Source of the DNA: an uncultured Acidobacteriota bacterium
GTDB taxonomy: Bacteria; Acidobacteriota; Vicinamibacteria; Vicinamibacterales; UBA2999
Assembly: GCA_963834325.1 (NCBI GenBank)
Contig: CAWIBL010000011.1
Coordinates: 1,094,109-1,158,108, forward strand
Length of the DNA: 64,000 nt
Direction: 5' to 3'
Shown here: positions 1 through 64,000 of the stretch, piece by piece
How positions within the stretch are numbered: the first letter of the stretch is position 1
Layout of the letters: each line of letters opens with the position of its first letter
Position numbers and translations under genes: made by a program
The notes under the pieces: model-generated
Seen by the model: only the letters and a program-made list of their open reading frames with translations
What the model was told of the DNA's origin: nothing
Database searches by the model: none

Positions 1-2506
1 CGCCGCCACCGCGTCCAGCATCAGGCCGAGCCGGGCGGATTCGTCCGTCGGCGGGGGGGCGGCGCGGACCAGCGGGGCGACGTGCTGGCGGGCCGCGGCG
101 AACCGCCCGTCGGTGACGGCCTGCAGCGCCCGCAGCACCATGACCCGGCGGGCCCGCGAGGGATAGGCGCCGGTGCCGGCGGCGATGCCGGCCTCCACCT
201 CGTCGAGCGGCGCCGAGGCTTCCGCACTGCGTCCCAGGCGGATGAGCACGTCGGCCAGGTTGGTGAGGTCGTAGGGCAGTGTCTCGGTGTCGCGCAGCGA
301 GCGCCGCAGCGCGATGGCCGCAGCCCGATGTTCCACCGCCGCCGGCAGCCGTCCCTGACTGAAGGCCATCGTGGCCAGCGAGCTCTGGGCCTGGGCGCGC
401 AACTCGTCGTTGTGACTCTCGTCGGCGAACGCGAGCACCTTCTCGAGCTGACCGCCCGCAGTGGAGTACTGGCGCAGCTCTTGATGAGCGCGCGCGGCGA
501 TGGTCAGGGCGACCGCCTCGAGCCGCCGGTGCCGGCTCTGCGCGTAGTAGCGCAGCGGCTCCTCGAGCAACGCCAGCGCCGCGGCGGGCTCGTTCCGGTC
601 CAACTCCAGCGCCGCCCGCTGGGTGCTGGCGCGCATCGCCGTGCGGGTCAGAGAACGCTCGTCGGCAATGGCCCGGGCCTGAACCAGGGCGGCCTCGGCC
701 TCGACGACCTTGCCGTTTGCCAGCAGCGTGCCGGCCATGTCGATGAGGCCCCCGGCGGCCGTGCCTTCCAGGCCCGCGGCCAGGGCCTGGTTGACGTAGG
801 TGCGGAGCGTGGCCAGACCCGCGGCGAACTGGCCCGCGCCGACCTGGGCGCTGCCGCTCTGGAAGCCGGCGCGAATCACCTGCGGCACGAGCCCGGCCTG
901 CTGGGCCAGGCGGCTGGCTTCTTCCGCGGCTTTCGCGGTGGCCTCGAAGTGCCCGACCGAGTCGAGCGCGGCGCCGCGCTCGAGCAGCGTCTCGACCCGC
1001 CCCTCGATGTTCGACGAAAGCGCGTAGAGGCGGTCGGCCTCGTCGAAGGCCGCGAGCGCCTCGGTCAGGTTGCCGCCCTCGCCGAGCACCGAGCCCAGGC
1101 GCAGGAAGCCCGACGCCAGCTGGCTGTTCAAGGCCGTGGCGCGCTCGTAGGTCCGGCGCGCGTCGGCGAGCCGTCCGGCCGCTTCCTGGGCCCGCCCGAG
1201 ATCGACGAGGTCCCCGGCGTCCTCCGGGTTGGCCGCTGCCAACTCGGTGTAGGCGCCGATGGCGCGGTCGAAGTCGCGCAGCACCATGGCCCGGATGGCC
1301 GCCAGGCGCAGCCGGTCGTCGGGAGCGAGGCGCGATTCATCGGGGACGAGCGCGCTCACGCGGATCAGCGCGCTCTGCGCTTCGCGTTCCTCGTCGAGCG
1401 CCGACAGCACTTCGGCCAGACGCGAGTGCGCGAGCGCGTAGTCGGGATGGAGCCGCACCGCTTCCTCGAGCGCCTTGCGTCCCGTGGCAAACGCGCCCTC
1501 GCGGATGGCCTCGATGCCGCTGTGTGTACCACTCCTGAGCGGCGAGCGGCGCCGGGGGCAGCTTGGAGCCCGGCGTACGCCACACGCCGCTGACGGCGCC
1601 GCCGATGAGCGCCGTCGCGACCAGCAGGGCGGCGGCAAAGGCCCAGCGGCGCAGTCTCGCCGGGCCCGCCGGCGCGTCGACGCGCAGCACCTGGAGGGCG
1701 CCGCATACTTCCGCCGCGGACTGGAAGCGGCGGACCGGCTCCTTGGCCAGCAGGCGGCGGCACACGTCGTCGAGGCCGGCGCTGATTGCCGAATTGACCC
1801 GCGACGGGGGCTCGGGCTCCAGGTGGAGCACCCGGTCCATGACCTGGTAGGGCGTGCCGCCGCGGAACGGATGGATGCCGGTCAGGCATTCGTAGAGCAC
1901 GACGCCCATCGAGAAGAGGTCGCTGCGCGCGTCGGCCAGGCGGCCCTGCAGCACTTCGGGCGCGATGTAGCCGGGCGTGCCCGAGATGGTGGCGGCTTCG
2001 ACCCCGGTGGTCAGGCCGGCGTCGCCGATCTGGTCCATGCGCGCGATGCCGAAGTCGAGCAGCTTGGCGATGCCGGTCTGGGTGATGACGACGTTGTGCG
2101 GCTTCAGGTCGCGATGAATCACGCCGTGTTCGTGCGCCGCCTTGAGCGCCTCGGCGATGCCGCCGACCAGATCGAGCGCCGGCCCAACGCCCATGGCGCC
2201 GCGTTCGAGGCGCTTGGCCAGCGTTTCCCCCTCCACGTACTGCATGACGATGAAGTCGCGGCCGTTCTCGTCGGTGCCCACTTCGTGGACCGCGCAGATG
2301 TTCGGGTGATCGAGCGCGGCGGCGGCCTGGGCCTCATGACGCAGCCGGCGGCGGGACTCGTCGCCCGTGCCGGTGTGGGTCAGGAACTTGATGGCGACCA
2401 GGCGGTTGAGTTCTTGGTCGTGCGCGAGGTAGACCTCGCCCATGCCGCCGGCGCCGAGGCGGCTGCGAAGCTCGTAGTGCGCGACCGTTCCCAGTGCTCC
2501 GGTCAT
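1..2506 (-). pseudogene. Hanks-type Ser/Thr protein kinase with one TM segment and a C-terminal TPR domain. The frame is broken once near 1515 and the 3' end runs off the window.
   Basis: ORF 1337..2620 carries GAGGMGEVY, VAIK, HRDLKPHNV, DFGIA and GTPGYIAPE. The likely ATG is at 2506 (MTGALGTVAHYEL). After AQEWYTQ the frame becomes Arg-rich nonsense. Skipping one base at ~1515 gives GIEAIREGAFATGRKALEEAVRLHPDYALAHSRLAEVL. My hand translation at 1380, 1320, 720 and 60 stays open and helical-repeat-like down to position 1. Confidence 0.85.
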
Positions 2507-2643
2507 TGCGGCCTGGCCGCGGCGGACGCGTGGAGGCGGCGCGTTCGCTGTGGTTGGCGCGAGTATACACACGAGATTGTGTGCAAGCTCTGGTGTTTCG
2601 TGAGCTGGCGGCCGCGCCAAACGAGCTCAAGGATGAGCCGGCG

Positions 2644-3141
2644 TCAGTCCAGGAAGACCGTGCGGATCGCCTGGTTCACGTCGCGCATGGCCGCGGTCAG
2701 CGCGGCGGCCGCGCGGCCCGGGCCGGAGGCGGGGTCACCCGCCGCGGCGACCACGTCGGCGACGCGCTCGGCCAGCGGCAGCGCCGGCCGGCGCCGCTCG
2801 CTGCGGGCCAGGAGGGTCTCCACCCGGTTCACGTGCGCGCGGGTGTGTGCGATCTGGGCCAGCGCGTCGGCCACGCTGATGGCGCCGCGTTCCGCCTTCT
2901 GCAGCAACCGGCACTCGAACGTCCGGCAACAGCGGGGCCGGTGCGTGTAGACGCCGCACCGGGTCCCGCGGAGCGCCGCGCAGGGCAACGAGAGCAGCTC
3001 GGCGTCGGCGTCGTCCCCGTCCACCGCCAGCCCCAGCGCCTCGAGCCGTGCCGCCTCCGCCGGTCCCGTCAACTCGACGTCGCCAAACAGCGTGCCGTCG
3101 CAGCACAAACCGCAGCGCGTGCACAGGACCTCGGTCAGCAT
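2644..3141 (-). CDS. YkgJ/UPF0153-type cysteine-cluster (putative Zn/Fe-S) protein
   Basis: ORF 2644..3177 has an internal ATG at 3141 (MLTEVLCTRCGLCCDG) that overlaps the stop of the upstream gene by 7 nt. It carries CxxCxxCC plus the CGVYTHRPRCCRTFEC motif. Confidence 0.7.
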   Translation of the reverse strand: MLTEVLCTRCGLCCDGTLFGDVELTGPAEAARLEALGLAVDGDDADAELLSLPCAALRGTRCGVYTHRPRCCRTFECRLLQKAERGAISVADALAQIAHTRAHVNRVETLLARSERRRPALPLAERVADVVAAAGDPASGPGRAAAALTAAMRDVNQAIRTVFLD

Positions 3142-3614
3142 GGTCCGTCGGTGGCGCGCCTGGTCACATCGACCCACGCCGCGCCGGTCAGCGCCGCCAG
3201 CCGTCCCGGCGTGATGCGCACGGCCGCATTGGTGGCCCCGGCCGCCGGCAGCACCTCGTCGAAGTCCTCGAGCGAGGCGTCGAGGTAGACGCGGAGCGGA
3301 CGGGGCAGTCCGAGCGGCGACACGCCGCCGACCGGATGGCCGGTCTCGGCCTCGACCTCCGCCGCGTCGAGCAGGCGCGGCTTGGTCTTGAACTGCGCCT
3401 TGAACTTCTGATTGTCGAGGCGCGCATCGCCGCGGGTCACGAGCAGCACCACCTCGTCGCCGAGGCGCAGCGATAGCGTCTTGGCGATGCGTCCGGGCTC
3501 GACGCCGTGCGCGTCGGCCGCCAGAGCCACGGTGGCGGTGCTGGCCGGGAGCTCGATCACGTGAATGTCGGGCGCATGCGCGGCCAGGAAGGTCTTGACG
3601 GATTGCAGGCTCAT
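3135..3614 (-). CDS. YbaK/EbsC-type aminoacyl-tRNA deacylase domain protein
   Basis: ATG at 3614 (MSLQSVKTFLAAHAPDIHVIELP). The segments GRIAKTLSL, VLLVTRGDARLD and GHPVGGVSPLG are typical of YbaK/ProX trans-editing domains. Confidence 0.75.
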   Translation of the reverse strand: MSLQSVKTFLAAHAPDIHVIELPASTATVALAADAHGVEPGRIAKTLSLRLGDEVVLLVTRGDARLDNQKFKAQFKTKPRLLDAAEVEAETGHPVGGVSPLGLPRPLRVYLDASLEDFDEVLPAAGATNAAVRITPGRLAALTGAAWVDVTRRATDGPC

Positions 3615-3639
3615 GGGGGCACGCGGAGATGCCGAGGGG

Positions 3640-4671
3640 TCACGCGATGTGCGCACCGCTGGTGTTCACGTAGACCGCGTAGAGCGACTGGCTGGCGGTC
3701 ATGAACAGACGATTGCGCCGGGCTCCGCCGAAGCAGACGTTGGCGCAGGTTTCCGGCAGGCGGATCATGCCGAGCAGTTCGCCGGTGGGCGCCAGCACCT
3801 GCACGCCCGGCCGGGCCCCCGCCCAGACGTTGCCGTCGACGTCGCAGCGGAGGCCGTCGGCGCCGCTCGGCGCGTTGGTGCCAGGAATCTGCAGCGTCGC
3901 GAACGTGCGGCCGTTGCGCAGCGCCGTTCCGTCGACGTCGAACACCCGGATGGCGCGGGGCCCGCCGGTATCGGCCACGTAGAGCTTCTTGTAGTCGGGC
4001 GAGAAGCAGAGACCATTGGGGCCGCCGAACTCGTCGCCCACCTTGTCGACCTGTCCGCTCCGGCCATCCACCCGGTAAACCGCGACGGGCAGCTCCGACT
4101 CGGACTTGACTCCCTCGTAGTTGCCGTTGATGCCGTACATCGGATCGGTGAACCAGATGTCGCCATCGGGGTGCACGACCACGTCGTTGGGCGAATTCAG
4201 CCGCTTGTTCTGATAGCGATCGGCCACGACCGACACGCCACCCCGCGGTTCGTAGCGCACCACGCGGCGGCCGCTGTGCTCGCACGACAACTGGCGCCCC
4301 TGGTCGTCGAACGTGTTGCCGTTGCTGTGGCCCGACGGCTGCCGGAAGGTCGCGACATGTCCGTCTTCGTCGAGCCATCGCAGCTGCGCGTTGTTGGGGA
4401 TGTCGCTCCACACGAGGTAGCGCCCGACGCCGTTCCAGGCGGGCCCCTCCGCCCACAGCGTGCCGGTGTGCAGACGCCGGATCGGCGTGTTGCGCACGAC
4501 ATAACGGTTGAAGCGCGGGTCGAGCGCCACGATGTCGGGATCCGGATAGGGCAGCGGATCGCCGGTCCAGACGCGCGGCGTCGGCACCGGCGACACCGGT
4601 GGCGTCTGCGCCCGGCTGGAGTTAACGACAGCCACGCCGCCCGCGACAGCGAGAAACGCTCGGCGGTTCAT
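3640..4671 (-). CDS. SMP-30/gluconolactonase/LRE-family beta-propeller hydrolase with a Tat-like signal
   Basis: 343-aa intact ORF. It starts MNRRAFLAVAGG and contains LWAEGPAWNGVGRYLVWSDIPNN, PNGLCFSPDYKKLYVADTG and CANVCFGGARRNRLFM. Confidence 0.85.
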   Translation of the reverse strand: MNRRAFLAVAGGVAVVNSSRAQTPPVSPVPTPRVWTGDPLPYPDPDIVALDPRFNRYVVRNTPIRRLHTGTLWAEGPAWNGVGRYLVWSDIPNNAQLRWLDEDGHVATFRQPSGHSNGNTFDDQGRQLSCEHSGRRVVRYEPRGGVSVVADRYQNKRLNSPNDVVVHPDGDIWFTDPMYGINGNYEGVKSESELPVAVYRVDGRSGQVDKVGDEFGGPNGLCFSPDYKKLYVADTGGPRAIRVFDVDGTALRNGRTFATLQIPGTNAPSGADGLRCDVDGNVWAGARPGVQVLAPTGELLGMIRLPETCANVCFGGARRNRLFMTASQSLYAVYVNTSGAHIA

Positions 4672-4874
4672 GGTCTTATTGCTCCTTCTGGTGACCCGGC
4701 GTTTCGTCGCCAGCCGTGCCGAGCGTGCGCGGGTTCTGGCGGGAACTCAGAGCGGCCGTGGCCGCCAGGATTCCGAGCACTACAGCGGCAATCGCGCGAC
4801 CAGGCATCGGCACTCTCCGGATCAGGCACCAGACCAACGCGGCAGACGGGCCGCCCGGCACTATACTGCGCCGC

Positions 4875-5291
4875 ATGCCGCAGCCCAACTCCCTGGTCGC
4901 GCGCACCGTGGTCTGGAGCAGCCTGGCCTTCCTCGCGGGCGCCGGCGCCGCCCGGGCGGACGTGACCCGGATCGCGATTACCAATCCGCACGGCGAGCAG
5001 CGCGTGCCGATGGCGACCTACACCGGCTGGAACTTCCGCGGCGCCGCCATCGGTGGGACCAGGCAACTGGTCAACCTGCTCGGGACGGCGCTTCCGCTGG
5101 CGTCGACCAAAGCGGAGCGGCACGCCGCGCACGATCCCCGGCTGTCGGTGGCGGAGCGCTACGCGTCGAAAAGCGCATACGCGGCCAGGCCTCAGCGGGG
5201 CGACGCCCTCGTCACTGGCGGCTATCTGCTGGGCAGCGACAAGCCCGGGGTGATGGCCAGGGTCGAGGCGCAGTGGAAGACGGCTCGATGA
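4875..5291 (+). CDS. Small secreted hypothetical protein. It resembles the C-terminal ~110 aa of larger secreted alpha/beta-hydrolase-domain proteins (from memory).
   Basis: ATG at 4875 (MPQPNSLVARTVVWSSLAFLAGAGAARA, signal-like). The motifs TYTGWNFRG, TKAERHAAHDPRLSVAERY and GYLLGSD are present. The upstream part of ORF 4716..5291 is non-protein-like. Confidence 0.45.
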   Translation: MPQPNSLVARTVVWSSLAFLAGAGAARADVTRIAITNPHGEQRVPMATYTGWNFRGAAIGGTRQLVNLLGTALPLASTKAERHAAHDPRLSVAERYASKSAYAARPQRGDALVTGGYLLGSDKPGVMARVEAQWKTAR

Positions 5292-5299
5292 GCCGAGCT

Positions 5300-6430
5300 T
5301 TACCGCCGGTCATCGATCTGCGCGATGGCCCACTGCACCGCGCGCCGCACGCCCGGGGAGCGGTCTTGCTTCGCGGCTTCCAGCGCCGGCAGCGCCGAGG
5401 CACTTTCGATTTCTCCCAGCGCCCAGGCGGCCACCGCCCGCACCTCGGCGTCGGCGTCGGCGAGTAACGGCGTCAGGCTGCGAACGGCGTCCACCGCTTC
5501 GATCTGGCCCAGCGCCCACGCGGCCATGCGCCGCACCCGCGCGTCGCCGTCCTTCACGAGCGGCGCCAGCACGTTCACCGCCGCCGGATCCTCGATCTCG
5601 CCGAGCGCCCACGCCGTGGTGAGTCGCGTCTCCCAATCCGCATCGCGCAGCGCCGCGCGCAGGATGGGCACGGCCGTGGCGCTCTCGATCGCCCCCAGGG
5701 CCCAGGCCGACATCCGTCGCACTTCGGGCGCCTGATCGCGCAGGGCGCGTTCCAGGTGGGGCAGCGCCGCCACGTCTTCGATCGACCCCAGCGCCCAGGT
5801 GGCGCGACGGCGCACCCGCATCGACTCGTCGCCCACGGCGCGGCCGAGGGCGGGAATCGCCGCCGTCATCTCGAGCGCACCCAGGGCCCACGCGGCCATG
5901 GCGCGCACCACCTCATCGCGGTCACCGAGACCCGTGGTCACCGTGCCGATGGATTTCGGATCCTCCAGTTCGCCGAGTCCCAGCATGCCGATCTCGCGGT
6001 AGCCGGCGGCCGCGTCCGTGGCCAGCGCCGCAAACTCCGCGGCCGCCCAGGCGGGCTGCTCGCGCGCCACGACGCGGGCCGCGATTCGCCGCACGCAGCG
6101 ATTCTGGTCGCGCAGCGCGCTGCGGAACACCGCGAGCACGCGCCCGTCCATCGCCTTCGACGTCATCCGCCCGAGCGTCGGCCCCGAGAGGTGCGCGCCG
6201 CGTCCGGCATGCGGCATGGGCATCGGCACCGGCATGGGCGCCGGCATCGGCTCGTCGCTGTCGCTGCCGTGCCAGCCGCCGAAGTTGGTGAGCGAGCGTC
6301 CGGCCAGCTCGCACACGGCCGGATCGGCGACGCGCAGGGACGTGAGCAGGCGCGTCATCGTCTCCGCGTCGAGCGTCTCGGCGGGCTGCGTGGCCAGCAT
6401 GGCAGCAAGTAGCAGAACGGTCATCGGCAT
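5300..6430 (-). CDS. HEAT-repeat (PBS-lyase-type) protein with an N-terminal signal
   Basis: 376-aa intact ORF with at least 7 repeats of the R(R/M)xAAWALGxIE type. It contains a Met/Pro-rich stretch, PMPAPMPVPMPMPH. AGGAG lies just upstream of the ATG at 6430. Confidence 0.85.
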   Translation of the reverse strand: MPMTVLLLAAMLATQPAETLDAETMTRLLTSLRVADPAVCELAGRSLTNFGGWHGSDSDEPMPAPMPVPMPMPHAGRGAHLSGPTLGRMTSKAMDGRVLAVFRSALRDQNRCVRRIAARVVAREQPAWAAAEFAALATDAAAGYREIGMLGLGELEDPKSIGTVTTGLGDRDEVVRAMAAWALGALEMTAAIPALGRAVGDESMRVRRRATWALGSIEDVAALPHLERALRDQAPEVRRMSAWALGAIESATAVPILRAALRDADWETRLTTAWALGEIEDPAAVNVLAPLVKDGDARVRRMAAWALGQIEAVDAVRSLTPLLADADAEVRAVAAWALGEIESASALPALEAAKQDRSPGVRRAVQWAIAQIDDRR

Positions 6431-6525
6431 CGCTCCTGGGTTCGAGGTAGCGATTGGACGTCTGGGGACGACGTTTCGTTGTCAACGGATCCTGCGTCAG
6501 GGCCGGATGTAGACTCCGAGGCGCC

Positions 6526-7416
6526 ATGCAGACACCCATCCTGCTCGTCCTCTTCTCAGTGGCGGCCGGCGCCGTGGTCTGGGCGCAAGCCCCGGTCACT
6601 GGCAAGCCGTCCGTGCCGACGCCGTCGCAGCGCATCGCCCTGGTCACCGGCTCCACCGACGGCCTGGGCCGCGAGGTGGCCCGGCGGCTGGCGGCCGGGG
6701 GCGCGCATGTCATCGTCCACGGCCGCAACGTCGAGCGCGGTCAGGCGGTGGTGAGCGAGATCGCCGCCGGCGGCAAGGGCTCGGCCCGGTTCTACCAGGC
6801 CGACTTCGCCTCGCTCGCCGAGGTGCGCCGCCTGGCCGACGAGATCCGCCGCGACTACCGCCGTCTCGACGTGCTCGTGAACAACGCCGGGGTCATCACC
6901 CCGGAGCGGGCGGTCAGCGCGGACGGCCACGAACTGCAGTTCGCCGTCAACTACCTGGCCGGCTACGAGATCACCTACGCGCTGTTGCCGCTCATCGCGC
7001 AGGGCCGCGCGCCCCGCATCGTCAACGTGTCGTCGCTGGCCGCCGCGCCGCTGGACTTCAGCGACGTCATGCTCACGCGCGGCTACTCGTCCAACCGCGC
7101 CTACGGGCAGAGCAAGCTCGCGCAGGTGATGTTCACGATCGACTTGGCGCAGGAGCTGAAGGGCCAGGGCATCGTGGTGCAGGCGCTGCATCCGGCCACC
7201 TACATGAACACGACGATGGTGGTTTCGGCCGGGATGACGCCCCGGAGCACCGTGGAGGAAGGCGCCGAGGCGGTGATGCATGCCGTCGCCACCGACGCGC
7301 CGAGCGGCAGCTACTTCGTGGGCCAGAAGGTGGGCACCCCGCATCGGCAGGCCGCCGACCCCGAGGCCCGCCGTCAGCTAGGCGAGCTGAGCCGGCGGCT
7401 GACGGGGCGGCAGTAG
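6526..7416 (+). CDS. SDR-family oxidoreductase with an N-terminal hydrophobic segment
   Basis: ATG at 6526 (MQTPILLVLFSVAAGAVVWA). It has the TGSTDGLG dinucleotide motif, NNAG, and the YGQSK catalytic Tyr/Lys. Confidence 0.9.
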   Translation: MQTPILLVLFSVAAGAVVWAQAPVTGKPSVPTPSQRIALVTGSTDGLGREVARRLAAGGAHVIVHGRNVERGQAVVSEIAAGGKGSARFYQADFASLAEVRRLADEIRRDYRRLDVLVNNAGVITPERAVSADGHELQFAVNYLAGYEITYALLPLIAQGRAPRIVNVSSLAAAPLDFSDVMLTRGYSSNRAYGQSKLAQVMFTIDLAQELKGQGIVVQALHPATYMNTTMVVSAGMTPRSTVEEGAEAVMHAVATDAPSGSYFVGQKVGTPHRQAADPEARRQLGELSRRLTGRQ

Positions 7417-7493
7417 CCCGGCCGACGCTCGCTCATGGCGCGGCGGGACCTGTGCGGAACATGCCGTAGACGCTCTACGTCTATCGGGTCACG

Positions 7494-8039
7494 ATGGCAC
7501 CGGCCAGCCCCGCCTCGCCTCGCGCAATGGTCAGGGCCGCCGCGGCCTCCTACCTGATCACCTTTGCGGCTGGCAGCTACGCCCTCGTCTACCGCGGCCG
7601 CGCGGGCGCCATCGCCGGCCTGATTGCGGCCGCCAGCTACGTTGCCGTCACGCTGCTCTTCTACGGCATCTTCAAGCCGGTCAGCCGGAACCTCTCGCTG
7701 CTCGCCGCGGGCGTGAGCTTCACCGGCATTGCCGTCGGGGCGCTCCGCGTCACCGCCGACAGCCCGCTGGTGTTCTTCGGCGTTTATTGCCTGCTCCTTG
7801 GTTACCTGATCCTCGAGTCGACGTTCCTCCCCAGATTCATCGGCGTCCTGCTGCTCGTCGCGGCGCTGGGGTGGCTGACGTTCCTCTCGCCCGCCCTGCG
7901 CGTCTCCTTGTATCCCTACAACCTGGCACCCGGCATCATCGGCGAAGGCGTGTTGACCTTGTGGCTGCTCCTGGCCGGCGTGGACGTGCCGCGATGGCAG
8001 GAACAGGCCCGCGCCGGGCGAGCCTCAGGAACCACGTGA
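7494..8039 (+). CDS. Polytopic membrane protein, DUF4386-like
   Basis: 181-aa intact ORF with 4-5 hydrophobic helices. The LLLGYLILESTFLPRFIGVLL segment matches my memory of DUF4386. Confidence 0.6.
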   Translation: MAPASPASPRAMVRAAAASYLITFAAGSYALVYRGRAGAIAGLIAAASYVAVTLLFYGIFKPVSRNLSLLAAGVSFTGIAVGALRVTADSPLVFFGVYCLLLGYLILESTFLPRFIGVLLLVAALGWLTFLSPALRVSLYPYNLAPGIIGEGVLTLWLLLAGVDVPRWQEQARAGRASGTT

Positions 8040-8070
8040 CGCGTGATCAGTCAGCGCACGACGCGACCTC

Positions 8071-8541
8071 TCAGTGCACGACGCGACGCGGCACCAGCGC
8101 CTTGACCGCCTCGTAGATCGCATCCGGCGACGCGTGCGCCAGGGCCTGCACGGTATCGGGATGCGCCGCCGGCGCGGTGGCGGCACTGCACACGGCCTGG
8201 CGCAGCAGGAACTTGTCGCGCTCCGCGGCCATCCAGCCGGCGGTGACGAAGCCAATCCAGAAGAAGGCGAGCGCGCCGGGCAGGTCGCCGGCGCCGATGG
8301 GCAGCGACGGCGTGTCCGTGCCGCCGAGCATCCAGGCGGTGGCCGCTGCCGTGGCGGCCGCAGTGGCCGCGGCCCTGCCGATACGGCCCAGGCGGCGCAG
8401 GCCCACCGCGCGCCGGGTGCGCCAGTCGAGGCTCGTGAGGGGCCGCCCCGGCTCGCGCTGCCGGGCCAGCCAGGCGCTGACCGCGCCGCCCGCCCCGCCC
8501 AGACACGCCGTCCAGATCCACGTGCTCACTGTCATGTCCAT
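8071..8541 (-). CDS. Hypothetical small membrane protein
   Basis: This is the C-terminal 156 codons of ORF 8071..9441, starting at the ATG at 8541 (MDMTVSTWIWTACLGGAGG). It has two or three hydrophobic segments. The remainder of that ORF is antisense to the sigma-factor gene. Confidence 0.45.
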   Translation of the reverse strand: MDMTVSTWIWTACLGGAGGAVSAWLARQREPGRPLTSLDWRTRRAVGLRRLGRIGRAAATAAATAAATAWMLGGTDTPSLPIGAGDLPGALAFFWIGFVTAGWMAAERDKFLLRQAVCSAATAPAAHPDTVQALAHASPDAIYEAVKALVPRRVVH

Positions 8542-8742
8542 GGCTGTTCGTCCCAGTCGGTTGCGGCGCCAGGCGCCGCCCCGTCGGTTGACCTCGTCTG
8601 CCTTGTCGGCGTTCCTAGGGAATAACGCCGCGGGGCCCGGATCTGTACGTGCAACCTGCGCCATTGGGACTTGCGTGCACCGCAGCGCAGGGAGAGAATC
8701 CAGGAAGCCAGCGGATCGGCACCGACGCCGGCGCGCACCACC

Positions 8743-9348
8743 ATGGAACCGCACCCCCGCGACGCGTCTCCGGGCGGCCCTCTGTCGAACCCGGTTTCCG
8801 AGGAGCTGCTGCGCCGCGCCCGCTCGGGCGACGAGGGCGCGCTCGATCAGTTGTTGGCGCGCTACCTGCCGCGGCTGCACCGCTGGGCCCACCGCCGCGT
8901 GCCCACCTGGGCGCGCAACGCCGCCGACACCGCCGACTACGTGCAGGACACGGTGCTCCACACCCTGCGCCACCTCGGCACCTTCCAGCCGCAGCGCGAG
9001 GGCGCGCTCCTCGGCTACCTGCGGCGGTCGCTCGTGAACCGCGTGCGCGACCAGTTCCGTTACGCCGCCCGGCATCCGGCGCCCGGGGAGCTGGACGAGG
9101 CGATGGCCGACGGCGGCCGCTCGCCGCTCGACCAGGCGATTGGGGCCGAGGATCGTGGGCGCTACCAGGCTGGCTTGAAGCGCCTGCGCCGGATCGATCG
9201 CCAGGCCATCGTGGCCAGCATCGAGCTTGGTTACAGCTACGAGCAGATCGCGTTGATGCTCGACAAGCCGTCGCCCGAGGCGGCGCGCCTGGCCGTGCGG
9301 CGGGCCCTCGTTCGGCTGGGCGAGGAGATGGCGCGTGGCGCGCGGTAG
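8743..9348 (+). CDS. ECF-type RNA polymerase sigma-70 family factor
   Basis: ATG at 8743 (MEPHPRD). Region 2 is like DYVQDTVLHTLRHLGTF. Region 4 HTH is like IELGYSYEQIALMLDKPSPEAARLAVRRAL. Confidence 0.9.
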   Translation: MEPHPRDASPGGPLSNPVSEELLRRARSGDEGALDQLLARYLPRLHRWAHRRVPTWARNAADTADYVQDTVLHTLRHLGTFQPQREGALLGYLRRSLVNRVRDQFRYAARHPAPGELDEAMADGGRSPLDQAIGAEDRGRYQAGLKRLRRIDRQAIVASIELGYSYEQIALMLDKPSPEAARLAVRRALVRLGEEMARGAR

Positions 9349-12121
9349 CCCCAAGCCGTTTCCCGATGCGCTCGCCGCGGCCATGGCCGACGGCGCCGCC
9401 ATCGACTGGCGGGCGGTGGAATCGGCGACCGCCGGCGTCACCCACGCCGACCTCGTGCGTCAGTTGCGCGTCATCGCCGCGATGCGCGGTGGGCAGGGCG
9501 CTACGCTTGCCGGCGCGCGCCCCTGGCTCAGGCAGGCCGTGGCCGTGTCGTTCGTCCTGGGTGTGGCCCTGGCCGCGCTCAAAGTGCTGGTGGCGCTGGC
9601 CTTCGTGCCGGCCACGCTGGAGCGCCTGTCGCCCGGCGCGCCGATCGCGCCGTTCGTGCTCAACCTGGCCATCTTCGGCCTCGGCGGACTGGTGCTGGTG
9701 CTTGGCGGCGGACGCGACCGGCGCCTGCAGTTGCTGGGCGGGCTCTACCTGACCATCGCGGTCGCGTTCGTCGACCCGTTCCTCTCCCCGGCGTCAGGAT
9801 TTGCCGGCGCGCTTTCCGGCGCCCTGGCCATGTGCCGGCCGGAGTCCTTCATCGCGCTGGCGGTCTGGCTGTTTGCCTGGGCCTTCCCCGGTGAGCCTGT
9901 CGGCCGGCGCGCGCGGGTGTGGGCCGGCGCGATGGTCGCGGTGGCGACCGCGGCGGCCGTCGTGCTCTTTGCGGCCACGGCTCTGCGGATGCAACCGGCC
10001 TGGCCGATCACCGACCCGGTGGTGATGGCCGTCCTCGAAGCGCTGAATCGCAGCACGCCGAGCTCGCTCTACTTCCCGCTGCTCTTTGCTATTGCGTTGC
10101 CCGCCGTCCCGTTTCTCGTAGCCAAGTCCCGGCTCGAATCGGCTGGCCGCCGGCGCCAGGTCACCTGGTTCCTGGCCGCCCTGGCGCTCGGCCTGACGCC
10201 GATGCTGGTGGCCGTCGTCGCCACGCCGTTCGTGCCTGCCTTGAGCGATCCGGCGGTGCGCCAGCCGATAGGCGTCCTGCTTTACCTGGCGCTCGGCCTG
10301 ATCGTGCCGATGACGGCCTATGCCGTGGCCGTGAACCACGTGATGGACCTGCAGTTCGTCATCCGCGCCACGCTGCAGTACGCGCTGGCGCGCTACGCGA
10401 TCTGGGCCGCGATTCTGGCGCCGCTCACCTATCTGGCGCTGGATGTCTTCGTGAACCGCGGCCTCACCTTCCTCGAGTATCTGGAGGCCCGCCACCCGAG
10501 CGCCCTGCTCGCCCTGTCGGGCTTCGGCTTCGTGGCCCTGACCTTCCGCTCGCAGCTCGTCGGCGCCGTGGACCGGTGGTTCCTGCGGGAACCGCTCGAT
10601 CCGGCGCACGCGCTGGCGCGCCTGGAGCACCGTTTCCGGTCCAGCGAGAGCCTGCGCGGCATCAGCCTGGCCCTCGGCGACGAGCTGACGACGGCGCTGC
10701 ATGCCGAGCGCGCCACGGTGCTGCTGCTGGCCGAAGACGGTGCGTCGCTCGTGGCCCTCGACGGCTCGGTCCCGCCCTTGCCGCGCGGCGCCGTGCTCCT
10801 GGATCTGCTGCAGTCCACCCGGTCCGAGGTGCAGGTGGATGCGCGGTCGGCCATTGCGCGGCTGCTGCCCGATCTGGAGCAAGCGTGGCTGAGCGAGAGC
10901 GGCGCGCAGCTCTTGTCGCCGCTCCTCGGCTCGTCTGGCGCCCTGCTCGGCGTTGCCGCCATCGGCGCGGCCGTGCACCGCCTGCCCTATACGCCGAACC
11001 ACGTCGCGCTGGTCACGGCGATGTGCGGTCACGCGGCCATGCAGCTCGAGAACCGCCGGCTGCGGGAAACCCAGGCCGACCCCTTACGGCGGCCCGCGCC
11101 GCCTCTTGCCGGCGTCGGCTGGCGGGACGAACCGGCCGCCTGGTGCCCGCGGTGCTCCGAAACCTCGGCGCCGGACACACGGCGTTGCCGCTGCGGCGCC
11201 GCCACCCGGTCGGCGGTGCTGCCGCTCTTCGTCAACGGCAAGTTCCGGCTGCAGCGGTTCCTCGGCGCCGGCGGCACCGGCGTCGTCTACCTGGCCACCG
11301 ATCTCGCCCTGGACCGCAAGGTGGCGATCAAGACGCTGCCGGCCATGCGGCGGGAGTACGCCGAACGTCTCCGCCGGGAAGCCCGGGCCATGGCCTCGGT
11401 GCTCCATCCGAACCTGGCGACGATCTACGGCACCGAGGAGTGGCAGGATACGCCGCTGCTCGTCGTCGAGTACCTGGAAGGCGGGACGCTGCTCGACTGG
11501 CTCGCCCGCGGGCCATCGCCCATCGGGGAGGCCCTCGATCTCGGCATCATGCTGGCCGACGCGCTCGATCGGGTGCACGGCTCCGGCGTCCTGCACCGCG
11601 ACATCAAGCCCAGCAATATCGGCTACACCGCCGACGGCGTGCCGAAGCTACTCGATTTCGGTCTGGCGGCCATGCTCGACCGGTCGCAGGGGCCGGACGC
11701 GACCGCGGCCGTGATGCCGGCCGATCCGGTGGAGCTGGCGGCGCGGTTCCAAGGCGTGAAGGCCTCGTCGACGCTGACCATCACCCACCAGGTCGTGGGC
11801 ACGCCCTTGTATCTGTCTCCCGAAGCGCTCGCCGGGTCGGCGCCGCAGGAATCGTTCGACCTGTGGAGCCTGAACATGGTGCTCCACGAGGCCATCGCCG
11901 GACGCCACCCGCTGGCCGGCCGTTCGGTGACCGAGGTCGTGGCGGCGATTCAGCACGAGCCCCTGCCCGATGTGCGCGACGCGCGACCGGAATGCCCCGC
12001 CGCGGTCGCGTCCTTCCTCAACGACGCGCTGTCGCGGGTCGCGGCCCGGCGCCCGGCCACCGCCGGGCACCTCCGCACCGAGCTGCGCGGCCTGCGCGCC
12101 CGACTCGACGCCGGCCAGTAG
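9335..12121 (+). CDS. Polytopic membrane Ser/Thr protein kinase with a C-terminal kinase domain; likely partner of the ECF sigma factor
   Basis: 928-aa intact ORF. The GTG at 9335 overlaps the sigma stop by 14 nt; an alternative ATG lies at 9383. There are about 8-9 TM helices, a cytoplasmic middle domain, and the Cys pairs CPRCSETSAPDTRRCRCG. The kinase motifs are GAGGTGVVYLA, VAIK, HRDIKPSNIG, DFGLA and GTPLYLSPE. Confidence 0.9.
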   Translation: MARGSPKPFPDALAAAMADGAAIDWRAVESATAGVTHADLVRQLRVIAAMRGGQGATLAGARPWLRQAVAVSFVLGVALAALKVLVALAFVPATLERLSPGAPIAPFVLNLAIFGLGGLVLVLGGGRDRRLQLLGGLYLTIAVAFVDPFLSPASGFAGALSGALAMCRPESFIALAVWLFAWAFPGEPVGRRARVWAGAMVAVATAAAVVLFAATALRMQPAWPITDPVVMAVLEALNRSTPSSLYFPLLFAIALPAVPFLVAKSRLESAGRRRQVTWFLAALALGLTPMLVAVVATPFVPALSDPAVRQPIGVLLYLALGLIVPMTAYAVAVNHVMDLQFVIRATLQYALARYAIWAAILAPLTYLALDVFVNRGLTFLEYLEARHPSALLALSGFGFVALTFRSQLVGAVDRWFLREPLDPAHALARLEHRFRSSESLRGISLALGDELTTALHAERATVLLLAEDGASLVALDGSVPPLPRGAVLLDLLQSTRSEVQVDARSAIARLLPDLEQAWLSESGAQLLSPLLGSSGALLGVAAIGAAVHRLPYTPNHVALVTAMCGHAAMQLENRRLRETQADPLRRPAPPLAGVGWRDEPAAWCPRCSETSAPDTRRCRCGAATRSAVLPLFVNGKFRLQRFLGAGGTGVVYLATDLALDRKVAIKTLPAMRREYAERLRREARAMASVLHPNLATIYGTEEWQDTPLLVVEYLEGGTLLDWLARGPSPIGEALDLGIMLADALDRVHGSGVLHRDIKPSNIGYTADGVPKLLDFGLAAMLDRSQGPDATAAVMPADPVELAARFQGVKASSTLTITHQVVGTPLYLSPEALAGSAPQESFDLWSLNMVLHEAIAGRHPLAGRSVTEVVAAIQHEPLPDVRDARPECPAAVASFLNDALSRVAARRPATAGHLRTELRGLRARLDAGQ

Positions 12122-12203
12122 TCCTCGAGCCTGCCTCCTGTACGAGATCCGCCCCGCCGGCGTTCTCACCTGGTACGGCCTGGCCGATTCCTGAGGTGAC
12201 GTA

Positions 12204-12542
12204 ATGCCGGTAGAGTCCATCGATTTCATCCTGAACGACTGTCTGCTGGCGGCCGGCCAGGGCATTGGCACCGAGAAATCCGTGGATTTCGACGTGGTGG
12301 TCTGGTGGCGCACCCGCTACCGGGGGTTCTTCCTCCACGCCATGAGCGCCCACGGCAATTCCTGGGCGGCCGACCGACACCGCGTCACGGCGGTAGGGCG
12401 CTACCTGGGCCAGCGTGCGCTGCATCACGCCAGCAGCTCGCCCTCGGTCGACCTGCGGGCCGCCGAGCTGGCCTCGCGCGACGTGGAAACCGGCTGCCAG
12501 ATGAGCGCCGCGCGCGACGGACTCGGCGCTGCCGCCCTTTAA
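12204..12542 (+). CDS. Hypothetical protein, paralog A (unknown family)
   Basis: 112-aa ORF with GAGGTG 6 nt upstream of the ATG. It is about 40% identical over ~100 aa to the next ORF (IDFILNDCLLAAGQGIG / VDVILDDCFLSIGQAVG; GNSW / GNRW; VTAV; DVETGCQ / DVERYCQ). Confidence 0.6.
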   Translation: MPVESIDFILNDCLLAAGQGIGTEKSVDFDVVVWWRTRYRGFFLHAMSAHGNSWAADRHRVTAVGRYLGQRALHHASSSPSVDLRAAELASRDVETGCQMSAARDGLGAAAL

Positions 12543-12572
12543 CTGTTTGACATTCGCCATACGGAGGATCAG

Positions 12573-13055
12573 ATGAACATCGACCCGATTCGCCAGGACG
12601 TTCCCCCGAGCCCGTTTGCCCACGTCGCCACGTCGCCGGCCGCCACGACCCCGGACCAGACCCTGGCGCACGAGCGCGCCGTCGATGTCATCCTCGACGA
12701 TTGTTTCCTGAGCATCGGCCAGGCGGTCGGGCTGCGGGCCACGTTCGACTACGAGGCCGTGCAATGGGTGCGCACCAACTTCCGCGCCAAGTTCCTGGCG
12801 GCCATGCGCCACTTCGGGAACCGCTGGCTCGAGGATTGCGCGACCGTGACGGCCGTGTGCGCCATGCTCGGCGAGCGCGCGGTGCGCCACGCCAACGGCG
12901 CACCCGCGATCGACGTCGAAGCGGCGCGGAAGGCCTCGGCGGATGTCGAGCGCTACTGCCAGCTGCACGCGGCCCGGCGCAGCGGAGCGCGCGGCGCCTC
13001 GACGGAGGCCGCCACCGCGCTCATCGCCGGCTACTGGTGCACGTGGGAGCCCTAG
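12573..13055 (+). CDS. Hypothetical protein, paralog B (unknown family)
   Basis: 160-aa ORF with GGAGGA 6 nt upstream of the ATG. It is homologous to 12204..12542 and has extra N- and C-terminal extensions. Confidence 0.65.
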   Translation: MNIDPIRQDVPPSPFAHVATSPAATTPDQTLAHERAVDVILDDCFLSIGQAVGLRATFDYEAVQWVRTNFRAKFLAAMRHFGNRWLEDCATVTAVCAMLGERAVRHANGAPAIDVEAARKASADVERYCQLHAARRSGARGASTEAATALIAGYWCTWEP

Positions 13056-13077
13056 ACACACGACGGTGCTGTCGCCT

Positions 13078-13116
13078 GCCGGTCACGGCCGTCCCACCGA
13101 CGGCGGCCGTGCCGGC
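13078..13116 (+). other. GC-rich stem-loop (possible terminator or RNA element) between paralog B and the histidine kinase
   Basis: GCCGGTCACGGCCG, then a 12-nt loop, then CGGCCGTGCCGGC. This gives 13 pairs with one bulge. No U-tract follows. Confidence 0.3.
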
Positions 13117-13142
13117 AGTGGTGTGGACCGGCGATCGCGGGA

Positions 13143-13880
13143 GTGAGGACTCAGGTGGCTAGCCAGGAGAGCGACAAGCAGGGGATCGACTTCATTCGCC
13201 GGCTGGCGGCCGGCACGGCGCACGACGTCAACAACCTCCTGCTGCTGATGAACGGCTGCGCCGAACTGGCGCTGGACGACGGATCGCTGAGTGCTGATAC
13301 GCGGAAGCTCCTGACCGACATCCTGGCCGCCGGGGCGCGGGCCGGCGTCCTGACCCGGCAGTTCATCAATCTGGGGCGGCCGCCGGTCACGCCGGCGGTG
13401 GGCGTCGACGTGGCGGCGCTGCTGCGGTCGTCCGACCTGCTCTTGCGTCGCCTGGTCGGCGAGCGTGTCAAGCTCGACCTCGACCCGGGCCCGGCACCGC
13501 TGTGGGTGCAGAGCGATCCCAGTCAGGTCGAACAAATCGTCGTCAACCTCGCGCTCAATGCGCGCGATGCCATGCCCAAAGGGGGCACGCTCACGATCAC
13601 CGCCGATTCGGTGACGGGGCCGGCGCGGCGCGCGCGGCTCACGGTCAGCGACACGGGCGGCGGCATCGATCCGGCGATCCGCGGCCGCATGTACGAGCCT
13701 TACGTCACGACCAAGGGAGGCGCCAACCACTGCGGGCTGGGCCTGGCCGTAGTGCGGTCGATCGTGGACCAGCTGGGTGGCTCCATCCAGGTGGCGACGG
13801 CCCTGCGACAGGGCACCACCTTCACCATCGAGCTGCCGCAGCGGGACGAGTCCGGCCCGGCGGCCGGCGCCGGCGCCTGA
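13143..13880 (+). CDS. Soluble histidine kinase core (HisKA + HATPase_c) with no sensor domain
   Basis: The H-box AHDVNNLL lies within 30 aa of the N-terminus. The N-box is VNLALNARDAM, the G1 box is DTGGGI and the G2 box is GLGLAVV. There is no TM or PAS segment. The start is the GTG at 13143 or the GTG at 13155, which has GAGGA 5 nt upstream. Confidence 0.85.
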   Translation: MRTQVASQESDKQGIDFIRRLAAGTAHDVNNLLLLMNGCAELALDDGSLSADTRKLLTDILAAGARAGVLTRQFINLGRPPVTPAVGVDVAALLRSSDLLLRRLVGERVKLDLDPGPAPLWVQSDPSQVEQIVVNLALNARDAMPKGGTLTITADSVTGPARRARLTVSDTGGGIDPAIRGRMYEPYVTTKGGANHCGLGLAVVRSIVDQLGGSIQVATALRQGTTFTIELPQRDESGPAAGAGA

Positions 13881-13924
13881 CGGATCGCCTTGCACCCGCC
13901 CGGCCGATCGGGTCAGATCGCGCC

Positions 13925-15407
13925 ATGCCGTCCCCATCCGATCGCCGTCAGTTCCTGGGCGCGATGTCGCTCGCCGGTCTTGGCAGCCTCGCCGCTCCGG
14001 CCGGCCCGGTCCCAGCCGCTGCCGCGCCGGTCCAGCCGCAGGGCGATGCCGGCGAGGCGCGTAGCGGGGTCACGCGCGCCCTGGCCCGCTACGTGGTGGA
14101 GGCCCGCGCTGCGGATGTGCCGCCGCCTGTCAGGAAGGAAGCCCGGCGCACGCTGCTGAACTGGATGGGCTGCGCCGTGGGCGGATCGCGGCACGAGACG
14201 CTCGATGCCGCGATCGGCGGCGCTGGCGCCGTTTTCCGGCCCGCCGCAGGCCGCCGTGCTCGGCCGACGCGACCGGATGGACGTGCTGCACGCCGCGCTG
14301 ATGAACGGCATCAGCTCGCACGTCTTCGACTTCGACGACACCCACCTCAAGACCGTGATCCACCCGGCCGGTCCGGTCGTGTCGGCGACTGCTGGCCCTG
14401 GCGGAGCACCGGCCGATGTCGGGCGCCGACTTCCTGCACGCGATGATTCTCGGCGTCGAGGTGGAGTGCCGCATCGGCAACGCCGTCTATCCGGCGCACT
14501 ACGACCGCGGCTGGCACATCACCGGCACCGCCGGCGTCTTCGGCGCGGCCGCGGCGTGCGGCAAGGCGCTCGGGCTCACCGAGCAGCAGATGGTGTGGGC
14601 GCTCGGGCTGGCGGCGACGCAGCCGGTCGGCCTGCGCGAGATGTTCGGTTCGATGACCAAGAGCTTCCATCCCGGCCGCGCCGCCCAGAACGGCCTGACG
14701 GCGGCGCTGCTCGCGGCCGCGCAACTTCACGAGCACGGAGGTCGGCCTCGAAGCGAAGAGCGGCTGGGCCAACGTGCTCAGCACCACCCGCAACTTCCAC
14801 GAGATCACCGGCAAGCTCGGCGGCAGCTACGAGATCGCCCTCAACACCTACAAGCCGTTTGCGTGCGGCATCGTCATCCACCCGACCATCGATGCCTGCG
14901 TCCAGTTGCGCAACCGAGCACACCCTGACTGCCAGCGACATCGAGCGCATCGATCTCAGCGTGCATCCGCTGGTGCTGGAGCTGACCGGCAAGAAGACGC
15001 CGCAGACCGGGCTCGAAAGCAAGTTCAGCGTTTATTTCGCGGCGGCGCTGGCCATCGTCCGCGGCTCGGCCGGCATGCGCGACTTCAGCGACGAGAACGC
15101 CCGCGATCCGGTCATCGTGGCGCTGCGCGACCGCGTCGTCGCCACGATCGATCCGGCGGTGAAGGAAGATCAGGTGCGGGCCCGGATCACGCTGGCGGAC
15201 GGGCGCGTCGTGAGCCACTTCGTGGAGCACGTGGTCGGCAGCCTCGAGCGCCCCATGAGCGACGCCGACCTCGAAGCCAAGGCGCTCGACCTGATGAAAG
15301 GCGTGCTGCCCGACGCGCAGGCGCGGGCCCTGCTCGACCTGTGCTGGAAGGTGGACGATCTGCCGGGCGCCGCGGCGCTGGCGGAGGCGGGCGTGCCGCC
15401 GGCCTGA
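13925..15407 (+). pseudogene. MmgE/PrpD-family protein with a Tat signal; four +1 frame breaks (~14215, ~14388, ~14719, ~14915)
   Basis: The pieces run MPSPSDRRQFLGAMSLAGLG.., then ..MNGISSHVFDFDDTH.., then ..RGWHITGTAGVFGAAAACG.., then ..YKPFACGIVIHPTIDAC.., then ..EHTLTASDIERIDL. They lie in frames 2, 0, 1, 2, 0 in turn. Each junction is repaired by removing one base. Confidence 0.85.
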
Positions 15408-15420
15408 TCACGGCCACCCC

Positions 15421-16654
15421 TCAGTCGGCCCACACCTGCGCCAGCTCCACGATCACGTCGACCGCCTTCTCCATGTCCTGCACCGACACCCACTCGAAGC
15501 GCGAGTGGAAGTTCTGCTCGCCGGCAAAGAGGTTGGGCGTCGGCAGGCCCATGAACGACAGGCGCGAGCCGTCGGTGCCGCCGCGGATGGCCCGTTCGCG
15601 CACCGGCAGGCCGGCCCGGGCGATGGCCTGGCGGGCCCGGTCGACGACGAGCGGGTGCTGGTCGAGGACCTCGCGCATGTTGCGGTACTGCTCCTCCACC
15701 TCGACACTCCACGGCCGCCCCCGGCACCTCGTCGACCACCTCCTGCGCCAGCCCGCGCAGCCACGCCTCCTTCTCGAGCAGGCCCGCCGTGGCGAAGTCG
15801 CGCACGATCAGCTTCACCGTGGTCCGATCGACGCCGGCCTGCACGTCGTAGGGGTGCACGAAGCCCTCGCGCCCCGCCGTCGTTTCGGGCGACAAGCGAT
15901 CGGCCGGGAGGCGATCGATGAAGCGGGCCGCCAGCTTGACGGCGTTCACCATGCGGCCGGCGGCGTAGCCGGGGTGGGTGTTGATGCCGCGGAAGGCCAA
16001 GGTGATGGCGTCGGCGGCGAAGCTCTCGTACTCCAGCTCGCCGCGCGCCCCGCCGTCCATCGTGTAGGCATAGCGCGCGCCGAACCGGGCCACGTCGAAG
16101 TAGGTCGTGCCGTGGCCGATCTCCTCGTCCGGGGTGAAGGCGATGCGAAGCGGGCCGTGCGCAATCCCGGGATGCGCCATCAGGTATGCGGCGGCGGTCA
16201 TGATTTCGGCCACGCCGCTCTTGTTGTCGGCGCCGAGCAGCGTCGTCCCCGAGGCGGTGACGATGTCGTGGCCCAGGCACTCGCCCAGGTAGGGCAGGTC
16301 GGCCACGCGCAACACGGTCCGAGGGTCGTCGGGCAGCACCAGGTCGCGGCCGTCGTAGGCGCGGTGCACGAGTGGCCTGACACCGGCGCCACTCATCTCG
16401 GGCGACGTGTCCACGTGCGCGATGAAGCCAATGACCGGCACATCCGGCCGCGAGGTGGTGGCCGGGATGGTGGCCATCACGTAGCCGTGCGCGTCGATGG
16501 CGGCGTCGGCGACGCCCATCGCGTGCAGCTCGGTCACGAGGTCGCGCAGCAGGACCAGTTGACCGGCGGTGCTGGGATAGGTGCCGGTGCCTTCGCGCGA
16601 CTGCGTGTCGTAGGAGACGTAGCGGAGGAACCGGTCGAGCACGGACGTGGCCAT
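15421..16654 (-). pseudogene. pepT: Peptidase T (M20B tripeptide aminopeptidase); one frame break at ~15715
   Basis: The sequence reads MATSVLDRFLRYVSYDTQS, then GFIAHVDTSPE, LGADNKSG and FTPDEEIGHG. The C-terminus continues in ORF 15421..15699 (EEQYRNMREVL..GGTDGSRLSF). Removing one base restores ..AAVEVEVEEQYRNM. Confidence 0.9.
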
Positions 16655-16669
16655 GCTAAGGGCCCCCTT

Positions 16670-17152
16670 CTAGTTCCATACCCCGAGGGCCTTGCGCACC
16701 GCCACCATCTGACCGACGTGGTAGGAGACGTGATCGGCCGCGAGCAGCAACGCGCGCAAGTAGGTCTGCGAGGCTTCCCCGGTGGGCACCGTGGCGGTGA
16801 GATCGGTCACCTCGCGCGCCAGTTGCTGTAGCCGTTCCCGAGACGCCGTGCAGGCCGCGATGCTGTCCAACCACGCGGCCTCGTCGGCCGGCGCCGGCCG
16901 CTTCGGCCAGTAGTCGCCGGGCCAGGTCCGGTCGTGCACGTACTTGGCGTTCACGCAGAAATCGAGGATGTCGTCCTGCGCGATGCGGATGTGCTCGAGC
17001 AGTTGCCAGGGCGAGTGCTCGAAGCCGGGCGGGTGCACGCCGCGGGCGTGGGCCGGAATGCCGTCCACCGCCTTGTCGAAGCCGACGTGCGCGTCCTCCC
17101 AGTTCAACACCTGGACCAGGTGTTGGCGGATGACATCGTTGGGTCGTGGCAT
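16670..17152 (-). CDS. DinB-family protein
   Basis: ATG at 17152 (MPRPNDVIRQHL). The pattern SPWQLLEHIRIAQDDI .. DHVSYHVGQMV is a typical DinB His triad. Confidence 0.8.
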   Translation of the reverse strand: MPRPNDVIRQHLVQVLNWEDAHVGFDKAVDGIPAHARGVHPPGFEHSPWQLLEHIRIAQDDILDFCVNAKYVHDRTWPGDYWPKRPAPADEAAWLDSIAACTASRERLQQLAREVTDLTATVPTGEASQTYLRALLLAADHVSYHVGQMVAVRKALGVWN

Positions 17153-17207
17153 GGTCGCATCGCCTCCCTGGGCGCAGCTTAGCCCAGGGCGCGTGCGCGA
17201 CGTCCAC

Positions 17208-17549
17208 TCACGCCACGAGCGCGTCGAGCTTGGCAGCGCAGATGAAATCGTTCTCCGACAAGCCGCCGATCGCGTGCGTCGTGTAGGTGATCGTGCAGTA
17301 GCCCCAGCCGAACGCCACGTCCGGATGATGGCCCTGCTTGTCGCCGTGCCAGGCGGCCAGGTTGGCCAGTTGCACGGCTTTGGCAAAGCCCTTGAACTCG
17401 AAGCGCCGGGTGAGCGCCCCGGCCCCGGCGTCGAGCCGCCAGTCGGCATGCAGGTCGCCCAGCAGCCGGGCGCCGGCCTCGGCGTCGAGCGGCGGCGTGC
17501 CGCCCTCGCAGGGCTGGCAGGTGCGGTCGCGCAGGTCGCAGACGCTCAT
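17208..17549 (-). CDS. phhB: Pterin-4-alpha-carbinolamine dehydratase
   Basis: 113 aa from the ATG at 17549, overlapping the phhA stop as ATGA. The motifs are FKGFAKAVQLANLAAW, GHHPDV and LSENDFICAAKLD. Confidence 0.9.
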   Translation of the reverse strand: MSVCDLRDRTCQPCEGGTPPLDAEAGARLLGDLHADWRLDAGAGALTRRFEFKGFAKAVQLANLAAWHGDKQGHHPDVAFGWGYCTITYTTHAIGGLSENDFICAAKLDALVA

Positions 17550-18355
17550 GAGGCGAGCGCCGGCGCGGGCGCGTCCTTGGGCGGGAACTTGGGCGCGTGC
17601 AGCCCGAGCGATCGCGCCTCGGCGATGTCGGCCATCAGGTCGCGCTCGGCCACGCCGAACAGCTCGTCGAGGTTGTCGATGACGAAGTAGACGGGCTGAT
17701 GGATGTCGATGCGGTAGGGGGTGCGCAGGACGTCGATGACGTCGAACGGCCGGTACTCCGGCTCGCCGCCGACCGACCACGGCAGCTCGGTGGGCGAGGA
17801 GGCCAGGCCCGAACCCAGCGACTTGAGTTCGCCGTTCTCGCGGGTCAGGCCGAATTCAATCGAGAACCAGTAGAGGCGGATGAGCCACGAGTAGTCTTCT
17901 TTCGCGGCCCTGAGCCCAGCCTGGCCGATGGCGTGCGAGAAGCCGGCGAAGCGGGGATCGGCAAGCAGCGGGGAGTGACCGAAGATCTCGTGGAAGATGT
18001 CGGGCTCTTCGATGTAGTCGAAGTCTTTCCGCGACCGGATGAACGAGGCGGCCGGGAACTGGCGTTCGGCGAGCATGCCGAAGAAGCGCTTGAAGCCGAT
18101 GAGGGCCGGAACCGGCACCACGTTCCAACCCGTGCGGGCCCGCAGGATCTCCGAGACGTCGGGGCACTGCGGGACGCGGTCGAGCGGCAGGTTGACCGCG
18201 GCCAGGCCGTCCAGATAGGCCTTCGAGGCGTGACGGCGCACGTTGGGAATCTGCCGGGCGCACAGGTCGCGCCAGACCGCGTCTTCCTCGGGGGTGTAGG
18301 CGATGCGGCCGGACTCGTCAGGAATCTTGGCGACGTAAGACGTGGTGGCTGGCAT
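17546..18355 (-). CDS. phhA: Phenylalanine 4-hydroxylase (bacterial monomeric type)
   Basis: ATG at 18355 (MPATTSYVAKIP). The motifs are PDIFHEIFGHSPLLADPRFA, YWFSIEFGL and GAG-like LASSPTE. Confidence 0.9.
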   Translation of the reverse strand: MPATTSYVAKIPDESGRIAYTPEEDAVWRDLCARQIPNVRRHASKAYLDGLAAVNLPLDRVPQCPDVSEILRARTGWNVVPVPALIGFKRFFGMLAERQFPAASFIRSRKDFDYIEEPDIFHEIFGHSPLLADPRFAGFSHAIGQAGLRAAKEDYSWLIRLYWFSIEFGLTRENGELKSLGSGLASSPTELPWSVGGEPEYRPFDVIDVLRTPYRIDIHQPVYFVIDNLDELFGVAERDLMADIAEARSLGLHAPKFPPKDAPAPALAS

Positions 18356-18469
18356 GGTCAGCCGATATTGACCGGTGCGCGGTGAAATGGGTTGGCTATT
18401 CACGGGCAAAGAGCGCCGTAATGGCAATAGATTTCCTCGAAAAGCCGGTTAATAGGTATTCTGTGCCTC

Positions 18470-18934
18470 ATGCCCGAGCTCGACGACTTCGACAAGCGCC
18501 TGCTCCGCCTGTTGCAGCACGACGCCCGCCTCACCACGCAGGAGCTGGCCGACCGCGCCGGGCTGTCGGTGTCCCCGGCGTGGCGCCGCATCCGCCGCCT
18601 CGAACAGGAGGGCATCATCCGCGGGCAGGTGGCGATGCTCGATCCCCGCAAGCTCGGCCTGCACGCCGTGGCCTACGTGCACGTCTCGCTGCTCGATCAC
18701 GCCGAGGCGACCATCGCGCGCTTCGACCAGTTCGTGCAGGAACAGGATCAGGTGGTCGAATGCGCCTCGATCACCGGGTCGAACGACTACGTCATCAGGG
18801 TCGTCGCCAAGGATCCGGAGGACCTCGAGTTCTTCATCATGCGGAAGCTGCTGGCGCTCGGCGTGGTGCGGTCCTCGGCCACCAACTTCGTGCTGCGCCA
18901 GACGAAGTACACGACGGCGCTGCCGATCGAGTAG
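18470..18934 (+). CDS. Lrp/AsnC-family transcriptional regulator, divergent from phhA
   Basis: The sequence begins MPELDDFDKRLLRLLQHDARLTTQELADRAGLSVSPAWRRIRRLEQEGII and is followed by an RAM/AsnC_trans_reg domain. The shared intergenic region 18356-18469 is AT-enriched. Confidence 0.9.
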   Translation: MPELDDFDKRLLRLLQHDARLTTQELADRAGLSVSPAWRRIRRLEQEGIIRGQVAMLDPRKLGLHAVAYVHVSLLDHAEATIARFDQFVQEQDQVVECASITGSNDYVIRVVAKDPEDLEFFIMRKLLALGVVRSSATNFVLRQTKYTTALPIE

Positions 18935-18961
18935 AGGCGGACCGCCGGCGCCGGCGGCACG

Positions 18962-21568
18962 TCAGTCGGTGCGCAAGGCGGTCATCGGCGCCAGCACCGC
19001 GGCCCGCGCGGCCGGCACCAGCGCGGCGGCCAGCGCGGCCAGACCCAGCGATCCCGCGGCGGCGCCGAGGGCCACCGGATCCCAGAACGCCACGCCGAAG
19101 AGTTGCGCCGAGAGCAGGTAGCCGGCGCCCACGGCGAGCGGCAGGCCGAGCAGCAATCCCAGGACGACGTGCCGGAACGCGCTGCCCAGCACGAGCCGGA
19201 CGATGCGCGGGCGATCGGCGCCGAGGGCCATGCGCACCCCGATTTCGCTGGTGCGGCGCGCCACCGAGTAGGCGGTCACGCCGTAGAGGCCGATGGCGGC
19301 CAGGACCAGCGCGACGACGCCGAACAGGCCGGCCAGGCTGGCCACGGCCCGCGGCTGATCGAAGGTGCGTTCGACCTGTTCGCTCAGGGTCCGGATGCTG
19401 GTGACGACGAGGTTCGGATCCGCGTCCGCGAGCACGCGCGCGACCTGCGGCTCCAGCACCCCGGGCGGGAGGTTGGTGACGAGCAGCAGCCCGCCCACGT
19501 AGTGCGACGCCGTCTCGACCCGGCGCATCAGCGGATTGGCGTAGTCGACCGTCTGCGCCAGCGGCACGAAGAACATCGGCCGCATCGGACGATCCAGCTG
19601 GAAGCCGGCAAACCGCGCGTCCTTCACCACCCCCACGATGCGGAAGCTGTTGGCGTTCTCGGGCAGGTTCAGGCCGAAGTGCTGATCGAGCGGATCCTCG
19701 CCGTCGGTGAAGAAGCGCCTCACGAACGCCTCGTTGACGACGGCGACGGCTTCGGCCGTGGCGTTGTCGGCGGCGCTGAAATGGCGTCCGCGCACCAGCT
19801 TCACGCCCAGCTGCTGCAGGTAATCGGCGCTCACGCGGTCCCACGAGGCGCCGGTCTGTTCGCCCGGTTCCGCCAGCGGCTTGCCGGCGATGATCACGCC
19901 TTCGCCCCAGTTGTCGGTGAGCGGGTTGTAGAGCGCCAGGCCGGTGCCGTGGATGCCGGGCATGGCGCCGAGGCGTTCTTCGAGGTTGCGATAGAGCGCG
20001 CTCAGCCGTTCCCCGGTGAACGAGGCCGAGGGCCGTCCCACCGAGACGATGACCCGGCCCTCCTGCTCGAAGTGGAAGTCCTGACCCTCGAGATTGCCCA
20101 GGCTCCGTCCGAGCATCATCGACCCGGCCACGAGCACGACCGAGAGCGTGGCCTGCACCACCAGCAGCGCCGTGCGCGCCACTGACGAGCGGTCGCCGGC
20201 GGTGCGGCCGGCGCCGCGCAGCGCCTCGATCGGGTCGGTGCGGGTGGCGAGCCACGCCGGCGCTGCCCCGAAGAGCAGTCCGGTCACGAGCGCCAGGCCG
20301 GTGGCGAAGGCGAGCACGAGCGGCGAGGGCGTGGTGTCGATGGGCAGCAGCGTCGCCCCGGCGAAGGCCAGCGACAACAGCAGTCGCGCCGCCGCCATGG
20401 CCACGAGCAGGCCGGCCAGGGCGCCGCCCACCGCGAGGAGCACGCTCTCGACCAGGGCTTCGCTCACAATCTGGCGCCGCGAGGCGCCCATCGCCAGGCG
20501 CACGGCGGTCTGGCCGCGCCGGGCGACCGCCCGCGCCAGCAGCAGGTTGGCCACGTTGGCGCAGGCGATGAGCAGCACCAGGCCGCACACCGCCAGCAGA
20601 ATCTGCAGGCTGCGTCCGTATTGCTCCTTCATCACCCCGACCCCGCCGCCGGCCGGCACCACGGCGATGACCTGTTGCGGCAGCACCCGCTCCACGGTGG
20701 CCATCCAGTTGGGCGGGTAGCCGGCTTCCCGCTGCATCCACTGCCGGAGCAGGCCCGTGAGCCGGGCGTCGAGCCCCTCCACTGTCGCGTCCGGCCGCAG
20801 CCGGCCGATGACGCGCAGCCAGGCCGAGACCGGCTGGCGCAGCAGCGACGTGTCGCCGGCGATGAGCGGCTCCTGCTGCAGCGGCACCCAGGCGTCGGGG
20901 GGATTGGCTTTCAGGGTCTCGCCGTAGAAACCAGGCGGACCGATGCCGGCAACGGTGAAGGCGCGGCCTTCCATGACGAGGGTGGCGCCCACGATCGAGG
21001 GGTCGCCGCCGTAGAGCCCCTGCCAGGCGTGATAGGCCAGCACCACCACCGGCGCCGCGGCCGGCGTGTCGTCGGCGGCAGTGAAGACGCGGCCAGCGAA
21101 GGCGTTGAGGCCGAGCGTCTCGAAGTAGTTGCCGGTGACGTAGGTGGTGCGGTGGGGGCGCGGCGCCTGGTTCACGCCCTGGCGGCGCACGCTCATCCGG
21201 TTGCCACCGGCCTGGAAGGCCGTCATCGCCGCGAATTCGGGCGTGTCGGCCTTCAGGCGCTCGAACAGCGGGAACGAAAACATGCCCCAGCGATCTTGCG
21301 GGCCGCCCTGCACGCAACAGTTGTCGCCGTCGCCGATGCGATAAAGGCGGGCCGGATCGCCGACCGGCAGCGACTTCAGCATCACCGCGTGCATCAGCGT
21401 GAAGATGGCGGTGGTGCCGCCGATGCCGAGGGCCAGCGTCAATACCGCCGTGGCGGTGAAGACCCGCGCCGAACGGAACTTGCGCAGGGCGTAACCCAGG
21501 TCGCGAATGAAGGTGCTCACGTCTGCGTTAGACGGAGGTTGCCGGCCCTTCGTTGAATCGCCAGCCAA
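18962..21568 (-). CDS. ADOP-family duplicated FtsX-type ABC transporter permease
   Basis: 868-aa intact ORF. It has DLGYALRKFRSARVFTATAVLTLALGIGGTTAIF, two MacB-like periplasmic/FtsX halves, and the C-terminal LVPAARAAVLAPMTALRTD. The start is uncertain: TTG at 21568 or GTG at 21520. Confidence 0.9.
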   Translation of the reverse strand: MAGDSTKGRQPPSNADVSTFIRDLGYALRKFRSARVFTATAVLTLALGIGGTTAIFTLMHAVMLKSLPVGDPARLYRIGDGDNCCVQGGPQDRWGMFSFPLFERLKADTPEFAAMTAFQAGGNRMSVRRQGVNQAPRPHRTTYVTGNYFETLGLNAFAGRVFTAADDTPAAAPVVVLAYHAWQGLYGGDPSIVGATLVMEGRAFTVAGIGPPGFYGETLKANPPDAWVPLQQEPLIAGDTSLLRQPVSAWLRVIGRLRPDATVEGLDARLTGLLRQWMQREAGYPPNWMATVERVLPQQVIAVVPAGGGVGVMKEQYGRSLQILLAVCGLVLLIACANVANLLLARAVARRGQTAVRLAMGASRRQIVSEALVESVLLAVGGALAGLLVAMAAARLLLSLAFAGATLLPIDTTPSPLVLAFATGLALVTGLLFGAAPAWLATRTDPIEALRGAGRTAGDRSSVARTALLVVQATLSVVLVAGSMMLGRSLGNLEGQDFHFEQEGRVIVSVGRPSASFTGERLSALYRNLEERLGAMPGIHGTGLALYNPLTDNWGEGVIIAGKPLAEPGEQTGASWDRVSADYLQQLGVKLVRGRHFSAADNATAEAVAVVNEAFVRRFFTDGEDPLDQHFGLNLPENANSFRIVGVVKDARFAGFQLDRPMRPMFFVPLAQTVDYANPLMRRVETASHYVGGLLLVTNLPPGVLEPQVARVLADADPNLVVTSIRTLSEQVERTFDQPRAVASLAGLFGVVALVLAAIGLYGVTAYSVARRTSEIGVRMALGADRPRIVRLVLGSAFRHVVLGLLLGLPLAVGAGYLLSAQLFGVAFWDPVALGAAAGSLGLAALAAALVPAARAAVLAPMTALRTD

Positions 21569-21625
21569 TCCGGCCGGGACGAACGGCGCGCGCGGCCGGG
21601 CTGGACCCGCCCCGCGCGCCCTCGA

Positions 21626-22774
21626 CTACTGCTTGCGGTAGGTGCTGACTGCCGGCAGGCGCGAGCCGGTGCCCGGCGGCGGCGCCGGCTCGCCGACCAC
21701 GTTCATGGTGATCGAGCCGATGCCGTCGATCGACGCGGTCATCTTCTCGCCCGGCTTCAGGAAGCGCTCGGCCCCGCGGTAGGCCTGGCCCATCCCGGTG
21801 CCGCCCGAGGTGCCGTTGTTGACGACGTCGCCGGGGAAGAGGGTGATGATCGACGAGCCGTACTCGATCAGCTCGTAGATCGAGTGGATCATGTCGGCGG
21901 CGCCGGCTTCCTGCATCACCTTGCCGTCGACCGTGAGCGTCTGGCGCAGGCGCTTCATCGGGTCGCCGTAGAACTCCTTCGGCACGATCCACGGGCCCAT
22001 CGGCGCGAAGGTGTCGTGGCCTTTGCCGACCAGCCAGTCCGAGCCGGGCCGCGAGTCGGGCGGCCGGCCGCCGCGGTCCGAGACGTCGACGGTGACCATG
22101 TAGCCGAAGATGTGCTCGGCCGCCTTGTCGGCCGGCACGTCGCGGGCCGCCCGGCCGATGACGATGCCGAGCTCGACTTCCCAGTCCACGCGGTCGCGGC
22201 CGTGCGGGATGATCGACGTCGTCGCCGTCGCCGACCACGGCGCCGCGCGTCGGCTTGAGGAAGAGATACGGCACGCCGCGCTTGGCCCGCCGTTCGGCCT
22301 CGGCCTTCTTCTGCTCCTCGGCGGTGCCGGTTTCGCCGACGTGCGTGTAGAAGTTGACGGCGGCGTTGAGCATCTTGCCCGGCATCAGCGGGGCCAGGAT
22401 GTCGACCGACTTCACGTCGTGCACCCAGGCCGGCCGGGACGTGCCGGTCAGGCGGTTGCTGCGCACCAGGTAGTTGACGATCTCGTAGAGCCGGGTCTTC
22501 ATCCCGTACTCGTAGCGCCCGACGAGGTCGACCATCGTCGGCGGCATCGGGCATCGGCGGATAGGCCGGGTCGCGCTGCGAGCACGCGGTTGGCCGCCGC
22601 GAGATCGACGACGAGGGTGTCGCGCAGCACGATGCCGATGCGCGGCTCGCCGCCGATGTCGAAGGTGCCGAGCTTGAACGGCTCGGCGCTGCTGATGGCC
22701 GGATTGCCCTGCGCCGTGGCCGGCGCCGGACCGACGAGGACGGACAGTGCCGTCAGGACCGCGAGAACTCTCAT
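21626..22774 (-). pseudogene. Fumarylacetoacetate hydrolase (FAH)-family protein with a signal peptide; two frame breaks (~22552, ~22213)
   Basis: The pieces run MRVLAVLTALSVL (ATG 22774, GGAGGAGG upstream), then PPTMVDLVGRYEYGMK..LFLKPTRGAVVGDGDDV, then IIPHGRDRVDWEVELGIVIG...GTSGGTG. The ~22213 junction is one extra base. The ~22552 junction looks like one missing C. Confidence 0.85.
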
Positions 22775-22832
22775 AGAACCTCCTCCGAATGGCCTCCTTT
22801 GTAGCAGGCGCCGCCCATTGCCGCCGGTAAAA

Positions 22833-22912
22833 GGATGTCTTGGAGATGTCTGCAACTTGTCTCCGCGGCGGACCGGCCCCCTAGACAACTTGCAGACAAT
22901 TCCTAGACATGG
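22833..22912. promoter_or_regulatory. Large imperfect inverted repeat in the divergent FAH / TonB-receptor intergenic region
   Basis: The left arm is GGATGTCTTGGAGATGTCTGCAACTTGTCTCC (22833-22864). The reverse complement of the right arm (22881-22912) is CCATGTCTAGGAATTGTCTGCAAGTTGTCTAG. They match at 24 of 32 positions and 15 of 16 in the TGTCTGCAA(C/G)TTGTCT core. The region is AT-enriched relative to its flanks. Confidence 0.4.
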
Positions 22913-22985
22913 TTTGACAACGCCCGGGCCGGCGAACGGCTAAGCTCGCGCCGATTCGACCGACTCCGAAAGGGAGGGGTTTCAC

Positions 22986-25931
22986 ATGGTGGCTGCTGCA
23001 CGACTCCTGCTGTTCATCTCGAGTGTGTTCGTCGCCGCGTCCTCTCCGGCCTTCGCCCAGCAACGCGGCGCGATCTCCGGGAAGGTGCTCGACCCGGATG
23101 GGCTGGCGCTGCCTGGCGCCACCGTGCGTCATCACCAACGCCGCGACCGGCTTCACCCGCGAGGCCGTCACCGCCGACACCGGCGCGTATTCGGTGCCGA
23201 GCCTCGAGCCCGGCACCTACGACGTGGCCGTCTCCATGGCCGGCTTCGGCAACGCCACCCGCACCGGGCTGGTGCTGGCGCCGGGCTCGGTCGTCACGCT
23301 CGAGTTGAAGCTCACCGTCGCCGGCGTTCAGGAGAACCTGGTGGTGACCGGCGAGTCGCCGCTCGTCGAGCGCACCAGCAACCAGATCGGCGGCAGCCTG
23401 TCGCGGCGCGAGATCGAAGAAGTGCCGTCGAACTTCCGCAACTTCACCGGCCTGACCCAGCTCATTCCGGGCATGACCCCGAATCCGGCGACCTCCACCT
23501 TCGAAGGCGGCCAGGTGGTGGCCAACGGGTCGCCGTCGCAGCAGAACGTCTACCTGATCGACGGGATGTACAACAACGACGACCGCCTGGGCGGCAGCCA
23601 GGGCACGCAGGTGCGCCTCGTCCTCGACAACATCGAGGAGTACCAGGTGCTGGCCAACCAGTACAGCTCGGAGTACGGCGGCGGCGCCGGCGCCATCATC
23701 AACATGGTGACCCGCGGCGGCACCAACGACATCCGCGGCCGCGTCTACTCGTACTTCCGCGACGAGACGCTCAACGCCCGCGGCAAGTTCCTGACCGCCG
23801 GTCAGCCCAAGCCGCCCGAGCGCACGCTGCAGGCCGGCTTCGGCCTGGGCGGTCCGATCGTCCGCAACCGCGCCCACTTCTACTTCACCTACGAGCGCGA
23901 CAACGAGGACATCGCCGGCCAGAAGCGCTTCCCGGCCGCGGCGGCGCCGCTGGCCGTGGACCAGGTCGGCTTCTTCACGGTGCGCGCCAACAACTACTTC
24001 GCCCGCGCCGACCTGCAGCTGAACGACCGCAACTTCCTCAACGGGCGCTGGCTGCTCGAGGACGCGGCCTCGCGCGGCGAGGGCTTCAACACCAACAACG
24101 CAGACCCCCGACGCCCAGGATTTCGGAGGCCGACCACGACACGCTGTGGGCCGGCACCTACACCAGCGTGATGACCGACCGGCTGTCGAGCGTCACCCGC
24201 TTCGGGCGCATCGGCGAAGAGCTGACGACGGCGCCGCAAGGCTTCTTCAACGACAGCGGCAAGGCCATCGGCTTCGACGGCCGCGACCCGTTCTCGATCG
24301 GCCAGCGCAACCAGCACGCCAGCTACATCACCGGCACCGGCGGCACCGGCCCGACCACGGTGATCCGCACCTACGTCGTCGACCAGGCGTTCAGCTACTT
24401 CATCCCCAGCCTGTTCGGCGGCGAGCACACCGTGAAGGCCGGCGGCGGTTACAGCTGGAACAACATGGACCCGCGCTCGACGTTCGATTCCGGCACCTTC
24501 CAGTTCCGCACCGACGCGCCCTACAACCCGGCCGACCCGGCCACCCATCCCTTCCAGTTCGACGTCACCGTCGGCCCCCGCAGCGACTACGGCTACGCGT
24601 GGTGTCGAAGGACCAGCGCCGCTACCTGTTCGTCGAGGACAAGTGGAGCGTCACGAGCAACCTGACCTTCAACCTCGGCCTGCGCTGGGACAACCACGAG
24701 CAGACGCCCAGCCACGACAACGCCTTCGCGCCGCGCGCCGGCTTCGCCTGGGACGCGCTCGGCACGGGACGCACCGTGGTCCGGGGCGGCATCGGCAAGT
24801 TCTACGCCTACGTGCCGGTGGTGCACGACCTGACCCTGCAGCAGAGCGGCGTCAGGACGCTGTTCCCGTCGATCTCGATCAACGCCGCCAGCCCGAATGC
24901 CAGTCTCGTGCTGATTCCCGACATGATCACCGACACCGCCGGCAACCCCGGCGTGGCCCGGCTGTCGCCCGCCGGCCAGGCGGTGCTGAACCGGTTGCGC
25001 GATGAAGTGGTCGCCGGGACCGGCTTCAACCGCAACCCGCGCATCGACAGCCCCGATCGCAAGATGCCCCACACCTGGTCGTGGAGCGCCGGGGTCAGCC
25101 AGGAGCTGTTCGGGCAGGTGGCGCTGTCGGTCGACTACGTCGCCAACGCGTCGCGCAATCAGCTCGGCGTCATCGACATCAACGAGCCGGTCAACGGCGT
25201 GCGCCCGGGCGTGGCCGCGTTCGACCCGACCGGCACGCTCATTCCGGCCGAGGCCCGCGGCGTGAGCTTCCAGCGCGTGCTGCAGTCGCAGACGAGCGAC
25301 GCTCTTCGACGGCGACTACAAGTCGATGCAGGTGTCGCTCGTGAAGCGCATGGCCAACCGCTGGAGCGGCCGCCTCGCCTACACCCTGCAGCGCAGCAAC
25401 TACGTCGGCGTCGGCAATCCCGACGCGCGCCGGGTGTGGCTCGACAACGACTCCGCGGGCCGACTACGGCGAGTTCCAGTCGAACCGCACCAACGTGTTC
25501 GCGGCCAGCGGCAGCTGGAACCCGTGGCGGACGCTCACCTTCGCCACGGTGGTCAGCGCCATCAGCGGCGCGCCGATCAACGAGACGGTCGGCCGCGACG
25601 TCAACGGCGACCTCGACAACAACGACCGGCCGATTCGCGGCATCGACGACCTGACCCGGCCCGATCGTCTCCGAGCTCGATTCGCAGGGCCGGGCCGTGC
25701 CGTTCGGCATTCGCGGCCCCGGCTCGTTCCTGGTCGACCTGTCGATGCGCTACCAGCTGCCGCTCGGCGGCCGGCTCGACAGCCTCGACTTCTTCTTCGA
25801 CGTGTTCAACGTCTTCAACCGCCTGAACGAGGTCGCGCCGACCGGCAACCGTTCGTCGCCGAACTTCCTGATTGCCGACCTCGGCCCAGTTCCCGCTGCA
25901 GTCGCAGCTCGGCATCCGGCTGCGGTTCTGA
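22986..25931 (+). pseudogene. TonB-dependent-receptor-like outer-membrane protein (CarboxypepD_reg N-domain type); about 8 frame breaks
   Basis: It has the signal MVAAARLLLFISSVFVAASSPAFAQ and GKVLDPDGLALPGATV. Later segments include ..NLVVTGESPLVERTSNQIGG.., ..YGGGAGAIINMVTRGGTN.. and ..NLGLRWDNHE. The C-terminus is FNVFNRLN...QLGIRLRF with the stop at 25929-25931. The frames used are 0,1,2,0,2,0,1,2,0. Confidence 0.85.
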
Positions 25932-25941
25932 GGCCACGGTC

Positions 25942-26890
25942 ATGCGGGCCCTGGCAATTGCGGCGGTGATGGGGGTGGCGCTGCTCGGCGGCGCCGCCGC
26001 CCCGGCGATGGCCCAGATGGAGCTGGGCGTCATCAAGGGCCGGGTCGTCGACGAGGCCGGCGCGCCGCTCGAGGGCGTGAAGATCCGGCTGGTCAACGTC
26101 GACCGCGGCCGCGAGGTCGTGCTCACGAGCGGCAAGGACGGCCGCTTCTACCGGCGCGGCCTGCAGGCCGTCGAGTACGAGATGACGGTCGAGCGCGAGG
26201 GCTACCAGCCGATCAGCGACAAGGTGAAGCTGGTCGCCGGCACCGACCGCGACTTCGACTTCAAGCTGGCCAAGGCCGCCGCCGGCGGCTCGAAGGAGTT
26301 CCAGGCCGGCGTCGCCGCCTTCAGCAGCGGCAACTTCGCCCTGGCCGCCACGCAGTTCGAGGCGGCCATCGCCCAGGCGCCGACCGTGCCGGCGCTGCAC
26401 GTCAACCTGGCGCTGGCCTACTTCCGCCTGAACCGCGTCACCGACGCGGTGGCGAGCCTCGAGAAGGCGGCGGCGCTGGCGCCGACCGATGCCGGCCATC
26501 CAGTATCAGCTCGGCAGCGCCTACGTCGACATGCAGGCCTACGACAAGGCCGTGGCGGCGCTCGAGAAGGGGCTGGCGGGCGAAGCCGAACCTCGCCACC
26601 GACGCCCTGGCCCTCGAAGCCGCGTCGACGCTCGGCGCGGTCTACTTCGCGCAGGGCAAGGTCGGCCGAGGCCGAAGCGCAGTTCCAGCGCGTGCTCGCG
26701 GCCAAGCCCGGCGCCGCCGGGGCCACGCTCGGCATGGCCAAGATCCACTTCAGCAAGGGCGAGGTGGAGAAGGCCCTGGCGCTGTTCGACCAGGTCGTGG
26801 CCGACCATCCCGGCACGCCCGAGGCCACGCAGGCCGCGACGTTCATCAAGGAGCTCCGCAAGGGCCCACTTCAAGGGGGACGTACAGTGA
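25942..26890 (+). pseudogene. Secreted CarboxypepD_reg-like plus TPR-repeat protein; about 4 +1 frame breaks
   Basis: It starts MRALAIAAVMGVALLGGAAAPAMAQ and contains GVIKGRVVDEAGAPLEGVKIRLVN. The TPR-like segments NFALAATQFEAAIAQAP, YQLGSAYVDMQAYDKAVAALEKGL and MAKIHFSKGEVEKALALFDQVV lie in frames 1,2,0,1,2. The stop at 26888-26890 overlaps the next ATG as TGATG. Confidence 0.7.
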
Positions 26891-28013
26891 TGAAGCACAT
26901 CGGCACCGCCAGCGCGGCGCTCTCGCTCCTGATCGCCGTCGGTCGTCATCGCGCAGGAAAAGGGCGGCGGCGACGAGACCGGCCCCTACGAGGTGGTGGC
27001 CGGCTGGCCCCAGAACTACTGCGGCGACGGCTTCGTCATCGGCTCGACCGGCGGCATCTGGGCGGAGAGCCCGGACCGCGTCTACATCTTCAATCGCGGC
27101 TGCCTGCCGGCGCATCAAGGACGCCCGCGGCGCGGCCGAACAGCTTCATTCCCGCCGCGCAACGCCTCGGGCTACGACCTGTCGCAGAAGGATCCGGCCC
27201 GGCACCCGCGCTGGGATCACGTGTTCAACGTGGTCGACCGCGAGCGGCAAGCTCATCGAGTCGTGGGACCAGCACAACAAGATGTTCGTGCGTCCGCACC
27301 GGGTGCTGGTCAACCCCTACGACGCCGAACGTCATGTGTGGCTGGTCGACGACGGCGCCCACGCCATCTACAAGTTCACCCGCGACGGCAAGAAGCTGGT
27401 GATGACGGTGGGCACGCCGATGCAGCCGGGCGACGACGGCACGCACTTCAACCGGCCGACCGACATCGCGTGGCTGCCCGACGGCACGTTCTTCGTCAGC
27501 GACGGCTACGTCAACACCCGCGTCGCCAAGTTCGACAAGGACGGCAAGTTCCTGATGACGTGGGGCCAGAAGGGCAACGAGCCGACCGAGACGCGGCCCG
27601 GCTACATGAACACCGTGCACGCCATCGCCATCGACAAGAACCGGCGCATCTACATCAGCGACCGGGCCAACTCGCGCATCCAGGTGTTCGACGAGAACGG
27701 CAAGTTCCTCGACGCCTGGCCCAACATCCGCCGGCCGTATTCGGTGCTGCTGTCGGAGGACCAGCACCTGTGGGTGGCCGACGGCACCACGCAGAAGTTC
27801 ACCAAGTTCGACCTGACCGGCAAGCTCCTCTACTCGTGGGGCACGTTCGGCGCGTTCCCCGGCGGCTTCTGGGGCGTGCACCAGTTCCACACCGACAGCG
27901 AGGGCAACCTCTACACCGCCGACGTGCACGTCGGCCGGCCGCAGAAGTTCCGGCCGAAGAAGGGCGCCAACCCGGCCCACATCATCGGCACCTACATGCG
28001 CGGCACGAACTGA
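26890..28013 (+). pseudogene. NHL-repeat six-bladed beta-propeller, PAL (peptidyl-alpha-hydroxyglycine alpha-amidating lyase)-like, copy 1; about 5 +1 frame breaks in the first 360 nt
   Basis: GGGGGA lies upstream of the ATG at 26890. The sequence starts MKHIGTASAALSLLIAV. It contains MQPGDDGTHFNRPTDIAWLPDGTFFVSDGYVNTRVAKFDKDGKFLMTWG, TVHAIAIDKNRRIYISDRANSRIQVF and GVHQFHTDSEGNLYTADV. ORF 27282..28013 is intact. Confidence 0.8.
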
Positions 28014-28069
28014 TCGGCGGCGCGGCGCCGCCGCGACGGCGTTCACCCTCCTGTTCGCGGAGGCCGACG

Positions 28070-29340
28070 ATGGTGCGACCCGGCTGGCTGCTCCTGTCGA
28101 TGGGAATCGTGCGCCGGTGACGCTGGCGCGGTGCGCGCCGTCCCCGGCCTCGTCCGAGAACGCGCCGGCGGCGTCCGGCTCGGCGCGCCGCCACGGTCGC
28201 CAGCGAGCGCGGCGGGCAGGAGGAGTTCGGGCCCTACGAGCCGGTGCCCAACTGGCCGCAGCCGCTGCCCGACGGCGCCGACGGCGTCACGCACGACGGC
28301 TGGACCTGGGGCTCGGTGGGCGCGGTCTACGCCGAGTCGCCCGACCGCATCTGGATTGCGCAGCGCGGCGAGCTGCCGCTGCCGCCGGGCGCGGCGCCGT
28401 GGACGCCCTACGCGATGCTGAGTCCCGTCGCGCGGCAGCGCCACCGGCAACGACGACGGCCTCGGCGCCACGTGCGAGCCTGCCGCCAAGCGCGGCTGGG
28501 AGCGCCGCTACCACCACGTCATCTTCGTCGTCGACCGCGACGGCAAGATGGTGCAGCAGTGGCCGCAGCACGACACGCTGTTCGACAGGACCTGCGGCCG
28601 CGGCCCGCACAAGATCAAGATGAGCCCGTACGACCCCGAGACAAGCACGTCTGGGTGTTCGACGATCAGCTCCACGTCATCCACAAGTTCACCTACGACG
28701 GCAAGCTGGTCATGACGCTCGGCACCAAGGGGCAGCGCGGCCGCGACGCCGGCCGGCTCTTCGACCGTCCGACCGACATCGCCTGGCTGCCCGACGGCAC
28801 GTTCTTCATCACCGACGGCTACGGCGGCACGCGCGTGGCCAAGTTCGACAAGGACGGCACGTTCCTGATGGACTGGGGCGCGGCCGCCGAAGGACCCGAA
28901 GCAACCCCGGGCCCAACGAGTGGAACACCGTGCACAGCATCGCCATCAGCGACGACCGGCGGCTGTTCATCGTCGACCGCGGTCATCGCCGCATGCAGGT
29001 GTTCGACGAGCACGGCAAGTTCCTCGACATGTGGACGCACCGGGGTGCGCTCGTCGCCCTACGCGCACTTCATCTCGACGGACCAGTTCCTCTGGGTGGC
29101 CGACGGCGGCACCATGCGGATGCTGAAGTACGACCTGAACGGCACGCTACCTCTACGGCTGGGGCGCGCCGGGTGGGCAGCCGGGCCAGTTCAACGGCGC
29201 CGCACTCCCTGACGGTCGACCAGGAAGGCAACATGTACACGGCCGAGGTCTTCGGCGGCCGGGTGCAGAAGTTCCGGCCCAAGCCGAGCGCCGACCCGGC
29301 CAAGGTGATGGGCCAGGAAGCGCGGCTGGGCGGGAGCTAG
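28070..29340 (+). pseudogene. NHL-repeat beta-propeller, PAL-like, copy 2 (paralog of copy 1); about 11 frame breaks
   Basis: GGAGG lies 7 nt upstream of the ATG at 28070 (MVRPGWLLLSMGIV). The sequence contains EEFGPYEPVPNWPQ, HKIKMSPYDPE/KHVWVFDD, LFDRPTDIAWLPDGTFFITDGYGGTRVAKFDKDGTFLMDWG, NTVHSIAISDDRRLFIVDRGHRRMQVF and HSLTVDQEGNMYTAEVFGGRVQKFRPK. Confidence 0.75.
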
Positions 29341-29435
29341 GCGGCGCCCCGACTGCCTGGCGCCCCGACCGCCTTGCGCTTGACAGCACCCGGCGGCAGG
29401 CGTAACGTGCCCGCTCAGCCATAGAACCCATCGCC

Positions 29436-31115
29436 ATGCGGCCCGCCCGTCGCTCCTGGCGCCCTCATCCGCTCGTGCTCGCCATCTTCGCCACGATTGG
29501 CGCAGCCGGGCTGGTGCTGTACCTGCAGCATCGCGCCATCACGGCGCTGCAGTCGCAGACGCAGGTCATCGTGCGCCAGCTCGTCCGAGCAGGCCGCCGA
29601 CGACGTCGCCCGGGGCCTGCGGCGCACGCTCAACGGACCGATCTTCGACACCCTGGCCGCGGTCAACCACCCCGACCTGCGCGCCGGCCGCATGGACCTC
29701 GTGGCCCGCAAGTTCGCCGAAGGGCTCGAGGCCTACCCGCACGTCGAGCGCTTCTTCGCCTGGCGGGCGCAGCCCACGCTCCGCCGCCGCCGACGTGCTG
29801 TTCCACGGCCGCACCGGCGGGTTCGTCCGCGACGCCGCGATGGGCCGCGACGTGCTCGACCTGGCCCGCCGTCACGCCGGGTCGCAGCAGATCTACGTCG
29901 CCGCCGAGGGCGTCGGGCACGGGGCCCGGCAGATGTTCCTGCGCCTGTTCTGGACCGACGCCCGGCGCCTCGACTACTTCGCCGTGCTCGGCTTCGTCAT
30001 CGACCCGACGAGCCTGCCGCGAGCAGCTCTTCGCCGGGCGCCACGGCGCCGGCCTCGAGACGCTGCTGGCCCGGCGCGGCGGCGAGCTGCCGTTGCAGCT
30101 CCGCGTGTCGCGACGAGCGCGGCACGGTCGTGTTCGGGACGCTGGCGCCCGGGGTCAAGGGCGTGCGGCTGCCGTTCCCGATGCTGTTCTATCCCGCCGA
30201 CGACATCCGCTCGCGCCTGGCCGCCGAAGTGACGGCGCAGCCCTGGACGATCGAGGTGGGCGCCCCGGCCATTGGCGGGGCCATGGCCGGCAGCGGCTAC
30301 GGCTATGGGCCGACCGCGCTGTCGCTGCTGCTGATGCTGGTGGCGCTCGGGCTCGCCTTGCAGGCGCACCGCCGCTCCGCCGAGCTGGCGCGGATGCAGA
30401 CCGACTTCGTGGCCCACGTGTCGCACCAGCTCAAGACGCCGCTGTCGCTGCTGAGCGCGGCGACCGAGACGCTGCAGATGGACCGCATCCGCTCGCCCGA
30501 GCGGCTGGCCGAGTACCTCGACACCATCCGCGCCGAGGCGCAGCGGCTGGCCGCGCTGGTGCAGCGCGTGCTCGAGTTCTCGCGCGTGCAGCAGCAGCGC
30601 AGCTACGAGTTCGAGCAGGTCGACCTGGGCGCGCTGGTGCGCGAGACGGTCGATGCCTTCGCGCACGGCCTGGCCAGCCGGCAGGTGGTCTTCGACGTGC
30701 GCCTGACCGGCCCGGGGCCGTTCGTGCTGGCCGACCCGGCGGCCCTCGAGCAGGTCGTCGCCAACCTGCTCGACAACGCCGTCAAGTACTCGAGCCGCCG
30801 ACCAGCCGGTGTCGGTCACCGTCCGGGCCGAACGGCTGTGGGCCATCATCGAGGTCGCCGATCGCGGCGTCGGCATCGCCGCCGCCGACCAGGAGCGCAT
30901 CTTCGAGCGCTTCTACCGCGTGCCGGGCGCCGGCCATCGCCAGGGCTTCGGCCTGGGCCTGCCGATCGTGCGCGAGCTGGTGCACGCGCAGGGCGGCAGC
31001 GTCGACGTGTCGAGCGCGCTCGGCGCCGGCAGCACGTTCCGGGTGATGCTGCGCTGCGTCACCGGGCCGATCGTCAACGGACAGGGCGCCGCTGCGCCAG
31101 CCGGAGGCCGTGTGA
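29436..31115 (+). pseudogene. Membrane sensor histidine kinase (2 TM, periplasmic domain, HisKA, HATPase_c); about 6 +1 frame breaks
   Basis: TM1 is HPLVLAIFATIGAAGLVLYL and TM2 is GPTALSLLLMLVALGLAL. The H-box is FVAHVSHQLKTPLS, the N-box is NLLDNAVKYS, and the G boxes are DRGVGI and GFGLGLPIV. The frames used are 0,1,2,0,1,2,0. The stop at 31113-31115 overlaps the next ATG as TGATG. Confidence 0.8.
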
Positions 31116-31826
31116 TGAACGCCGACCTGGTGCAAGGCCGAGGACGCCAAGCACGTGCTGGTGGTCGAGGACGAGCCGCAGATGCGCGCGATGCTGGCCG
31201 ACAACCTCGAGTTCGAGGGCTACCGCGTCACCGCGGTGGCCTCGGGCGAGGAGGCGCTGCAGGCGGTGGCCGGGCGCCACTACGCGCTGCTGCTCCTCGA
31301 CGTGATGCTGCCGGGCATGAGCGGCTTCGACGTGTGCCAGCAGCTCCGCGCCCGGGCGCTGCACATGCCGATTGTCGTGCTCACGGCCCGGACGCACGAG
31401 CAGGACCGCATCCGCGGTCTCGACCTCGGCGCCGACGACTACGTCAGCAAGCCGTTCAGCGTGCGCGAGCTGCTGGCGCGCGTGCGCGCGCTGGTGCGGC
31501 GCGACGACTGGCACTCGCCCGGCGGCGGCGAGTTCACGCTCGGCGACGTCGTGGTCAAGCCGCAGCAGCGGCTGGTGCTGCGCAAGGGCCGGCGCGTGGC
31601 GCTCTCGGCCCGCGAGTTCGAGCTGCTGCGCTACCTCTTCGCGCACCGCAACGAGGTGGTCAGCCGCGAGCAGCTGCTGCGCGACGTGTGGGGCTACAGC
31701 CACCTGTCGGTCACCCGCACCGTGGACAACTACGTGGCCAAGCTGCGCACGCACATCGAGCCGCGTCCGCACGAGCCGCGCTACCTCATCACCGTGCACG
31801 GCAGCGGCTACCAGCTGCTGGCGTAG
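31115..31826 (+). pseudogene. OmpR/PhoB-family response regulator; one +1 break at ~31138, otherwise intact
   Basis: After repair the N-terminus reads MNADLVQ/AEDAKHVLVVEDEPQMRAML. The receiver has LLLDVMLPGMSGF and ADDYVSKPF. The winged-helix part has REFELLRYLFAHRNEVVSREQLL, TVDNYVAKLR and ITVHGSGYQL. Confidence 0.9.
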
Positions 31827-31886
31827 GCCGGCGGCGTGGCCGCGTCGCCGCGGCGCGCCAGCCGCCTGGGCGCCAGCCGCGCCATG

Positions 31887-33137
31887 TCACCCCTCCGGGA
31901 TGATGCCCAGTTCGATGTAACGCGGCCGGACGGCGGCGCGAATGGCCGGCAACTGGCGCCAGAACCACACCGCGGTCAGGACGCACGCGGCGCCGGCCGC
32001 CAACAGCGTCGTCTCGACCCCGACCCGGTCGGCCAGCAGGCCCCCGAACAGGCTGCCGAGCGGCGCCGAGCCGAGCAGGGCGATGGTGTAGAACGACATG
32101 ACCCGCCCGCGCTTGTCGTCGTCGACGATGGTCTGGACGATGGTGTTGGTGGCCACCACCTGGTACATCAGGCCGTAGCCGGTCACGGCCATGAGCGCCA
32201 TCGACAGCCACAGCCACGGCGACAAGGCCAGAAGCACGACCCCAGCGCCGAAGGCGGCTACCGCCGTGGCAATGGTCTGCCCCAGGCCGACGATGCTCTG
32301 GCGCAGCACCAGACGCACCGCGCACGCGAGCGCCCCGATACCCGAGGCGGCCATCAGGAAGCCGAGCGTGTGGGCGCCGCCGTCGAGGGTGCGGCCGGCC
32401 ACGATCGGCATGAGCGTGGTGTAGGGGGCGCTCAGGATGCCGATGGCGCCGAGGAACACGAGCAGGCTGCGGATGGGCGTGGACTGCGTGACGTAGCGCC
32501 ACCCGTCGGCCAGCTCGAGGCGGATGCGCCGATTGGCTGGCGGCCGCACTTCGGGCGGCACGCGCATCGACAGCAGACCCCAGATCACGGCGATGTAGCT
32601 GAGGCCGTCGATGAGGAAGCAGTAGCCTTCGCCGACCGCCGCCACGACGGCGCCGGCGATGGCCGGACCGACCAGCCGCGCGCTGTTGAAGTTCGACGAG
32701 TTGAGGGCGATGGCGTTGCTGAGATCGGCGCGGTCGTCGATCATCCGCACCACGAACGCCTGGCGGGTCGGGAGCTCGACGGCGCTGATCACGCCCTGGA
32801 ACAACGTCAGGCCGATGATCCACGGCATGTTGATGTGGCCGCTCAGCGTCAGCGCCGCCAGCGCGAGCGACTGGGCCATGGCCAGCGCCTGGGTGGCGAT
32901 GAGCACCCGGTGGCGATCGAACCGGTCGAGCCACACGCCGGCCAGCGGCGGCAGGAAGAGCGACGGGGCCTGCCCGGCGAAGCCGACCAGGCCGAGCAGG
33001 AAGGCGGAATCGGTCAGGCGGTAGACGAGCCAGGCCGTGGCCAACCGGGTCATCCACGAGCCGATGAGCGAGATGCCCTGCCCGATGAAGAACAGCCGGT
33101 AATTGCGGGAGCGAAGGGCGCGGAAAGGAGAACTCAC
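31887..33137 (-). CDS. MFS transporter (EntS/MFS_3-like)
   Basis: 416-aa intact ORF starting MSSPFRALRSRNYRLFFIGQGISLIGSWM, with about 12 TM helices. Confidence 0.9.
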   Translation of the reverse strand: MSSPFRALRSRNYRLFFIGQGISLIGSWMTRLATAWLVYRLTDSAFLLGLVGFAGQAPSLFLPPLAGVWLDRFDRHRVLIATQALAMAQSLALAALTLSGHINMPWIIGLTLFQGVISAVELPTRQAFVVRMIDDRADLSNAIALNSSNFNSARLVGPAIAGAVVAAVGEGYCFLIDGLSYIAVIWGLLSMRVPPEVRPPANRRIRLELADGWRYVTQSTPIRSLLVFLGAIGILSAPYTTLMPIVAGRTLDGGAHTLGFLMAASGIGALACAVRLVLRQSIVGLGQTIATAVAAFGAGVVLLALSPWLWLSMALMAVTGYGLMYQVVATNTIVQTIVDDDKRGRVMSFYTIALLGSAPLGSLFGGLLADRVGVETTLLAAGAACVLTAVWFWRQLPAIRAAVRPRYIELGIIPEG

Positions 33138-33158
33138 GAGGACCCGGGGGCCGCGCCG

Positions 33159-34631
33159 CTACCGCACGCGCTCGAGGTAGCCGTCGCCGGTGAACATCCG
33201 CACCACGCGCCCGCCTTCCTCCACGAAACGCACGATCTCGCCGACCGGGCCGCCGCCGGTGGGGGCGGTGTAGCGGAACTGGCCGTTGCCGATCGGCTCG
33301 AGCCGGATCGGGTTGTCGAGGTTCGGGGCGCTGGGCGTGATGATCACCAGCCGCTGGTCGAGTTCGACGACCTGGGAGTCGCCGCCGCGGCCGCGGTAGA
33401 GACCGGCAAAGCGCGCCCACGACGGATCCCACGCCTTGGTGGCGGCATCGGGTTTGGGCGCCGAGGCCTTGGCCACGGCCTCGCCGACGGTGTTCATGAG
33501 CTGTGTGGCGATGGCGCCGGGATTGGCGTCGTCGGCGTTGGTCAGCACGATCACCGCGACCTTGCCCGCCGGGTAGAGCATCGTCTGCGTCTGGTAGCCG
33601 GGATAGCTGCCGCCGTGCGACACGTAGACCTTGTCGCGCTCACGCCGCACGGCAAAGCCGATGGCGTTGCCCTGGGTCCAGTTGCTCTCGAGCACGCGGA
33701 CGCGGTGCATCTCGCGCAGCGACCCGGTGCTGAGGATGTTAACGCCCCCGCGGCGGCCGGTGCGGAACTGGGCCGCGGCGAACTTGGCCATGTCGTCCAC
33801 GGTGGAGGTGATGCCGGTGGCCGCAGCCATGCCCCGGGCGTCGATGAACGGATTGGTGGCGCGCGTGTTGTCGGGCATCAGCCGGTTGTAGCCGATCGCC
33901 AGCCCGGCCACGACGGCGTCCACGCTCGATGACGACATGCCGAGCGGCTCGTAGATGTGCTGCTGCACGTAGTCGGCCCAGCGCTGCCCGCTCACGGCCT
34001 CGATCACCAGCCCGGCCACCGAGAAGGCCAGGTTGGAGTACTTCCAGCGCACTTCGGGCGAGAACGGCGCCTGGCGTTCCGCCATCAGCTCGCGCAGTTC
34101 CTCGGTGGTCGGGAAGGCGAACGTCGTCCAGTGCGACCCCGCCTCCCGCGGCAGGCCGGAGGTGTGGGTGAGCAGTTCTTCGATGGTGATTTCGGGATCG
34201 TCGTCGGCGGCGCGCTTGACCTTGAACCACGGCAGGTACCTCGCCACCGGATCGTCGAGCCGCAGCTTGCCGTCCTCGCGCAACTGCATGATCGCCGTGG
34301 CGGTGAAGAGCTTGCTGTGCGAGGCCATGCGGAACCTGGTCTGCGGCGTCATCGGCGTCTTCCGCTCGGTGTCGGCCCAGCCGAAGCCCTGCGACCAGAC
34401 CAGATCCTGATCGGCCACGACGCCCACCGCCACACCCGGCAGGTGGCGATGGAGGAGTTGCCCCTCGAGCCACGCGGTGAAGAGGCGGACCGCTCCCTGC
34501 ACCTCGGCATCGGCCGCGACCCGAGCCGCCGGGGCGGCCGGTTGCGCGCCCGGCGCGGCTGTCGCCAGGATCAGCGCCGCCATCAGGACGGCGAAGACGA
34601 ACGGAAAGCGCTGGACGGTGGGTCTGGGCAT
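33159..34631 (-). CDS. Secreted serine hydrolase of the beta-lactamase/PBP (class C-like) fold
   Basis: 490-aa intact ORF with a signal peptide. It has the SHSK (SxxK) nucleophile motif, YSN-like YSNLAF, and HGGSYPGY. It lies 21 nt upstream of the MFS gene on the same strand. Confidence 0.9.
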   Translation of the reverse strand: MPRPTVQRFPFVFAVLMAALILATAAPGAQPAAPAARVAADAEVQGAVRLFTAWLEGQLLHRHLPGVAVGVVADQDLVWSQGFGWADTERKTPMTPQTRFRMASHSKLFTATAIMQLREDGKLRLDDPVARYLPWFKVKRAADDDPEITIEELLTHTSGLPREAGSHWTTFAFPTTEELRELMAERQAPFSPEVRWKYSNLAFSVAGLVIEAVSGQRWADYVQQHIYEPLGMSSSSVDAVVAGLAIGYNRLMPDNTRATNPFIDARGMAAATGITSTVDDMAKFAAAQFRTGRRGGVNILSTGSLREMHRVRVLESNWTQGNAIGFAVRRERDKVYVSHGGSYPGYQTQTMLYPAGKVAVIVLTNADDANPGAIATQLMNTVGEAVAKASAPKPDAATKAWDPSWARFAGLYRGRGGDSQVVELDQRLVIITPSAPNLDNPIRLEPIGNGQFRYTAPTGGGPVGEIVRFVEEGGRVVRMFTGDGYLERVR

Positions 34632-34749
34632 GGCGCGATCTCCTGGATGACGGCGCGACCATTATCCACAGCGTTCCGCCCGGCACAACGCCGGCGGCGT
34701 CGACCGGTCGCCGATGGCTGAGGGGCGGCGTAGTACGATGGAGGTGCCC

Positions 34750-35334
34750 ATGTCACAGAACCCACCCGTCCCCTCACCCCGTTCGACCGATTGCGCCCGC
34801 CGCACCGTGCTTCGCGGCGCCGCCGGGCTGATGCTCGCGTGGCTGACGCCGGTGCGTGCCGCCGCCCAGGAGGCGGAGGTGGCCGGGCCCGCCGCGGGCG
34901 ACTGGCTGGTCCGCGTCGGCGACACCAACCTCATTCCGCTGACCCCCGACGACGTGCCCGCCGACGGTCAGGCGGTCATGGTGTGGCCGCTCGCGCCCAA
35001 GGGCGATGTGCTCAAGGACGGCTCGTCGCTCAACCGGATCCTGCTGGCGCGCCTCAACCCGTCGTCGCTGTCGGCGGCGACCCGCGGCCGCGCCGCCGAC
35101 GACATCGTGGCCTACTCGGCCATCTGCACCCACTCGGGCTGCGAGGTCGACGACAACGTCGGCGACAACCAGACCATCTTCTGCAGTTGCCACCAGTCCA
35201 CGTTCGACCCGCGCGATTCCGGCGCGGTCATCGGCGGTCCGGCGCCGCGCAGCCTGCCGGCGATGCCGCTGAAGCTGGTCGACGGGCGCCTGGTCATCGC
35301 CGGCGCGTTCACGTCGCCTCCGGGCTTCGGCTAG
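34750..35334 (+). CDS. Rieske [2Fe-2S] domain protein with a Tat signal
   Basis: It has the CTHSGC and CSCHQSTF cluster motifs and RRTVLRGAAGLML. GGAGG lies 6 nt upstream of the ATG at 34750. The track ORF starts at 34714. Confidence 0.85.
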   Translation: MSQNPPVPSPRSTDCARRTVLRGAAGLMLAWLTPVRAAAQEAEVAGPAAGDWLVRVGDTNLIPLTPDDVPADGQAVMVWPLAPKGDVLKDGSSLNRILLARLNPSSLSAATRGRAADDIVAYSAICTHSGCEVDDNVGDNQTIFCSCHQSTFDPRDSGAVIGGPAPRSLPAMPLKLVDGRLVIAGAFTSPPGFG

Positions 35335-35340
35335 CCTGCG

Positions 35341-37734
35341 TCAGTCGCCGGTCGGGCGGACCGCCGGCGGCGGCAGCGCCTGCATCTGGTATTCCTTGGG
35401 CGGCTCGGCGCCGAGCAGGTGGCGCACGAAGTAGTCCCAGCGGCGGCGCATGACGTAGGGCCCGTCCACGCCGTAGCCGTGGCGCTGGCTGGGCAAGAGG
35501 AGCAGGTCGAAGTCCTTGTTGGCTTTGATCAGCGCTTCGATCACCAGGTAGGTGCTCTGCGGCGGCACGTTGTCGTCCATCATGCCGTGCATCAGCAGCA
35601 GCTTGCCCTTGAGCTGTTTGGCCAGCGTCTGGTTGGCCTCGGCCTCGTAGGTGTCGCGCGGCTCGTCGCCGCTCTGATGGGCGCCGCCCAGGCGGTGCAG
35701 CAGGCCCTGGTAGCGCTCGCCCCAGTCGTCCTCGTAGACGCGCTGGTCGTGGTTGCCCGATTCCGAGATGCCGACCTTGAAGAAGTCGGGATAGCGGAAC
35801 ATCGCCCCGGCGGTGATGAACCCGCCGCCGGAGTGGCCCCACATCCCGGCGCGGTCGATGTCGATCCACGGGTAGCGCGCCGCCAGTTCCTTCATGCCGG
35901 CCACCTGGTCGGGCAGCGTGTTGTCGCGGCCCATCGCGCCGTAATAAGCGTCGTGGAACGACTTCGAGCGGCCGGGCGTGCCCATGCCGTCGATCGACAC
36001 GACCACGAAGCCGAGTTCGGCCAGCGCCTGGTTGTCGCCGCGCGCCGCGGCGAAGGCCCGGCTGCCGACGCTGCCGCTCTGCGGCCCGGGATACGCGTAG
36101 TTGATGATCGGGTACTTCCTGGCGGCGTCGAAGGTGGTCGGCCGGAAGAGCAGCCCGTGGAGGTCGGTCTTGCCGTCGCGCCCCTTCACGGTGATCGGCA
36201 TGGGCGGCTGCCAGCCGGCCGCCGTGAGCTTCGAGAGGTCGGCCTTCTCGAGGGGCATCACCACGGCCCCGGCCGGGTCGCGGATGACCACCTCCGGACC
36301 GCGCTCGGGCGTGGACACGGTGACGACGGCGAAGGCGCCGGTCGGCGACATCTGCACGACATGGTGCCCGTCGCCGGGGGTCAGCGAGGCGTAGCCCTTG
36401 CCGTCGAGGCCAACGCGGTAGAAGTGCGCGAAGTAGGGATCCTGCTTGGGCTCGCGGCCGTTGGCGGTGAAGAACACGGTGCGCGTCTGCTCGTCGACGC
36501 GGACGATGCGGGTCACCGGGCCCGGGCCCGACGTCACCTGGTTCTTGAGGCGGCCGTTCGTGAGGTCGTAGAGATACAGGTGGCTCCAGTCGTCGCGCTG
36601 CGAGTTCCACAGGATCTCGTCGGTGGCCCACAGCACGCGCCAGCCGGCCGGCGACTCGAAATGGGTCTTCTCGGACTCGGCAAAGACCGTGCGGACATCG
36701 CCAGTCGTCACCTCGGCCACGCGCACCGTGGCGGTCTTGTGGTCGCGCGCGGTGGACACGAAGGCCAGCCGCGCGGCATCGGGGCTCCAGATCATGTCGT
36801 TCACCGAGAAGTCGTCGCCGAGCATGGCGCGGTGATAGTCGGGCGCCATCTTGAAACGCACGACCGCGCCGCTGTCGGTGTCGATGACGACGCGGTGCAG
36901 CATGGCCACGGCCTCGTCGCCAGGGAGAGGGTACTTCCAGGCCTTGAGCACCGGGTGGCCGGCCCTGGTCTCGACCAGGTACATCTCGCCCACTTTCCGT
37001 TCGTCCTGCTGGAAGGTGGCCACTTTCTTCGAATCGGGCGACCACAGCACGACCGGCCGCGGCGACGACCGCCAGCCGGCGTTGTCGGTGGCGTAGCCGA
37101 AGTCGGGCTCGCCGTCGGTCGTGAGCGGGCGCTCGACTTGCGAGTCCCGGTCGCGCACCCACAGGTTCCAGTCCTTGATGAAGACCGCGCGCGTGCCGTC
37201 GGGCGAGACGACGGCGTTCCCGTCGCGGGTGGCGCCGGCCGTGCAGGTGGCGCCGGTGACGTCGCAGCGGTAGCGCGTCTGGCCCACGTCCATGGCCACC
37301 GACGTGCCGTCGGCCGACAGCTCGACGGCCGGGAACGGCAGCCGCTTGGCGTCCATCTTGGTGGCCGAGGCCGTGGCCAGCGCGGCCGCCAGCCGTTCGT
37401 GATCGAAGGCGGGCAGGCGCGTCTTCCTGGCCGGGTCGACGAGCATGAACACCACCCCGTCGGCGGTGGTGCTGCGGTAGGTGAAGCGGTCGTCGGGCAG
37501 CCAGGTGGCCGTGACCGTGCCGCCGATGACCAGCGGGTTCACCGTCGGGCCGAGCAGCCGTTCGGCCCGGGCGTAGTCGGCGGTGGTCAGCGCCGGCTGG
37601 GCCGGCAGCGCGGCCGGTGGCGCCGCCGTGGCGGCTGGTTGTGCCAGGCTCACACCGGGCGCCGCCGTCACCGCCGTTGCGAACACGAGCACTCGGGCGG
37701 CTGTCAGGGCAGGGCCAACGCGCAGCGTCATCAA
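35341..37734 (-). CDS. S9-family peptidase, dipeptidyl-peptidase IV type (beta-propeller plus alpha/beta hydrolase)
   Basis: 797-aa intact ORF with a signal peptide. It has the GHSGGGF nucleophile elbow, and MHGMMDDNV and HGY for the Asp/His region. Confidence 0.9.
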   Translation of the reverse strand: MMTLRVGPALTAARVLVFATAVTAAPGVSLAQPAATAAPPAALPAQPALTTADYARAERLLGPTVNPLVIGGTVTATWLPDDRFTYRSTTADGVVFMLVDPARKTRLPAFDHERLAAALATASATKMDAKRLPFPAVELSADGTSVAMDVGQTRYRCDVTGATCTAGATRDGNAVVSPDGTRAVFIKDWNLWVRDRDSQVERPLTTDGEPDFGYATDNAGWRSSPRPVVLWSPDSKKVATFQQDERKVGEMYLVETRAGHPVLKAWKYPLPGDEAVAMLHRVVIDTDSGAVVRFKMAPDYHRAMLGDDFSVNDMIWSPDAARLAFVSTARDHKTATVRVAEVTTGDVRTVFAESEKTHFESPAGWRVLWATDEILWNSQRDDWSHLYLYDLTNGRLKNQVTSGPGPVTRIVRVDEQTRTVFFTANGREPKQDPYFAHFYRVGLDGKGYASLTPGDGHHVVQMSPTGAFAVVTVSTPERGPEVVIRDPAGAVVMPLEKADLSKLTAAGWQPPMPITVKGRDGKTDLHGLLFRPTTFDAARKYPIINYAYPGPQSGSVGSRAFAAARGDNQALAELGFVVVSIDGMGTPGRSKSFHDAYYGAMGRDNTLPDQVAGMKELAARYPWIDIDRAGMWGHSGGGFITAGAMFRYPDFFKVGISESGNHDQRVYEDDWGERYQGLLHRLGGAHQSGDEPRDTYEAEANQTLAKQLKGKLLLMHGMMDDNVPPQSTYLVIEALIKANKDFDLLLLPSQRHGYGVDGPYVMRRRWDYFVRHLLGAEPPKEYQMQALPPPAVRPTGD

Positions 37735-37825
37735 GAGACTCCTCGAACGCTGAGTTTAGCGCGGTTACCGCGCGGCGGGGGGTGGCCTCGTATAATCAGA
37801 GGATCGCCCATCCCAGGAGTGCGCC

Positions 37826-39265
37826 GTGAGTGAGCCCGAAGAAGATTTCGCCGCGATGTTCGAAGCCTCGGTCAAGGCCAAGCAGTTCGACCGCGGTCAG
37901 ATGATCGAGGGCACGATCGTGGCGTTCGGTCCGAAAGTGGCGTTCGTCAACGTCGGCGGCAAGGGCGAAGCGCAGATCGACCTCGAGGAACTGAAGGACG
38001 CCGAGGGCGACGTCGAGTTCTCGGCCGGCGACCGCCTCCAGGCAATGGTCGTGTCCACCGCCGGCGGCATCGTGCTGTCGCGCAAGGGCGTGCGCAACGC
38101 CGCCACCCAGCGCGAGATCGAAGACGCCTACCAGGCCGGGCTCGCCGTCGAAGGCAAGGTCGACAAGCAGGTCAAGGGCGGCTACGAGGTGCGCATCGCC
38201 CGCGAGCGCGCCTTCTGCCCGCTGTCGCAGATCGACATCAGCCGCACCACCGACCCGGCGGTGCACGAGGGCAAGACCTACACCTTCAAGATCATCGAGT
38301 ACAAGGACGGCGGCAAGGACATCGTCGTGTCGCGCCGCAAGCAGCTCGAGGAAGAGCAGAAGGCCGGCGCCGCCGAGGCCCGCAAGGCCATCGTGGTCGG
38401 CGCCGTGCTGCCCGGCCGCATCACCTCGGTGCTCGACTTCGGCGCCTTCGTCGATCTGGGCGGCGGCATCCAGGGCCTGCTGCACGTCTCCGAGATGGGC
38501 TGGTCGCGGGTCACCAACCCGAACGAGATCGTGGCTCCCGGCGATCAGATCACGGTGAAGGTGCTGCGCGTCGACGACGGCAGCCACAAGATCTCGCTCG
38601 GGCTCAAGCAGCTGCTCGACGATCCGTGGACGGCCGTGGCCACCAGCTACGAGGTCGGCCAGGTGCGCACCGGCCGGATCACGCGCGTGGCCGAGTTCGG
38701 CGCCTTCGTGGAACTCGAGCCCGGCATCGAAGGCCTGGCCCACGCGTCCACCTTCGCGCCCACCGGCCGGGTCGGCGGCTGGGCCAAGACGCTCACCACC
38801 GGCACCACCAGCGCGTTCGAGATCCTGAGCATCGACCTGGCGCAAAAGCGCATCGGCGTGGCCATGGTCGAGGCCGGTTCGTCGCGGGCCGCGGGGTCCA
38901 CGGCCGCGCCGACCGGGATCACGCCCGGGGCGATCGTTACCGGCAAGGTCGACCGGCACGAGAAGTTCGGCGTGTTCGTGTTCCTGGCGCCCGGCAAGAC
39001 CGGCCTCATTCCGTTTGCGGAAACCGGCGTGGACCGCGATCAGGATTTGTTGAAGGCGTTCCCCATCGGCAGCGAGGTCGAGGTCGTGGTCCTCGAAGTC
39101 GACGCCGCCGGGCGGCGCATTCGCCTCAGCAAGAAGGCGGTGGCGGAACAGCAGGAGCAGGCGGAACTGCGCGAGTACGCGGCCCGGCCCGAGGCCGCGC
39201 CGGCCTCGTCGCTCGGCTCCCTGGCCGACAAGCTGCGGGGCGCGCTCGATACCCGCCGCAAGTAG
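37826..39265 (+). CDS. S1 RNA-binding-domain protein with five S1 repeats (ribosomal protein S1-like)
   Basis: AGGAG lies 6 nt upstream of the GTG at 37826. There are five repeats of the type G.V..G.I..V..FGAFV.L..G..GL.H.SE. Confidence 0.85.
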   Translation: MSEPEEDFAAMFEASVKAKQFDRGQMIEGTIVAFGPKVAFVNVGGKGEAQIDLEELKDAEGDVEFSAGDRLQAMVVSTAGGIVLSRKGVRNAATQREIEDAYQAGLAVEGKVDKQVKGGYEVRIARERAFCPLSQIDISRTTDPAVHEGKTYTFKIIEYKDGGKDIVVSRRKQLEEEQKAGAAEARKAIVVGAVLPGRITSVLDFGAFVDLGGGIQGLLHVSEMGWSRVTNPNEIVAPGDQITVKVLRVDDGSHKISLGLKQLLDDPWTAVATSYEVGQVRTGRITRVAEFGAFVELEPGIEGLAHASTFAPTGRVGGWAKTLTTGTTSAFEILSIDLAQKRIGVAMVEAGSSRAAGSTAAPTGITPGAIVTGKVDRHEKFGVFVFLAPGKTGLIPFAETGVDRDQDLLKAFPIGSEVEVVVLEVDAAGRRIRLSKKAVAEQQEQAELREYAARPEAAPASSLGSLADKLRGALDTRRK

Positions 39266-39275
39266 CCGCGCGGCG

Positions 39276-39986
39276 TCAGTGGCGATCGAGCGGGCGGCGT
39301 TCCCGCAGCTGCCCGCGCAACTCGTCGGTCATCTCGTCGGCGAAATACACCTTCACGGTGTCGAAGACGCCGCCTTCCTCGTCGCGCCGCGTTCCCAGCC
39401 AGCCGTCGACGAACTCGCCGATGGTGCGGCGCGAGGCCTCGCGGGCGAGGGCCACCCGCCGCTCGTCGCGGGCCCGTTCCGCCAGGTCGCCGCTGAGGCT
39501 GCCGCGCAGCGCCTCGAGCTGCGCCTGCTTGTCGAAGCGGGCCCAGCCGCTCTCGGTCTTCTCGCGCCAGGTCGAGGTGTCGATGGCCACCGGCAGGCTC
39601 GGCTGCAGGCTCGGCGCCACGACCACCGTGGTCTGGCCCTGCGAGACGATGTCCCACGCCGGGTCGATGAGCGGCACGCCGTAGCGGTAGGTCGCCGCCA
39701 CCTGGATGTGCGAGACGGTGTTGCCGAGGTAGAGACCCCACCAGGTCTTGGCGTCCGACTTGTAGAAGTCTTCCCCCATGCGGATGGTGGCGGTTTCGAG
39801 CAGGCCGCCCGGCAGCGTCGCCACGACCGGCGGGTCGGCGCGCCACTCGGCCGTCCAGTTGTGCGGCGCCGGGGTGAGGGTGGTGCGTGGCAGAAAGCGG
39901 TAGATGGCCACGGCCGCCAGCGTCAGCACGACGGCGGCCACCAGCGCCAGTCCGGCCACGATCTTCGCAGGGCGACCCACAGCCAT
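39276..39986 (-). CDS. Membrane-anchored hypothetical protein, DUF4230-like
   Basis: 236-aa intact ORF with an N-terminal TM (IVAGLALVAAVVLTLAAVAIY). The family assignment is from memory only. Confidence 0.55.
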   Translation of the reverse strand: MAVGRPAKIVAGLALVAAVVLTLAAVAIYRFLPRTTLTPAPHNWTAEWRADPPVVATLPGGLLETATIRMGEDFYKSDAKTWWGLYLGNTVSHIQVAATYRYGVPLIDPAWDIVSQGQTTVVVAPSLQPSLPVAIDTSTWREKTESGWARFDKQAQLEALRGSLSGDLAERARDERRVALAREASRRTIGEFVDGWLGTRRDEEGGVFDTVKVYFADEMTDELRGQLRERRPLDRH

Positions 39987-40030
39987 CGCCGCCAGCGTAC
40001 CATGCGGCGCTGTCGCGCGCCGGCCGGCGC

Positions 40031-40952
40031 CTACTGGGCCACTTCGTCCTGCGCGGGGAAGCCGTGCTGCTTCCGCCCTTCGTCCCCCTCGTGCTCGGCC
40101 GTGGTCTTGTAGAGCTCGAAGCGGCCGTCGGCCGCGGGCTCACGCAGGCTTCGCTCGTAAGCCTTCCGCTCGGCCGGCGCCCATGGGCGAGAAGCCGCGG
40201 GCGATGCGCAGGTTCTGGCGCAGCACCTTCAGCGAGTCGATGCCCGACACCGTGGTGCACACCGGCAGGCTCATCGCGTAGCGCAGCGCCGCGGTCACCA
40301 CGGCGGCCTTCTTCTTGATGGCTCGGCCGTCGCCGCCCAGGCTCTTCATGCCGATGGCGGCGATGCCCTGCCGCGCCAGTTCGGGCAGGACCCGCGCCTG
40401 GAAGCTGCGGAAACCGGCATCGAACCCGTTCAGCGGCAGTTGACAGGCGTCGAAGGGGAAGCCGTGCGCGAGCATCGCCAGGTGGATGGCTGGATCCTTG
40501 TGCCCGGTGAATCCGACGTAGCGCACCTTGCCCTGCGCCTTGGCGCGCTCCAGCGCCTCGATCACCCCGCCCCGGGCGAAGTGCCGCTCGGGGTCGTTCT
40601 CGTAGACGCATTCGTGCACCTGCCACAGATCGAGATGGTCGGTCTGCAGGCGGCGCAGCGATTCCTCGAGCTGCCGCATGGCCACGCGGGCGTCGCGCCC
40701 GTGCGTGCACACCTTGGTCATCAGGAAAGCGGCGTCGCGCCGGTCGCGCAGGGCCCGGCCCATCCGCCGCTCGCTCTCGCCGTCGTGATACTCCCAGGCG
40801 TTGTCGAGGAAGGTGACGCCGGCGTCGAGGGCCGCGTGCACGATGCGCACGGCCTCGGTGACGGTCGGCGTCTTGCCCAGGTGGTAGCCGCCCAGCCCGA
40901 GGATGGAGACCTGGTCGGAATGGCGGCCGAACGGGCGGCGGGCGACGTCCAT
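40031..40952 (-). pseudogene. Aldo/keto reductase; one +1 break at ~40185
   Basis: ATG at 40952 (MDVARRPFGRHSDQVSILGLGGYHLG). The sequence contains FLDNAWEYHDGESE and DLWQVHE. After ARGFSPM, removing one base gives APAERKAYERSLREPAADGRFELYKTTAEHEGDEGRKQHGFPAQDEVAQ, with the stop at 40031-40033. Confidence 0.85.
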
Positions 40953-40969
40953 GGTGTGTCCCTGGGCCG

Positions 40970-41128
40970 TCACATCCGGCCCGTCATGACCATGATCAAC
41001 AGCACCACGAGCAGCAGCGTGAGACCGCCCGACGGTCCATAGCCCCAGCTCCGGCTGTGCGGCCAGGTGGGCAGCGCCCCGAGCAACAGCAACACGATGA
41101 TCACGAGCGCGATGGTGCCGATGGTCAT
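40970..41128 (-). CDS. Tiny membrane protein, DUF3309-like (52 aa); absent from the supplied ORF track
   Basis: I hand-translated it as MTIGTIALVIIVLLLLGALPTWPHSRSWGYGPSGGLTLLLVVLLIMVMTGRM. AGGGGA lies 6 nt upstream of the ATG at 41128. The core motif PTWP.SR.WGYGPSGG is characteristic. Confidence 0.7.
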   Translation of the reverse strand: MTIGTIALVIIVLLLLGALPTWPHSRSWGYGPSGGLTLLLVVLLIMVMTGRM

Positions 41129-41340
41129 GGTCGTTCCCCTGCCGCGCGCGCGCGCGGTGCCGTTGGTCCGCCCCGTGCGGACGAGTCGTCTGTTGCATCG
41201 GGCATGCCACGAGCGTGGCGGCGGTCAGGCCGGGTCGAGCGCACGTTTCAGGCGGCTGACGGCTCGTCAGCGCAGTCCTGACCGCGTTCCTCGGCAGCCT
41301 GCGACCCAACATGTGCAAGGCGCCGGACAGGGCGGCGTCG

Positions 41341-42180
41341 TCAGGGCTGCTTGGCGATGGTCAGGCCGTCGGCGCCGTGCTTGGCAATCAGGCTGGCGAG
41401 CAGGCCGGAGGTCTTGATCTCGTCGGCGAAGGCGGCCAGGTAGGCGGCCGCCGCCGCGCGCTCCTTGCGCACGCCCATGGCCTGCTGCACGGCGGTGAAG
41501 CCGCCGGCCAGCACCCGCGCCCCCGGAATCCCTTTGGCGTCTTCCAGCAGCCGCGGCCTCAGGCCGGCCAGGGCATCGAGGTTGGAGCGCATGAAGAGCT
41601 GGAGCGCGCCCTGCATGGTGTCGGCCTCGACGAGCGTGGCACGCTTCAAGGTGCGCTGCAGATAGAGCGTGTAGGCGGCGCGGGCGGTGGTGGCGATGCG
41701 GTAGCCGTCGCGGTCCAGGTCTTCGGCCGACCAGATTGCCGCGTTGCCCGGCAGCAGGTAGGTGGCCTCGATCTCCACGTAGGCGGGGGTGAAGGTGATG
41801 AGATCGGCACGGGCCGGCTCGGCCCCGATGAAGGCCACGTCCCACGCCTGGTCTTTGGCCCCGTCGGCGGCCAGGCCGGCATTCTCGTAACCCACGAACT
41901 CCACGGTGGCGCCGGCCCGCCGCGCCAGTTCGCGCGCCAGGTCGGGCGCCACGCCGGCGTGTTCGGGCGCCCGCGACGACACCAGCAGGAAATTGCTGTA
42001 GTTGAGCGCCGCCCGCAGCTTGCCGTTCGGCGCCAGCTCGGCCCGCACCGCGTCGGGCATCGCGGTCACGGCCTGCGCGCCTGCCGCCGCGTCGCGCGCC
42101 CGTGGCGAGGCGGCCACGGCCAGGATGAGGACGACGCCGACGACGAAACACCGCGACAGTGACGACGGAGCATGGGACAT
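41341..42180 (-). CDS. Periplasmic substrate-binding protein (family 3 / PBPb-like)
   Basis: ATG at 42180 (MSHAPSSLSRCFVVGVVLILAVAA). The sequence contains LRAALNYSNFLLV, GVAPDLARELARRAGATVEFV and WDVAFIGAEPARA. Confidence 0.7.
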   Translation of the reverse strand: MSHAPSSLSRCFVVGVVLILAVAASPRARDAAAGAQAVTAMPDAVRAELAPNGKLRAALNYSNFLLVSSRAPEHAGVAPDLARELARRAGATVEFVGYENAGLAADGAKDQAWDVAFIGAEPARADLITFTPAYVEIEATYLLPGNAAIWSAEDLDRDGYRIATTARAAYTLYLQRTLKRATLVEADTMQGALQLFMRSNLDALAGLRPRLLEDAKGIPGARVLAGGFTAVQQAMGVRKERAAAAAYLAAFADEIKTSGLLASLIAKHGADGLTIAKQP

Positions 42181-42314
42181 GGGGCCTCGGTTGGACAGCG
42201 CACGCGACGGCAGGATACCGCGCTTCACGACCGGCGGCGGGGTTCTTCGTCGCTTGCCGATCTAGAAGGCAGACCCGCGGACTGAAAGGGCAGCCCCTCG
42301 GAGGACGACACGCC

Positions 42315-43961
42315 ATGAGAGACACAGTTTCGGCCGTCATCGCGGCGTTGGCACTGGCAGCCACCGCGGCTGGCGCCGCCGGCCAGGTGCCGGCCGCCCC
42401 ACCGGCCCCACACGATCACGGGACGCCCCCCGCCCAGGTGGGGGCGGTGCACTTCGCCACCTCGTGCGCCCCGGCCGCGCAGGCCACCTTCGACCGCGGC
42501 GTGGCGCTGCTGCACTCGTTCTGGTTCTCGGCCGCCGTGGAGAACTTCAACGAGGTGCTGAAGGCCGATCCGGCCTGCGTGATGGCCCGCTGGGGCATCG
42601 CCATGAGCTGGTGGAGCAACCCCTTTGCCGGCTTCCGCTCGCCCCAGGCGCTGGCCGCCGGCCTGGCCGCCGTGGACGCGGCCCGCGCCAGCGGCGCCGG
42701 CACCGACCGCGAGAAGGCCTATGTGGAGGCGGTGGAGCAGCTCTTCCGCGACCCTGGAACCCGCGATCAGCGCACCCGGATTGTCGCCTACGAGAAGGCG
42801 ATGGAGGCTCTGGCCGCTCGATTCCCCGACGACATCGAGGCGCGCATCTTCTACGCGCTGGCCTTGGCCCAGGCGGCGCTGCCGACCGACAAGACCTACG
42901 CCAATCAGTTGAAGGCCGCCGCCCTCCTCGAGGAAGAGTTCGCGCGGCAGCCCGAGCATCCCGGGCTGGCCCACTACATCATCCACAGCTTCGATGTGCC
43001 GCCGCTGGCGCCGCGGGCCCTCACGGCCGCGCGCCGCTACGCCGCCATCGCGCCCGACGCGCCGCACGCGCTCCACATGCCGTCGCACACCTTCACGCGG
43101 CTCGGCCTTTGGGAGGACTCGATTGCCACCAACCTGAAGTCGGCGGCCGCGGCCCACCGGGATCCAGGCGCGGCGGCGGAAGAACTCCACGCGCTCGACT
43201 ACCAGATCTACGCCTACCTGCAGACGGCGCAGGACTCGGCCGCCAGCCGCACGCTGCCGCTGGTCGCGCCACTGGCCGCGCGGATTGCCAGTGCCGGCGC
43301 CGGCAACGCCGCGCCACCCACGGCCGGCTACTACGCCGCGGCGGCCATGCCCGCCCGCTACGCCCTCGAGCGCGCGGCCTGGGCCGATGCCGCCGCGCTC
43401 ACCCCGATCGAGTCGCCGTTTGCCTACGCCACCGCCGTCACCCACTTCGCCCGCGCGCTCGGCGCCGCCCGCAGCGGCCAGGCCGAGGCGGCGGCCCGCG
43501 ACGTCGCCCGCCTGGCGGCGCTGCGCGACACGCTGAAGGCGGCCAACGACGCCTACTGGACCGAGCAGGTGGAGATCCAGCGGCTGGGCGCGAGCGCCTG
43601 GGTGGCGCTGGCCGCCGGTCGGCAGGCCGAGGCGCTGGCGCTGATGCGTGAAGCCGCCACGCGCGAAGACGCCACCGAGAAGGCGGCGCTCACGCCCGGC
43701 CCGATCAAGCCAGCGCGCGAGCTGCTCGGCGAGATGCTGCTGCAGGTGCAACAGCCGGCCGAAGCCCTGGCCGCCTTCGAGGCGACCTTGACCAAGGAGC
43801 CGAACCGCTTCCGCGCCGTCTACGGCGCCGCCAGCGCGGCCCGGGCCGCCGGCCAGGGACCAGCGGCAGCCGACTACCTGGCGCAGCTGGCGCGGATCAC
43901 CAAGAGCGGCGACCAGCCGGGCCGCGCTGAACTCCGCGAGGCCCGGGCGGCGGCGCGCTGA
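42315..43961 (+). CDS. Secreted helical-repeat (TPR-like) protein of unknown function with conserved His motifs
   Basis: ATG at 42315 (MRDTVSAVIAALALAATAAGAAG). The sequence contains HSFWF, AHYIIHSFD and HALHMPSHTFTRLGLW. The C-terminal half is Ala-rich and helical. Confidence 0.6.
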   Translation: MRDTVSAVIAALALAATAAGAAGQVPAAPPAPHDHGTPPAQVGAVHFATSCAPAAQATFDRGVALLHSFWFSAAVENFNEVLKADPACVMARWGIAMSWWSNPFAGFRSPQALAAGLAAVDAARASGAGTDREKAYVEAVEQLFRDPGTRDQRTRIVAYEKAMEALAARFPDDIEARIFYALALAQAALPTDKTYANQLKAAALLEEEFARQPEHPGLAHYIIHSFDVPPLAPRALTAARRYAAIAPDAPHALHMPSHTFTRLGLWEDSIATNLKSAAAAHRDPGAAAEELHALDYQIYAYLQTAQDSAASRTLPLVAPLAARIASAGAGNAAPPTAGYYAAAAMPARYALERAAWADAAALTPIESPFAYATAVTHFARALGAARSGQAEAAARDVARLAALRDTLKAANDAYWTEQVEIQRLGASAWVALAAGRQAEALALMREAATREDATEKAALTPGPIKPARELLGEMLLQVQQPAEALAAFEATLTKEPNRFRAVYGAASAARAAGQGPAAADYLAQLARITKSGDQPGRAELREARAAAR

Positions 43962-44039
43962 GCGCTCGACGTCGCGCCGTGGCGTCGACCGGCCCGGTCC
44001 GCTGGAAGCGCGCTGGCCGCTCGCCGCCGGCCGCGTCCG

Positions 44040-45869
44040 TTAGAAGCCCGCGGGCCGCTGGCGCGCCACGTCGAGCGCCTGTTCCATGGCCACGCCGACC
44101 CGGCCGATGGTGCCTTCGTCGAACAGGCGCCCGATCAGGGTGACGCCGTGCGGCACGCGCCGCGGCGGATCGAACGTGGGCAGCGGGTGCGCCGGGTCGG
44201 GCGCCCAGTCGCTGCGCGCCTGCGCGACCGTCACGAAGCCGGCGCGCAGGGTCAGCGACGGGTGCCCGGTGAAGTTGCCGATGGTCAGCATCTCGTCGCG
44301 CAGCGACGGCACGAGCAGGACATCGACGTCGGCAAAGAGGCGCGCCATCTCGCCGGCGACCTTGCGGCGCAGGCGGTCGGCCTGCACGAAGTCGACGGCC
44401 GAGAGGAAGCGCGACATGCGGAAGAGGTTCGGCCAGGCGTCCGGGACCTGCACCTTCAGCTGGTCCACGCCGTGCGACAGCGTGAGCTCTTCGAAGGCGG
44501 CCGCGGCCTCGCTGAAGAGGATCGTGCTGCAGCGACCCGTAGGGCCAGTCGGGCAGCGTCACTTCGACCGGCGTCAGGCCGAGCCTCTCGACGAGGTCGA
44601 GCGCGGCGCGGTCCACGTCGGTGGCCGGGTGGCGCCGTCATCCACGCGGGAAAGAAGCCGACCCGCAGCCCCTGCACGCGGCGCGGTGGCATCGACGTCC
44701 AGGAAGCACGGCACGCTCGACACGTCGCCGGCGTCGGGCCCGCTGATGGCCTGGAGCACGAGCATCGCGTCCTCGACGCCGCGCGTCATCGGCCCGAGCT
44801 TGTCGAGCGACCAGCACAGCGTCATCGCCCCGGTGCGCGGCACGCGGCCGAAGGTGGGCCGCAGGCCGGTGACGCCGCAGCGCATCGCCGGCGCGATGAT
44901 GCTGCCGCCGGTCTCGCTGCCGATCGAGAAGCCGACCAGGGCCGCGGCAGTCGCCGCGCCCGGTCCGGCGCTCGACCCCGACGCGCCTTCCTCGAGCAGC
45001 CACGGGTTCATCGTCTGCCCGCCAAACCAGATGTCGTTCAGCGCCAGCGCGCCCAGGCTCAGCTTGGCGACGAGCACCGCGCCGGCCTCGGTGAGCCGCC
45101 GCACCACCACCGAGTCGGCCGCCGGCACGCGGGTGCGGAACGGCTCGGCCCCGTAGGTGGTGGCGATGCCGGCCGTGTCGAGCAGGTCCTTCACGCCGTA
45201 GGGGATGCCGTGCAGCGGTCCACGGTAGCGCCCGGCCGCGATCTCCGCGTCGGCCTGCGCCGCCTGGCGCAGCGCCAGCTCCCTGGTCGTGGTGATGACG
45301 CTCCGCAGCTGTCCGTCGAACGCGTCGATGCGGGCCAGATAGATCTGCGTGAGCCGCGTGGAGGTGAGCTGCCGCGCTTCGATCCAGCGCGCCAGCTGCG
45401 TGACCGGCGCAAAGGCGATGTCGGCGTCGGCCGCCGGCAGCGGCGTGGCGGCGGCGCCGGTGCCGGTGCGCACGAACCGGTCGCGCGCGGCCACGGGACG
45501 CGGGTCGAGGCGGCTCGGCGTCCACACCGTGGCCGGGGCCACCGTGTCGTCGAGCGCCACCGCGCGCGGCCCGGTGCGGCGCTCGAGCAGCGGCGCCAGC
45601 GACCGCGGCCACGCCGCCGCGGCCAGCTCGCGTTCGGCCGGCCGCATGGTGATCTGCGCGAGCTTCTCCGCTTCGGCGAACGTGGCCGCCGAAACCGGCG
45701 GCCCGGTGACCGGGCCGGCGCCGAAGGTCGGGGGCGCGCCGGGCGCGGGCGCGCCAGCCGCCGGCGCCGTCGTGGCAGCAGGCGCCGGGGGCAAGGGGTC
45801 GCGACACGCGGCGGTGGCCGCCATCAGGCCCATGGGCGCGGTGATCAGGAACTGGCGGCGGGTGTTCAT
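44040..45869 (-). pseudogene. Amidase-signature (GatA-like) amidase with a Tat signal; three +1 breaks (~44690, ~44630, ~44520)
   Basis: It starts MNTRRQFLITAPMGLMAATAAC and contains GIPYGVKDLLDTAG and GSETGGSIIAPAMRCGVTGLRPTFGRV. The C-terminus continues through frames 2,1,0,2 to ..GRLFDEGTIGRVGVAMEQAL. Confidence 0.85.
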
Positions 45870-45910
45870 GGCGTGGGTGGCCCAGGGTATACCATGCTCG
45901 CCGAGCCTCG

Positions 45911-46870
45911 ATGACGACGACGCCCTCCGTATCCTCCGTGCGCGCGGCCGTGGTCCAGGCCAGCGCGGTGCCCTTCGACAGCGACGCCTGCGTGGACAAG
46001 GCGGTGCGCCTCATCGGCGAGGCCGCGGCGCAGGGCGCGCGCGTGGTCGTGTTCCCCGAGGCGTTCGTCGGCGGTTATCCCAAGGGCCTCGACTTCGGGC
46101 TGGTGATCGGCGCGCGTGATCCGGCGGGGCGCGAGGAATTCCGCCGTTACCTCGACGCCGCCATCGCCGTGCCCGGACCGCAGACAGCGCGGCTCGGCGA
46201 AGCGGCCGCGGCCCACGGCTGCCACGTGGTCATCGGGGTCATCGAACGCGACGGCGGCACCTGCTATTGCACCGTCCTCTTCTTCGGGCCCGACGGCGCG
46301 TATCTCGGCAAACACCGCAAGCTCATGCCGACGGCGCTCGAGCGGATGATCTGGGGCTTCGGCGACGGCTCCACGCTGACCGCCGTCGACAGCCCTTACG
46401 GCCGCATCGGCGCGGTGATCTGCTGGGAGAACTACATGCCCATGCTGCGCATGGCCATGTATGCCAAGCAGGTCGCGCTCTACTGCGCGCCGACCGCCGA
46501 CGACCGCGACACCTGGCTGCCGTCGATGCGTCACGTCGCGCTCGAGGGCCGCTGTTTCGTGCTCACCGCCTGCCAGGTGCTGCGCAAGGACGAGTTCCCG
46601 CCCGACGTGCGCGTGGGGCTCGGCGACACCCCCGACGCGCTGCTGATGCGCGGCGGCAGCGCCATCATCAGCCCGCTCGGCGCGGTGCTGGCCGGGCCGG
46701 AGTTCGGCGGCGAGGCCATCCTCACCGCGGACCTGGACCTGCACGAGATCGGCCGCGGCAAGTTCGACTTCGACGTCGTCGGCCACTACGCGCGGCCCGA
46801 CGTGTTCCAGTTGACGGTGAACGAAGCGGCCATGGCGCCGGTGGCGGTGAAGACCGAGCCGCCCCGGTAG
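45911..46870 (+). CDS. Nitrilase / CN-hydrolase family enzyme
   Basis: 319-aa intact ORF. The E-K-C triad contexts are VVFPEAF, HRKLMPT and VICWENYMP. Confidence 0.9.
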   Translation: MTTTPSVSSVRAAVVQASAVPFDSDACVDKAVRLIGEAAAQGARVVVFPEAFVGGYPKGLDFGLVIGARDPAGREEFRRYLDAAIAVPGPQTARLGEAAAAHGCHVVIGVIERDGGTCYCTVLFFGPDGAYLGKHRKLMPTALERMIWGFGDGSTLTAVDSPYGRIGAVICWENYMPMLRMAMYAKQVALYCAPTADDRDTWLPSMRHVALEGRCFVLTACQVLRKDEFPPDVRVGLGDTPDALLMRGGSAIISPLGAVLAGPEFGGEAILTADLDLHEIGRGKFDFDVVGHYARPDVFQLTVNEAAMAPVAVKTEPPR

Positions 46871-46920
46871 GGCGAAGATGCACGCCGGGTGGCCCCATGA
46901 CGCACCAGGGAGAAGAGCGG

Positions 46921-47874
46921 ATGCGCACGAATCGCCGGCCCGGTCGAATCGCCTTTGCGGCCCTGGCCCTGGTGGCCGGCCTGGCCGGCGGCCGCCCGGC
47001 GGCGCAAGCCGACGCGGGCGGCATGAGGGCCCGCATCGAGGCCGCGCTCGATGCCGACGTCAGCCAAGTGTTGACGTCGTGGCGCCTGCCCGAGGCGGCG
47101 AAGGCCGGCGGGCGGCCGGTGACGCCGCGCTCGCTCCTCAGTCACACCTCCGGCGCCGACGACGGCTTCGGCTTCCCCGGCTACGATCCAGCCGCGCCGC
47201 GGCCCACCCTGGCGCAGATCCTGGACGGTCAGGCGCCGTCGAACGTGGGCCCGGTGCGCTTTGCCCGTCCGCCGTTCAGCGGCTACAAGTACTCCGGCGG
47301 CGGCGTCACCCTGATGCAACTGGCCCTGGCCGACCTCACCGGCCAGCCCTTTGCCGCATTCATGCAGGCCACGGTGCTCGGGCCGCTGAAGATGACCAGC
47401 AGTTCCTTCGTGCAGCCGCCTCCGCCCGAGACGGCCGCGCAACTGGCGCGGGCCCACGACTCGCAGGGCCGGACCATGAACACCGCCTGGCACGTCTATC
47501 CGGAACAGGCGGCGGCCGGGCTGTGGACGACGCCCTCCGACCTGGCGCGCTTCGTCATCGAGGTGCAGCGCGCCGTGCGCGGCCCTGCCGGGGCGGTGCT
47601 GTCGCAGGCCTCGGCCCGCGAGATGACCGCGCCGGTCGGCGTGGGCCCGTATGCCGTCGGCCTCGCCGTGGACATGCGCGGCGAGGGGTGGTATTTCTCG
47701 CACGGCGGCTCCAACTGGGGCTTCCAGGCCGACCTCGTCGGCCACGTTCGCAAGGGCTACGGCGTGGCCGTCATGACCAACGGCGATCGCGGCCGCGCCC
47801 TCATCACCGAGATCGAAGGGCGGGTGGCCGCCGCCTACGGCTGGGACACGCTCGACAAGCCGCTGGTGCGCTGA
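46921..47874 (+). CDS. Beta-lactamase-fold serine-hydrolase homolog lacking the SxxK segment
   Basis: ATG at 46921 (MRTNRRPGRIAFAALALVAGLAGG). The sequence runs straight from the signal into LDADVSQVLTSWRLPE..LLSHTSG. In family members this region lies after the SxxK helix. YSGGG and HGGSNWGF are retained. Confidence 0.7.
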   Translation: MRTNRRPGRIAFAALALVAGLAGGRPAAQADAGGMRARIEAALDADVSQVLTSWRLPEAAKAGGRPVTPRSLLSHTSGADDGFGFPGYDPAAPRPTLAQILDGQAPSNVGPVRFARPPFSGYKYSGGGVTLMQLALADLTGQPFAAFMQATVLGPLKMTSSSFVQPPPPETAAQLARAHDSQGRTMNTAWHVYPEQAAAGLWTTPSDLARFVIEVQRAVRGPAGAVLSQASAREMTAPVGVGPYAVGLAVDMRGEGWYFSHGGSNWGFQADLVGHVRKGYGVAVMTNGDRGRALITEIEGRVAAAYGWDTLDKPLVR

Positions 47875-47935
47875 CCACCGTCCGGCCCCGGGCCTCCGCA
47901 CCGCACACTACGTCAGTCCGACGAGGGACCCGCGC

Positions 47936-48568
47936 ATGAGCAGACGTCTTCGCTATCAGGTCGCCGCCAGCCTCGACGGCTTCATCGCCCGCGTCGACGG
48001 CGGTTACGACTGGATCGTCATGGACCCGGACATCGACTTCGCCGCGCTCTACAAAGAGTTCGATGTCGCCGTCATGGGCCGCAAGACCCACGAGGTGATG
48101 CGGGCGATGGGCGACAGCGGGCTGACGAGTTTGGAGACGATCGTGTTCTCGCGCCAGACGGCCCCTTCCGCGGTCCCCGGCTTGCGCATCACCAACGAGG
48201 ACCCGGCCACGGTGGTGGCCGGCCTCAAGGCGGCGCCGGGCCGGGACATCTGGCTCTACGGCGGCGGCGAGCTCTTCCGGACGCTGCTCCTGGCCGGTCT
48301 GGTCGATACCGTCGAAGTGGCAGTGATTCCTGTGCTGCTGGGCGAGGGCATCCCCCTCCTGCCGCCGGGCGCGAGCACCACGCTGGTCTTGAGCGACGTG
48401 AGGACGCTGCCCGAAAGCGGCATCGTGGTGCTGGCCTACGCCCTGCCGGGCGGCGTGGGCCCGGCCCCGGCCATCCACTTCCTGAAAGCGTCCGCGAAGC
48501 GAACGACCAAGCCGATGCGGGGCCGCGGCAGCCCCTCTCCCCGGGCGCGGGGCCGGGCCCGCCGGTGA
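47936..48568 (+). CDS. Dihydrofolate-reductase-like (RibD C-terminal domain) family protein
   Basis: The sequence begins MSRRLRYQVAASLDGFIARVDGGYDWIV and contains VMGRKTHE and IWLYGGGELFRTLL. The C-terminal ~35 aa are basic and low-complexity. Confidence 0.8.
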   Translation: MSRRLRYQVAASLDGFIARVDGGYDWIVMDPDIDFAALYKEFDVAVMGRKTHEVMRAMGDSGLTSLETIVFSRQTAPSAVPGLRITNEDPATVVAGLKAAPGRDIWLYGGGELFRTLLLAGLVDTVEVAVIPVLLGEGIPLLPPGASTTLVLSDVRTLPESGIVVLAYALPGGVGPAPAIHFLKASAKRTTKPMRGRGSPSPRARGRARR

Positions 48569-48644
48569 GCCGCCACTGCCGTCGTGGCCGCTGACGCCCT
48601 GGCGGCTTTCGGCTTGACCGGCGGCCGCGATGCGCGCAGACTCC

Positions 48645-48658
48645 TGAATCTGGATTCA
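48645..48658. promoter_or_regulatory. 14-bp palindrome TGAATCTGGATTCA, candidate TetR operator
   Basis: It is a perfect 6-2-6 inverted repeat ending 5 nt before the TetR ATG at 48664. A possible promoter, TTGACC (48614-48619) N17 CAGACT, lies just upstream. Confidence 0.4.
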
Positions 48659-48663
48659 TCTTC

Positions 48664-49296
48664 ATGACTCTGGCCCTCAGTCCGCGCGAGCGCCTGCGCG
48701 AATCGACCCGCGACGCCATCCTCGACGCCGCCGCCCGGAGCTTCAACGCCGGCGCCGCCGGCGCCGTGCGGATGGAAGACATCGCGGCCGGCGCGGGTAT
48801 CGCCGTGGGCACGCTCTACAACTACTTCACCGACCGGCAGACGCTCGTCGCCGCGCTGCTGCAGTCGCGCACCCAGCGCCTGCTCGACGCGCTCGACGCG
48901 GCCGCGGCCGCGGGCGCGGCCGAGGGCCATCCCGTCGCCGCCGCCGCCGTGACCGAGGAGCTGCGGCAGTTCGTGGCCACGCTGGTCAGGCATTGGGACG
49001 CCAATCGCATCCTGCTCACGCTGATGATCGAGGACCTGCTGCAGCGCGGCGCCGACGCCCGCGCCGTGCATCGCCAGCACACCGTCGCCACCCAGTTGCT
49101 GGCCCGCGCGCAGACGCTGATGGCCCGCGGCATCGACGCCGGCGTGCTGCGCCCGGCCGATACCGGCATCTACGCCGCCATGCTGCTCGGCATGGTCCGC
49201 GGCGTCGTCACCAAGTCGATCGTCGGCGGCGAGGCCGCCTTTGCGCACCACGGCGACGAGATCGTGCGCGTCTTCCTGCGCGGAGCCGCGGCGTGA
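48664..49296 (+). CDS. TetR/AcrR-family transcriptional regulator
   Basis: The HTH region is ILDAAARSFNAGAAGAVRMEDIAAGAGIAVGTLYNYFTDRQ. The 210-aa ORF is intact. Confidence 0.9.
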   Translation: MTLALSPRERLRESTRDAILDAAARSFNAGAAGAVRMEDIAAGAGIAVGTLYNYFTDRQTLVAALLQSRTQRLLDALDAAAAAGAAEGHPVAAAAVTEELRQFVATLVRHWDANRILLTLMIEDLLQRGADARAVHRQHTVATQLLARAQTLMARGIDAGVLRPADTGIYAAMLLGMVRGVVTKSIVGGEAAFAHHGDEIVRVFLRGAAA

Positions 49297-49337
49297 GCGG
49301 CCGCCGCCCTGCGTCCTCCACGAAAGCGTCACCCCCC

Positions 49338-50222
49338 ATGCCCATTGTCCGAAACGCGCCTCGCCGTCAGCTCGCGGCCGCGGCCTGGGCCATCGTCCTG
49401 GCCCTGCCGCTGGGCACGGCCGCTCAGACCCCCGCCCCGGCGCCGTCCGCCGCGCCCCAGGTCCTGCCGCTCGAACCGGCGCGTGAGCGCGGGGTCAGCG
49501 TCACGCCGGCCTTCGAGGGCTGGTATGAGAACGCCGACGGCAGCTTCACCCTGCTCGTCGGCTACTTCAACCGCAACAAGGCCGAGACCTTCGACATCCC
49601 GGTCGGGCCCAACAACCGCATCGAGCCGGGCGACATCGACCAGGGCCAGCCCACCTATTTCGCCACCGGCCGCAACTGGGGGGTGTTTGCCATCAAGGTG
49701 CCCAAGGACTTCGGCACCCGGATGCTCACCTGGACGATCGTGTCCAACGGCGAGGTGCAGGCGATTCCGCTCGGTCTCACCAAGGGCTACACCATCACCC
49801 CCTTTGTCGAATCGGGGATGGGCAACCGCCCGCCGGTCTTCACCTTCGCGCCTGGCGCGGAGAAGTTCACCGGCCCGCCCACGGCCGTCGCCGCCACCAA
49901 GGCGGCCGCCGTCGGCCAGCCGGTGACCCTGGAGGTGTGGGTCGAGGATCCCAAGCAGACCAAGGTCGGCTTGCCCTCGTCGCGCTCCGCGCCCGGCGTG
50001 GCCCAGGTCTCGTTCCACAAGTTCCGCGGTCCAGGCCGCGTGACGTTCGACCCGGTGCGGATGCCGGTGCCCAATCAGGGCGACATGGTGAGCACCAAGG
50101 CGACGTTCAGCCTGCCGGGCGAATACCTCGTGCGCGTGCAGGGCAACGACGAATCGGGCGAAGGCGGCGCTGGGTTCCAGTGCTGCTGGACCAACACCTA
50201 CGTCAAAGTGTCGGTGAAATAG
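49338..50222 (+). CDS. Secreted hypothetical protein (unknown family)
   Basis: ATG at 49338 with the signal MPIVRNAPRRQLAAAAWAIVLALPLGTAAQ. The sequence is beta-rich and ends GFQCCWTNTYVKVSVK. It lies 41 nt after TetR and 12 nt before the next gene. Confidence 0.65.
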   Translation: MPIVRNAPRRQLAAAAWAIVLALPLGTAAQTPAPAPSAAPQVLPLEPARERGVSVTPAFEGWYENADGSFTLLVGYFNRNKAETFDIPVGPNNRIEPGDIDQGQPTYFATGRNWGVFAIKVPKDFGTRMLTWTIVSNGEVQAIPLGLTKGYTITPFVESGMGNRPPVFTFAPGAEKFTGPPTAVAATKAAAVGQPVTLEVWVEDPKQTKVGLPSSRSAPGVAQVSFHKFRGPGRVTFDPVRMPVPNQGDMVSTKATFSLPGEYLVRVQGNDESGEGGAGFQCCWTNTYVKVSVK

Positions 50223-50234
50223 GGAGCCACGAAC

Positions 50235-51585
50235 ATGACCCGTGAGAACCAGAGACAGGCACGAAACGGGGCGTTGGGCCTTACGGTGCTGGCCGCCGCG
50301 CTGTGGCTGCCGGGCTCGGCCGCGGCTGGCCAGGCGCCGGCAGCGGCGCCCACCTTCTCGAAGGACGTAGCCCCGATCTTCCAGGCCAAGTGCGAGGCCT
50401 GTCACCGGCCCGACTCGATCGCGCCGATGTCGCTCGTCACCTATCAGCAGGCGCGGCCGTGGGCCCGCTCGATCAAGGCGCGCGTGCTCGAGCACCAGAT
50501 GCCGCCCTTCCAGATCGACCGCACCGTCGGCGTCACCAAGTTCAAGAACGACGAGTCGCTGAGCGACGGCGAGCTGCAGACCATCGTGAAGTGGGTCGAC
50601 GCCGGCGCGCCGCAGGGCGACCCCAAGGAGCTGCCGCCGGCCCGGGAGTGGCCGAGCGACCAGGGCTGGAACTTCGCCAAGATCTTCGGGCAGGCCGAGC
50701 CGGACCTGGTCGTCAAGTCGGAGTCGTTCACCATGCCGGCCGTGGCCCAGGACGCGTGGGACGAGCGCGTCACCCCGTCGGGCATCACCGAGCCGCGCTG
50801 GGTGCGGGCCATCGAGATCCGGCCCAACGCCGTCAAGGGCCGCAAGATCACCCACCACGCCATCGCCTACCTGCAGCAGGACGAGCCCGGCGTCGTGACC
50901 ACGCCGGGCCTGCCCGTGCCGTTCATGGAATGGGCCGTCGGCAAGCAGGGCGAGCTGATGCGCCCCGACACCGGCAAGCTGCTGCTGCCCGGCTCGAAGT
51001 TCCGCTGGGACATCCACTACTCGCAGGCCGGCGAGGAAATCACCAGCAACGTCGAGATGGGCATCTACTTCTACCCCAAGGGGCAGGAGCCGAAGTACCG
51101 CAACTCGCTGTCGCTCGTGCCGGCCGCGCTCGGCACCCTCGACATCCGGCCCAATGCCATCACCGTGAGTGAAGGCTTCTTCCCGCTCAAGGACAACGCC
51201 CGCATCGAGAGCTTCCAGCCGCACATGCACCTGCGCGGCAAGGCCATGATGGTCGAGGCCGTCCTGCCGAGCGGCCAGCGCCAGGTGCTCAGCAACGTCG
51301 AGCGACTTCAACTTCATGTGGATGACCACCTTCGTCTACGCCGACGACGTGGCGCCGCTGCTGCCCAAGGGCACGCTGCTCAAGGTCACCGCGTGGCACG
51401 ACAACACCACCGGCAAGAAGAGCAATCCCGATCCGAACCAGTGGGTCGGCTGGGGCGACCGGACGGTCGACGAGATGGCCCATGCCTGGATCAACATCGT
51501 CTACATGAAGGACGACGAGTACAAGGCCGAGGTCGAGAAGCGCAAGAGCGGCGCGGCCACGACTTCGGCGCGCGACCGGCAGTAG
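50235..51585 (+). pseudogene. Secreted CxxCH (heme c motif) protein fused to a PHM/DBH-like type-2 copper monooxygenase fold; one +1 break at ~51300
   Basis: It has a signal peptide and FSKDVAPIFQAKCEACHRPDSIAPMSL. It then has ITHHAIAY, 53 aa later WDIHYS, then FQPHMHLRGKAM, and about 90 aa later TVDEMAHAWINIVYM. Removing one base joins ..VLSNV to SDFNFMWMTTFVYADD. Confidence 0.7.
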
Positions 51586-52766
51586 AGCCGCCGGCGCCGG
51601 CGCACGATTCGGCCTTTCGCACGGATGGGGTTCGCTGGTAATCTCTCCCCGTTCGCCCGAGCAACGGCGTGCGGTTCTGTGCCTCAAGCAGGGCAGAGCT
51701 GCCGCCGATAACCCGGGTGAACTGAGCTGCTGAACTTGGGCGGAGGCGGGGCCTGGTCTCGCTGCCGTCGCGGGTCATGGCAGCGGATTTGGAGCCGCCC
51801 TGGTGCCCCGCCGCGTCCGCGTCTGCCTCGTCCTCTGCATCCCCGTGGCGTTCGTGCTGGGCGGCTGGCACGCGCAACGCGGCATGGCCGAGCAACTGGC
51901 CACGAGCGACGCGCGCCTGGCCGCGCTCGGCGACGAACTGGCAAGCAGCATCCTCGAGATGCGCGAGTGGCAGGCCGGCCCAGGCGCGGCCCGCGTGTCG
52001 GGGGGCGCGGGCGGCGAGGCCGAGCTGGTCGACGAGATCAAGCGGCAGTTGCAGCACGAGATGGGGCTGATGCCGATCAAGCTGCTGCGTGAGCGGCGCG
52101 AGAGCTTCGTCGAGCTGAACGCCGTCGACGCCGCCGGCAAGGTCGGCTACGGCACCGCCGGTTACCTCGGGAACGGTTACTTCATTACCGTGAAGCATGC
52201 GGTGGTGGCCCTCGACGACGACGGCGGCGACGGCCGGGGCCGCGACATCATCTCGATCAAGCTGCGCTACAAGGATCAGGACCTGCCGGCGCAGATTGTC
52301 GATGCCGGCGACGCCACGGCCGAAGTCCATTCCGGCGACTGGGCGCTGATTCGCGTCAAGGGCGCCATCGACCTGCCGCCCCTCCGGGTCAACGCGAGCT
52401 ACGCCTACGAGTTTGCCGACCCCATCTTCCGGCTGGGCAACGACTACTCGAAGGGCATCATCCTCAGCTCCGGCTACGTCGGCCAGCGCACGGCCAACGG
52501 GCTGGTCACCTGCCTCACCGACGGCCACCCCGGGGTGTCGGGCGGCGGCGTGCTGGATCAGCAGGGCGATCTCGTCGGCATCCCCATCGGGCGGATGCAG
52601 GGCGACTACCGCTTCTCGTTCATCCTGCCGCTGCGCGACGAGATGTTCCGCAAGTTCAAGCCCGCGGCCCCGCCAGCGCGCCGCGTTCCGGCCCCGGTAT
52701 CGGCGGCGGTGGCGGGCGAAGTGGCGCAGGCGCCGGCCCCGGCCCCGCTGGACGCCCCGGTGGCCG

Positions 52767-53759
<993 letters not shown>

Positions 53760-53942
53760 GTCATTACGATACCTGGCGGCGGGTTCCGGTTTCCTCCGGC
53801 CCAGGCCGCGACCACACCCGCGTCGTGACCTCGCCATCTCCAGTCCCGATGCAGCGCCGCGGGTGATACGCTAGTGCGTTTCCCGCGCGCCCCGGACATT
53901 CCGACGGCAGCCGCGTGTGCGTGATTGAAAGGACCAACGAGG

Positions 53943-56796
53943 ATGACAGCGATGACTTTGCGGCGCCTGTGCGCCGTGGCTCTGGCCGTGTTGCTGCCGG
54001 CGGTGAGCTTCGCGCAGGGCGGCGGCGCCAGCACGACCGGCACCATTCTGGGACGCGTGACCGACTCCAGCGAGCTGGTCCTGCCGGGCGTGACCGTGAC
54101 CGCCACCAGCCCCTCGATGATCGGGCCGCAGACGCAGGTGACCGGCGAGAACGGCACCTTCCGCTTCCCGGCCGTGCCGCCCGGCGTCTACACCCTCACC
54201 TTCGAACTGGCCGGGTTCAACGGCTTCCGGCGCGAGGGCATCCAGGTGGCCCTCGGCTTCAATGCCACCGTCAACGCGCAGCTGGCCGTGGCCTCGCTGC
54301 AGGAGACGGTGACCGTCACCGGCGCCTCGCCGGTCATCGACACCTCCGCCACGAGCGTGCAGCAGAACTTCAAGGCCGAGCAGCTCAACTCGATTCCCAA
54401 CGGCCGCGACATGTGGGCGCTGCTGGCGGCGACGCCTGGCGTGGTGATGAGCCGCATCGACGTCGGCGGCAACCGCGCCGGCAACCAGACCGGCTACACC
54501 GCCTACGGGCTCACCGGCCAGGTGCGGGTGTCGGTCGAGGGCATCAACACCACCGAAGGCACCGGCGGCGCCGGCTTCTACTTCGACTACGGCTCGTTCG
54601 AGGAAGTGTTCCTCGGCGTGGCCGGTCAGGGCGCCGAAGCCGCCACCCCCGGCGTGCAGTCGCAGTTCCTCGGCAAGTCGGGCGGCAACCGCTTTGCCGG
54701 CGAGTTCTACCAGGACTACTACAACAACGGCTTCCAGGCCTCGAACCTCTCGGACGCGCAGCTGGCCGCCGGCCTTCGCCCGGGCAGCAACGAAGTGGAC
54801 AGCTACCGCGACATGAACCTGAACTTCGGCGGTCCCATCAAGAAGGACAAGGCCTGGTTCCACACCTCGTGGCGCAAGCAGTTCAACGCCGTCGAGAACA
54901 GCCAGTTCGACTTCGAGAAGACCTTCGACACGTGGAACACCAATCCGTCGGTGAAAGCCACCTATCAGCTGACCCAGAACCACAAATTGGTCGGCTACTA
55001 CCAGTGGAACATGAAGACGCAGCCAAACCGGCTGCCGCTCGGCACCTATTTCTACGACAACGAAGGCCAGACGGTGCGCCAGGAATCTCCGAGCTGGGTC
55101 TACAAGGGCGAGTGGAACGGCACGATCAGCGACAAGCTCTATCTCGAGGCCCGCTTCGGCGACTTCGGCTACTACGACCCGCGCCGCACCAACAGCGACG
55201 AGCAGTACTTCTGGCGCGACAGCGGCACGCTGCGCCTGACCGGGGCGCACGCCCAGAGCCAGACCGACCGCGATCGCAAGCAGCTGACCGGCGCCGCCAC
55301 TTATTTCCTCGACACCAAGAAGGGCTCGCACACCATCAAGTTCGGCGGCGAGATCTACAAGGAGTCGCAGTGGAGCGGCCGCCAGCAGAACGTCGGCGGC
55401 AACATCGAACACATCTACGCCAACGGCCGCTCGAGCCAGGTGGTGTTCGGCGTGCCCACGGCCCTCTCGGTCAGCGGCCGCCGCGCCAGCGACGACGGCG
55501 ACCTGCTCGTGGTCAACAAGCTCGATCAGCAGGACCTGTTCCTGAACGACACCTGGGCCCTCGGCCGCCTCACGCTGACCATGGGCGCGCGCTGGGATCG
55601 CTACAAGGGCTGGATGCCCGAGAACCGGCAGCTCGCCTACAGCATCGGCCCGGTGAGCGTGCCGGCGCAGGTCTTCCCGGAGCGCGACTTCTTCACCTGG
55701 AACTCCTTCGGCCCGCGCGTGGGCATGACCTACGATCTGGCCGGCGACGGCAAGACCGTGGTCAAGGCCAGCTACGGGCTCTTCTGGCACAACCCCGGAC
55801 CGACGGTGAGCGCCGACGCCAATCCCAACCAGAACAACAAGAGCGTCACCTACAACTGGAACGACGTGAACGGCGACCGGCGCTACCAGGTGGGCGAGGA
55901 AGTGGGCGCCCCGACCAACACCACGCTGGCCGGCACCATCCAGATCGACCCGGACCTGCAAGCAGCCCTACTCGCACGACGCCTCGGTCTACCTCGAGCG
56001 CCAGCTCGCCGGCAACATCGCCTCGCGCCTCGGCTTCGTCTACAAGACGGAAGACGACCTCATCTCGCTCTACAACCCGAGCCGGCCGATCTCGGCCTAC
56101 ACCGTGCCCTTCCCGTTTGTCGACATCGGCGAGGACGGCGTCGGCAACACCGCCGACGACCGCACGCTCACCCTCTACGGCGTGCCGGTGGCGCAGGCCG
56201 CCAGCTTCCCGATCAGCAACGTGGAGCAGAACACGCCGCGCTTCTCGCGCTACAAGACGGTGGAAGCGTCGATGGCCAAGCGCCAGGGCGAGCGCTGGTC
56301 GGCGCAGGTCGGCGGCAGCTACACGTGGCTGAACGACTTCCCGGGCCAGTACCCGAACGACCCCAACGCGCAGTTTGCCGAACCGACCACCCGCTGGGAC
56401 TTCAAGGTGTCGGGCAGCGTCGCCATGCCGTTCGGCATCCGCCTCTCGCCGCTGCTGCGCCACCAGGCGGGCCAGAACTACGCCCGCCTGATCTCGGTGG
56501 GCTCGGCGGCGGCCACCGCGGCCGGCGCCATCTACGCGAGCACGACCGCCAACCCGTTTGCGGTCGAACCGCGCGATGCGCGGCGCCAGGACAACATCAC
56601 CGTGCTCGACCTTCGCGCCGATCGCGCCTTCACCCTCTACCGCAGCCTGCGGGTGCGGCTGATCGGCGACCTGTTCAACATCACCAACAGCAACGCGGTC
56701 GAAACCCGCACGGTCACGACCGGCTCCGCGTTCAACCGGCCGACGGCGGTACTGGCGCCGCGCACGGCCCGCATCGGCGTCCGCGTCACCTTCTAG
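53943..56796 (+). pseudogene. TonB-dependent-receptor-like outer-membrane protein (CarboxypepD_reg type); one +1 break at ~55959
   Basis: It has the signal MTAMTLRRLCAVALAVLLPAVSFAQ and GRVTDSSELVLPGVTVTATS. It also has TVTVTGASPVIDTSATS. Repair gives IDPDLKQPYSHDASVYLERQ. The C-terminus is APRTARIGVRVTF. Confidence 0.85.
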
Positions 56797-56917
56797 TCGC
56801 TCTACCTTGCCGGCCCGGGCCAGCCGCCGACGCGGCGGTCCGGGCGGCCCTCTCGTTTCCCGCCGGTTGCCCGCGCTCGGCCTGCCTGGTTGAGCGCTCC
56901 CCCTGCCCGCCCTCGCG

Positions 56918-58232
56918 TCAGCCCGCCTGCGCCACCCGCTCGCCCTCTTCCACGTCGACCCGCGACAGCAACCAGCCGCCCACCACGAAGAACGCGATCA
57001 TGCCGAGGACGGCCGATCGCGACGAGCCGGTGAGCACGCCGCTGACGGTGAAGACGAGCGGGCCGAGGATGGTGGCGAAGCGTTCGACCACCGCGTAGAA
57101 GCCGAAGTACTCCGAGGTCTTGGCCGGAGGGATGACGCGCGAGAAGAGCGAGCGGCTGAGCGCCTGCGCGCCGCCCTGCACCGTCGCCACGAGCCCGGCC
57201 AGCAGGAAGAAGTGGGTGGCGTTCTGCATGAAGAAGCCCAGCGTGGCGGCCACCGAATAGACGGCCAGGGCCAGGAAGATGGCGCGCTTGGTGCCGATGC
57301 GCGGGCCCAGGCTGCCGAAGAGGAACGAGAACGGCACGCCCAGGAACTGCACCATCGCGAAGGCCGCGATCTGCTCCGATCTGGCCCACCCCGACCTCCG
57401 CGCCGTAGATCCCGGCAAAGCGGATGATGGTCTGGATGCCGTCCTGATAGACCAGCATCGCCAGCAGCATCAGGAACGCCTGCCGGTACTGCCGGATCTC
57501 GTGGAAGGTCCGGGCCAGGCGCGCCAGCGAGGCGCGCAGGGGCGACTCGCGGCCGCCTTCCGCCGGCGCCAGCACCCGCGGCGGCTCGGGCACCTGGCGC
57601 AGCAGCGGGATCATGAAGAGCAGCCACCACACCCCGACGCTGGCAAACGACAGCTTGGTGGCGGCCACCGTGCCCGACAGCCCGAACCACTGCGGCTGCA
57701 GGATCCAGGCGAGGTTCAGCACGAGCAGGACGCCGCCGCCCAGGTAGCCGAGCGCGTAGCCGGCCGACGACACGCGGTCGGTTTCGGCCGGCGTGGCCAC
57801 GCTCGGCAGCATCGAGTCGTAGAACACGAGCGAGCCCGAGACGCCGAGGTTGCCGAGGATGAAGATGGCTGCCGCCCACGCCCACCCGCCCTCGCGGATG
57901 GTGGCCAGCAGGAACGTGCTGGCGATGCCCAGGCCGGCGAAGGTGACGAGCATCTGCCGGCGGCGCGCGGTGTAGTCGCCGTAGGCCCCGAGCACCGGCG
58001 CGGCCAGCGCCACGATGGTCATGGCCACGGTGGTGATGATGCCGAAGCGCGTCGTGGCCTCGGCGGGGCTCATCCCGCTGGCGGCGTAGGAGGAGAAGAA
58101 CGGCGGGAACACCGCCGTCACGACGGTGGTGAAGTAGGCGGAGTTGCCGCAGTCGTACCACGCCCAGGCGCGTTGCGCCGGAGTCACCAGGCCGACGCGG
58201 GCGAGCGCGCGGGAGAGCACGGCCGACAGCAT
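56918..58232 (-). pseudogene. MFS transporter, UMF1/Atg22-like; one +1 break at ~57385
   Basis: The sequence starts MLSAVLSRALARVGLVTPAQRAWAWYDCGNSAYFTTVVTAVFPPFF. It continues in ORF 56918..57418 (QIAAFAMVQFLGVPFSFLFG). Confidence 0.8.
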
Positions 58233-58308
58233 AGCGCACGCCGTGCGGCGCCCCGGCGGGGCGGCTCGGCGTCGTGCGCGGCGCTCGGGCCGCCGCGGCG
58301 CCGGCCGA

Positions 58309-59398
58309 TCAGGCGCGGCGCGCGGCCGCCGACTCGCGCGCCACCTCGCCGAGCGCGTCGAAGTCCAGGTTGGCGCCGGTGAGAATCGCCACGCAGGCGC
58401 CGCCGGTCGCGCGGCCGCGGCGGTAGACCTCGAGGCCCGCGACACCCAGCGCGCCGGCCGGTTCGACGATGCCGCGGGTGTCGCTGAAGACGGCGCGCAT
58501 GGCCTCGCAGATCTGCGCCCGCGTGACCCGCACGACCTCGTCGGCGGTGGCGCGGGCCAGGAGGAAGGTGTGCTGGCCCACCTGCCGCACCGCCACGCCG
58601 TCGGCGAACGTGTCGAGATCCTCCACCGGCACCGGCCCGCCGGCGGCCAGGGCCCGGGCCATCGCGTCGCAGTTCGACCGGCTCCACGCCAATCACGCGC
58701 ACGTCGGGCCGCAGCGCCTTGACGTAGGCGCCGACGCCGGCCAGCAGCCCGCCGCCGCCCACCGGCACCAACACCGCGTCGAGCGGGCCAGGATGCTGCC
58801 GCAGGATCTCGGCGGCCACGGTGGCCTGCCCCTCGATCACGCGCGGGTCGTCGAACGCGTGCACCAGCACCAGGCCGCGGTCCCGCGCCAGGGCCCGCGC
58901 CGCCACGTCGGCGTCGGCGAAGCGTTCGCCGACGAGGACCACCTCGGCCCCGAGCGCGTGCACGGCGGCCACCTTGATGGCCGGCGCGGTGCGCGGCATC
59001 ACGATCGTGGCGGGAACGCCGAAGTAGCGGGCCGACGCCGCAACCCCCTGCGCGTGGTTACCGGCGCTGGCCGCCACCACCCCGCGGGCGCGCACCTCGG
59101 CGGGCAGGGCGGCCAGGCAGTGGAAGGCGCCGCGGATCTTGAAACTGAAGCAGATCTGCTGGTCTTCGCGCTTCAGCCACACTGGCCCGCCGTAGCGGGC
59201 CGAGAGCGCCGGCGCCCGCTGCAGCGAGGTGCGGCGCGCCACCTCGTAGACGCGGCTGGCGTGGACCGCGTCCACGAACGCCGCCTGGGACCCGGTCGGC
59301 CGGGCGAGGCCTCGCCCCGGTCCGCCGGCCCGGGAGGGCCAGTCGGCATCAAGGGGCAGCGTGACGGTCGGGGCAAGCGGTGTCTGGCGAGTCGGCAC
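58309..59398 (-). pseudogene. PLP-dependent threonine/serine dehydratase (short form, no ACT-like domain seen); one +1 break at ~58678
   Basis: GGAGG lies 4 nt upstream of the GTG at 59398. It has the FSFKIRGA PLP-lysine motif, SAGNHAQG and VPVGGGGLLAG. Repair gives VIGVEP/SNCDAMARALAAG. Confidence 0.85.
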
Positions 59399-59452
59399 GG
59401 AACCTCCGGTGGAGGCCCGGTCCGCGAGGAAGGCGGGGGCAGATGCAGCAAA

Positions 59453-59479
59453 GCCCCGTCCTCCTTCGAGGTACGGGGC
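59453..59479 (-). terminator. Terminator/attenuator-like hairpin about 55 nt upstream of the dehydratase start
   Basis: The minus strand reads GCCCCGT, then a 13-nt loop (ACCUCGAAGGAGG), then ACGGGGC, followed by UUUGC. No equivalent U-run exists on the plus strand. Confidence 0.3.
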
Positions 59480-59723
59480 CTGTGAGCTGAAAGCTGGTGA
59501 AGAGCTTAGCCGGGCCGTACCTCGGAGTTGCGCGCCATAATGGCGCCGCAAATCGACATGATCCCGGCCACGGGACACATCACGACGAGCCGGGCGGGAA
59601 CCCGAGTCTGAGCCGGTTTCTGCGGCAGCCTCGTCATGAAGGGCCCATAGGACCCCAAGCGGCGCGACATGTCAAGGGCCGGGCGTCCCCGGACGAGGTC
59701 GCTATACTCGGGGAATCTCGCCG

Positions 59724-61024
59724 ATGTCTCCGTGTTCACGAATCCGGCGCACGCCTGCGGCGGTGGCGGCGCTGATTGCATTCCTGGCCGTCGGCGCCGC
59801 TAGCCGCGCGCCAGCGCGATCGCACCGGCGCCTGGGTCGGCCTGCTCGACGAGCACCCTGCCATCGAGTACGCCACGCGTCCGACCCACGACCGCATCGC
59901 CGCCTTGAACGACGCGCTGGAGGCGGGCCAGGTGTCGTTGGCCTTCGAGCCCCAGACCGGCTACCTGCGCTCGGTGTTGCGCGCCCTCGAGGTGCCCGAA
60001 GCGTCGCAGTTGCTGGTGCTGTCGCGCACCGGCGTGCAGCGCCTGGTGACGAACCCGGCCAATCCGCGCGCGCTGCTACTACAACGACGCCGTGGCCGTG
60101 GGCTTCATCCGCGGGTCGCCCTTCCTCGAACTGGCGGTGCACGACCCGGAGCAGGGCGCCGTCTTCTACACCCTCGACCAGCGCGCTGCCGATCGACCGG
60201 CGTTCTCGCGTCAGACGTCGTGTCTCACCTGTCACGTCGCGGCCACGACGCTCGAGGTGCCGGGCTTCATGACCCGCAGCCTGCGCGTCGGCGCCGATGG
60301 CACCTTGAAGCTGCGCCTGGGCAGCCACCACGTGGACCATCGGACGCCGTATGCCGAGCGCTGGGGCGGCTGGTTCGTGACCGGCGCCCACGGCCGGATG
60401 CGGCATCTCGGCAACGTCGTGACCGATGCGGCCGACGCGCCCGTCTCCCTGGTGCCGGGCGGGCCCCTGAACGCCCGCACGCTCGACGGCGCCGTGGATC
60501 TCTCCGGCTATCCCACTGGCCACAGCGATGTCGTGGCGCTGGCCGTCTTCGACCATCAGACCCGCGCGCTGAATCTGCTGACCCGGGTGGCCTGGGAGGC
60601 GCGTGTCGCCGCGCACGACGGCCGGCCCGGCGCCGCTTCGCCGGTTCTGGCCGGACTCATCGGCGAGCTGGCCGACTATCTGCTGCTCGTCGACGAAGCG
60701 CCCATCGACGGCGGCCTGCGCGGCACGTCGGGTTTTGCCGAGTGGTTCACGGCGCAGGGCCCGCGCGATCGACGCAACCGCTCGTTGCGCGAGCTCGACC
60801 TCGGCACGCGACTGATGCGGTATCCGTGCAGCTTCACGATCTACAGCCCGGCTTTCGCCGCCCTGCCCGCCGACGTCCGCGACGCCGTCTATCGCCGGCT
60901 CGCCGCCGTGCTGGCGGGCGCGGACGCGTCGGCCCGCTACGCGCACATCACGCCGGCCGGCCGCCGCGCCGTGATCGAGATCCTGCGCGACACGCTGCCG
61001 GAATCGGCCAAATATCTGGAGTAG
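59724..61024 (+). pseudogene. Secreted protein with a single CxxCH heme-c motif (unknown family); two +1 breaks (~59810, ~60076)
   Basis: It has the signal MSPCSRIRRTPAAVAALIAFLAVGAA and WVGLLDEHPAIEYATRP. It also has SRQTSCLTCHVAATTLEVPG, HHVDHRTPYAERWGGWFVTG, and the C-terminal LMRYPCSFTIYSPAFAALP. Confidence 0.6.
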
Positions 61025-61099
61025 CGCACCAATCTCTTGAAGTGGATGATTCCGGCGATTGAATGTGCAGCGAACATGCAGCCGATGTCACTTCTTTGA

Positions 61100-61127
61100 T
61101 TGACAAACGGTCTGGTCCGGACAGAAT
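61100..61127 (+). promoter_or_regulatory. Candidate sigma-70-type promoter TTGACA-N16-CAGAAT upstream of the third TonB-type receptor
   Basis: TTGACA lies at 61100-61105 and CAGAAT at 61122-61127, in an AT-enriched intergenic region. The ATG is 59 nt downstream and is preceded by GGAGGGGG. Confidence 0.3.
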
Positions 61128-61185
61128 GGCCTCGTCTCGGCGATACGCCATTTCGCGCGACGGCATTTCGGAGGGGGTAACAACG

Positions 61186-64000
61186 ATGTACCGGTTCCTG
61201 ACCTGCGTGCTCCTATCGTCAGTGGTTTGGAGCGCAAGTCCCGCGCTCGCCCAGACGGGCGATGGCAACTTGCGCGGCTACGTGAAGGATGAATCCGGGG
61301 CGGTGCTGCCCGGCGTCAACGTGACGGCGACCAGCCCCGAACTGCTGGCCCCAGTGACCTCGGTCACCGACGGCACCGGGCTCTACCGGTTGAACAACCT
61401 GCCGCCCGGCAACTACGTGATCACGGCGGAGCTCACCGGTTTCTCGACGGTGCGCCGGGAAGGCATCCTGGTGCGCGCCGGGGCCACGTTCTCGATCGAC
61501 TTCGACCTGAAGCTCAGCACCCTGCAGGAGACGATCACCGTCACCGGCGACTCGCCGATGATCGAGACGAGCAAGCCGACCAGCTCGATCACGCTCGACC
61601 GCGAGTTGATTCGCGCCGCGCCGATCTCGTCGCGCCGCGTCTTCAGCGACGCCCTCGACCTGGCCCCGGGCATCTCGTCGCGCAACGTCGACGACGGCGT
61701 CGGCCGGCGCTCCTACTACTTCAAGGGCGCGGTGATCTTCTCCCACGTCTTTACCCTCGAGGGCGCGCCCGCCGGATCCTTCCTCGACTCGTCGGCCCAC
61801 TCCATCGGGTTCGGCGGCGACACCGTGCAGGACACCGAGCTGAAGCTGAGCGGCGTCGACGCGGCCTCGCCCACCGGCACCGGCGTGGTCATGAACATCA
61901 TCGCGCCGCGCGGCGGCAACGCGTTCAAGGGGTCGGCCATCTACGACTACCAGAACACGGCCTGGAACAGCGACAACACCAAGGGGGGCAGCGCCCCGGG
62001 CGGCCTGCCGACGGCCCAGTCGGTGAACCAGTTCGACTTGGCCCTCGGTGGCCCGGTGGTGAAGAACCGGGTGTGGTTCTTCACTGCGTTCCGGCGCGCC
62101 GACCTCACCAATGGCATCAGCCGCTCGCCGCTGAACGCCGCCAACATCGCCAACCTGGTGCCTGATTTCCAGCCGTTCGACAACTTCATGAAGAGCAACC
62201 AGCCCTTCGCGAAGGTCACCGCGCAGGTCACGACGCGTCACGAGATGACGGCGTTCTACCAGAACGACCGGTCGAAGTACTCGAGCAACCGCGAACTCGA
62301 CAACAAGCCCTACCTGTTCAACTCGACCGGCGGCGGCCTGGGCCACGCCCGCGTCAACTCGGTATGGACCAACCAGCTGACCTCGGCTCTGTCGGTGAGC
62401 TACAACAACAAGCGCGGCAACGATGCCAACACCTACGACGGCGTCGACCTCAACGGTCCGCAGATTCGAGATCCATCAGGATTCGTTCACCAACGCTGGC
62501 CGTCAGGAGGGCACCGGGGCACTGGCCCGGCTGAACACGCCCGACTCGATCGCGCTGTCGAAGGCCCACATCTGGCTGATTCGCGGCGACCTGACCTACT
62601 ACAAGCAGGGCTGGGGCGGCGGCCACGAGTTGCGCGCCGGCATCTGGGCGGCGCCGTCGATGGTGCGTGAAACCACCACCGAGTACGTCAACAACGGCTT
62701 CATGCTGCAGGAAGATCGGTTCATCGACCCGGCGAACCCGGCGGCCGGCACCACGCCGTTCCGTCTGCAGTTCCGCTCGCCGGCCGTGGTCCCCACCATC
62801 AGCGAGCACGACCGCGACATCGCGCTCTACGTGCAGGACTCGTGGACGCCCACGTCGCGGCTCACCGCGAATGTCGGCCTGCGCGTGGATTTCATCAAGC
62901 GCCAGGACAAGATCCTCGGCATCGACCGGCAGAAGAGCACCGCCGTGCAGCCGCGCGCCGGCATCTCGTATCTCATCACCGAGGACGCCCGCAACGTCAT
63001 CCGCGCCAGCTACGGGCGTCTCTACGAGCAGGTCAACGGCCGCGACTACATCGTCACCTTCGGGCAGACCGGCGCGGTCAACGAGACCAACACCTACATC
63101 GACAAAGCCGGGAACCGCACGTCGGTGCTCACCCCGGCGACCCGCAGCGTCGATCCCAATCTGCTGTTCGACAAAGACCTGCACCAGCCCTACCTCGACG
63201 AGTTCTCGGTCGGCTTCAACCGGCAGTTCCCCGGCCAGATCAGCGTCGGGGTGGCCGCCACGCAGCGCCGCTTCAAGGACAACTTCGCCGAAGTGGACAT
63301 CAACGGCATCTATCCTTCGGGCCCGGGCCAGCCGTTCGGCGGCTTCGGGCGCGTCGATCCGAACCTCGGCATCGTCACCCAGGAAACCAACAACACCTGG
63401 ACGGGCGTGGTCGTCAACGCGGTCGAGATGACCTTTGCCAAGAACATGTCGCACAACTTCCAGGTGATCGCCAGCGCCACGCGGCAGTGGCAGTACCTGA
63501 CCGGCACCTGGAATCCCACCGACCCGGCCCGCTTCGTGCAGCCGGACGCATTCGCCAACAACCGCGACCTGTCACAGCAGCTCTTCGGCAACGGCGACGA
63601 CAACACGCTGAACGGCGGCGGCCGCGAGTCGGGCGCGGCCTACCGGCCGTTCTCGGTGCGCATCGGCGGTCAGTGGCTGGCGCCGTGGGGCATCAGCGTC
63701 GGCGGCAGCTACGTGATTCAGGCGGGCGGCTACGTCGGCCCGCTGCTCACGCGCCTCGACGCCAACGATCCGCAGGTGACGCAGTACGGCCCGGCGACGG
63801 TGCGCCTGGCCAACGGCTTGACGCAGCCCAACCCGCTGGCGACGCGGCTGCGCTTCGTGGGCCCGACCCGTAGCGACGGCCAGATCCGCAACGACGACGC
63901 CAAGTACCTGCAGATGAAGATTGGCCGCACGTTCAAGTTCGGCACCCAGTCGTTGGAGCCGGCTATCAACCTGTTCAACGTCTTCAACACGCCGGCCAAC
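61186..64000 (+). pseudogene. TonB-dependent-receptor-like outer-membrane protein (CarboxypepD_reg type); one +1 break at ~62467; 3' end beyond the window
   Basis: It has the signal MYRFLTCVLLSSVVWSASPALAQ and GYVKDESGAVLPGVNVTATS. It also has TITVTGDSPMIETSKPT. Repair gives LNGPQIEIHQDSFTNAG. The frame stays open to 64000 (..SLEPAINLFNVFNTPAN). Confidence 0.85.

Follow-up and report, generated by a model that had tools for sequence, protein, structure and literature searches.

Pairing an ECF sigma factor with a Ser/Thr kinase is a recognised but barely studied signalling design. The ECF43 sigmas are the only kinase-activated ECF sigmas to have been dissected so far (PMC13147305, PMC8999054). 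They have lost the acidic residues, carry QTTA or STTA instead, and depend on a phospho-threonine for binding to core polymerase (PMC13147305, PMC8999054). A DAED-type motif is retained by the STK-linked ECF groups outside ECF43, which may work differently and whose mechanism is open (PMC8999054). The locus described here lies in a 64,000-nucleotide stretch of DNA from an uncultured Acidobacteriota bacterium, the whole of which we call the window, and places a sigma/kinase pair directly upstream of two small paralogous genes, A and B.

The sigma factor is encoded at 8671..9348 on the plus strand, with its likely true start at the ATG at 8743. It matches Sigma70_r2 (1.6e-10) and Sigma70_r4_2 in Pfam, and the NCBIfam model sigma70-ECF above its cut-off. 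The kinase gene (9335..12121, plus strand) starts within the sigma gene, overlapping the sigma stop by 14 nt. In its product of 928 aa, an N-terminal region of about 8-9 TM segments (residues 60-375) is followed by a weak GAF match (449-573), by a zinc ribbon of the form CxxC-x10-CxC (604-621) and, at the C terminus, by a Pkinase domain (638-909). This pairing of an ECF sigma with a Hanks-type Ser/Thr kinase is kept in 31 species-level loci. A sigma with only the sigma2 and sigma4 domains, adjoining a Hanks kinase, characterizes the STK-associated ECF modules (ECF43, ECF59-62, ECF217 and ECF283 as groups), and both features are present here. The mark specific to ECF43, replacement of the acidic motif by QTTA or STTA with a phospho-acceptor Thr, is absent from the window sigma, whose region 2.2 reads D-T-A-D-x-V-Q-(D/E), a canonical acidic motif more than 90% conserved among orthologs. 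Since it keeps this acidic DxxD-type motif, the sigma should bind core polymerase in its unphosphorylated form, and it would therefore need another restraint.

No phosphatase or anti-sigma factor is recognisable in the sigma/kinase module; in particular, Pfam and NCBIfam identify no anti-sigma factor among A, B and the product of the divergent gene, which agrees with the STK-associated ECF modules, where a co-encoded anti-sigma factor is likewise not recognisable, and the module holds no FHA domain or other phospho-reader. The divergent gene adjoins the sigma gene (8071..8541, minus strand) and encodes a hydrophobic protein of about 156 aa with a conserved C-terminal 'APAAHPDTV' and no Pfam match. 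In tblastn, its counterparts from four other loci (L001, L002, L043 and L044) align to window positions 8074..8541 with 34-68% identity, and the gene was found in more than 20 loci.

Downstream of the kinase gene, ORF A, the short paralog (12204..12542, plus strand, 112 aa), is followed by ORF B, the long one (12573..13055, plus strand, 160 aa). The original prediction, made from the sequence alone, had called these tandem paralogous ORFs, and both exist exactly as it described them; each starts with ATG. Its further description of the locus also holds: each ORF has a strong, purine-rich Shine-Dalgarno sequence (GAGGTG 5' of A, GGAGGA 5' of B), 82 nt separate the pair from the kinase stop (12121) on one side and 87 nt separate it from the start of a histidine kinase gene (13143) on the other, and Pfam and NCBIfam identify the flanking products as a TM Ser/Thr kinase on the 5' side and an input-less histidine kinase on the 3' side. 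The paralogy was likewise correctly seen, albeit with an identity (about 40%) that was somewhat low. In BLASTP, A and B share 47% identity and 64% positives over 100 ungapped residues (E = 1e-31), and every conserved motif that had been listed is visible in this alignment. A and B are diverged copies of one small cytoplasmic helical protein.

Both genes are under purifying selection, with dN/dS values against six orthologs of 0.12-0.27 for A and 0.25-0.40 for B. Homologs of B form 357 metagenome clusters at 90% identity and those of A form 151. Together with orthologs in 38 species-level loci, these clusters and dN/dS values of 0.12-0.40 indicate that A and B are real genes. The family is small and taxonomically narrow, since an exhaustive HMMER search retrieved only 79 members among 1.84 billion 50%-identity representatives. 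Where the source of a homolog is named, it is an Acidobacteria or Vicinamibacterales MAG, and where the homolog itself is named, it is a 'hypothetical protein', with the exception of one entry (P0119). This entry carries the JGI name tetrahydromethanopterin S-methyltransferase subunit G, which we take as spurious.

Searches for a known family or fold were negative throughout. Neither A nor B matched a Pfam or NCBIfam model at E <= 1, and PADLOC matched nothing in A, B or their remote homologs. The profile of the family alignment found no match below E 0.46 among all PDB sequences, and Foldseek searches of the PDB with AlphaFold2 models of A and B, a check proposed along with the original prediction, returned no match with E < 1. 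The view that the pair belongs to no named family therefore stands, and no confident profile match in Pfam, NCBIfam, PADLOC or the PDB ties it to a characterised family outside signalling. More specifically, no recognised ligand-binding domain (H-NOX, PAS, GAF, FIST and the like) was found in either protein in Pfam, NCBIfam or PDB sequences and folds. The proteins also lack the HxxxCxxC ZAS zinc motif, match neither zf-HC2 nor any other anti-sigma model of Pfam at E <= 1, and resemble known anti-sigma domains neither in sequence (Pfam) nor in fold (Foldseek, PDB). No TM-like segment is present in A or in B, in line with the cytoplasmic location originally proposed. Weak Foldseek matches to AAA+ lid-like domains, histone-fold pieces and generic helical bundles recurred with TM-scores below 0.5 and were not used. 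Two other candidate identities were rejected. An RiPP precursor, with a long leader and a C-terminal Cys core, is at odds with the confident folding of the 100-aa domain and with the lack of a conserved modification enzyme nearby, and the c-di-GMP-type RxxxR motif in helix 2 (W-x-R-x-x-x-R) is not kept in remote homologs.

The AlphaFold2 models (pLDDT 86.1 for A and 81.6 for B) predict a shared core of four helices linked by two short beta-bridges. In B, the core is supplemented by a low-confidence N-terminal extension of about 35 aa and by a fifth, C-terminal helix ending in IAGYWC. The cysteine of helix 4 (A C98, B C129) is invariant, being present in 69 of 69 aligned sequences, and that of helix 1 (A C13, B C44) is found in 62 of the 69. 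Two conserved cysteines had indeed been proposed, but the count was incomplete, as it overlooked a third. This one belongs to a C-terminal [Y/W/F]-C, which 58 of 59 B-type proteins have, as does every intact B of the species-level loci. In B it closes the motif I-A-G-Y-W-C and, in most loci, lies 2-6 residues from the C terminus. Among the remote homologs, which measure 113-162 aa and show 25-35% identity, all end in [Y/W/F]-C as well, usually followed by Pro. Within A, the tail cysteine has been lost in the clade of the window, while other clades keep a 'DCT...AFSS' tail. The helix-1 cysteine is replaced by L, V, I or M in 13 of 59 B-type metagenome sequences, which weakens the idea of a strict three-Cys metal site.

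To survey the neighbourhood, one genome per GTDB species was scanned, yielding 38 loci that were compared by tblastn with five window proteins, and metagenome contigs were added. One contig is binned as Gammaproteobacteria; all the others of the 38 come from MAGs of uncultured Acidobacteriota/Vicinamibacterales. In 34 of these loci the genes come in the order sigma, kinase, A, B, which places the pair among signalling genes, as had been suggested, and independent metagenome contigs repeat this order. Deviations from it trace to IS/transposase insertions in L032 and L036 and to other genes within the kinase gene in L039, or consist of lone copies of B (L024 and L040). Kinase sequence lies 5' of A in all 35 loci that have A. 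The same linkage extends to the remote, single-copy homologs known from metagenomes, at 25-35% identity: in the four contexts that could be read (L047, L049, L050 and L051), the C terminus of a protein kinase is encoded immediately 5' on the same strand. The kinase of L047 has the same order of GAF, zinc ribbon and Pkinase, and in L049 and L051 the stop codon of the kinase gene and the start codon of the small gene overlap. Homologs are not scattered through contexts free of kinases, a distribution that would have spoken against a signalling role; a protein kinase adjoins them in 35/35 loci with A and in 4/4 remote contexts. The conserved unit consists of the ECF sigma gene and the gene for the multi-TM, GAF, Zn-ribbon Ser/Thr kinase, followed by A and B, with the gene for the small hydrophobic protein divergent from the sigma gene. 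Kinase sequence 5' of A in 35/35 loci and in 4/4 remote contexts further indicates that the deep conserved linkage of the family is to this kinase, not to the histidine kinase.

The intergenic regions add a second line of evidence. An ECF-type promoter motif lies 5' of A at 12136..12171 (plus strand), its core TGTACGAGATCCGCCCCGCCGGCGTTC (12139..12165) ending 38 nt before the A start codon. Of 39 intergenic regions between the kinase gene and A, 34 contain TGTAC-N17-CGTTC exactly, its spacing unchanged, as a constant block between diverging flanks, and the motif is located 37-50 nt 5' of the A start codon in all loci. In ECF promoters, the -35 element usually ends in AC, the -10 element contains CGT, and the spacer between them has a fixed length of about 16-17 nt; this layout is seen before A, at B and at the divergent gene. 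A PWM built from the sites in the kinase-A spacers was used to scan 610 kb of loci on both strands, with ten shuffles as control. At a threshold of 14 bits it found 73 matches, compared with an average of 0.6 per shuffle. Of the 38 matches outside the training set, 37 lie 5' of B or of the divergent gene, and the lone stray is located about 370 nt 5' of a response-regulator gene in L044. Matches 5' of B occur in loci whose A and B lie some 60 nt or more apart, as well as in L024, where B stands alone.

In the window itself, the whole 64 kb contains only two PWM matches of at least 12 bits: the site 5' of A, which scores 43.1, and a promoter-like CGTAC-N17-CGTTA before the divergent gene (8617..8652, minus strand), which scores 19.6. 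The latter minus-strand site is kept in about 22 loci. No conserved copy of the motif precedes the sigma gene on the plus strand in the loci scanned. The sigma-kinase operon is therefore not apparently autoregulated via TGTAC-N17-CGTTC, and the usual signature of ECF autoregulation is absent. Related sequences occur before the small gene of two remote loci (TGTTC-N17-CGTCT in L050 and TGTTC-N17-TGTTC in L047). A scan for sigma-70-type promoters and classic terminators gave nothing useful in this sequence of 71% GC, and Rfam recognised no known RNA in the spacers.

We conclude that A and B are probably members of an ECF-sigma/Hanks-kinase module and probably transcribed in a sigma-dependent manner, a reading to which we assign a probability of roughly 0.7; what connects the promoter to this particular sigma is co-localisation and the type of motif. 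The pair thus keeps its standing as a candidate for an undescribed signalling component, but synteny and an ECF-type promoter of its own point to a sigma/kinase pathway rather than to the two-component kinase that the original prediction had in mind. In the mechanism that we propose, the neighbouring sigma, activated through the kinase, would transcribe the divergent gene along with A-B. A and B might then form a pseudo-symmetric heterodimer, as suggested by the paralogs being always paired in Vicinamibacterales while the remote relatives are single-copy. The conserved cysteines, those of helix 1 and helix 4 and the one in the aromatic-Cys tail of B, could serve as ligands of a metal or Fe-S centre or pair in a disulfide that responds to redox state. 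Once induced, A and B may act back on the sigma or on the kinase, exerting an anti-sigma-like or kinase-modulating negative feedback that is possibly sensitive to thiols or metals. Of the roles considered, we tentatively favour that of a feedback regulator or partner of the sigma or kinase. It would supply the missing restraint of the sigma, it follows the usual logic of inhibitors induced by their own ECF sigma, and it suits the overlapping layout of kinase and small gene in remote lineages. It also fits a sigma whose acidic DxxD motif for core binding is intact and near which neither a phosphatase nor an anti-sigma factor can be recognised.

According to the original prediction, A and B would supply, from genes of their own, the sensor or modulator that is missing from the input-less histidine kinase encoded at 13143..13880 (plus strand, 245 aa). 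A stand-alone sensor serving an input-less histidine kinase has its paradigm in H-NOX and its partner kinase, and the idea is a tempting one in the window: the recognised domains of the kinase are HisKA (19-79) and HATPase_c (125-234) alone, no separate PWM-type promoter precedes its gene, and the gene follows B on the same strand. Such a gene is found within 50-131 nt 3' of B in 13 of the 37 species-level loci with B. These 13 coincide exactly with the loci in which B shares at least 60% identity with that of the window, and all belong to the one subclade closest to it. In the other 24 it does not follow B, the neighbours 3' of B elsewhere including DinB, a NusG paralog with MbtH/NRPS genes and a convergent response regulator; in L027, a 38%-identical histidine kinase is encoded 804 nt away. 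It is also absent from every remote-homolog context. The original prediction had left room for systematic linkage either to sensor-less histidine kinases or to ECF/STK pairs, and the neighbourhoods bear out only the latter. Coupling of A and B to the histidine kinase is further weakened by a GC-rich hairpin of 16 bp located between the two, just 3' of the B stop (13077..13117, plus strand; RNA fold of 13053..13142, -50.5 kcal/mol, z = -2.2). In loci of the histidine kinase clade, a hairpin with the same pairing but another sequence occupies this position, and strong hairpins also follow B in L043 and L019, which are devoid of the histidine kinase. The window hairpin has no T-tract, as is common for hairpins in high-GC genomes, and may be a terminator or an mRNA 3'-end element. 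Its position between B and the histidine kinase gene argues against a tight unit of the three genes. As A and B moreover have no recognised ligand-binding domain, we regard a sensor role toward the histidine kinase as very unlikely, and as at most a secondary one within the subclade of the window. The histidine kinase is a clade-specific neighbour outside the conserved core, added in that subclade, where it may or may not use A and B. The linkage to sigma and Ser/Thr kinase thus corrects the idea of a histidine kinase partner.

Within the sigma/kinase module, the feedback role has a competitor that we consider nearly as likely, in which A and B are effector output only: a stress-induced cytoplasmic thiol- or metal-binding pair, such as a redox protein or a buffer for metals or persulfide, that does not regulate the sigma, the kinase or the histidine kinase. 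The promoter data are explained equally well on both accounts, as A/B and the divergent gene share the promoter motif of the module and hence look like a small regulon. The conserved cysteines and the aromatic-Cys tail suit metal or thiol chemistry, and the proteins resemble no known regulator in Pfam, NCBIfam or PDB searches. However, adjacency to the kinase persists down to 25-35% identity, and the small gene overlaps the kinase stop in L049 and L051, where the two are presumably co-translated, an arrangement more typical of a physical partner. The same strict adjacency across deep divergence would also agree with A and B being dedicated phospho-substrates or adaptors of the kinase, relaying its signal to the sigma or to other targets rather than serving as feedback regulators or effectors, and the V-T-A-V motif of the Vicinamibacterales proteins offers a nearly invariant Thr. 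That Thr, however, is not kept in the remote homologs, which read N-V-L-A-K, and the module is without an FHA domain or other phospho-reader, which makes this relay function an unlikely one in our view.

A broader extension of the feedback role is that A/B and their single-copy relatives represent a new class of Cys-based Hanks-kinase partner, and the missing control element of kinase-linked ECF sigmas with an acidic motif. We hold this to be rather doubtful. Under such a reading, A/B would be an inducible, thiol- or metal-sensitive factor, either anti-sigma-like or gating the kinase. If true, this would explain how the kinase-linked ECF groups other than ECF43 are switched, and a membrane kinase pathway would gain a cytoplasmic input responsive to redox state or metals. 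The taxonomic reach of the family is limited, covering uncultured Acidobacteriota of the Vicinamibacterales type and a few remote relatives from metagenomes. What the locus offers is a conserved module of four to five genes, a predicted target promoter (TGTAC-N17-CGTTC) and an unannotated, kinase-linked protein family, which together form a testable hypothesis for a third component in sigma/kinase pathways.

Comparison with described systems shows how far each resemblance goes. In the subclade of the window, a small soluble protein encoded immediately 5' of a sensor-less kinase recalls the H-NOX-type arrangement. It differs from H-NOX-type sensors in that A/B and the histidine kinase adjoin in only 13/37 loci, that A and B have no known ligand-binding fold and that a hairpin separates the genes. 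Closer in its components is SigH-RshA-PknB of Mycobacterium tuberculosis, where a Ser/Thr kinase also phosphorylates RshA, a soluble Zn/thiol anti-sigma factor (PMC8999054, PMC13147305). Both systems bring together an ECF sigma whose core-binding motif is intact, a Hanks kinase, and a small cytoplasmic protein that is helical and contains cysteines. Unlike RshA, A and B have no HxxxCxxC ZAS motif, no zf-HC2 match and no Foldseek likeness to solved anti-sigma domains.

In gene organization, the ECF43-type pairs, EcfP-PknT of Vibrio parahaemolyticus and EcfK-PknS of Xanthomonas citri, provide a further parallel: the ECF sigma gene adjoins a transmembrane Ser/Thr kinase gene, as in the window. 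Like the window module, these pairs have no recognisable anti-sigma factor, and their target genes lie nearby (PMC13147305, PMC8999054, PMC7826278). The window sigma, in contrast, keeps D-T-A-D-x-V-Q-D/E, an acidic DxxDxxQ(D/E), where ECF43 has the uncharged QTTA or STTA, and the layout of its kinase is reversed, running from N-terminal multi-TM region through GAF and Zn ribbon to a C-terminal kinase domain. The module also has an extra pair of conserved small Cys proteins, which PMC13147305, PMC8999054 and PMC7826278 do not mention for ECF43-type systems. While the sigma/kinase design itself is already known, the A/B family, its promoter and the gene for the divergent hydrophobic protein are, as far as we could find, described nowhere else and are what this locus newly brings to it.

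The promoter motif of the paralogous small Cys proteins A and B is also carried by a neighboring gene. This gene (8071..8541, minus strand), which is conserved and divergent from the ECF sigma gene, codes for a hydrophobic protein of ~156 aa, and in more than 20 loci a gene of this kind adjoins the one for sigma. The product, for which no Pfam match was found, carries a C-terminal "APAAHPDTV" motif. Since the motif at 8617..8652 (minus strand; TGTAC/CGTAC-N17-CGTT) is the same as that of A/B, the gene is probably a third member of their regulon. At the other end of the module, a GC-rich hairpin of 16 bp (13077..13117, plus strand) lies directly 3' of the B stop codon. Its structure, not its sequence, is kept in related loci, and it may act between B and the input-less histidine kinase gene as a terminator devoid of a T-tract or as an mRNA end-stabilizer.

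Three genomes have a module broken up by inserted genes. In locus L039 (4135..6744), the kinase gene contains an ORF that matches DruA (Druantia) in Pfam, together with an ORF of 537 aa, an IS66 transposase gene separates the kinase gene from A in L036 (5554..7050), and a DDE transposase gene is found in L032 (6514..7893), upstream of a B that has no accompanying A.

The genes following B vary between lineages. In some of them (L024, 8650..9291; the JGI contig of the homolog P0086), B precedes a NusG paralog, followed by MbtH, thioesterase, and NRPS genes, while in L040 a phosphopantetheinyl transferase is encoded just upstream of a lone B. In lineages with such neighbors, a secondary-metabolite cluster may begin with the module. 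Downstream of P0200 and P0180, two remote single-copy homologs, are genes for a TIR-domain protein of ~560 aa and an SH3-domain protein (L047, 1925..3613; L048, 870..2549), a context unlike that of the Vicinamibacterales loci. A complete sigma-kinase-A-B module also occurs in a MAG labeled Gammaproteobacteria (L038, JAPOYI010000071.1); this contig is probably mis-binned, because its sister bin in that study, L034, is labeled Acidobacteria.

Downstream of the histidine kinase gene, an MmgE/PrpD-family gene (13890..15407, plus strand) is split among three reading frames, with different ORFs covering positions 2-48, 49-104, and 115-217 of the Pfam profile and the C-terminal domain; the gene is therefore either a pseudogene or affected by assembly indel errors. 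The M20 peptidase gene (15170..16654, minus strand) likewise looks frame-shifted.

Another Ser/Thr kinase domain is encoded ~6 kb upstream (1736..2530, minus strand); it shares 37% identity with that of the module kinase, and a similar gene occupies the same relative position in L005. The module kinase itself (9335..12121, plus strand) has an unusual layout: ~8 to 9 TM segments at the N terminus are followed by a GAF-like region in the cytoplasm, then by a zinc ribbon (CxxC-x10-CxC), and finally by the kinase domain at the extreme C terminus. This domain order is the reverse of that in PknB-type receptor kinases.

Follow-up and report, generated by a model that had tools for sequence, protein, structure and literature searches.

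The locus described here raises two linked questions: whether the TetR-family regulator encoded by its first gene controls the two genes that follow it, and what the products of those two genes do. The genes lie on the forward strand of the window, by which we mean the whole 64-kb stretch of DNA that was analysed. They encode the regulator (48664..49296, 210 aa), a predicted secreted partner protein of 294 aa that we designate MID (49338..50222), and a predicted cytochrome c-PHM/DBH-type copper monooxygenase, referred to below as the oxidase (50235..51585), which has 449 aa after removal of one base. The interpretation we favor, and to which we assign a probability of roughly 0.6, is that the three genes constitute a self-regulated TetR operon that is induced by a ligand and specifies an exported enzyme pair, and that the frameshift found in the third gene is an error. 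The locus is an ordinary regulatory design placed on an uncharacterised, widespread enzyme pair, and the regulatory part alone is routine.

The middle protein had been described in the initial annotation as a beta-rich protein with a signal peptide and a vicinal Cys pair near its C-terminus that matched nothing recognised, and a structure prediction of the protein alone had been proposed. The sequence and the AF2 model agree with this description. MID, as read from its sequence, starts with a signal-like hydrophobic segment that precedes two beta-sandwich domains in tandem, and the AF2 model is all-beta with a moderate pLDDT of 69. Searches of Pfam, NCBIfam and the PDB gave no sequence match, PKD appearing only below threshold. 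More than 5900 homologues of MID were found (3498 clusters at 50% identity), all of which are unnamed. The C-terminus of MID carries GFQCCWTNTYVKV, and the family has an invariant C-terminal ND.SG.GG.G.QCCW in which Q281, C282, C283 and W284, within a Gly-rich loop, are absolutely invariant among 130 sequences. A copper site formed by conserved His and Met residues was considered and rejected, as H227 and M161 are not kept in the same 130 sequences. All hits of a fold search with MID were generic proteins of the tandem Ig-like kind, with TM-scores of 0.27 or lower. Since MID lacks conserved His or Met residues and has a generic fold, neither feature points to a specific role.

More is learned from the neighbourhood of MID genes in other genomes. 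Of 80 genome loci, 78 have the MID gene next to a gene of the PHM-like family, and the two loci in which the oxidase gene is absent lack flanking DNA. The reverse test, done with metagenome sequences, found 66 of 80 loci with the genes side by side; of the 14 exceptions, 13 are without the relevant flank, which leaves 66 of 67 testable loci. MID and the third protein are a near-obligate pair; an examination of their co-occurrence had been proposed in the initial annotation. The pair occurs in two gene orders, with the order reversed in half of the family while the adjacency persists. Conservation of the two proteins differs, the oxidase being the more conserved (60-92% identity versus 36-90% for MID). 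No MID-oxidase fusion protein was present among the best 150 representatives, and the only fusions seen joined MID either to a cupin-like repeat or to an unrelated extension. In some other loci a MarR gene adjoins the pair.

The two proteins would be exported and would work as a pair, with MID as a stoichiometric partner of the oxidase, most likely a subunit involved in substrate presentation or in assembly or activation of the enzyme. N-terminal hydrophobic leaders are present on both proteins, which fits the requirement of a c-type heme for export. Alternatively, MID could be a metallochaperone or "caddie" that supplies the oxidase with its copper or accompanies it but remains outside the working enzyme. 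A precedent for such an arrangement is found in Streptomyces, where the tyrosinase MelC2, a copper oxidase, and its small obligate helper MelC1, the caddie, are encoded in one operon. As in that system, a copper oxidase gene adjoins the gene of a helper-like partner in a putative operon; the pairing is strict, and in the clade to which the window belongs MID is upstream of the oxidase and tightly coupled to it. Motifs of the Cys-Cys/Trp type are able to bind Cu(I), and the invariant Cys-Cys beside Trp in MID could do so. MelC1 and MelC2 are nevertheless unrelated to the present proteins in their folds and copper site, and both proteins encoded here have an export signal of their own. MID has no conserved His, neither H227 nor M161 being kept, the vicinal Cys residues of an exported protein more likely form a disulfide, the generic tandem Ig-like fold is unlike known chaperone folds, and the gene order is inverted in half of the family. 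A caddie function thus appears somewhat unlikely, and a role for MID as a stoichiometric subunit is preferred.

The product of the third gene had been called a heme/copper monooxygenase-like protein, a designation supported by both the fold search and the invariance of the predicted heme and copper ligands. A Foldseek search of the PDB with the AF2 model (pLDDT 65, moderate) gave as its top 30 hits only PHM or DBH structures, with E values from 1.3e-9 to 8e-7 and a probability of 1.0; normalisation to the query gives TM-scores to these structures of 0.33-0.41, and normalisation to the target gives 0.45-0.56. At the level of sequence, the oxidase does not match Pfam Cu2_monooxygen or Cu2_monoox_C even at E<=10, has no NCBIfam match, and has no PDB sequence match at E<=1. 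A paralogue in related loci matches Pfam Cu2_monoox_C with an E value of 2.9e-4 and 20.8 bits, which is below the cut-off of 23. Curated cytochrome c models likewise score below their cut-offs with the oxidase (17 bits versus 27 for Cytochrome_CBB3 and 16 versus 24.4 for PccH).

Invariance of the candidate ligands was counted over 144 family members that share 25-87% identity. The heme-binding motif CxxCH is represented by C53-E-A-C56-H57 (50391-50405), in which C53 is kept in all 144 members and C56 and H57 in 143 each, and M89 of the third protein, the distal Met typical of class I c-type cytochromes and the likely sixth heme ligand, is kept in 144 of 144. The copper ligands were equated with those of PHM by their order and spacing rather than by residue-level superposition. 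By this criterion, the CuH site consists of the His-His pair H207/H208 (50853-50858; 143/144) and a third His, H261 (51015-51017; 144/144), and the CuM site consists of the His-x-His motif H330-M-H332 (51222-51230; both His 144/144) and M414 (51475-51477; 144/144). The oxidase would accordingly be a mono-heme c-type cytochrome joined in one polypeptide to a two-domain, PHM/DBH-type copper core, in which H207, H208 and H261 hold the copper that transfers electrons and H330, H332 and M414 hold the copper that activates oxygen. The fused heme would replace ascorbate by drawing electrons from periplasmic carriers and passing them to the first copper, and at the second copper O2 would be activated for the hydroxylation of a C-H bond in a periplasmic substrate.

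PHM, dopamine beta-hydroxylase and tyramine beta-monooxygenase share with the bacterial oxidase a fold of two beta-sandwiches and the ligand pattern HH..H plus HxH..M with similar spacing, and they are extracytoplasmic, as the oxidase is predicted to be. To our knowledge, nearly all known copper monooxygenases of this type come from animals, in which they produce amidated peptides and noradrenaline. The enzyme described here differs in being bacterial and periplasmic with an obligate, separately encoded partner, in lacking a Pfam or PDB sequence match to the copper domains, and in possessing an N-terminal c-type cytochrome in place of ascorbate or a DOMON domain. A heme domain that supplies a copper monooxygenase outside of the cytoplasm has a parallel in cellobiose dehydrogenase, whose cytochrome domain feeds electrons to LPMO, although heme c and copper core here form one polypeptide and the copper site is of a different type. 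Literature searches turned up neither a bacterial cytochrome c-PHM fusion nor its partner. More than 8000 close matches to the bacterial oxidase were identified, mostly in soil and sediment metagenomes and in MAGs of Acidobacteriota, suggesting that bacteria have a very large PHM/DBH-type family, one that retains the full set of copper ligands and in which a fused cytochrome c would replace ascorbate.

Conceivably, the PHM-like protein does not hydroxylate C-H bonds at all and has put the two-copper scaffold to another use, as a periplasmic electron-transfer protein or an oxidase that, for example, reduces O2 or some other small oxidant with electrons from cytochrome c. Conservation of 60-92% across orders and the presence of a built-in cytochrome are more reminiscent of core redox metabolism than of niche catabolism. 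Such a function is unlikely nonetheless, given that the full set of PHM ligands, including the CuM methionine, is invariant, and that control by a ligand-sensing TetR in this clade and the MarR gene by the pair in others suggest inducible small-molecule chemistry. Hydroxylation of a periplasmic substrate therefore remains the preferred function of the oxidase.

The initial annotation had the third gene extend to 51585. The gene is indeed present over this interval, but it is not a single open frame, as there is a frameshift near 51299. Alignment of the DNA with that of four relatives (L081, L004, L007 and L008) places an extra base at 51299/51300 within GTCGAGC (51297..51303), where the relatives have GT-GAGC. 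Removal of the base restores ..LSNVSDFNFMWM.. as found in the homologues, and the resulting alignment is free of gaps across the repaired site. The phase of GC3 flips at the site, the matches to 77 homologous proteins are split there into two frames, and the deposited product of the third gene (P0167) is a read-through of 468 aa.

The break could mean that the third gene has genuinely become a pseudogene, in an operon that is undergoing decay here, since the 1-nt insertion truncates the frame upstream of the CuM methionine and lies outside any homopolymer run. The frame downstream of the insertion, however, is intact, is 80-90% identical to homologues, has no further lesions and displays full GC3 bias. 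Defects of the same type are seen in related loci from long-read MAGs (L033), and the 64-kb window contains at least six other conserved genes with similar single frame breaks supported by homology, including breaks near 23150, 28900, 55950 and 57400. Because of these other breaks an assembly error is favored, and it is the most likely cause of the break in the third gene; that the gene is a pseudogene seems improbable.

With the third frame read as intact, the three genes are on the same strand and are separated by only 41 nt (tetR to MID) and 12 nt (MID to the oxidase gene), the gaps originally reported. Directly after the stop codon of MID is GGAG (50223..50226), the ribosome-binding site of the third gene, 8 nt from the ATG at 50235. 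No terminator was detected by a sequence scan between 48300 and 52000, and promoter and terminator scans together with folding revealed neither a promoter-like site nor a stable hairpin between the three genes. Independent promoters or terminators between the genes had been named at the outset as findings that would speak against an operon. Among relatives, the spacing between tetR and the MID gene ranges from a 4-nt overlap (ATGA, in L161) to 41 nt, and the order TetR-MID-PHM is kept in seven loci in which TetR identity is 60-88%. The proposal of autoregulated co-transcription, which the gene order and spacing support, thus appears sound. Rfam searches of the whole window gave no RNA family matches.

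A single transcript carrying tetR, MID and the heme-copper gene would start from a sigma-70-type promoter, the one recognised in the initial annotation as TTGACC-N17-CAGACT, with a -35 hexamer TTGACC at 48614..48619 and a -10-like hexamer CAGACT 17 nt further on at 48637..48642. The palindrome noted at the same time, TGAATC-TG-GATTCA (48645..48658, 14 bp, unstranded), is perfect, ends 5 nt before the tetR ATG at 48664, covers the expected transcription start and is the presumed site of a TetR dimer. A strict promoter scan omits the promoter (48614-48642 falls below its threshold) because CAGACT fits only three of six positions. Inverted repeats as such are also common by chance, since the window, which is 71% GC, has 273 perfect repeats with 6-nt arms and a spacer of 0-4 nt, and about 0.4 would be expected in the 95-nt intergenic region. 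Arms with at least four A/T are rarer, occurring in just three of the 273, and the pattern TGAATC-TG-GATTCA occurs only once in the window.

Promoter and operator are convincing, and their real support comes from conservation across loci. A cassette consisting of TTGACx, a spacer of 17-18 nt, CA(G/C)ACT or CACTAT, 2-6 nt, TGAAT(C/T)NNGATTCA, 4-5 nt and ATG recurs in L001, L004, L007, L033, L081 and L161, where the flanking DNA has diverged. The -35 and -10 elements and the palindrome alike precede tetR in each of the TetR relatives inspected. TTGAC(C/G/A) is equidistant in six related loci, the -10 region of relatives retains gcgCA(G/C)ACT or CACTAT, and the half-sites of the palindrome are invariant across six aligned loci. 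Each TetR-bearing locus has a single copy of the operator pattern, and the 155 other loci among the first 160 have none. The palindrome is conserved along with the TetR lineage in 13 loci, some of them from relatives whose target genes differ, which is the behavior expected of a cognate operator. That the palindrome might act as an RNA hairpin was rejected, because a 2-nt loop cannot fold and the folding energy is no better than that of shuffled sequence. On the strength of these patterns, TetR probably binds the palindrome, and the bound dimer would block RNA polymerase until a small ligand frees it.

The regulator belongs to the TetR family: residues 19-65 match Pfam TetR_N with 44.8 bits (cut-off 24, E 1e-11) and the C-terminal ligand-binding and dimerisation domain matches TetR_C_24 (29.9 bits, cut-off 26.4) and TetR_C_29 (28.6 bits, cut-off 26.2). 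Homologues at E<=1e-20 fall into 119 clusters. Relatives with 40-53% identity use the same operator and head MFS-MFP-OMF or RND efflux operons, in which the regulated genes are directly 3' of tetR with 4-nt overlaps; since these genes abut tetR, the lineage typically heads its operon. The site in these relatives is TGAA-N6-TTCA, and the -10 element in the same place is TATACT, TAGACT or TATGCT. The present regulator resembles TetR/AcrR repressors of efflux operons in joining a TetR_N helix-turn-helix to a TetR C-terminal domain, in having a palindrome over its own promoter, and in being encoded by the first gene of the operon that it would control. It differs from them in that the targets are a periplasmic redox enzyme pair rather than a pump, the -10 element is weaker (CAGACT versus TATACT), and the start codon is 4-5 nt past the operator instead of overlapping it.

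The association of this TetR with the pair is confined to a narrow sub-clade, being seen in 5 of 80 loci from genomes and in 1 of 80 from metagenomes, and the order TetR-partner-oxidase is found only where TetR identity is at least about 57%. TetR might therefore control only itself, with MID and the oxidase gene expressed from a promoter inside or just after tetR and the adjacency incidental. About 150 of 160 loci contain the pair but lack this TetR, and as the pair occurs in this form in more than 150 loci, it must have other promoters elsewhere; the TetR relatives at 40-53% identity control unrelated genes. Such an arrangement is quite improbable at this locus, though, as the shared gene order persists over seven loci whose TetR proteins have diverged to 60-88% identity, spacings from a 4-nt overlap to 41 nt leave no room for a separate intergenic promoter, no promoter-like site lies between the genes, and the efflux-type relatives show the lineage heading its operon. 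We retain the reading in which TetR governs the whole three-gene operon.

Heme enzymes that modify a partner protein are known from MauG, which acts on methylamine dehydrogenase, and from MbnH, which acts on MbnP; like those systems, the present one has a periplasmic heme redox enzyme encoded next to a beta-sandwich protein in which Trp and Cys residues are invariant, but there is no sequence or specific fold kinship and the enzyme here has a single heme and two coppers rather than being a di-heme peroxidase. That MID is itself the substrate, with the oxidase converting a residue of QCCW into a protein-derived cofactor or crosslink and MID being the functional end product, would fit both the obligate association between a redox enzyme and a small beta-sandwich protein and the absolute invariance of QCCW in its Gly-rich loop, but it is very unlikely, as the oxidase is more conserved than MID, which is unusual for a dedicated maturase.

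The regulator offers a clue to the chemistry. As the nearest TetR relatives run MFS and RND efflux pumps through the same operator, a hydrophobic or toxic compound of exogenous origin is, by analogy, the most likely inducer, and either this compound or one related to it is probably what the enzyme oxidises. TetR and its defined operator provide an experimental handle, in that the ligand of TetR should point to the substrate of the enzyme.

A more far-reaching proposal, which we regard as a long shot, is that the pair is the core of a widespread ascorbate-free periplasmic PHM-type system, in which a hydroxylase fed by cytochrome c, a vicinal-disulfide partner and, in some lineages, a PAL-like NHL propeller carry out a bacterial alpha-hydroxylation and amidation of peptides or N-acyl amino acids. 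If that were true, the hormone-amidating enzyme of animals would descend from, or parallel, a system common among soil bacteria. Genes for TonB-dependent receptors adjoin the pair in 24 of 80 loci; this adjacency was rejected as evidence because about three such receptors are encoded per 64 kb here, and a similar rate is predicted by chance. An NHL (PAL-like) propeller, in which the active site of PAL may be conserved, is encoded next to the pair in about 10 of 80 loci, a frequency not above the base rate from the window, and its recurrence in both gene orders is suggestive.

The regulatory design of the operon is ordinary for the TetR family, and its interest lies in the structural genes, which belong to an unnamed pair, strongly conserved and very widely distributed, that encodes MID, the secreted 294-aa middle protein, and the oxidase, in which a cytochrome c is fused to a copper monooxygenase-type protein. 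In it a known catalytic scaffold carries a fused cytochrome c and goes with an obligate, uncharacterized partner; a literature search found no description of such a pair. More than 5900 homologues of MID were found, all unnamed and without Pfam domains (3498 representatives at 50% clustering), together with at least 8000 homologues of the third protein, most of them 74-92% identical. Co-occurrence of the MID family with PHM-like genes, which the initial annotation proposed as a check, is seen across both collections: the third gene adjoins MID in 78 of 80 genome loci found with MID, the remaining two being without flanking DNA, and MID adjoins the third gene in 66 of 80 metagenome loci retrieved by a search with the third protein. 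Thirteen of the 14 metagenome loci without an adjacent MID have no flank on the relevant side. The other, L119, is a real exception: its oxidase homologue of 69% identity (3454-4731) is flanked on each side by over 1.2 kb of DNA that includes no MID gene, and the homologue is immediately followed by a canonical terminator. Oxidases with 69% or more identity to that of the window have MID upstream, and more distant members have it downstream; retention of the pair through this reversal of order favors a functional connection over inheritance of synteny. A TetR of the window type stands beside the pair in only five of the 80 genome loci and one of the 80 metagenome loci; the link of TetR to the pair is clade-specific.

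The third protein had been called heme/copper monooxygenase-like, and its predicted fold and conserved residues bear this out. No Pfam or NCBIfam model covers the protein, for which only sub-threshold cytochrome c matches were obtained, and a profile search of PDB sequences returned nothing significant. When its AlphaFold2 model (pLDDT 65) was compared with PDB folds, all 30 top matches were to peptidylglycine alpha-hydroxylating monooxygenase (PHM) or dopamine beta-hydroxylase (DBH), with E values of 1.3e-9 to 8e-7 and a probability of 1.0; the next matches were 100-fold or more weaker and unrelated. Residues assigned to the heme (C53, C56, H57, M89), the first copper (H207, H208, H261) and the second copper (H330, H332, M414) are invariant or nearly so among 144 family members ranging down to 25% identity. 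The HH..H plus HxH..M pattern resembles that of PHM and has similar spacing, and in the third protein a c-type heme motif lies N-terminal to it. From the residue pattern and the modeled fold, it is concluded that the third protein would function as a copper monooxygenase of the PHM/DBH type that draws electrons from its own cytochrome domain. Its enzyme class is assigned as likely; structurally it is a distant relative, and it stands outside the curated sequence families. A longer paralogue of about 800-950 aa, consisting of a TlpA-like redoxin, a CxxCH cytochrome, a PHM-like core and TPR repeats, has a weak match to Pfam Cu2_monoox_C (E 2.9e-4, below the cut-off). It lies downstream of the pair, after a TonB-dependent receptor, in comparison loci L040, L041, L046, L049, L051-L054, L058, L064, L068, L069 and L076.

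MID is modeled (pLDDT 69) as an all-beta protein of two sandwich domains, and fold comparison matched it to generic tandem Ig-like proteins at a TM of at most 0.27. Across 130 sequences at 36-81% identity, E60, W62, R79, D101, Q104, R112, D124, W132, D204, R230, Y263, N270, D271, Q281, C282, C283 and W284 are invariant, as are many Gly, Pro and Asn residues, and the distinctive feature is a Gly-rich loop ending in QCCW. Any specific role for MID is put forward tentatively. A stoichiometric subunit is favored; MID could instead be a copper or assembly helper, or possibly a protein substrate modified at QCCW. The motif of its N-terminal domain (GYxNxN..PxGxxNR..PG..DRGQPT.F) is repeated seven times in tandem in large, unrelated proteins, suggesting that this domain is probably a general scaffold. 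A His/Met copper site within MID is unlikely, as H227 and M161 vary among the 130 sequences. Proteins listed for motif repeats or MID fusions are P0345 (983 aa), P0357 (943 aa), P0246 (558 aa) and P0245 (424 aa); the large repeat proteins are apparently surface proteins, and the fusions carry two cupin-like repeats (P0246) or another C-terminal extension (P0245).

In the window, a -35-like TTGACC (48614-48619) is followed by a 17-base spacer, a -10-like CAGACT (48637-48642) and the palindrome TGAATC-TG-GATTCA (48645-48658), 5 nt before the TetR ATG at 48664. The tetR gene ends at 49296, the MID gene occupies 49338-50222, and the third gene, preceded by a GGAG directly 3' of the MID stop codon, begins at 50235. 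The palindrome, hexamers, spacings and gene positions of the initial annotation were all read back in the sequence. A strict promoter scan did not call TTGACC/CAGACT because CAGACT agrees at only three of six positions. The palindrome alone is little proof, since perfect inverted repeats with 6-nt arms and short spacers are common in the window (273 at a G+C of 71%, or about 0.4 expected in the 95-nt region 5' of tetR); A/T-rich arms occur in only three of the 273, and the TGAATC-TG-GATTCA pattern occurs once in the whole window. An RNA hairpin at the palindrome was rejected, as folding prediction forms none there. A terminator between the genes had been named as evidence against an operon, and a scan from 48300 to 52000 found none; for both intergenic gaps and the region 3' of the third gene, predicted folding is no stronger than that of shuffled sequence.

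The first protein belongs to the TetR family (TetR_N, 44.8 bits against a cut-off of 24), with two TetR C-terminal models also above their own cut-offs. In all six other loci whose TetR is at least 55% identical over the aligned part (L001, L004, L007, L033, L081, L161), a cassette lies 5' of tetR in which TTGAC(C/G/A), 17-18 nt, CA(G/C)ACT or CACTAT, and 2-6 nt precede the palindromic TGAAT(C/T)NNGATTCA, itself followed by 4-5 nt and the ATG; the DNA around it is not alignable among those loci. In the 160 loci that were collected first, TGAATNNNGATTCA picks out exactly the five with a window-type TetR, once each and always at the same position. A protein search with TetR gave 119 clusters at E<=1e-20, and gene context splits by identity to the window TetR. 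L161 (60% identical) heads TetR-MID-oxidase, its tetR stop overlapping the MID start by 4 nt, and in six relatives (40-53% identical) tetR is the first gene of an MFS-MFP(-OMF) or OMF-MFP-RND efflux operon. Each efflux-type locus with DNA available has one TGAA-N6-TTCA site at the tetR start, 6-8 nt 3' of TATACT, TAGACT or TATGCT. The operator-like site tracks the regulator and not the regulated genes, which is the behavior expected of TetR's own operator over the transcription start, and the palindrome is accordingly termed its putative operator there. A repressor encoded by the first gene, with its operator over its own promoter, is the usual TetR design. The architecture of TetR, operator and operon is given a probability of roughly 0.8, and the overall interpretation is supported with the caveats that TetR is linked to the pair in one clade and that the third gene has a frameshift, probably a sequencing error. 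In the efflux-type loci L162-L166, the A/GTG start of tetR overlaps the first operator bases 6-8 nt after a TATACT-like -10, so these tetR mRNAs look leaderless; in L166 the true start is probably some 56 nt upstream of the called GTG.

The third gene has no continuous reading frame; a one-base frame break near 51300 had been missed. Translation from 50235 leaves the homologous frame there, and the remainder is in the +1 frame. Alignment with four relatives places one extra base in GTCGAGC (GT-GAGC in the relatives); once it is deleted, ..LSNVSDFNFMWM.. is recovered and aligns without gaps to 31 homologues, and the GC3 phase also switches at this point. In the public annotation the product is a read-through of 468 aa (P0167). 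Homologous proteins are also split into two frames at about 23150, 24100, 24600, 28900, 30800, 57400 and 60100, and a TonB receptor gene has a GC3 phase flip at about 55950. Such breaks occur about once per 8-10 kb in conserved genes, including two TonB receptors, an NHL propeller and an MFS/ATG22-like transporter, and damage of the same kind is present in L033, a related locus of a long-read MAG. The break in the third gene is probably an assembly error, and the breaks across the window look like residual indel error of a long-read assembly; their number calls for care with any ORF-based reading of the window.

Elsewhere the pair lies near TonB-dependent receptors, the redoxin-cytochrome-PHM-TPR paralogue, NHL propellers, MarR, and radical SAM plus ATP-grasp genes. 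Adjacency of TonB receptors was dropped as a sign of a link, since they are so frequent in these genomes as to be uninformative. The NHL propellers give a full-length profile alignment to the lyase (PAL) domain of the animal amidating enzyme (E 7e-39, positions 58-350 against 24-321), and their genes lie directly upstream of the pair in about 8-10 loci, in both gene orders; their frequency beside the pair is not above the base rate estimated from the window. An association of these putatively PAL-like propellers with the pair is a lead, not a finding. Six-bladed NHL propellers occur at 27200-29320 (+) in the window and in L025, L027, L035, L036, L030, L045, L074, L077, L061 and L062; in the tandem pairs of L025 and L027, the MID-adjoining copy is without the His/His/Arg positions, which are kept in the other ten. 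Radical SAM and ATP-grasp ligase genes follow the pair in four loci (L039, L043, L048, L057) and a MarR-family regulator gene in three (L020, L021, L032), so lineages differ in the neighbors and regulators that they attach to the pair. Past the oxidase in the window, a trypsin-like peptidase gene (51803-52801, +) that is not conserved in relatives precedes a luciferase-like monooxygenase gene (52767-53837, -), which is syntenic with the pair in L002, L003, L004, L006 and L026.

Follow-up and report, generated by a model that had tools for sequence, protein, structure and literature searches.

The gene at 50235..51585 (+ strand) of the analysed stretch of DNA (64,000 nucleotides, here called the window) encodes, once a single extra base is removed, a bacterial protein with a predicted export signal, in which a predicted class-I cytochrome c domain precedes a putative dicopper core resembling that of peptidylglycine alpha-hydroxylating monooxygenase (PHM) and dopamine beta-hydroxylase (DBH). 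Taken with the gene directly upstream, we put at about 60% the probability that the locus specifies a periplasmic two-subunit heme-copper monooxygenase, with a PHM/DBH-type core fed by its own heme c. DBH and PHM are the animal copper enzymes behind noradrenaline and amidated peptide hormones and are the textbook non-coupled dicopper monooxygenases, using two coppers to hydroxylate C-H bonds with O2 and ascorbate as the reductant. Together with tyramine beta-monooxygenase, PHM (1PHM, 1OPM, 1SDW) and DBH (4ZEL) make up the 'copper type II ascorbate-dependent monooxygenases', and to our knowledge all members studied are ascorbate-dependent animal enzymes.

The preliminary description of this DNA recognised the copper-site motifs of PHM in the protein, and the residues are where it placed them. 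The HH pair of ITHHAIAY is H207-H208 (50853..50858, + strand), which lines up with vHH in PHM as in DBH and is equivalent to CuH ligands H107/H108 of PHM, while the His of WDIHYS, 53 residues after H208, is H261 (51015..51017, + strand), aligned to the 'vHY' of both enzymes and equivalent to H172. The HxH of FQPHMHLRG corresponds to H330-M-H332 (51222..51230, + strand), equivalent to CuM ligands H242/H244, with PHmHlrGk aligning to HTHHLGK in PHM and HTHLTGR in DBH. A Met was also placed some 90 residues beyond the HxH; it is present as M414 in TVDEMAHAW (51475..51477, + strand; within TVDEMAHAWINIVYM) but at a distance of 82 residues from H332, and is equivalent to the CuM Met M314 of PHM with 'deM' aligning to the 'eeM' of DBH. 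The local motifs vHH, HY, HxHxxGK and (D/E)EM are thus shared with the animal enzymes at equivalent positions, HH...H for CuH and HxH...M for CuM, a pattern that lies far beyond chance and confirms the PHM/DBH-like character of the protein.

A profile built from 68 relatives matched human DBH (4zel, E=3e-8) and rat PHM (1opm, E=2e-7) in the PDB, with six of the six copper ligands falling on DBH ligands in one profile alignment. The AlphaFold2 (AF2) model of the enzyme (pLDDT 91.2, pTM 0.86), a check proposed in the preliminary description, shows a two-domain beta-sandwich (jelly-roll) core of PHM topology lying C-terminal to the cytochrome c domain, and the 31 best PDB matches found with Foldseek were all PHM or DBH (E from 8e-12 to 3e-8, target-normalised TM 0.50-0.62 over about 295 aligned columns). 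Profile and structure comparisons thus assign the C-terminal 290 residues to the PHM/DBH fold; an unrelated beta-sandwich family with non-conserved His and Met positions, which would have spoken against the preliminary description, was not what they pointed to. Of the profiles suggested there as a check, neither PF01082 (Cu2_monooxygen) nor PF03712 (Cu2_monoox_C) matched the window protein in the Pfam scan even at E<=1, and when the corrected enzyme was scanned against Pfam and NCBIfam nothing exceeded threshold. Among the 68 relatives, curated Pfam gave weak matches to PF03712 in 19 (best E=1.3e-5) and to PF01082 in two. Sequence identity to PHM and DBH is about 13-14%. The profile match to the PDB supports homology at the superfamily level only. 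When the C-terminal sandwich alone (A5) was used as the profile, the PDB gave no match at E<=1, so the alignment of the Met rests on the full-length DBH profile match and the fold match.

The N-terminal part of the mature protein is a predicted class-I cytochrome c domain (50352..50609, + strand; residues ~40-125) of three helices, which in the AF2 model, built without heme, span residues 41-52, 70-85 and 111-122. The CxxCH motif reported after the signal peptide is C53-E-A-C56-H57 (50391..50405, + strand; within DVAPIFQAKCEACHRPDSIAPMSL, residues 44-67), the predicted site of heme c attachment with its proximal His. It is invariant in every one of 119 close homologues as well as in the 68 diverse full-length relatives, so that a loss of the motif in orthologues, the other finding that would have counted against the preliminary description, was not seen. 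M89 in HQMPPF (50499..50501, + strand) is the candidate distal heme ligand. All 119 close homologues keep it, and M89-P90 is invariant and P91 present at 90% or more among the 68 relatives; it is proposed as ligand because c551-type cytochromes carry a comparable MPP motif. The cytochrome-c profiles also recommended as a check fell short on the window protein itself, with the Pfam model Cytochrome_CBB3 reaching only 17 of the 27 bits required (residues 46-120, E=0.007); 23 of the 68 relatives matched it at E<1e-3. A single-sequence PDB search with the enzyme gave weak cytochrome c matches only, and PccH (4rlr) aligns at the N-terminal motif.

Conservation of the ligand set extends well beyond close orthologues. 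All ten residues (C53, C56, H57, M89, H207, H208, H261, H330, H332 and M414) are identical in the 119 close homologues; across the 68 relatives, which span 28-92% identity, the first eight are invariant and H332 and M414 are present at 90% or more, and among 150 distant cluster representatives each of the ten occupies at least 97% of ungapped positions (98 of 100 for M414). The family is very large and mostly from Acidobacteriota, with 1,408 clusters at E<1e-30 in a 50%-identity library and several paralogues per genome in soil Acidobacteriota, and it carries no Pfam or NCBIfam label, the cluster names found being 'hypothetical protein' or 'peroxiredoxin' only. An AhpC/TSA redoxin is fused to the protein in nine of the 68 relatives and is encoded by a separate gene in seven paralogous loci. 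No characterised bacterial cytochrome c-PHM/DBH fusion was found in the PDB (2026 copy) or in the openly accessible literature, in agreement with the preliminary description, to which no characterised example was known.

Beyond the homology, fold, ligand conservation, export signal and partner linkage (by adjacency and by fusion) that the analysis shows, we infer which metals the enzyme holds, which way its electrons run, how it uses O2 and what kind of substrate it takes. H207, H208 and H261 would hold CuH, the electron-transfer copper, and H330, H332 and M414 would hold CuM, the O2-activating copper. In place of ascorbate, the fused cytochrome c domain (C53xxC56H57, M89) would take single electrons from a periplasmic pool, either soluble cytochromes c or quinohemoprotein dehydrogenases, and the heme would hand them to CuH, with CuM then hydroxylating a C-H bond of the substrate. 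The 294-residue product of the neighbouring gene, with two Ig-like domains, would be a stoichiometric partner subunit. Ascorbate is an unlikely donor because the enzyme is bacterial and presumably periplasmic, and ascorbate is not expected in a bacterial periplasm. Further differences from PHM and DBH are the N-terminal heme c domain itself, the lack of DOMON and PAL domains, the failure to keep the substrate-binding residues of PHM and the presence of an obligate partner protein. PHM contains disulfides, whereas the bacterial enzyme has no cysteines outside CxxCH and hence none of these.

Heme-fed copper sites are known from other systems. The three-domain NirK of Ralstonia pickettii is a cytochrome-c-tethered copper nitrite reductase of the design proposed here, a periplasmic copper enzyme that carries its one-electron donor, a class-I cytochrome c, as a fused domain. 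Its catalytic part is not homologous, since it adopts the cupredoxin fold, contains type-1 and type-2 copper and reduces nitrite. The cytochrome domain of cellobiose dehydrogenase (CDH) feeds LPMOs, and cytochrome b561 with ascorbate feeds DBH and PHM in animal vesicles; in both systems a heme protein gives single electrons to a mononuclear-copper oxygenase site, although in those systems the heme is b rather than covalent c, is carried on a separate protein and belongs to other folds. Quinohemoprotein (PQQ plus cytochrome c) alcohol and sugar dehydrogenases share with the window protein a periplasmic catalytic domain and a fused heme c of the Cytochrome_CBB3 type, but the two are unrelated, the dehydrogenases' catalytic domain being a PQQ beta-propeller whose heme accepts substrate electrons.

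Electrons could also run the other way, with the dicopper site oxidising a substrate and the heme c passing electrons to the respiratory chain; the protein would then be no oxygenase but a copper-dependent dehydrogenase or oxidase. Among the paralogous loci, 24 carry a PQQ quinohemoprotein dehydrogenase, in many cases directly 3' of the partner gene, and seven carry a small cytochrome c, all of which feed electrons into the cytochrome pool of the periplasm. Reduction of cytochromes c by a copper enzyme is known, thiocyanate dehydrogenase being an example (PMC9456337). Against this reversed flow, the CuH and CuM ligands are all strictly kept, among them the Met typical of the O2-activating site of PHM and DBH. 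We also know of no member of the PHM/DBH fold that acts as a dehydrogenase, and consider the reversal unlikely. For a monooxygenase fed by its heme, the quinohemoprotein dehydrogenases may instead be the source of electrons or the next step of the pathway.

The fold and ligands being those of PHM, the enzyme could in principle be a genuine amidating enzyme, a bacterial peptidylglycine alpha-hydroxylase whose substrates are glycine-extended peptides or N-acylglycines. Its genomic surroundings offer some encouragement. Genes for amidase, CN-hydrolase and a beta-lactamase-family hydrolase lie upstream of it in the window and likewise at the orthologous locus L084, L002 has amidase and amine oxidase genes, and eight paralogous loci contain NHL-propeller genes that weakly match the PAL lyase (3fvz, E=8.6e-10). 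The hydrolase neighbours are, however, common to close orthologues only, and a role of the NHL-propeller genes as PAL equivalents is not supported, since generic NHL proteins are their better match and they occur in those eight loci only, none of them near the 50235..51585 gene. The substrate-binding residues also differ. In rat PHM the C-terminal glycine of the substrate is bound by R240, N316 and Y318, and these are replaced in the window protein by Q328, H416 and W418 respectively, the latter two lying at +2 and +4 from M414. The Q at the glycine-carboxylate-binding position is shared with DBH, and all three positions vary across the superfamily. Because the glycine-carboxylate residues of PHM are not conserved, glycine-extended peptides are not an obvious substrate, and an amidating function appears very improbable.

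The partner gene (49338..50222, + strand) ends immediately upstream of the enzyme gene, whose ATG lies 12 nt past the partner stop codon and is preceded 8 nt 5' by GGGAG, read as a ribosome-binding site. It encodes a protein of 294 residues with a signal peptide, two Ig-like beta-sandwich domains and a conserved C282-C283-W284 near the C-terminus. This gene had gone unnoticed in the preliminary description. Searches of Pfam, NCBIfam and the PDB gave no sequence match for the partner, and its profile found nothing in the PDB at E<=5; the AF2 model (pLDDT 73.9) has Foldseek matches to generic Ig-like domains only, and the protein has no recognisable cofactor site. Tat export was considered for the partner and rejected, as an RR motif occurs in only 19 of 44 homologues.

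Linkage between the two proteins is close. Of 83 related loci, 78 have the partner as a same-strand neighbour of the enzyme gene, two gene orders being represented, and partner-enzyme fusions occur in P0123, the P0137 cluster, P0135 and P0128, covering both orders and one split arrangement. Since the two adjoin at these 78 loci and are fused in several lineages, the 294-residue protein is probably the second subunit of a two-subunit enzyme. A different reading of the strict pairing is that the partner is the substrate, the enzyme hydroxylating or cross-linking it, for instance around Cys-Cys-Trp, to build a protein-derived cofactor, much as MauG builds TTQ. C282-C283-W284 is indeed present at 95% or more in 73 partners, where it follows a flexible Gly-rich loop. 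The motif is nevertheless absent from the fused proteins P0137, P0135 and P0128, all of which keep every copper and heme ligand, and the very existence of covalent fusions argues against a maturation target, and the very high conservation of the enzyme, 74-92% across many genomes, is more in keeping with a catalytic subunit than with a maturase. We therefore regard partner modification as quite unlikely and favour a partner subunit of the monooxygenase.

If this reading extends across the family, the proteins would form a widespread unrecognised class of bacterial periplasmic two-subunit C-H hydroxylases, with a dicopper core wired via heme c to the respiratory pool and possibly recycling electrons from PQQ dehydrogenases, a proposal we advance tentatively and rate a little short of an even prospect. 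Soil Acidobacteriota would then be able to oxygenate extracellular or periplasmic substrates independently of ascorbate and NAD(P)H, and thousands of entries named 'cytochrome c', 'peroxiredoxin' or 'hypothetical protein' would become candidate heme-copper oxygenases with an obligate partner, so that abundant soil bacteria would hold many oxygenases that have so far gone unannotated. Such a heme c branch would add new enzymology and would also offer a spectroscopically addressable, stoichiometric donor for studying electron transfer between CuH and CuM. The route by which the second electron passes from CuH to CuM, and whether the closed conformer is active, are both debated (PMC12164859, PMC9064607).

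In the assembly the enzyme gene is interrupted, as the preliminary description implied in calling for a frame-corrected protein. It is split into an ORF at 50235..51641 (468 residues, with an out-of-frame tail) and a second at 51316..51585, both on the + strand, and a single extra G at 51300 accounts for the split. This frame-shifting base was located by DNA alignment with the orthologous loci L084 and L001, neither of which has the insertion, and appears in the blastn indel list; deleting it joins the two ORFs into a protein of 449 residues, and the proteins of those two loci have SNVSDFNFMW or SHADNFNFMW where the ORFs meet. The corrected protein begins with a Sec signal peptide predicted by eye (50235..50327, + strand; residues 1-31, ...LPGSAAA|GQ), with a basic N-terminus, a hydrophobic core and A-x-A, and the AF2 pLDDT is low across residues 1-30. 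Programmed +1 frameshifting was rejected as an explanation, there being no slippery or stop context around 51300 and no insertion at L084 or L001.

The frameshift is either an assembly error or a very recent inactivation. As assembled the product would lack M414, and the gene as written may be non-functional. Should the G be real in the source genome, this copy, as distinct from the family, would be a true pseudogene that has lost its CuM Met in a locus decaying along with its neighbours. The insertion is uncompensated and lies outside any homopolymer, and other features that would fit decay are an amidase gene 6 kb upstream with three 1-nt insertions and stop codons between them, a beta-lactamase-family gene about 260 nt short of its counterpart in the syntenic L084, and many frame switches in the 24-31 kb region of the window. 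Further suspected extra bases lie at 44522, 44630, 44679 and 46987. The codons 3' of 51300 nonetheless remain constrained in the corrected frame, with six synonymous and two non-synonymous changes relative to L084, and all family invariants are intact. Several 1-nt indels within one 8-kb block fit an error-prone assembly equally well. Indel errors are common in long-read MAGs, and the 1.83 Mb source contig would fit an assembly of this kind; frameshifted read-through versions also occur in other assemblies (P0144, P0157). True inactivation of this copy is a real possibility, though we would not call it probable.

Around the operon neither sigma-70-like promoters nor intrinsic terminators could be recognised, and the window gave no Rfam or tRNA matches. 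A TetR-family regulator gene (48664..49296, + strand; Pfam TetR_N E=1e-11, TetR_C_24) lies 41 nt upstream of the partner gene and is probably the first gene of the operon, and its presence suggests a substrate-inducible, catabolic use. The regulator occupies the same position at L084, L006 and L001, overlapping the partner gene by 4 nt in the last of these.

The gene at 50235..51585 (+) for a cytochrome-c/PHM-DBH-like enzyme is divided over two reading frames by one surplus G at 51300, found by DNA alignment with two orthologous loci, bearing out the need for frame correction implied by the preliminary description. Deleting this G gives a 449-aa enzyme colinear with its homologues of ~445 aa, in which the junction reads ...SNVSDFNFMW... 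or SHADNFNFMW; the uncorrected assembly encodes an enzyme lacking the last 94 residues, M414 among them. Every motif quoted in that description is present on the + strand. A signal-like N-terminus (residues 1-31, 50235-50327) is followed by DVAPIFQAKCEACHRPDSIAPMSL (residues 44-67) with C53-x-x-C56-H57 (CxxCH at 50391-50405), ITHHAIAY (H207 and H208, 50853-50858), WDIHYS (H261, 51015-51017), FQPHMHLRG (H330 and H332, 51222-51230) and TVDEMAHAW (M414, 51475-51477). The third His does lie 53 residues on (H208 to H261), with 69 residues from H261 to H330, while the Met lies 82 residues after H332 rather than about 90 as first estimated.

Searched alone, the enzyme scored above threshold with none of the Pfam or NCBIfam models; the sole hints were Cytochrome_CBB3 (E=0.007) and PccH (E=0.012). 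The family is nonetheless very large, with at least 8,000 matches in a word-indexed search, the best 120 of which are all ~445 aa, 74-92% identical to the enzyme and without a Pfam label, being named 'hypothetical protein', 'cytochrome c' or 'mono/diheme cytochrome c family protein' and coming, where the source is named, from Vicinamibacterales or Acidobacteriota. Searched exhaustively, the representatives of 50%-identity clusters yielded 13,893 clusters at E<1e-3, of which 1,408 pass E<1e-30. In the proposed Pfam search the enzyme itself had nothing above threshold, and individual scans of 68 full-length relatives (28-92% identity) detected Cu2_monoox_C in 19, Cu2_monooxygen in two and Cytochrome_CBB3 in 23. 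In the alignment of these relatives C53, C56, H57, P64, M89, P90, W120, P156, H207, H208, H261 and H330 are invariant, with H332 and M414 at ≥90%. HMM alignment of all sequences retrieved found all ten predicted ligand residues identical in 119/119 close homologues, and each at ≥97% of ungapped positions in a set of 150 cluster representatives that includes many fragments. A profile of the 68 relatives matched human DBH (4zel, E=3e-8) and rat PHM (1opm, 1phm and others, E ~2e-7) in the PDB, and no other PDB homologues. In the profile alignment the family 'vHH' falls on the 'VHH' of PHM/DBH, 'lHYh' on 'VHY', 'PHmHlrGk' on 'HTHHLGK' or 'HTHLTGR' and, for DBH, 'deM' on 'EEM'.

The AlphaFold2 model built on the same alignment is confident (pLDDT 91.2, pTM 0.86), with three helices within residues 41-122 and then two beta-sandwiches. 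In a Foldseek search of the PDB, PHM and DBH structures took the first 31 places (E 8e-12 to 3e-8, ~295 aligned columns), followed by PNGase-type sandwiches at E>1e-5. The top TM-scores were with 6ala chains A and C and 5wja chain D, which are H108A and H107A PHM mutants crystallised with citrate, and this preference may reflect a more closed domain arrangement in the predicted structure. With the fold and the conserved ligands in agreement, the catalytic part of the enzyme is a member of the PHM/DBH superfamily at the level of fold and active site rather than of an unrelated beta-sandwich family, and the CxxCH motif is conserved in its orthologues; neither of the two findings that the preliminary description named as refuting was made. 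Some superfamily members from outside the window (P0136, P0207 and P0250) carry extra fused domains, including an N-terminal AhpC/TSA peroxiredoxin or thioredoxin-like domain, EF-hands, TPR repeats and a C-terminal alpha/beta-hydrolase; in P0136 (1251 aa) two AhpC/thioredoxin-like and two heme-type Pfam matches suggest a duplicated module.

In PHM and DBH, CuH is the electron acceptor and CuM is where O2 binds and hydrogen is taken from the substrate; each turnover requires two electrons, supplied in animals by ascorbate. The ligand residues of both copper sites are fully retained in the enzyme, and a predicted class-I cytochrome c domain, with invariant CxxCH and MPP methionine, immediately precedes the CuH domain in the same chain. 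The model's high pTM suggests that this cytochrome domain packs against the copper core. The heme would take single electrons from periplasmic donors and relay them to CuH in place of ascorbate, with catalysis yielding a hydroxylated substrate. The tethering of a cytochrome c to a copper enzyme has a precedent in the three-domain nitrite reductases, which would share this design. In the profile alignment Q328 stands at the place of R240, through which PHM binds the glycine carboxylate, and in this the enzyme is like DBH; the positions +2 and +4 from the Met, N316 and Y318 in PHM, are H416 and W418. As all three positions vary across the superfamily in the HMM alignment, peptidylglycine specificity is not expected from these residues, and the variability together with paralogy suggests that substrates have diversified. 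The enzyme scores under the thresholds of the curated Pfam models and does not have the substrate residues specific to PHM, and it is set apart from every characterised member by its fused heme c, its probable obligate partner subunit and its bacterial, predicted periplasmic setting. A full-text search of literature available without subscription found no description of such a bacterial heme c-PHM/DBH-like enzyme, which, known here in silico and from a broken copy, would surprise specialists while offering clear experimental handles.

The partner, absent from the preliminary description, is a 294-aa ORF (49338..50222, +) ending 12 nt upstream of the enzyme gene, whose RBS lies in this gap directly after the partner stop codon. 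It is a predicted secreted protein with a signal peptide, and its sequence has no match in Pfam, NCBIfam or the PDB; its model (pLDDT 73.9) consists of two Ig-like sandwiches with generic structural neighbours only. Conserved motifs include EGW, GYxNRN, DxGQPTxF and, behind a flexible Gly-rich loop near the C-terminus, C282-C283-W284. No His is conserved across 73 locus-derived partners; H227 is invariant among 44 close homologues. Of 83 related loci, 80 from species-representative genomes and almost all labelled Acidobacteriota (Vicinamibacterales, Bryobacterales or Terriglobia), 78 have a partner homologue adjoining the enzyme gene on the same strand; it lies before the enzyme gene in the closest orthologues and after it in a clade at 52-67% identity. 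Natural fusions also occur among cluster representatives, as partner then enzyme (P0123), enzyme then partner (P0135 and the P0137 cluster of six members from different sources) or with the partner N-domain before and C-domain after the enzyme (P0128). That the pair adjoins in two orders and is fused in three arrangements argues strongly that enzyme and partner function together in a single complex. P0123 keeps the CCW motif and the other fused forms lack it, so that it is dispensable within the superfamily.

Ahead of the pair lies a TetR gene (48664..49296, +), as in the related loci L001, L084 and L006, while the amidase, CN-hydrolase, beta-lactamase-family and RibD_C genes further upstream are common to close orthologues only; downstream lie genes for a trypsin-like peptidase, a luciferase-like monooxygenase and a TonB-type outer-membrane protein. 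Several genomes each carry two enzyme paralogues, and in the paralogous clade other redox genes often come after the pair. These include, in 24 loci (L035:11304-13217, L046:8200-10323, L060:8130-10217 and 21 others) and often directly after the pair, a quinohemoprotein dehydrogenase with a PQQ beta-propeller (E=1.8e-162) and a C-terminal cytochrome c (Cytochrome_CBB3). A small cytochrome c, found in seven loci, and a ~360-aa protein without a Pfam match sometimes come after it too, and an AhpC/TSA redoxin is a separate gene in seven paralogous loci and an N-terminal fusion in 9/68 relatives. The dehydrogenase may provide a pathway or electron-recycling link; speculatively, it could oxidise the hydroxylated product and give electrons back, much as methanol dehydrogenase has been proposed to couple to particulate methane monooxygenase. 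This context points to periplasmic redox metabolism and does not name the substrate. NHL-repeat beta-propeller genes also lie near the PHM-like gene (L060:4253-5554 and seven other loci); a pairing resembling PHM with PAL, the lyase domain of animal PAM, is not established, since the generic NHL proteins Thin and TRIM71 outscore the PAL domain (3fvz, E=8.6e-10).

The frameshift at 51300 appears very recent or artefactual, as the post-shift codons in the corrected frame differ from L084 by six synonymous and two non-synonymous changes and all family invariants are intact. Programmed frameshifting is unlikely, there being no slippery or stop context nearby and no insertion in L084 or L001. Other lesions lie in the same 8-kb block when judged against syntenic L084 (84% nt identity). 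The amidase gene (44043-46010, -) appears broken, with three separate 1-nt insertions (44522, 44630 and 44679), stop codons between its two ORFs and a Pfam Amidase match on the upstream ORF covering only profile positions 2-221 of 445. The beta-lactamase-family gene (~46900-47874, +) lacks ~260 nt of its 5' part (404 aa in L084) and has a 1-nt insertion at 46987; its Pfam match begins at profile position 74, so that the part where the catalytic Ser motif usually lies may be missing. The inserted bases share no sequence context, and the enzyme frameshift and nearby lesions may be assembly indels or may be real decay. P0144 and P0157, from other public assemblies, are likewise frameshifted read-through versions of the enzyme-partner pair, in which scrambled runs rich in Arg and Gly separate the parts that can be recognised, so that the window is not alone among these high-GC genomes in having indel artefacts. 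The 7-kb stretch at 24000-31200 has no long ORF with a normal codon-position GC pattern and ~15 switches of coding phase, with a TonB-type OMP barrel, CarboxypepD_reg+TPR, NHL and HisKA present as partial Pfam pieces on overlapping + strand ORFs in different frames, the domains being cut between ORFs; this reflects either many indel errors or decayed genes. Runs of three consecutive same-frame ORFs with good coding signal, separated by single stops, occur at 12195-13877 (+; stops at 12540-12542 and 13053-13055) and 15173-18448 (-; 16670-16672 and 17546-17548), and may simply be neighbouring genes that share a frame by chance.
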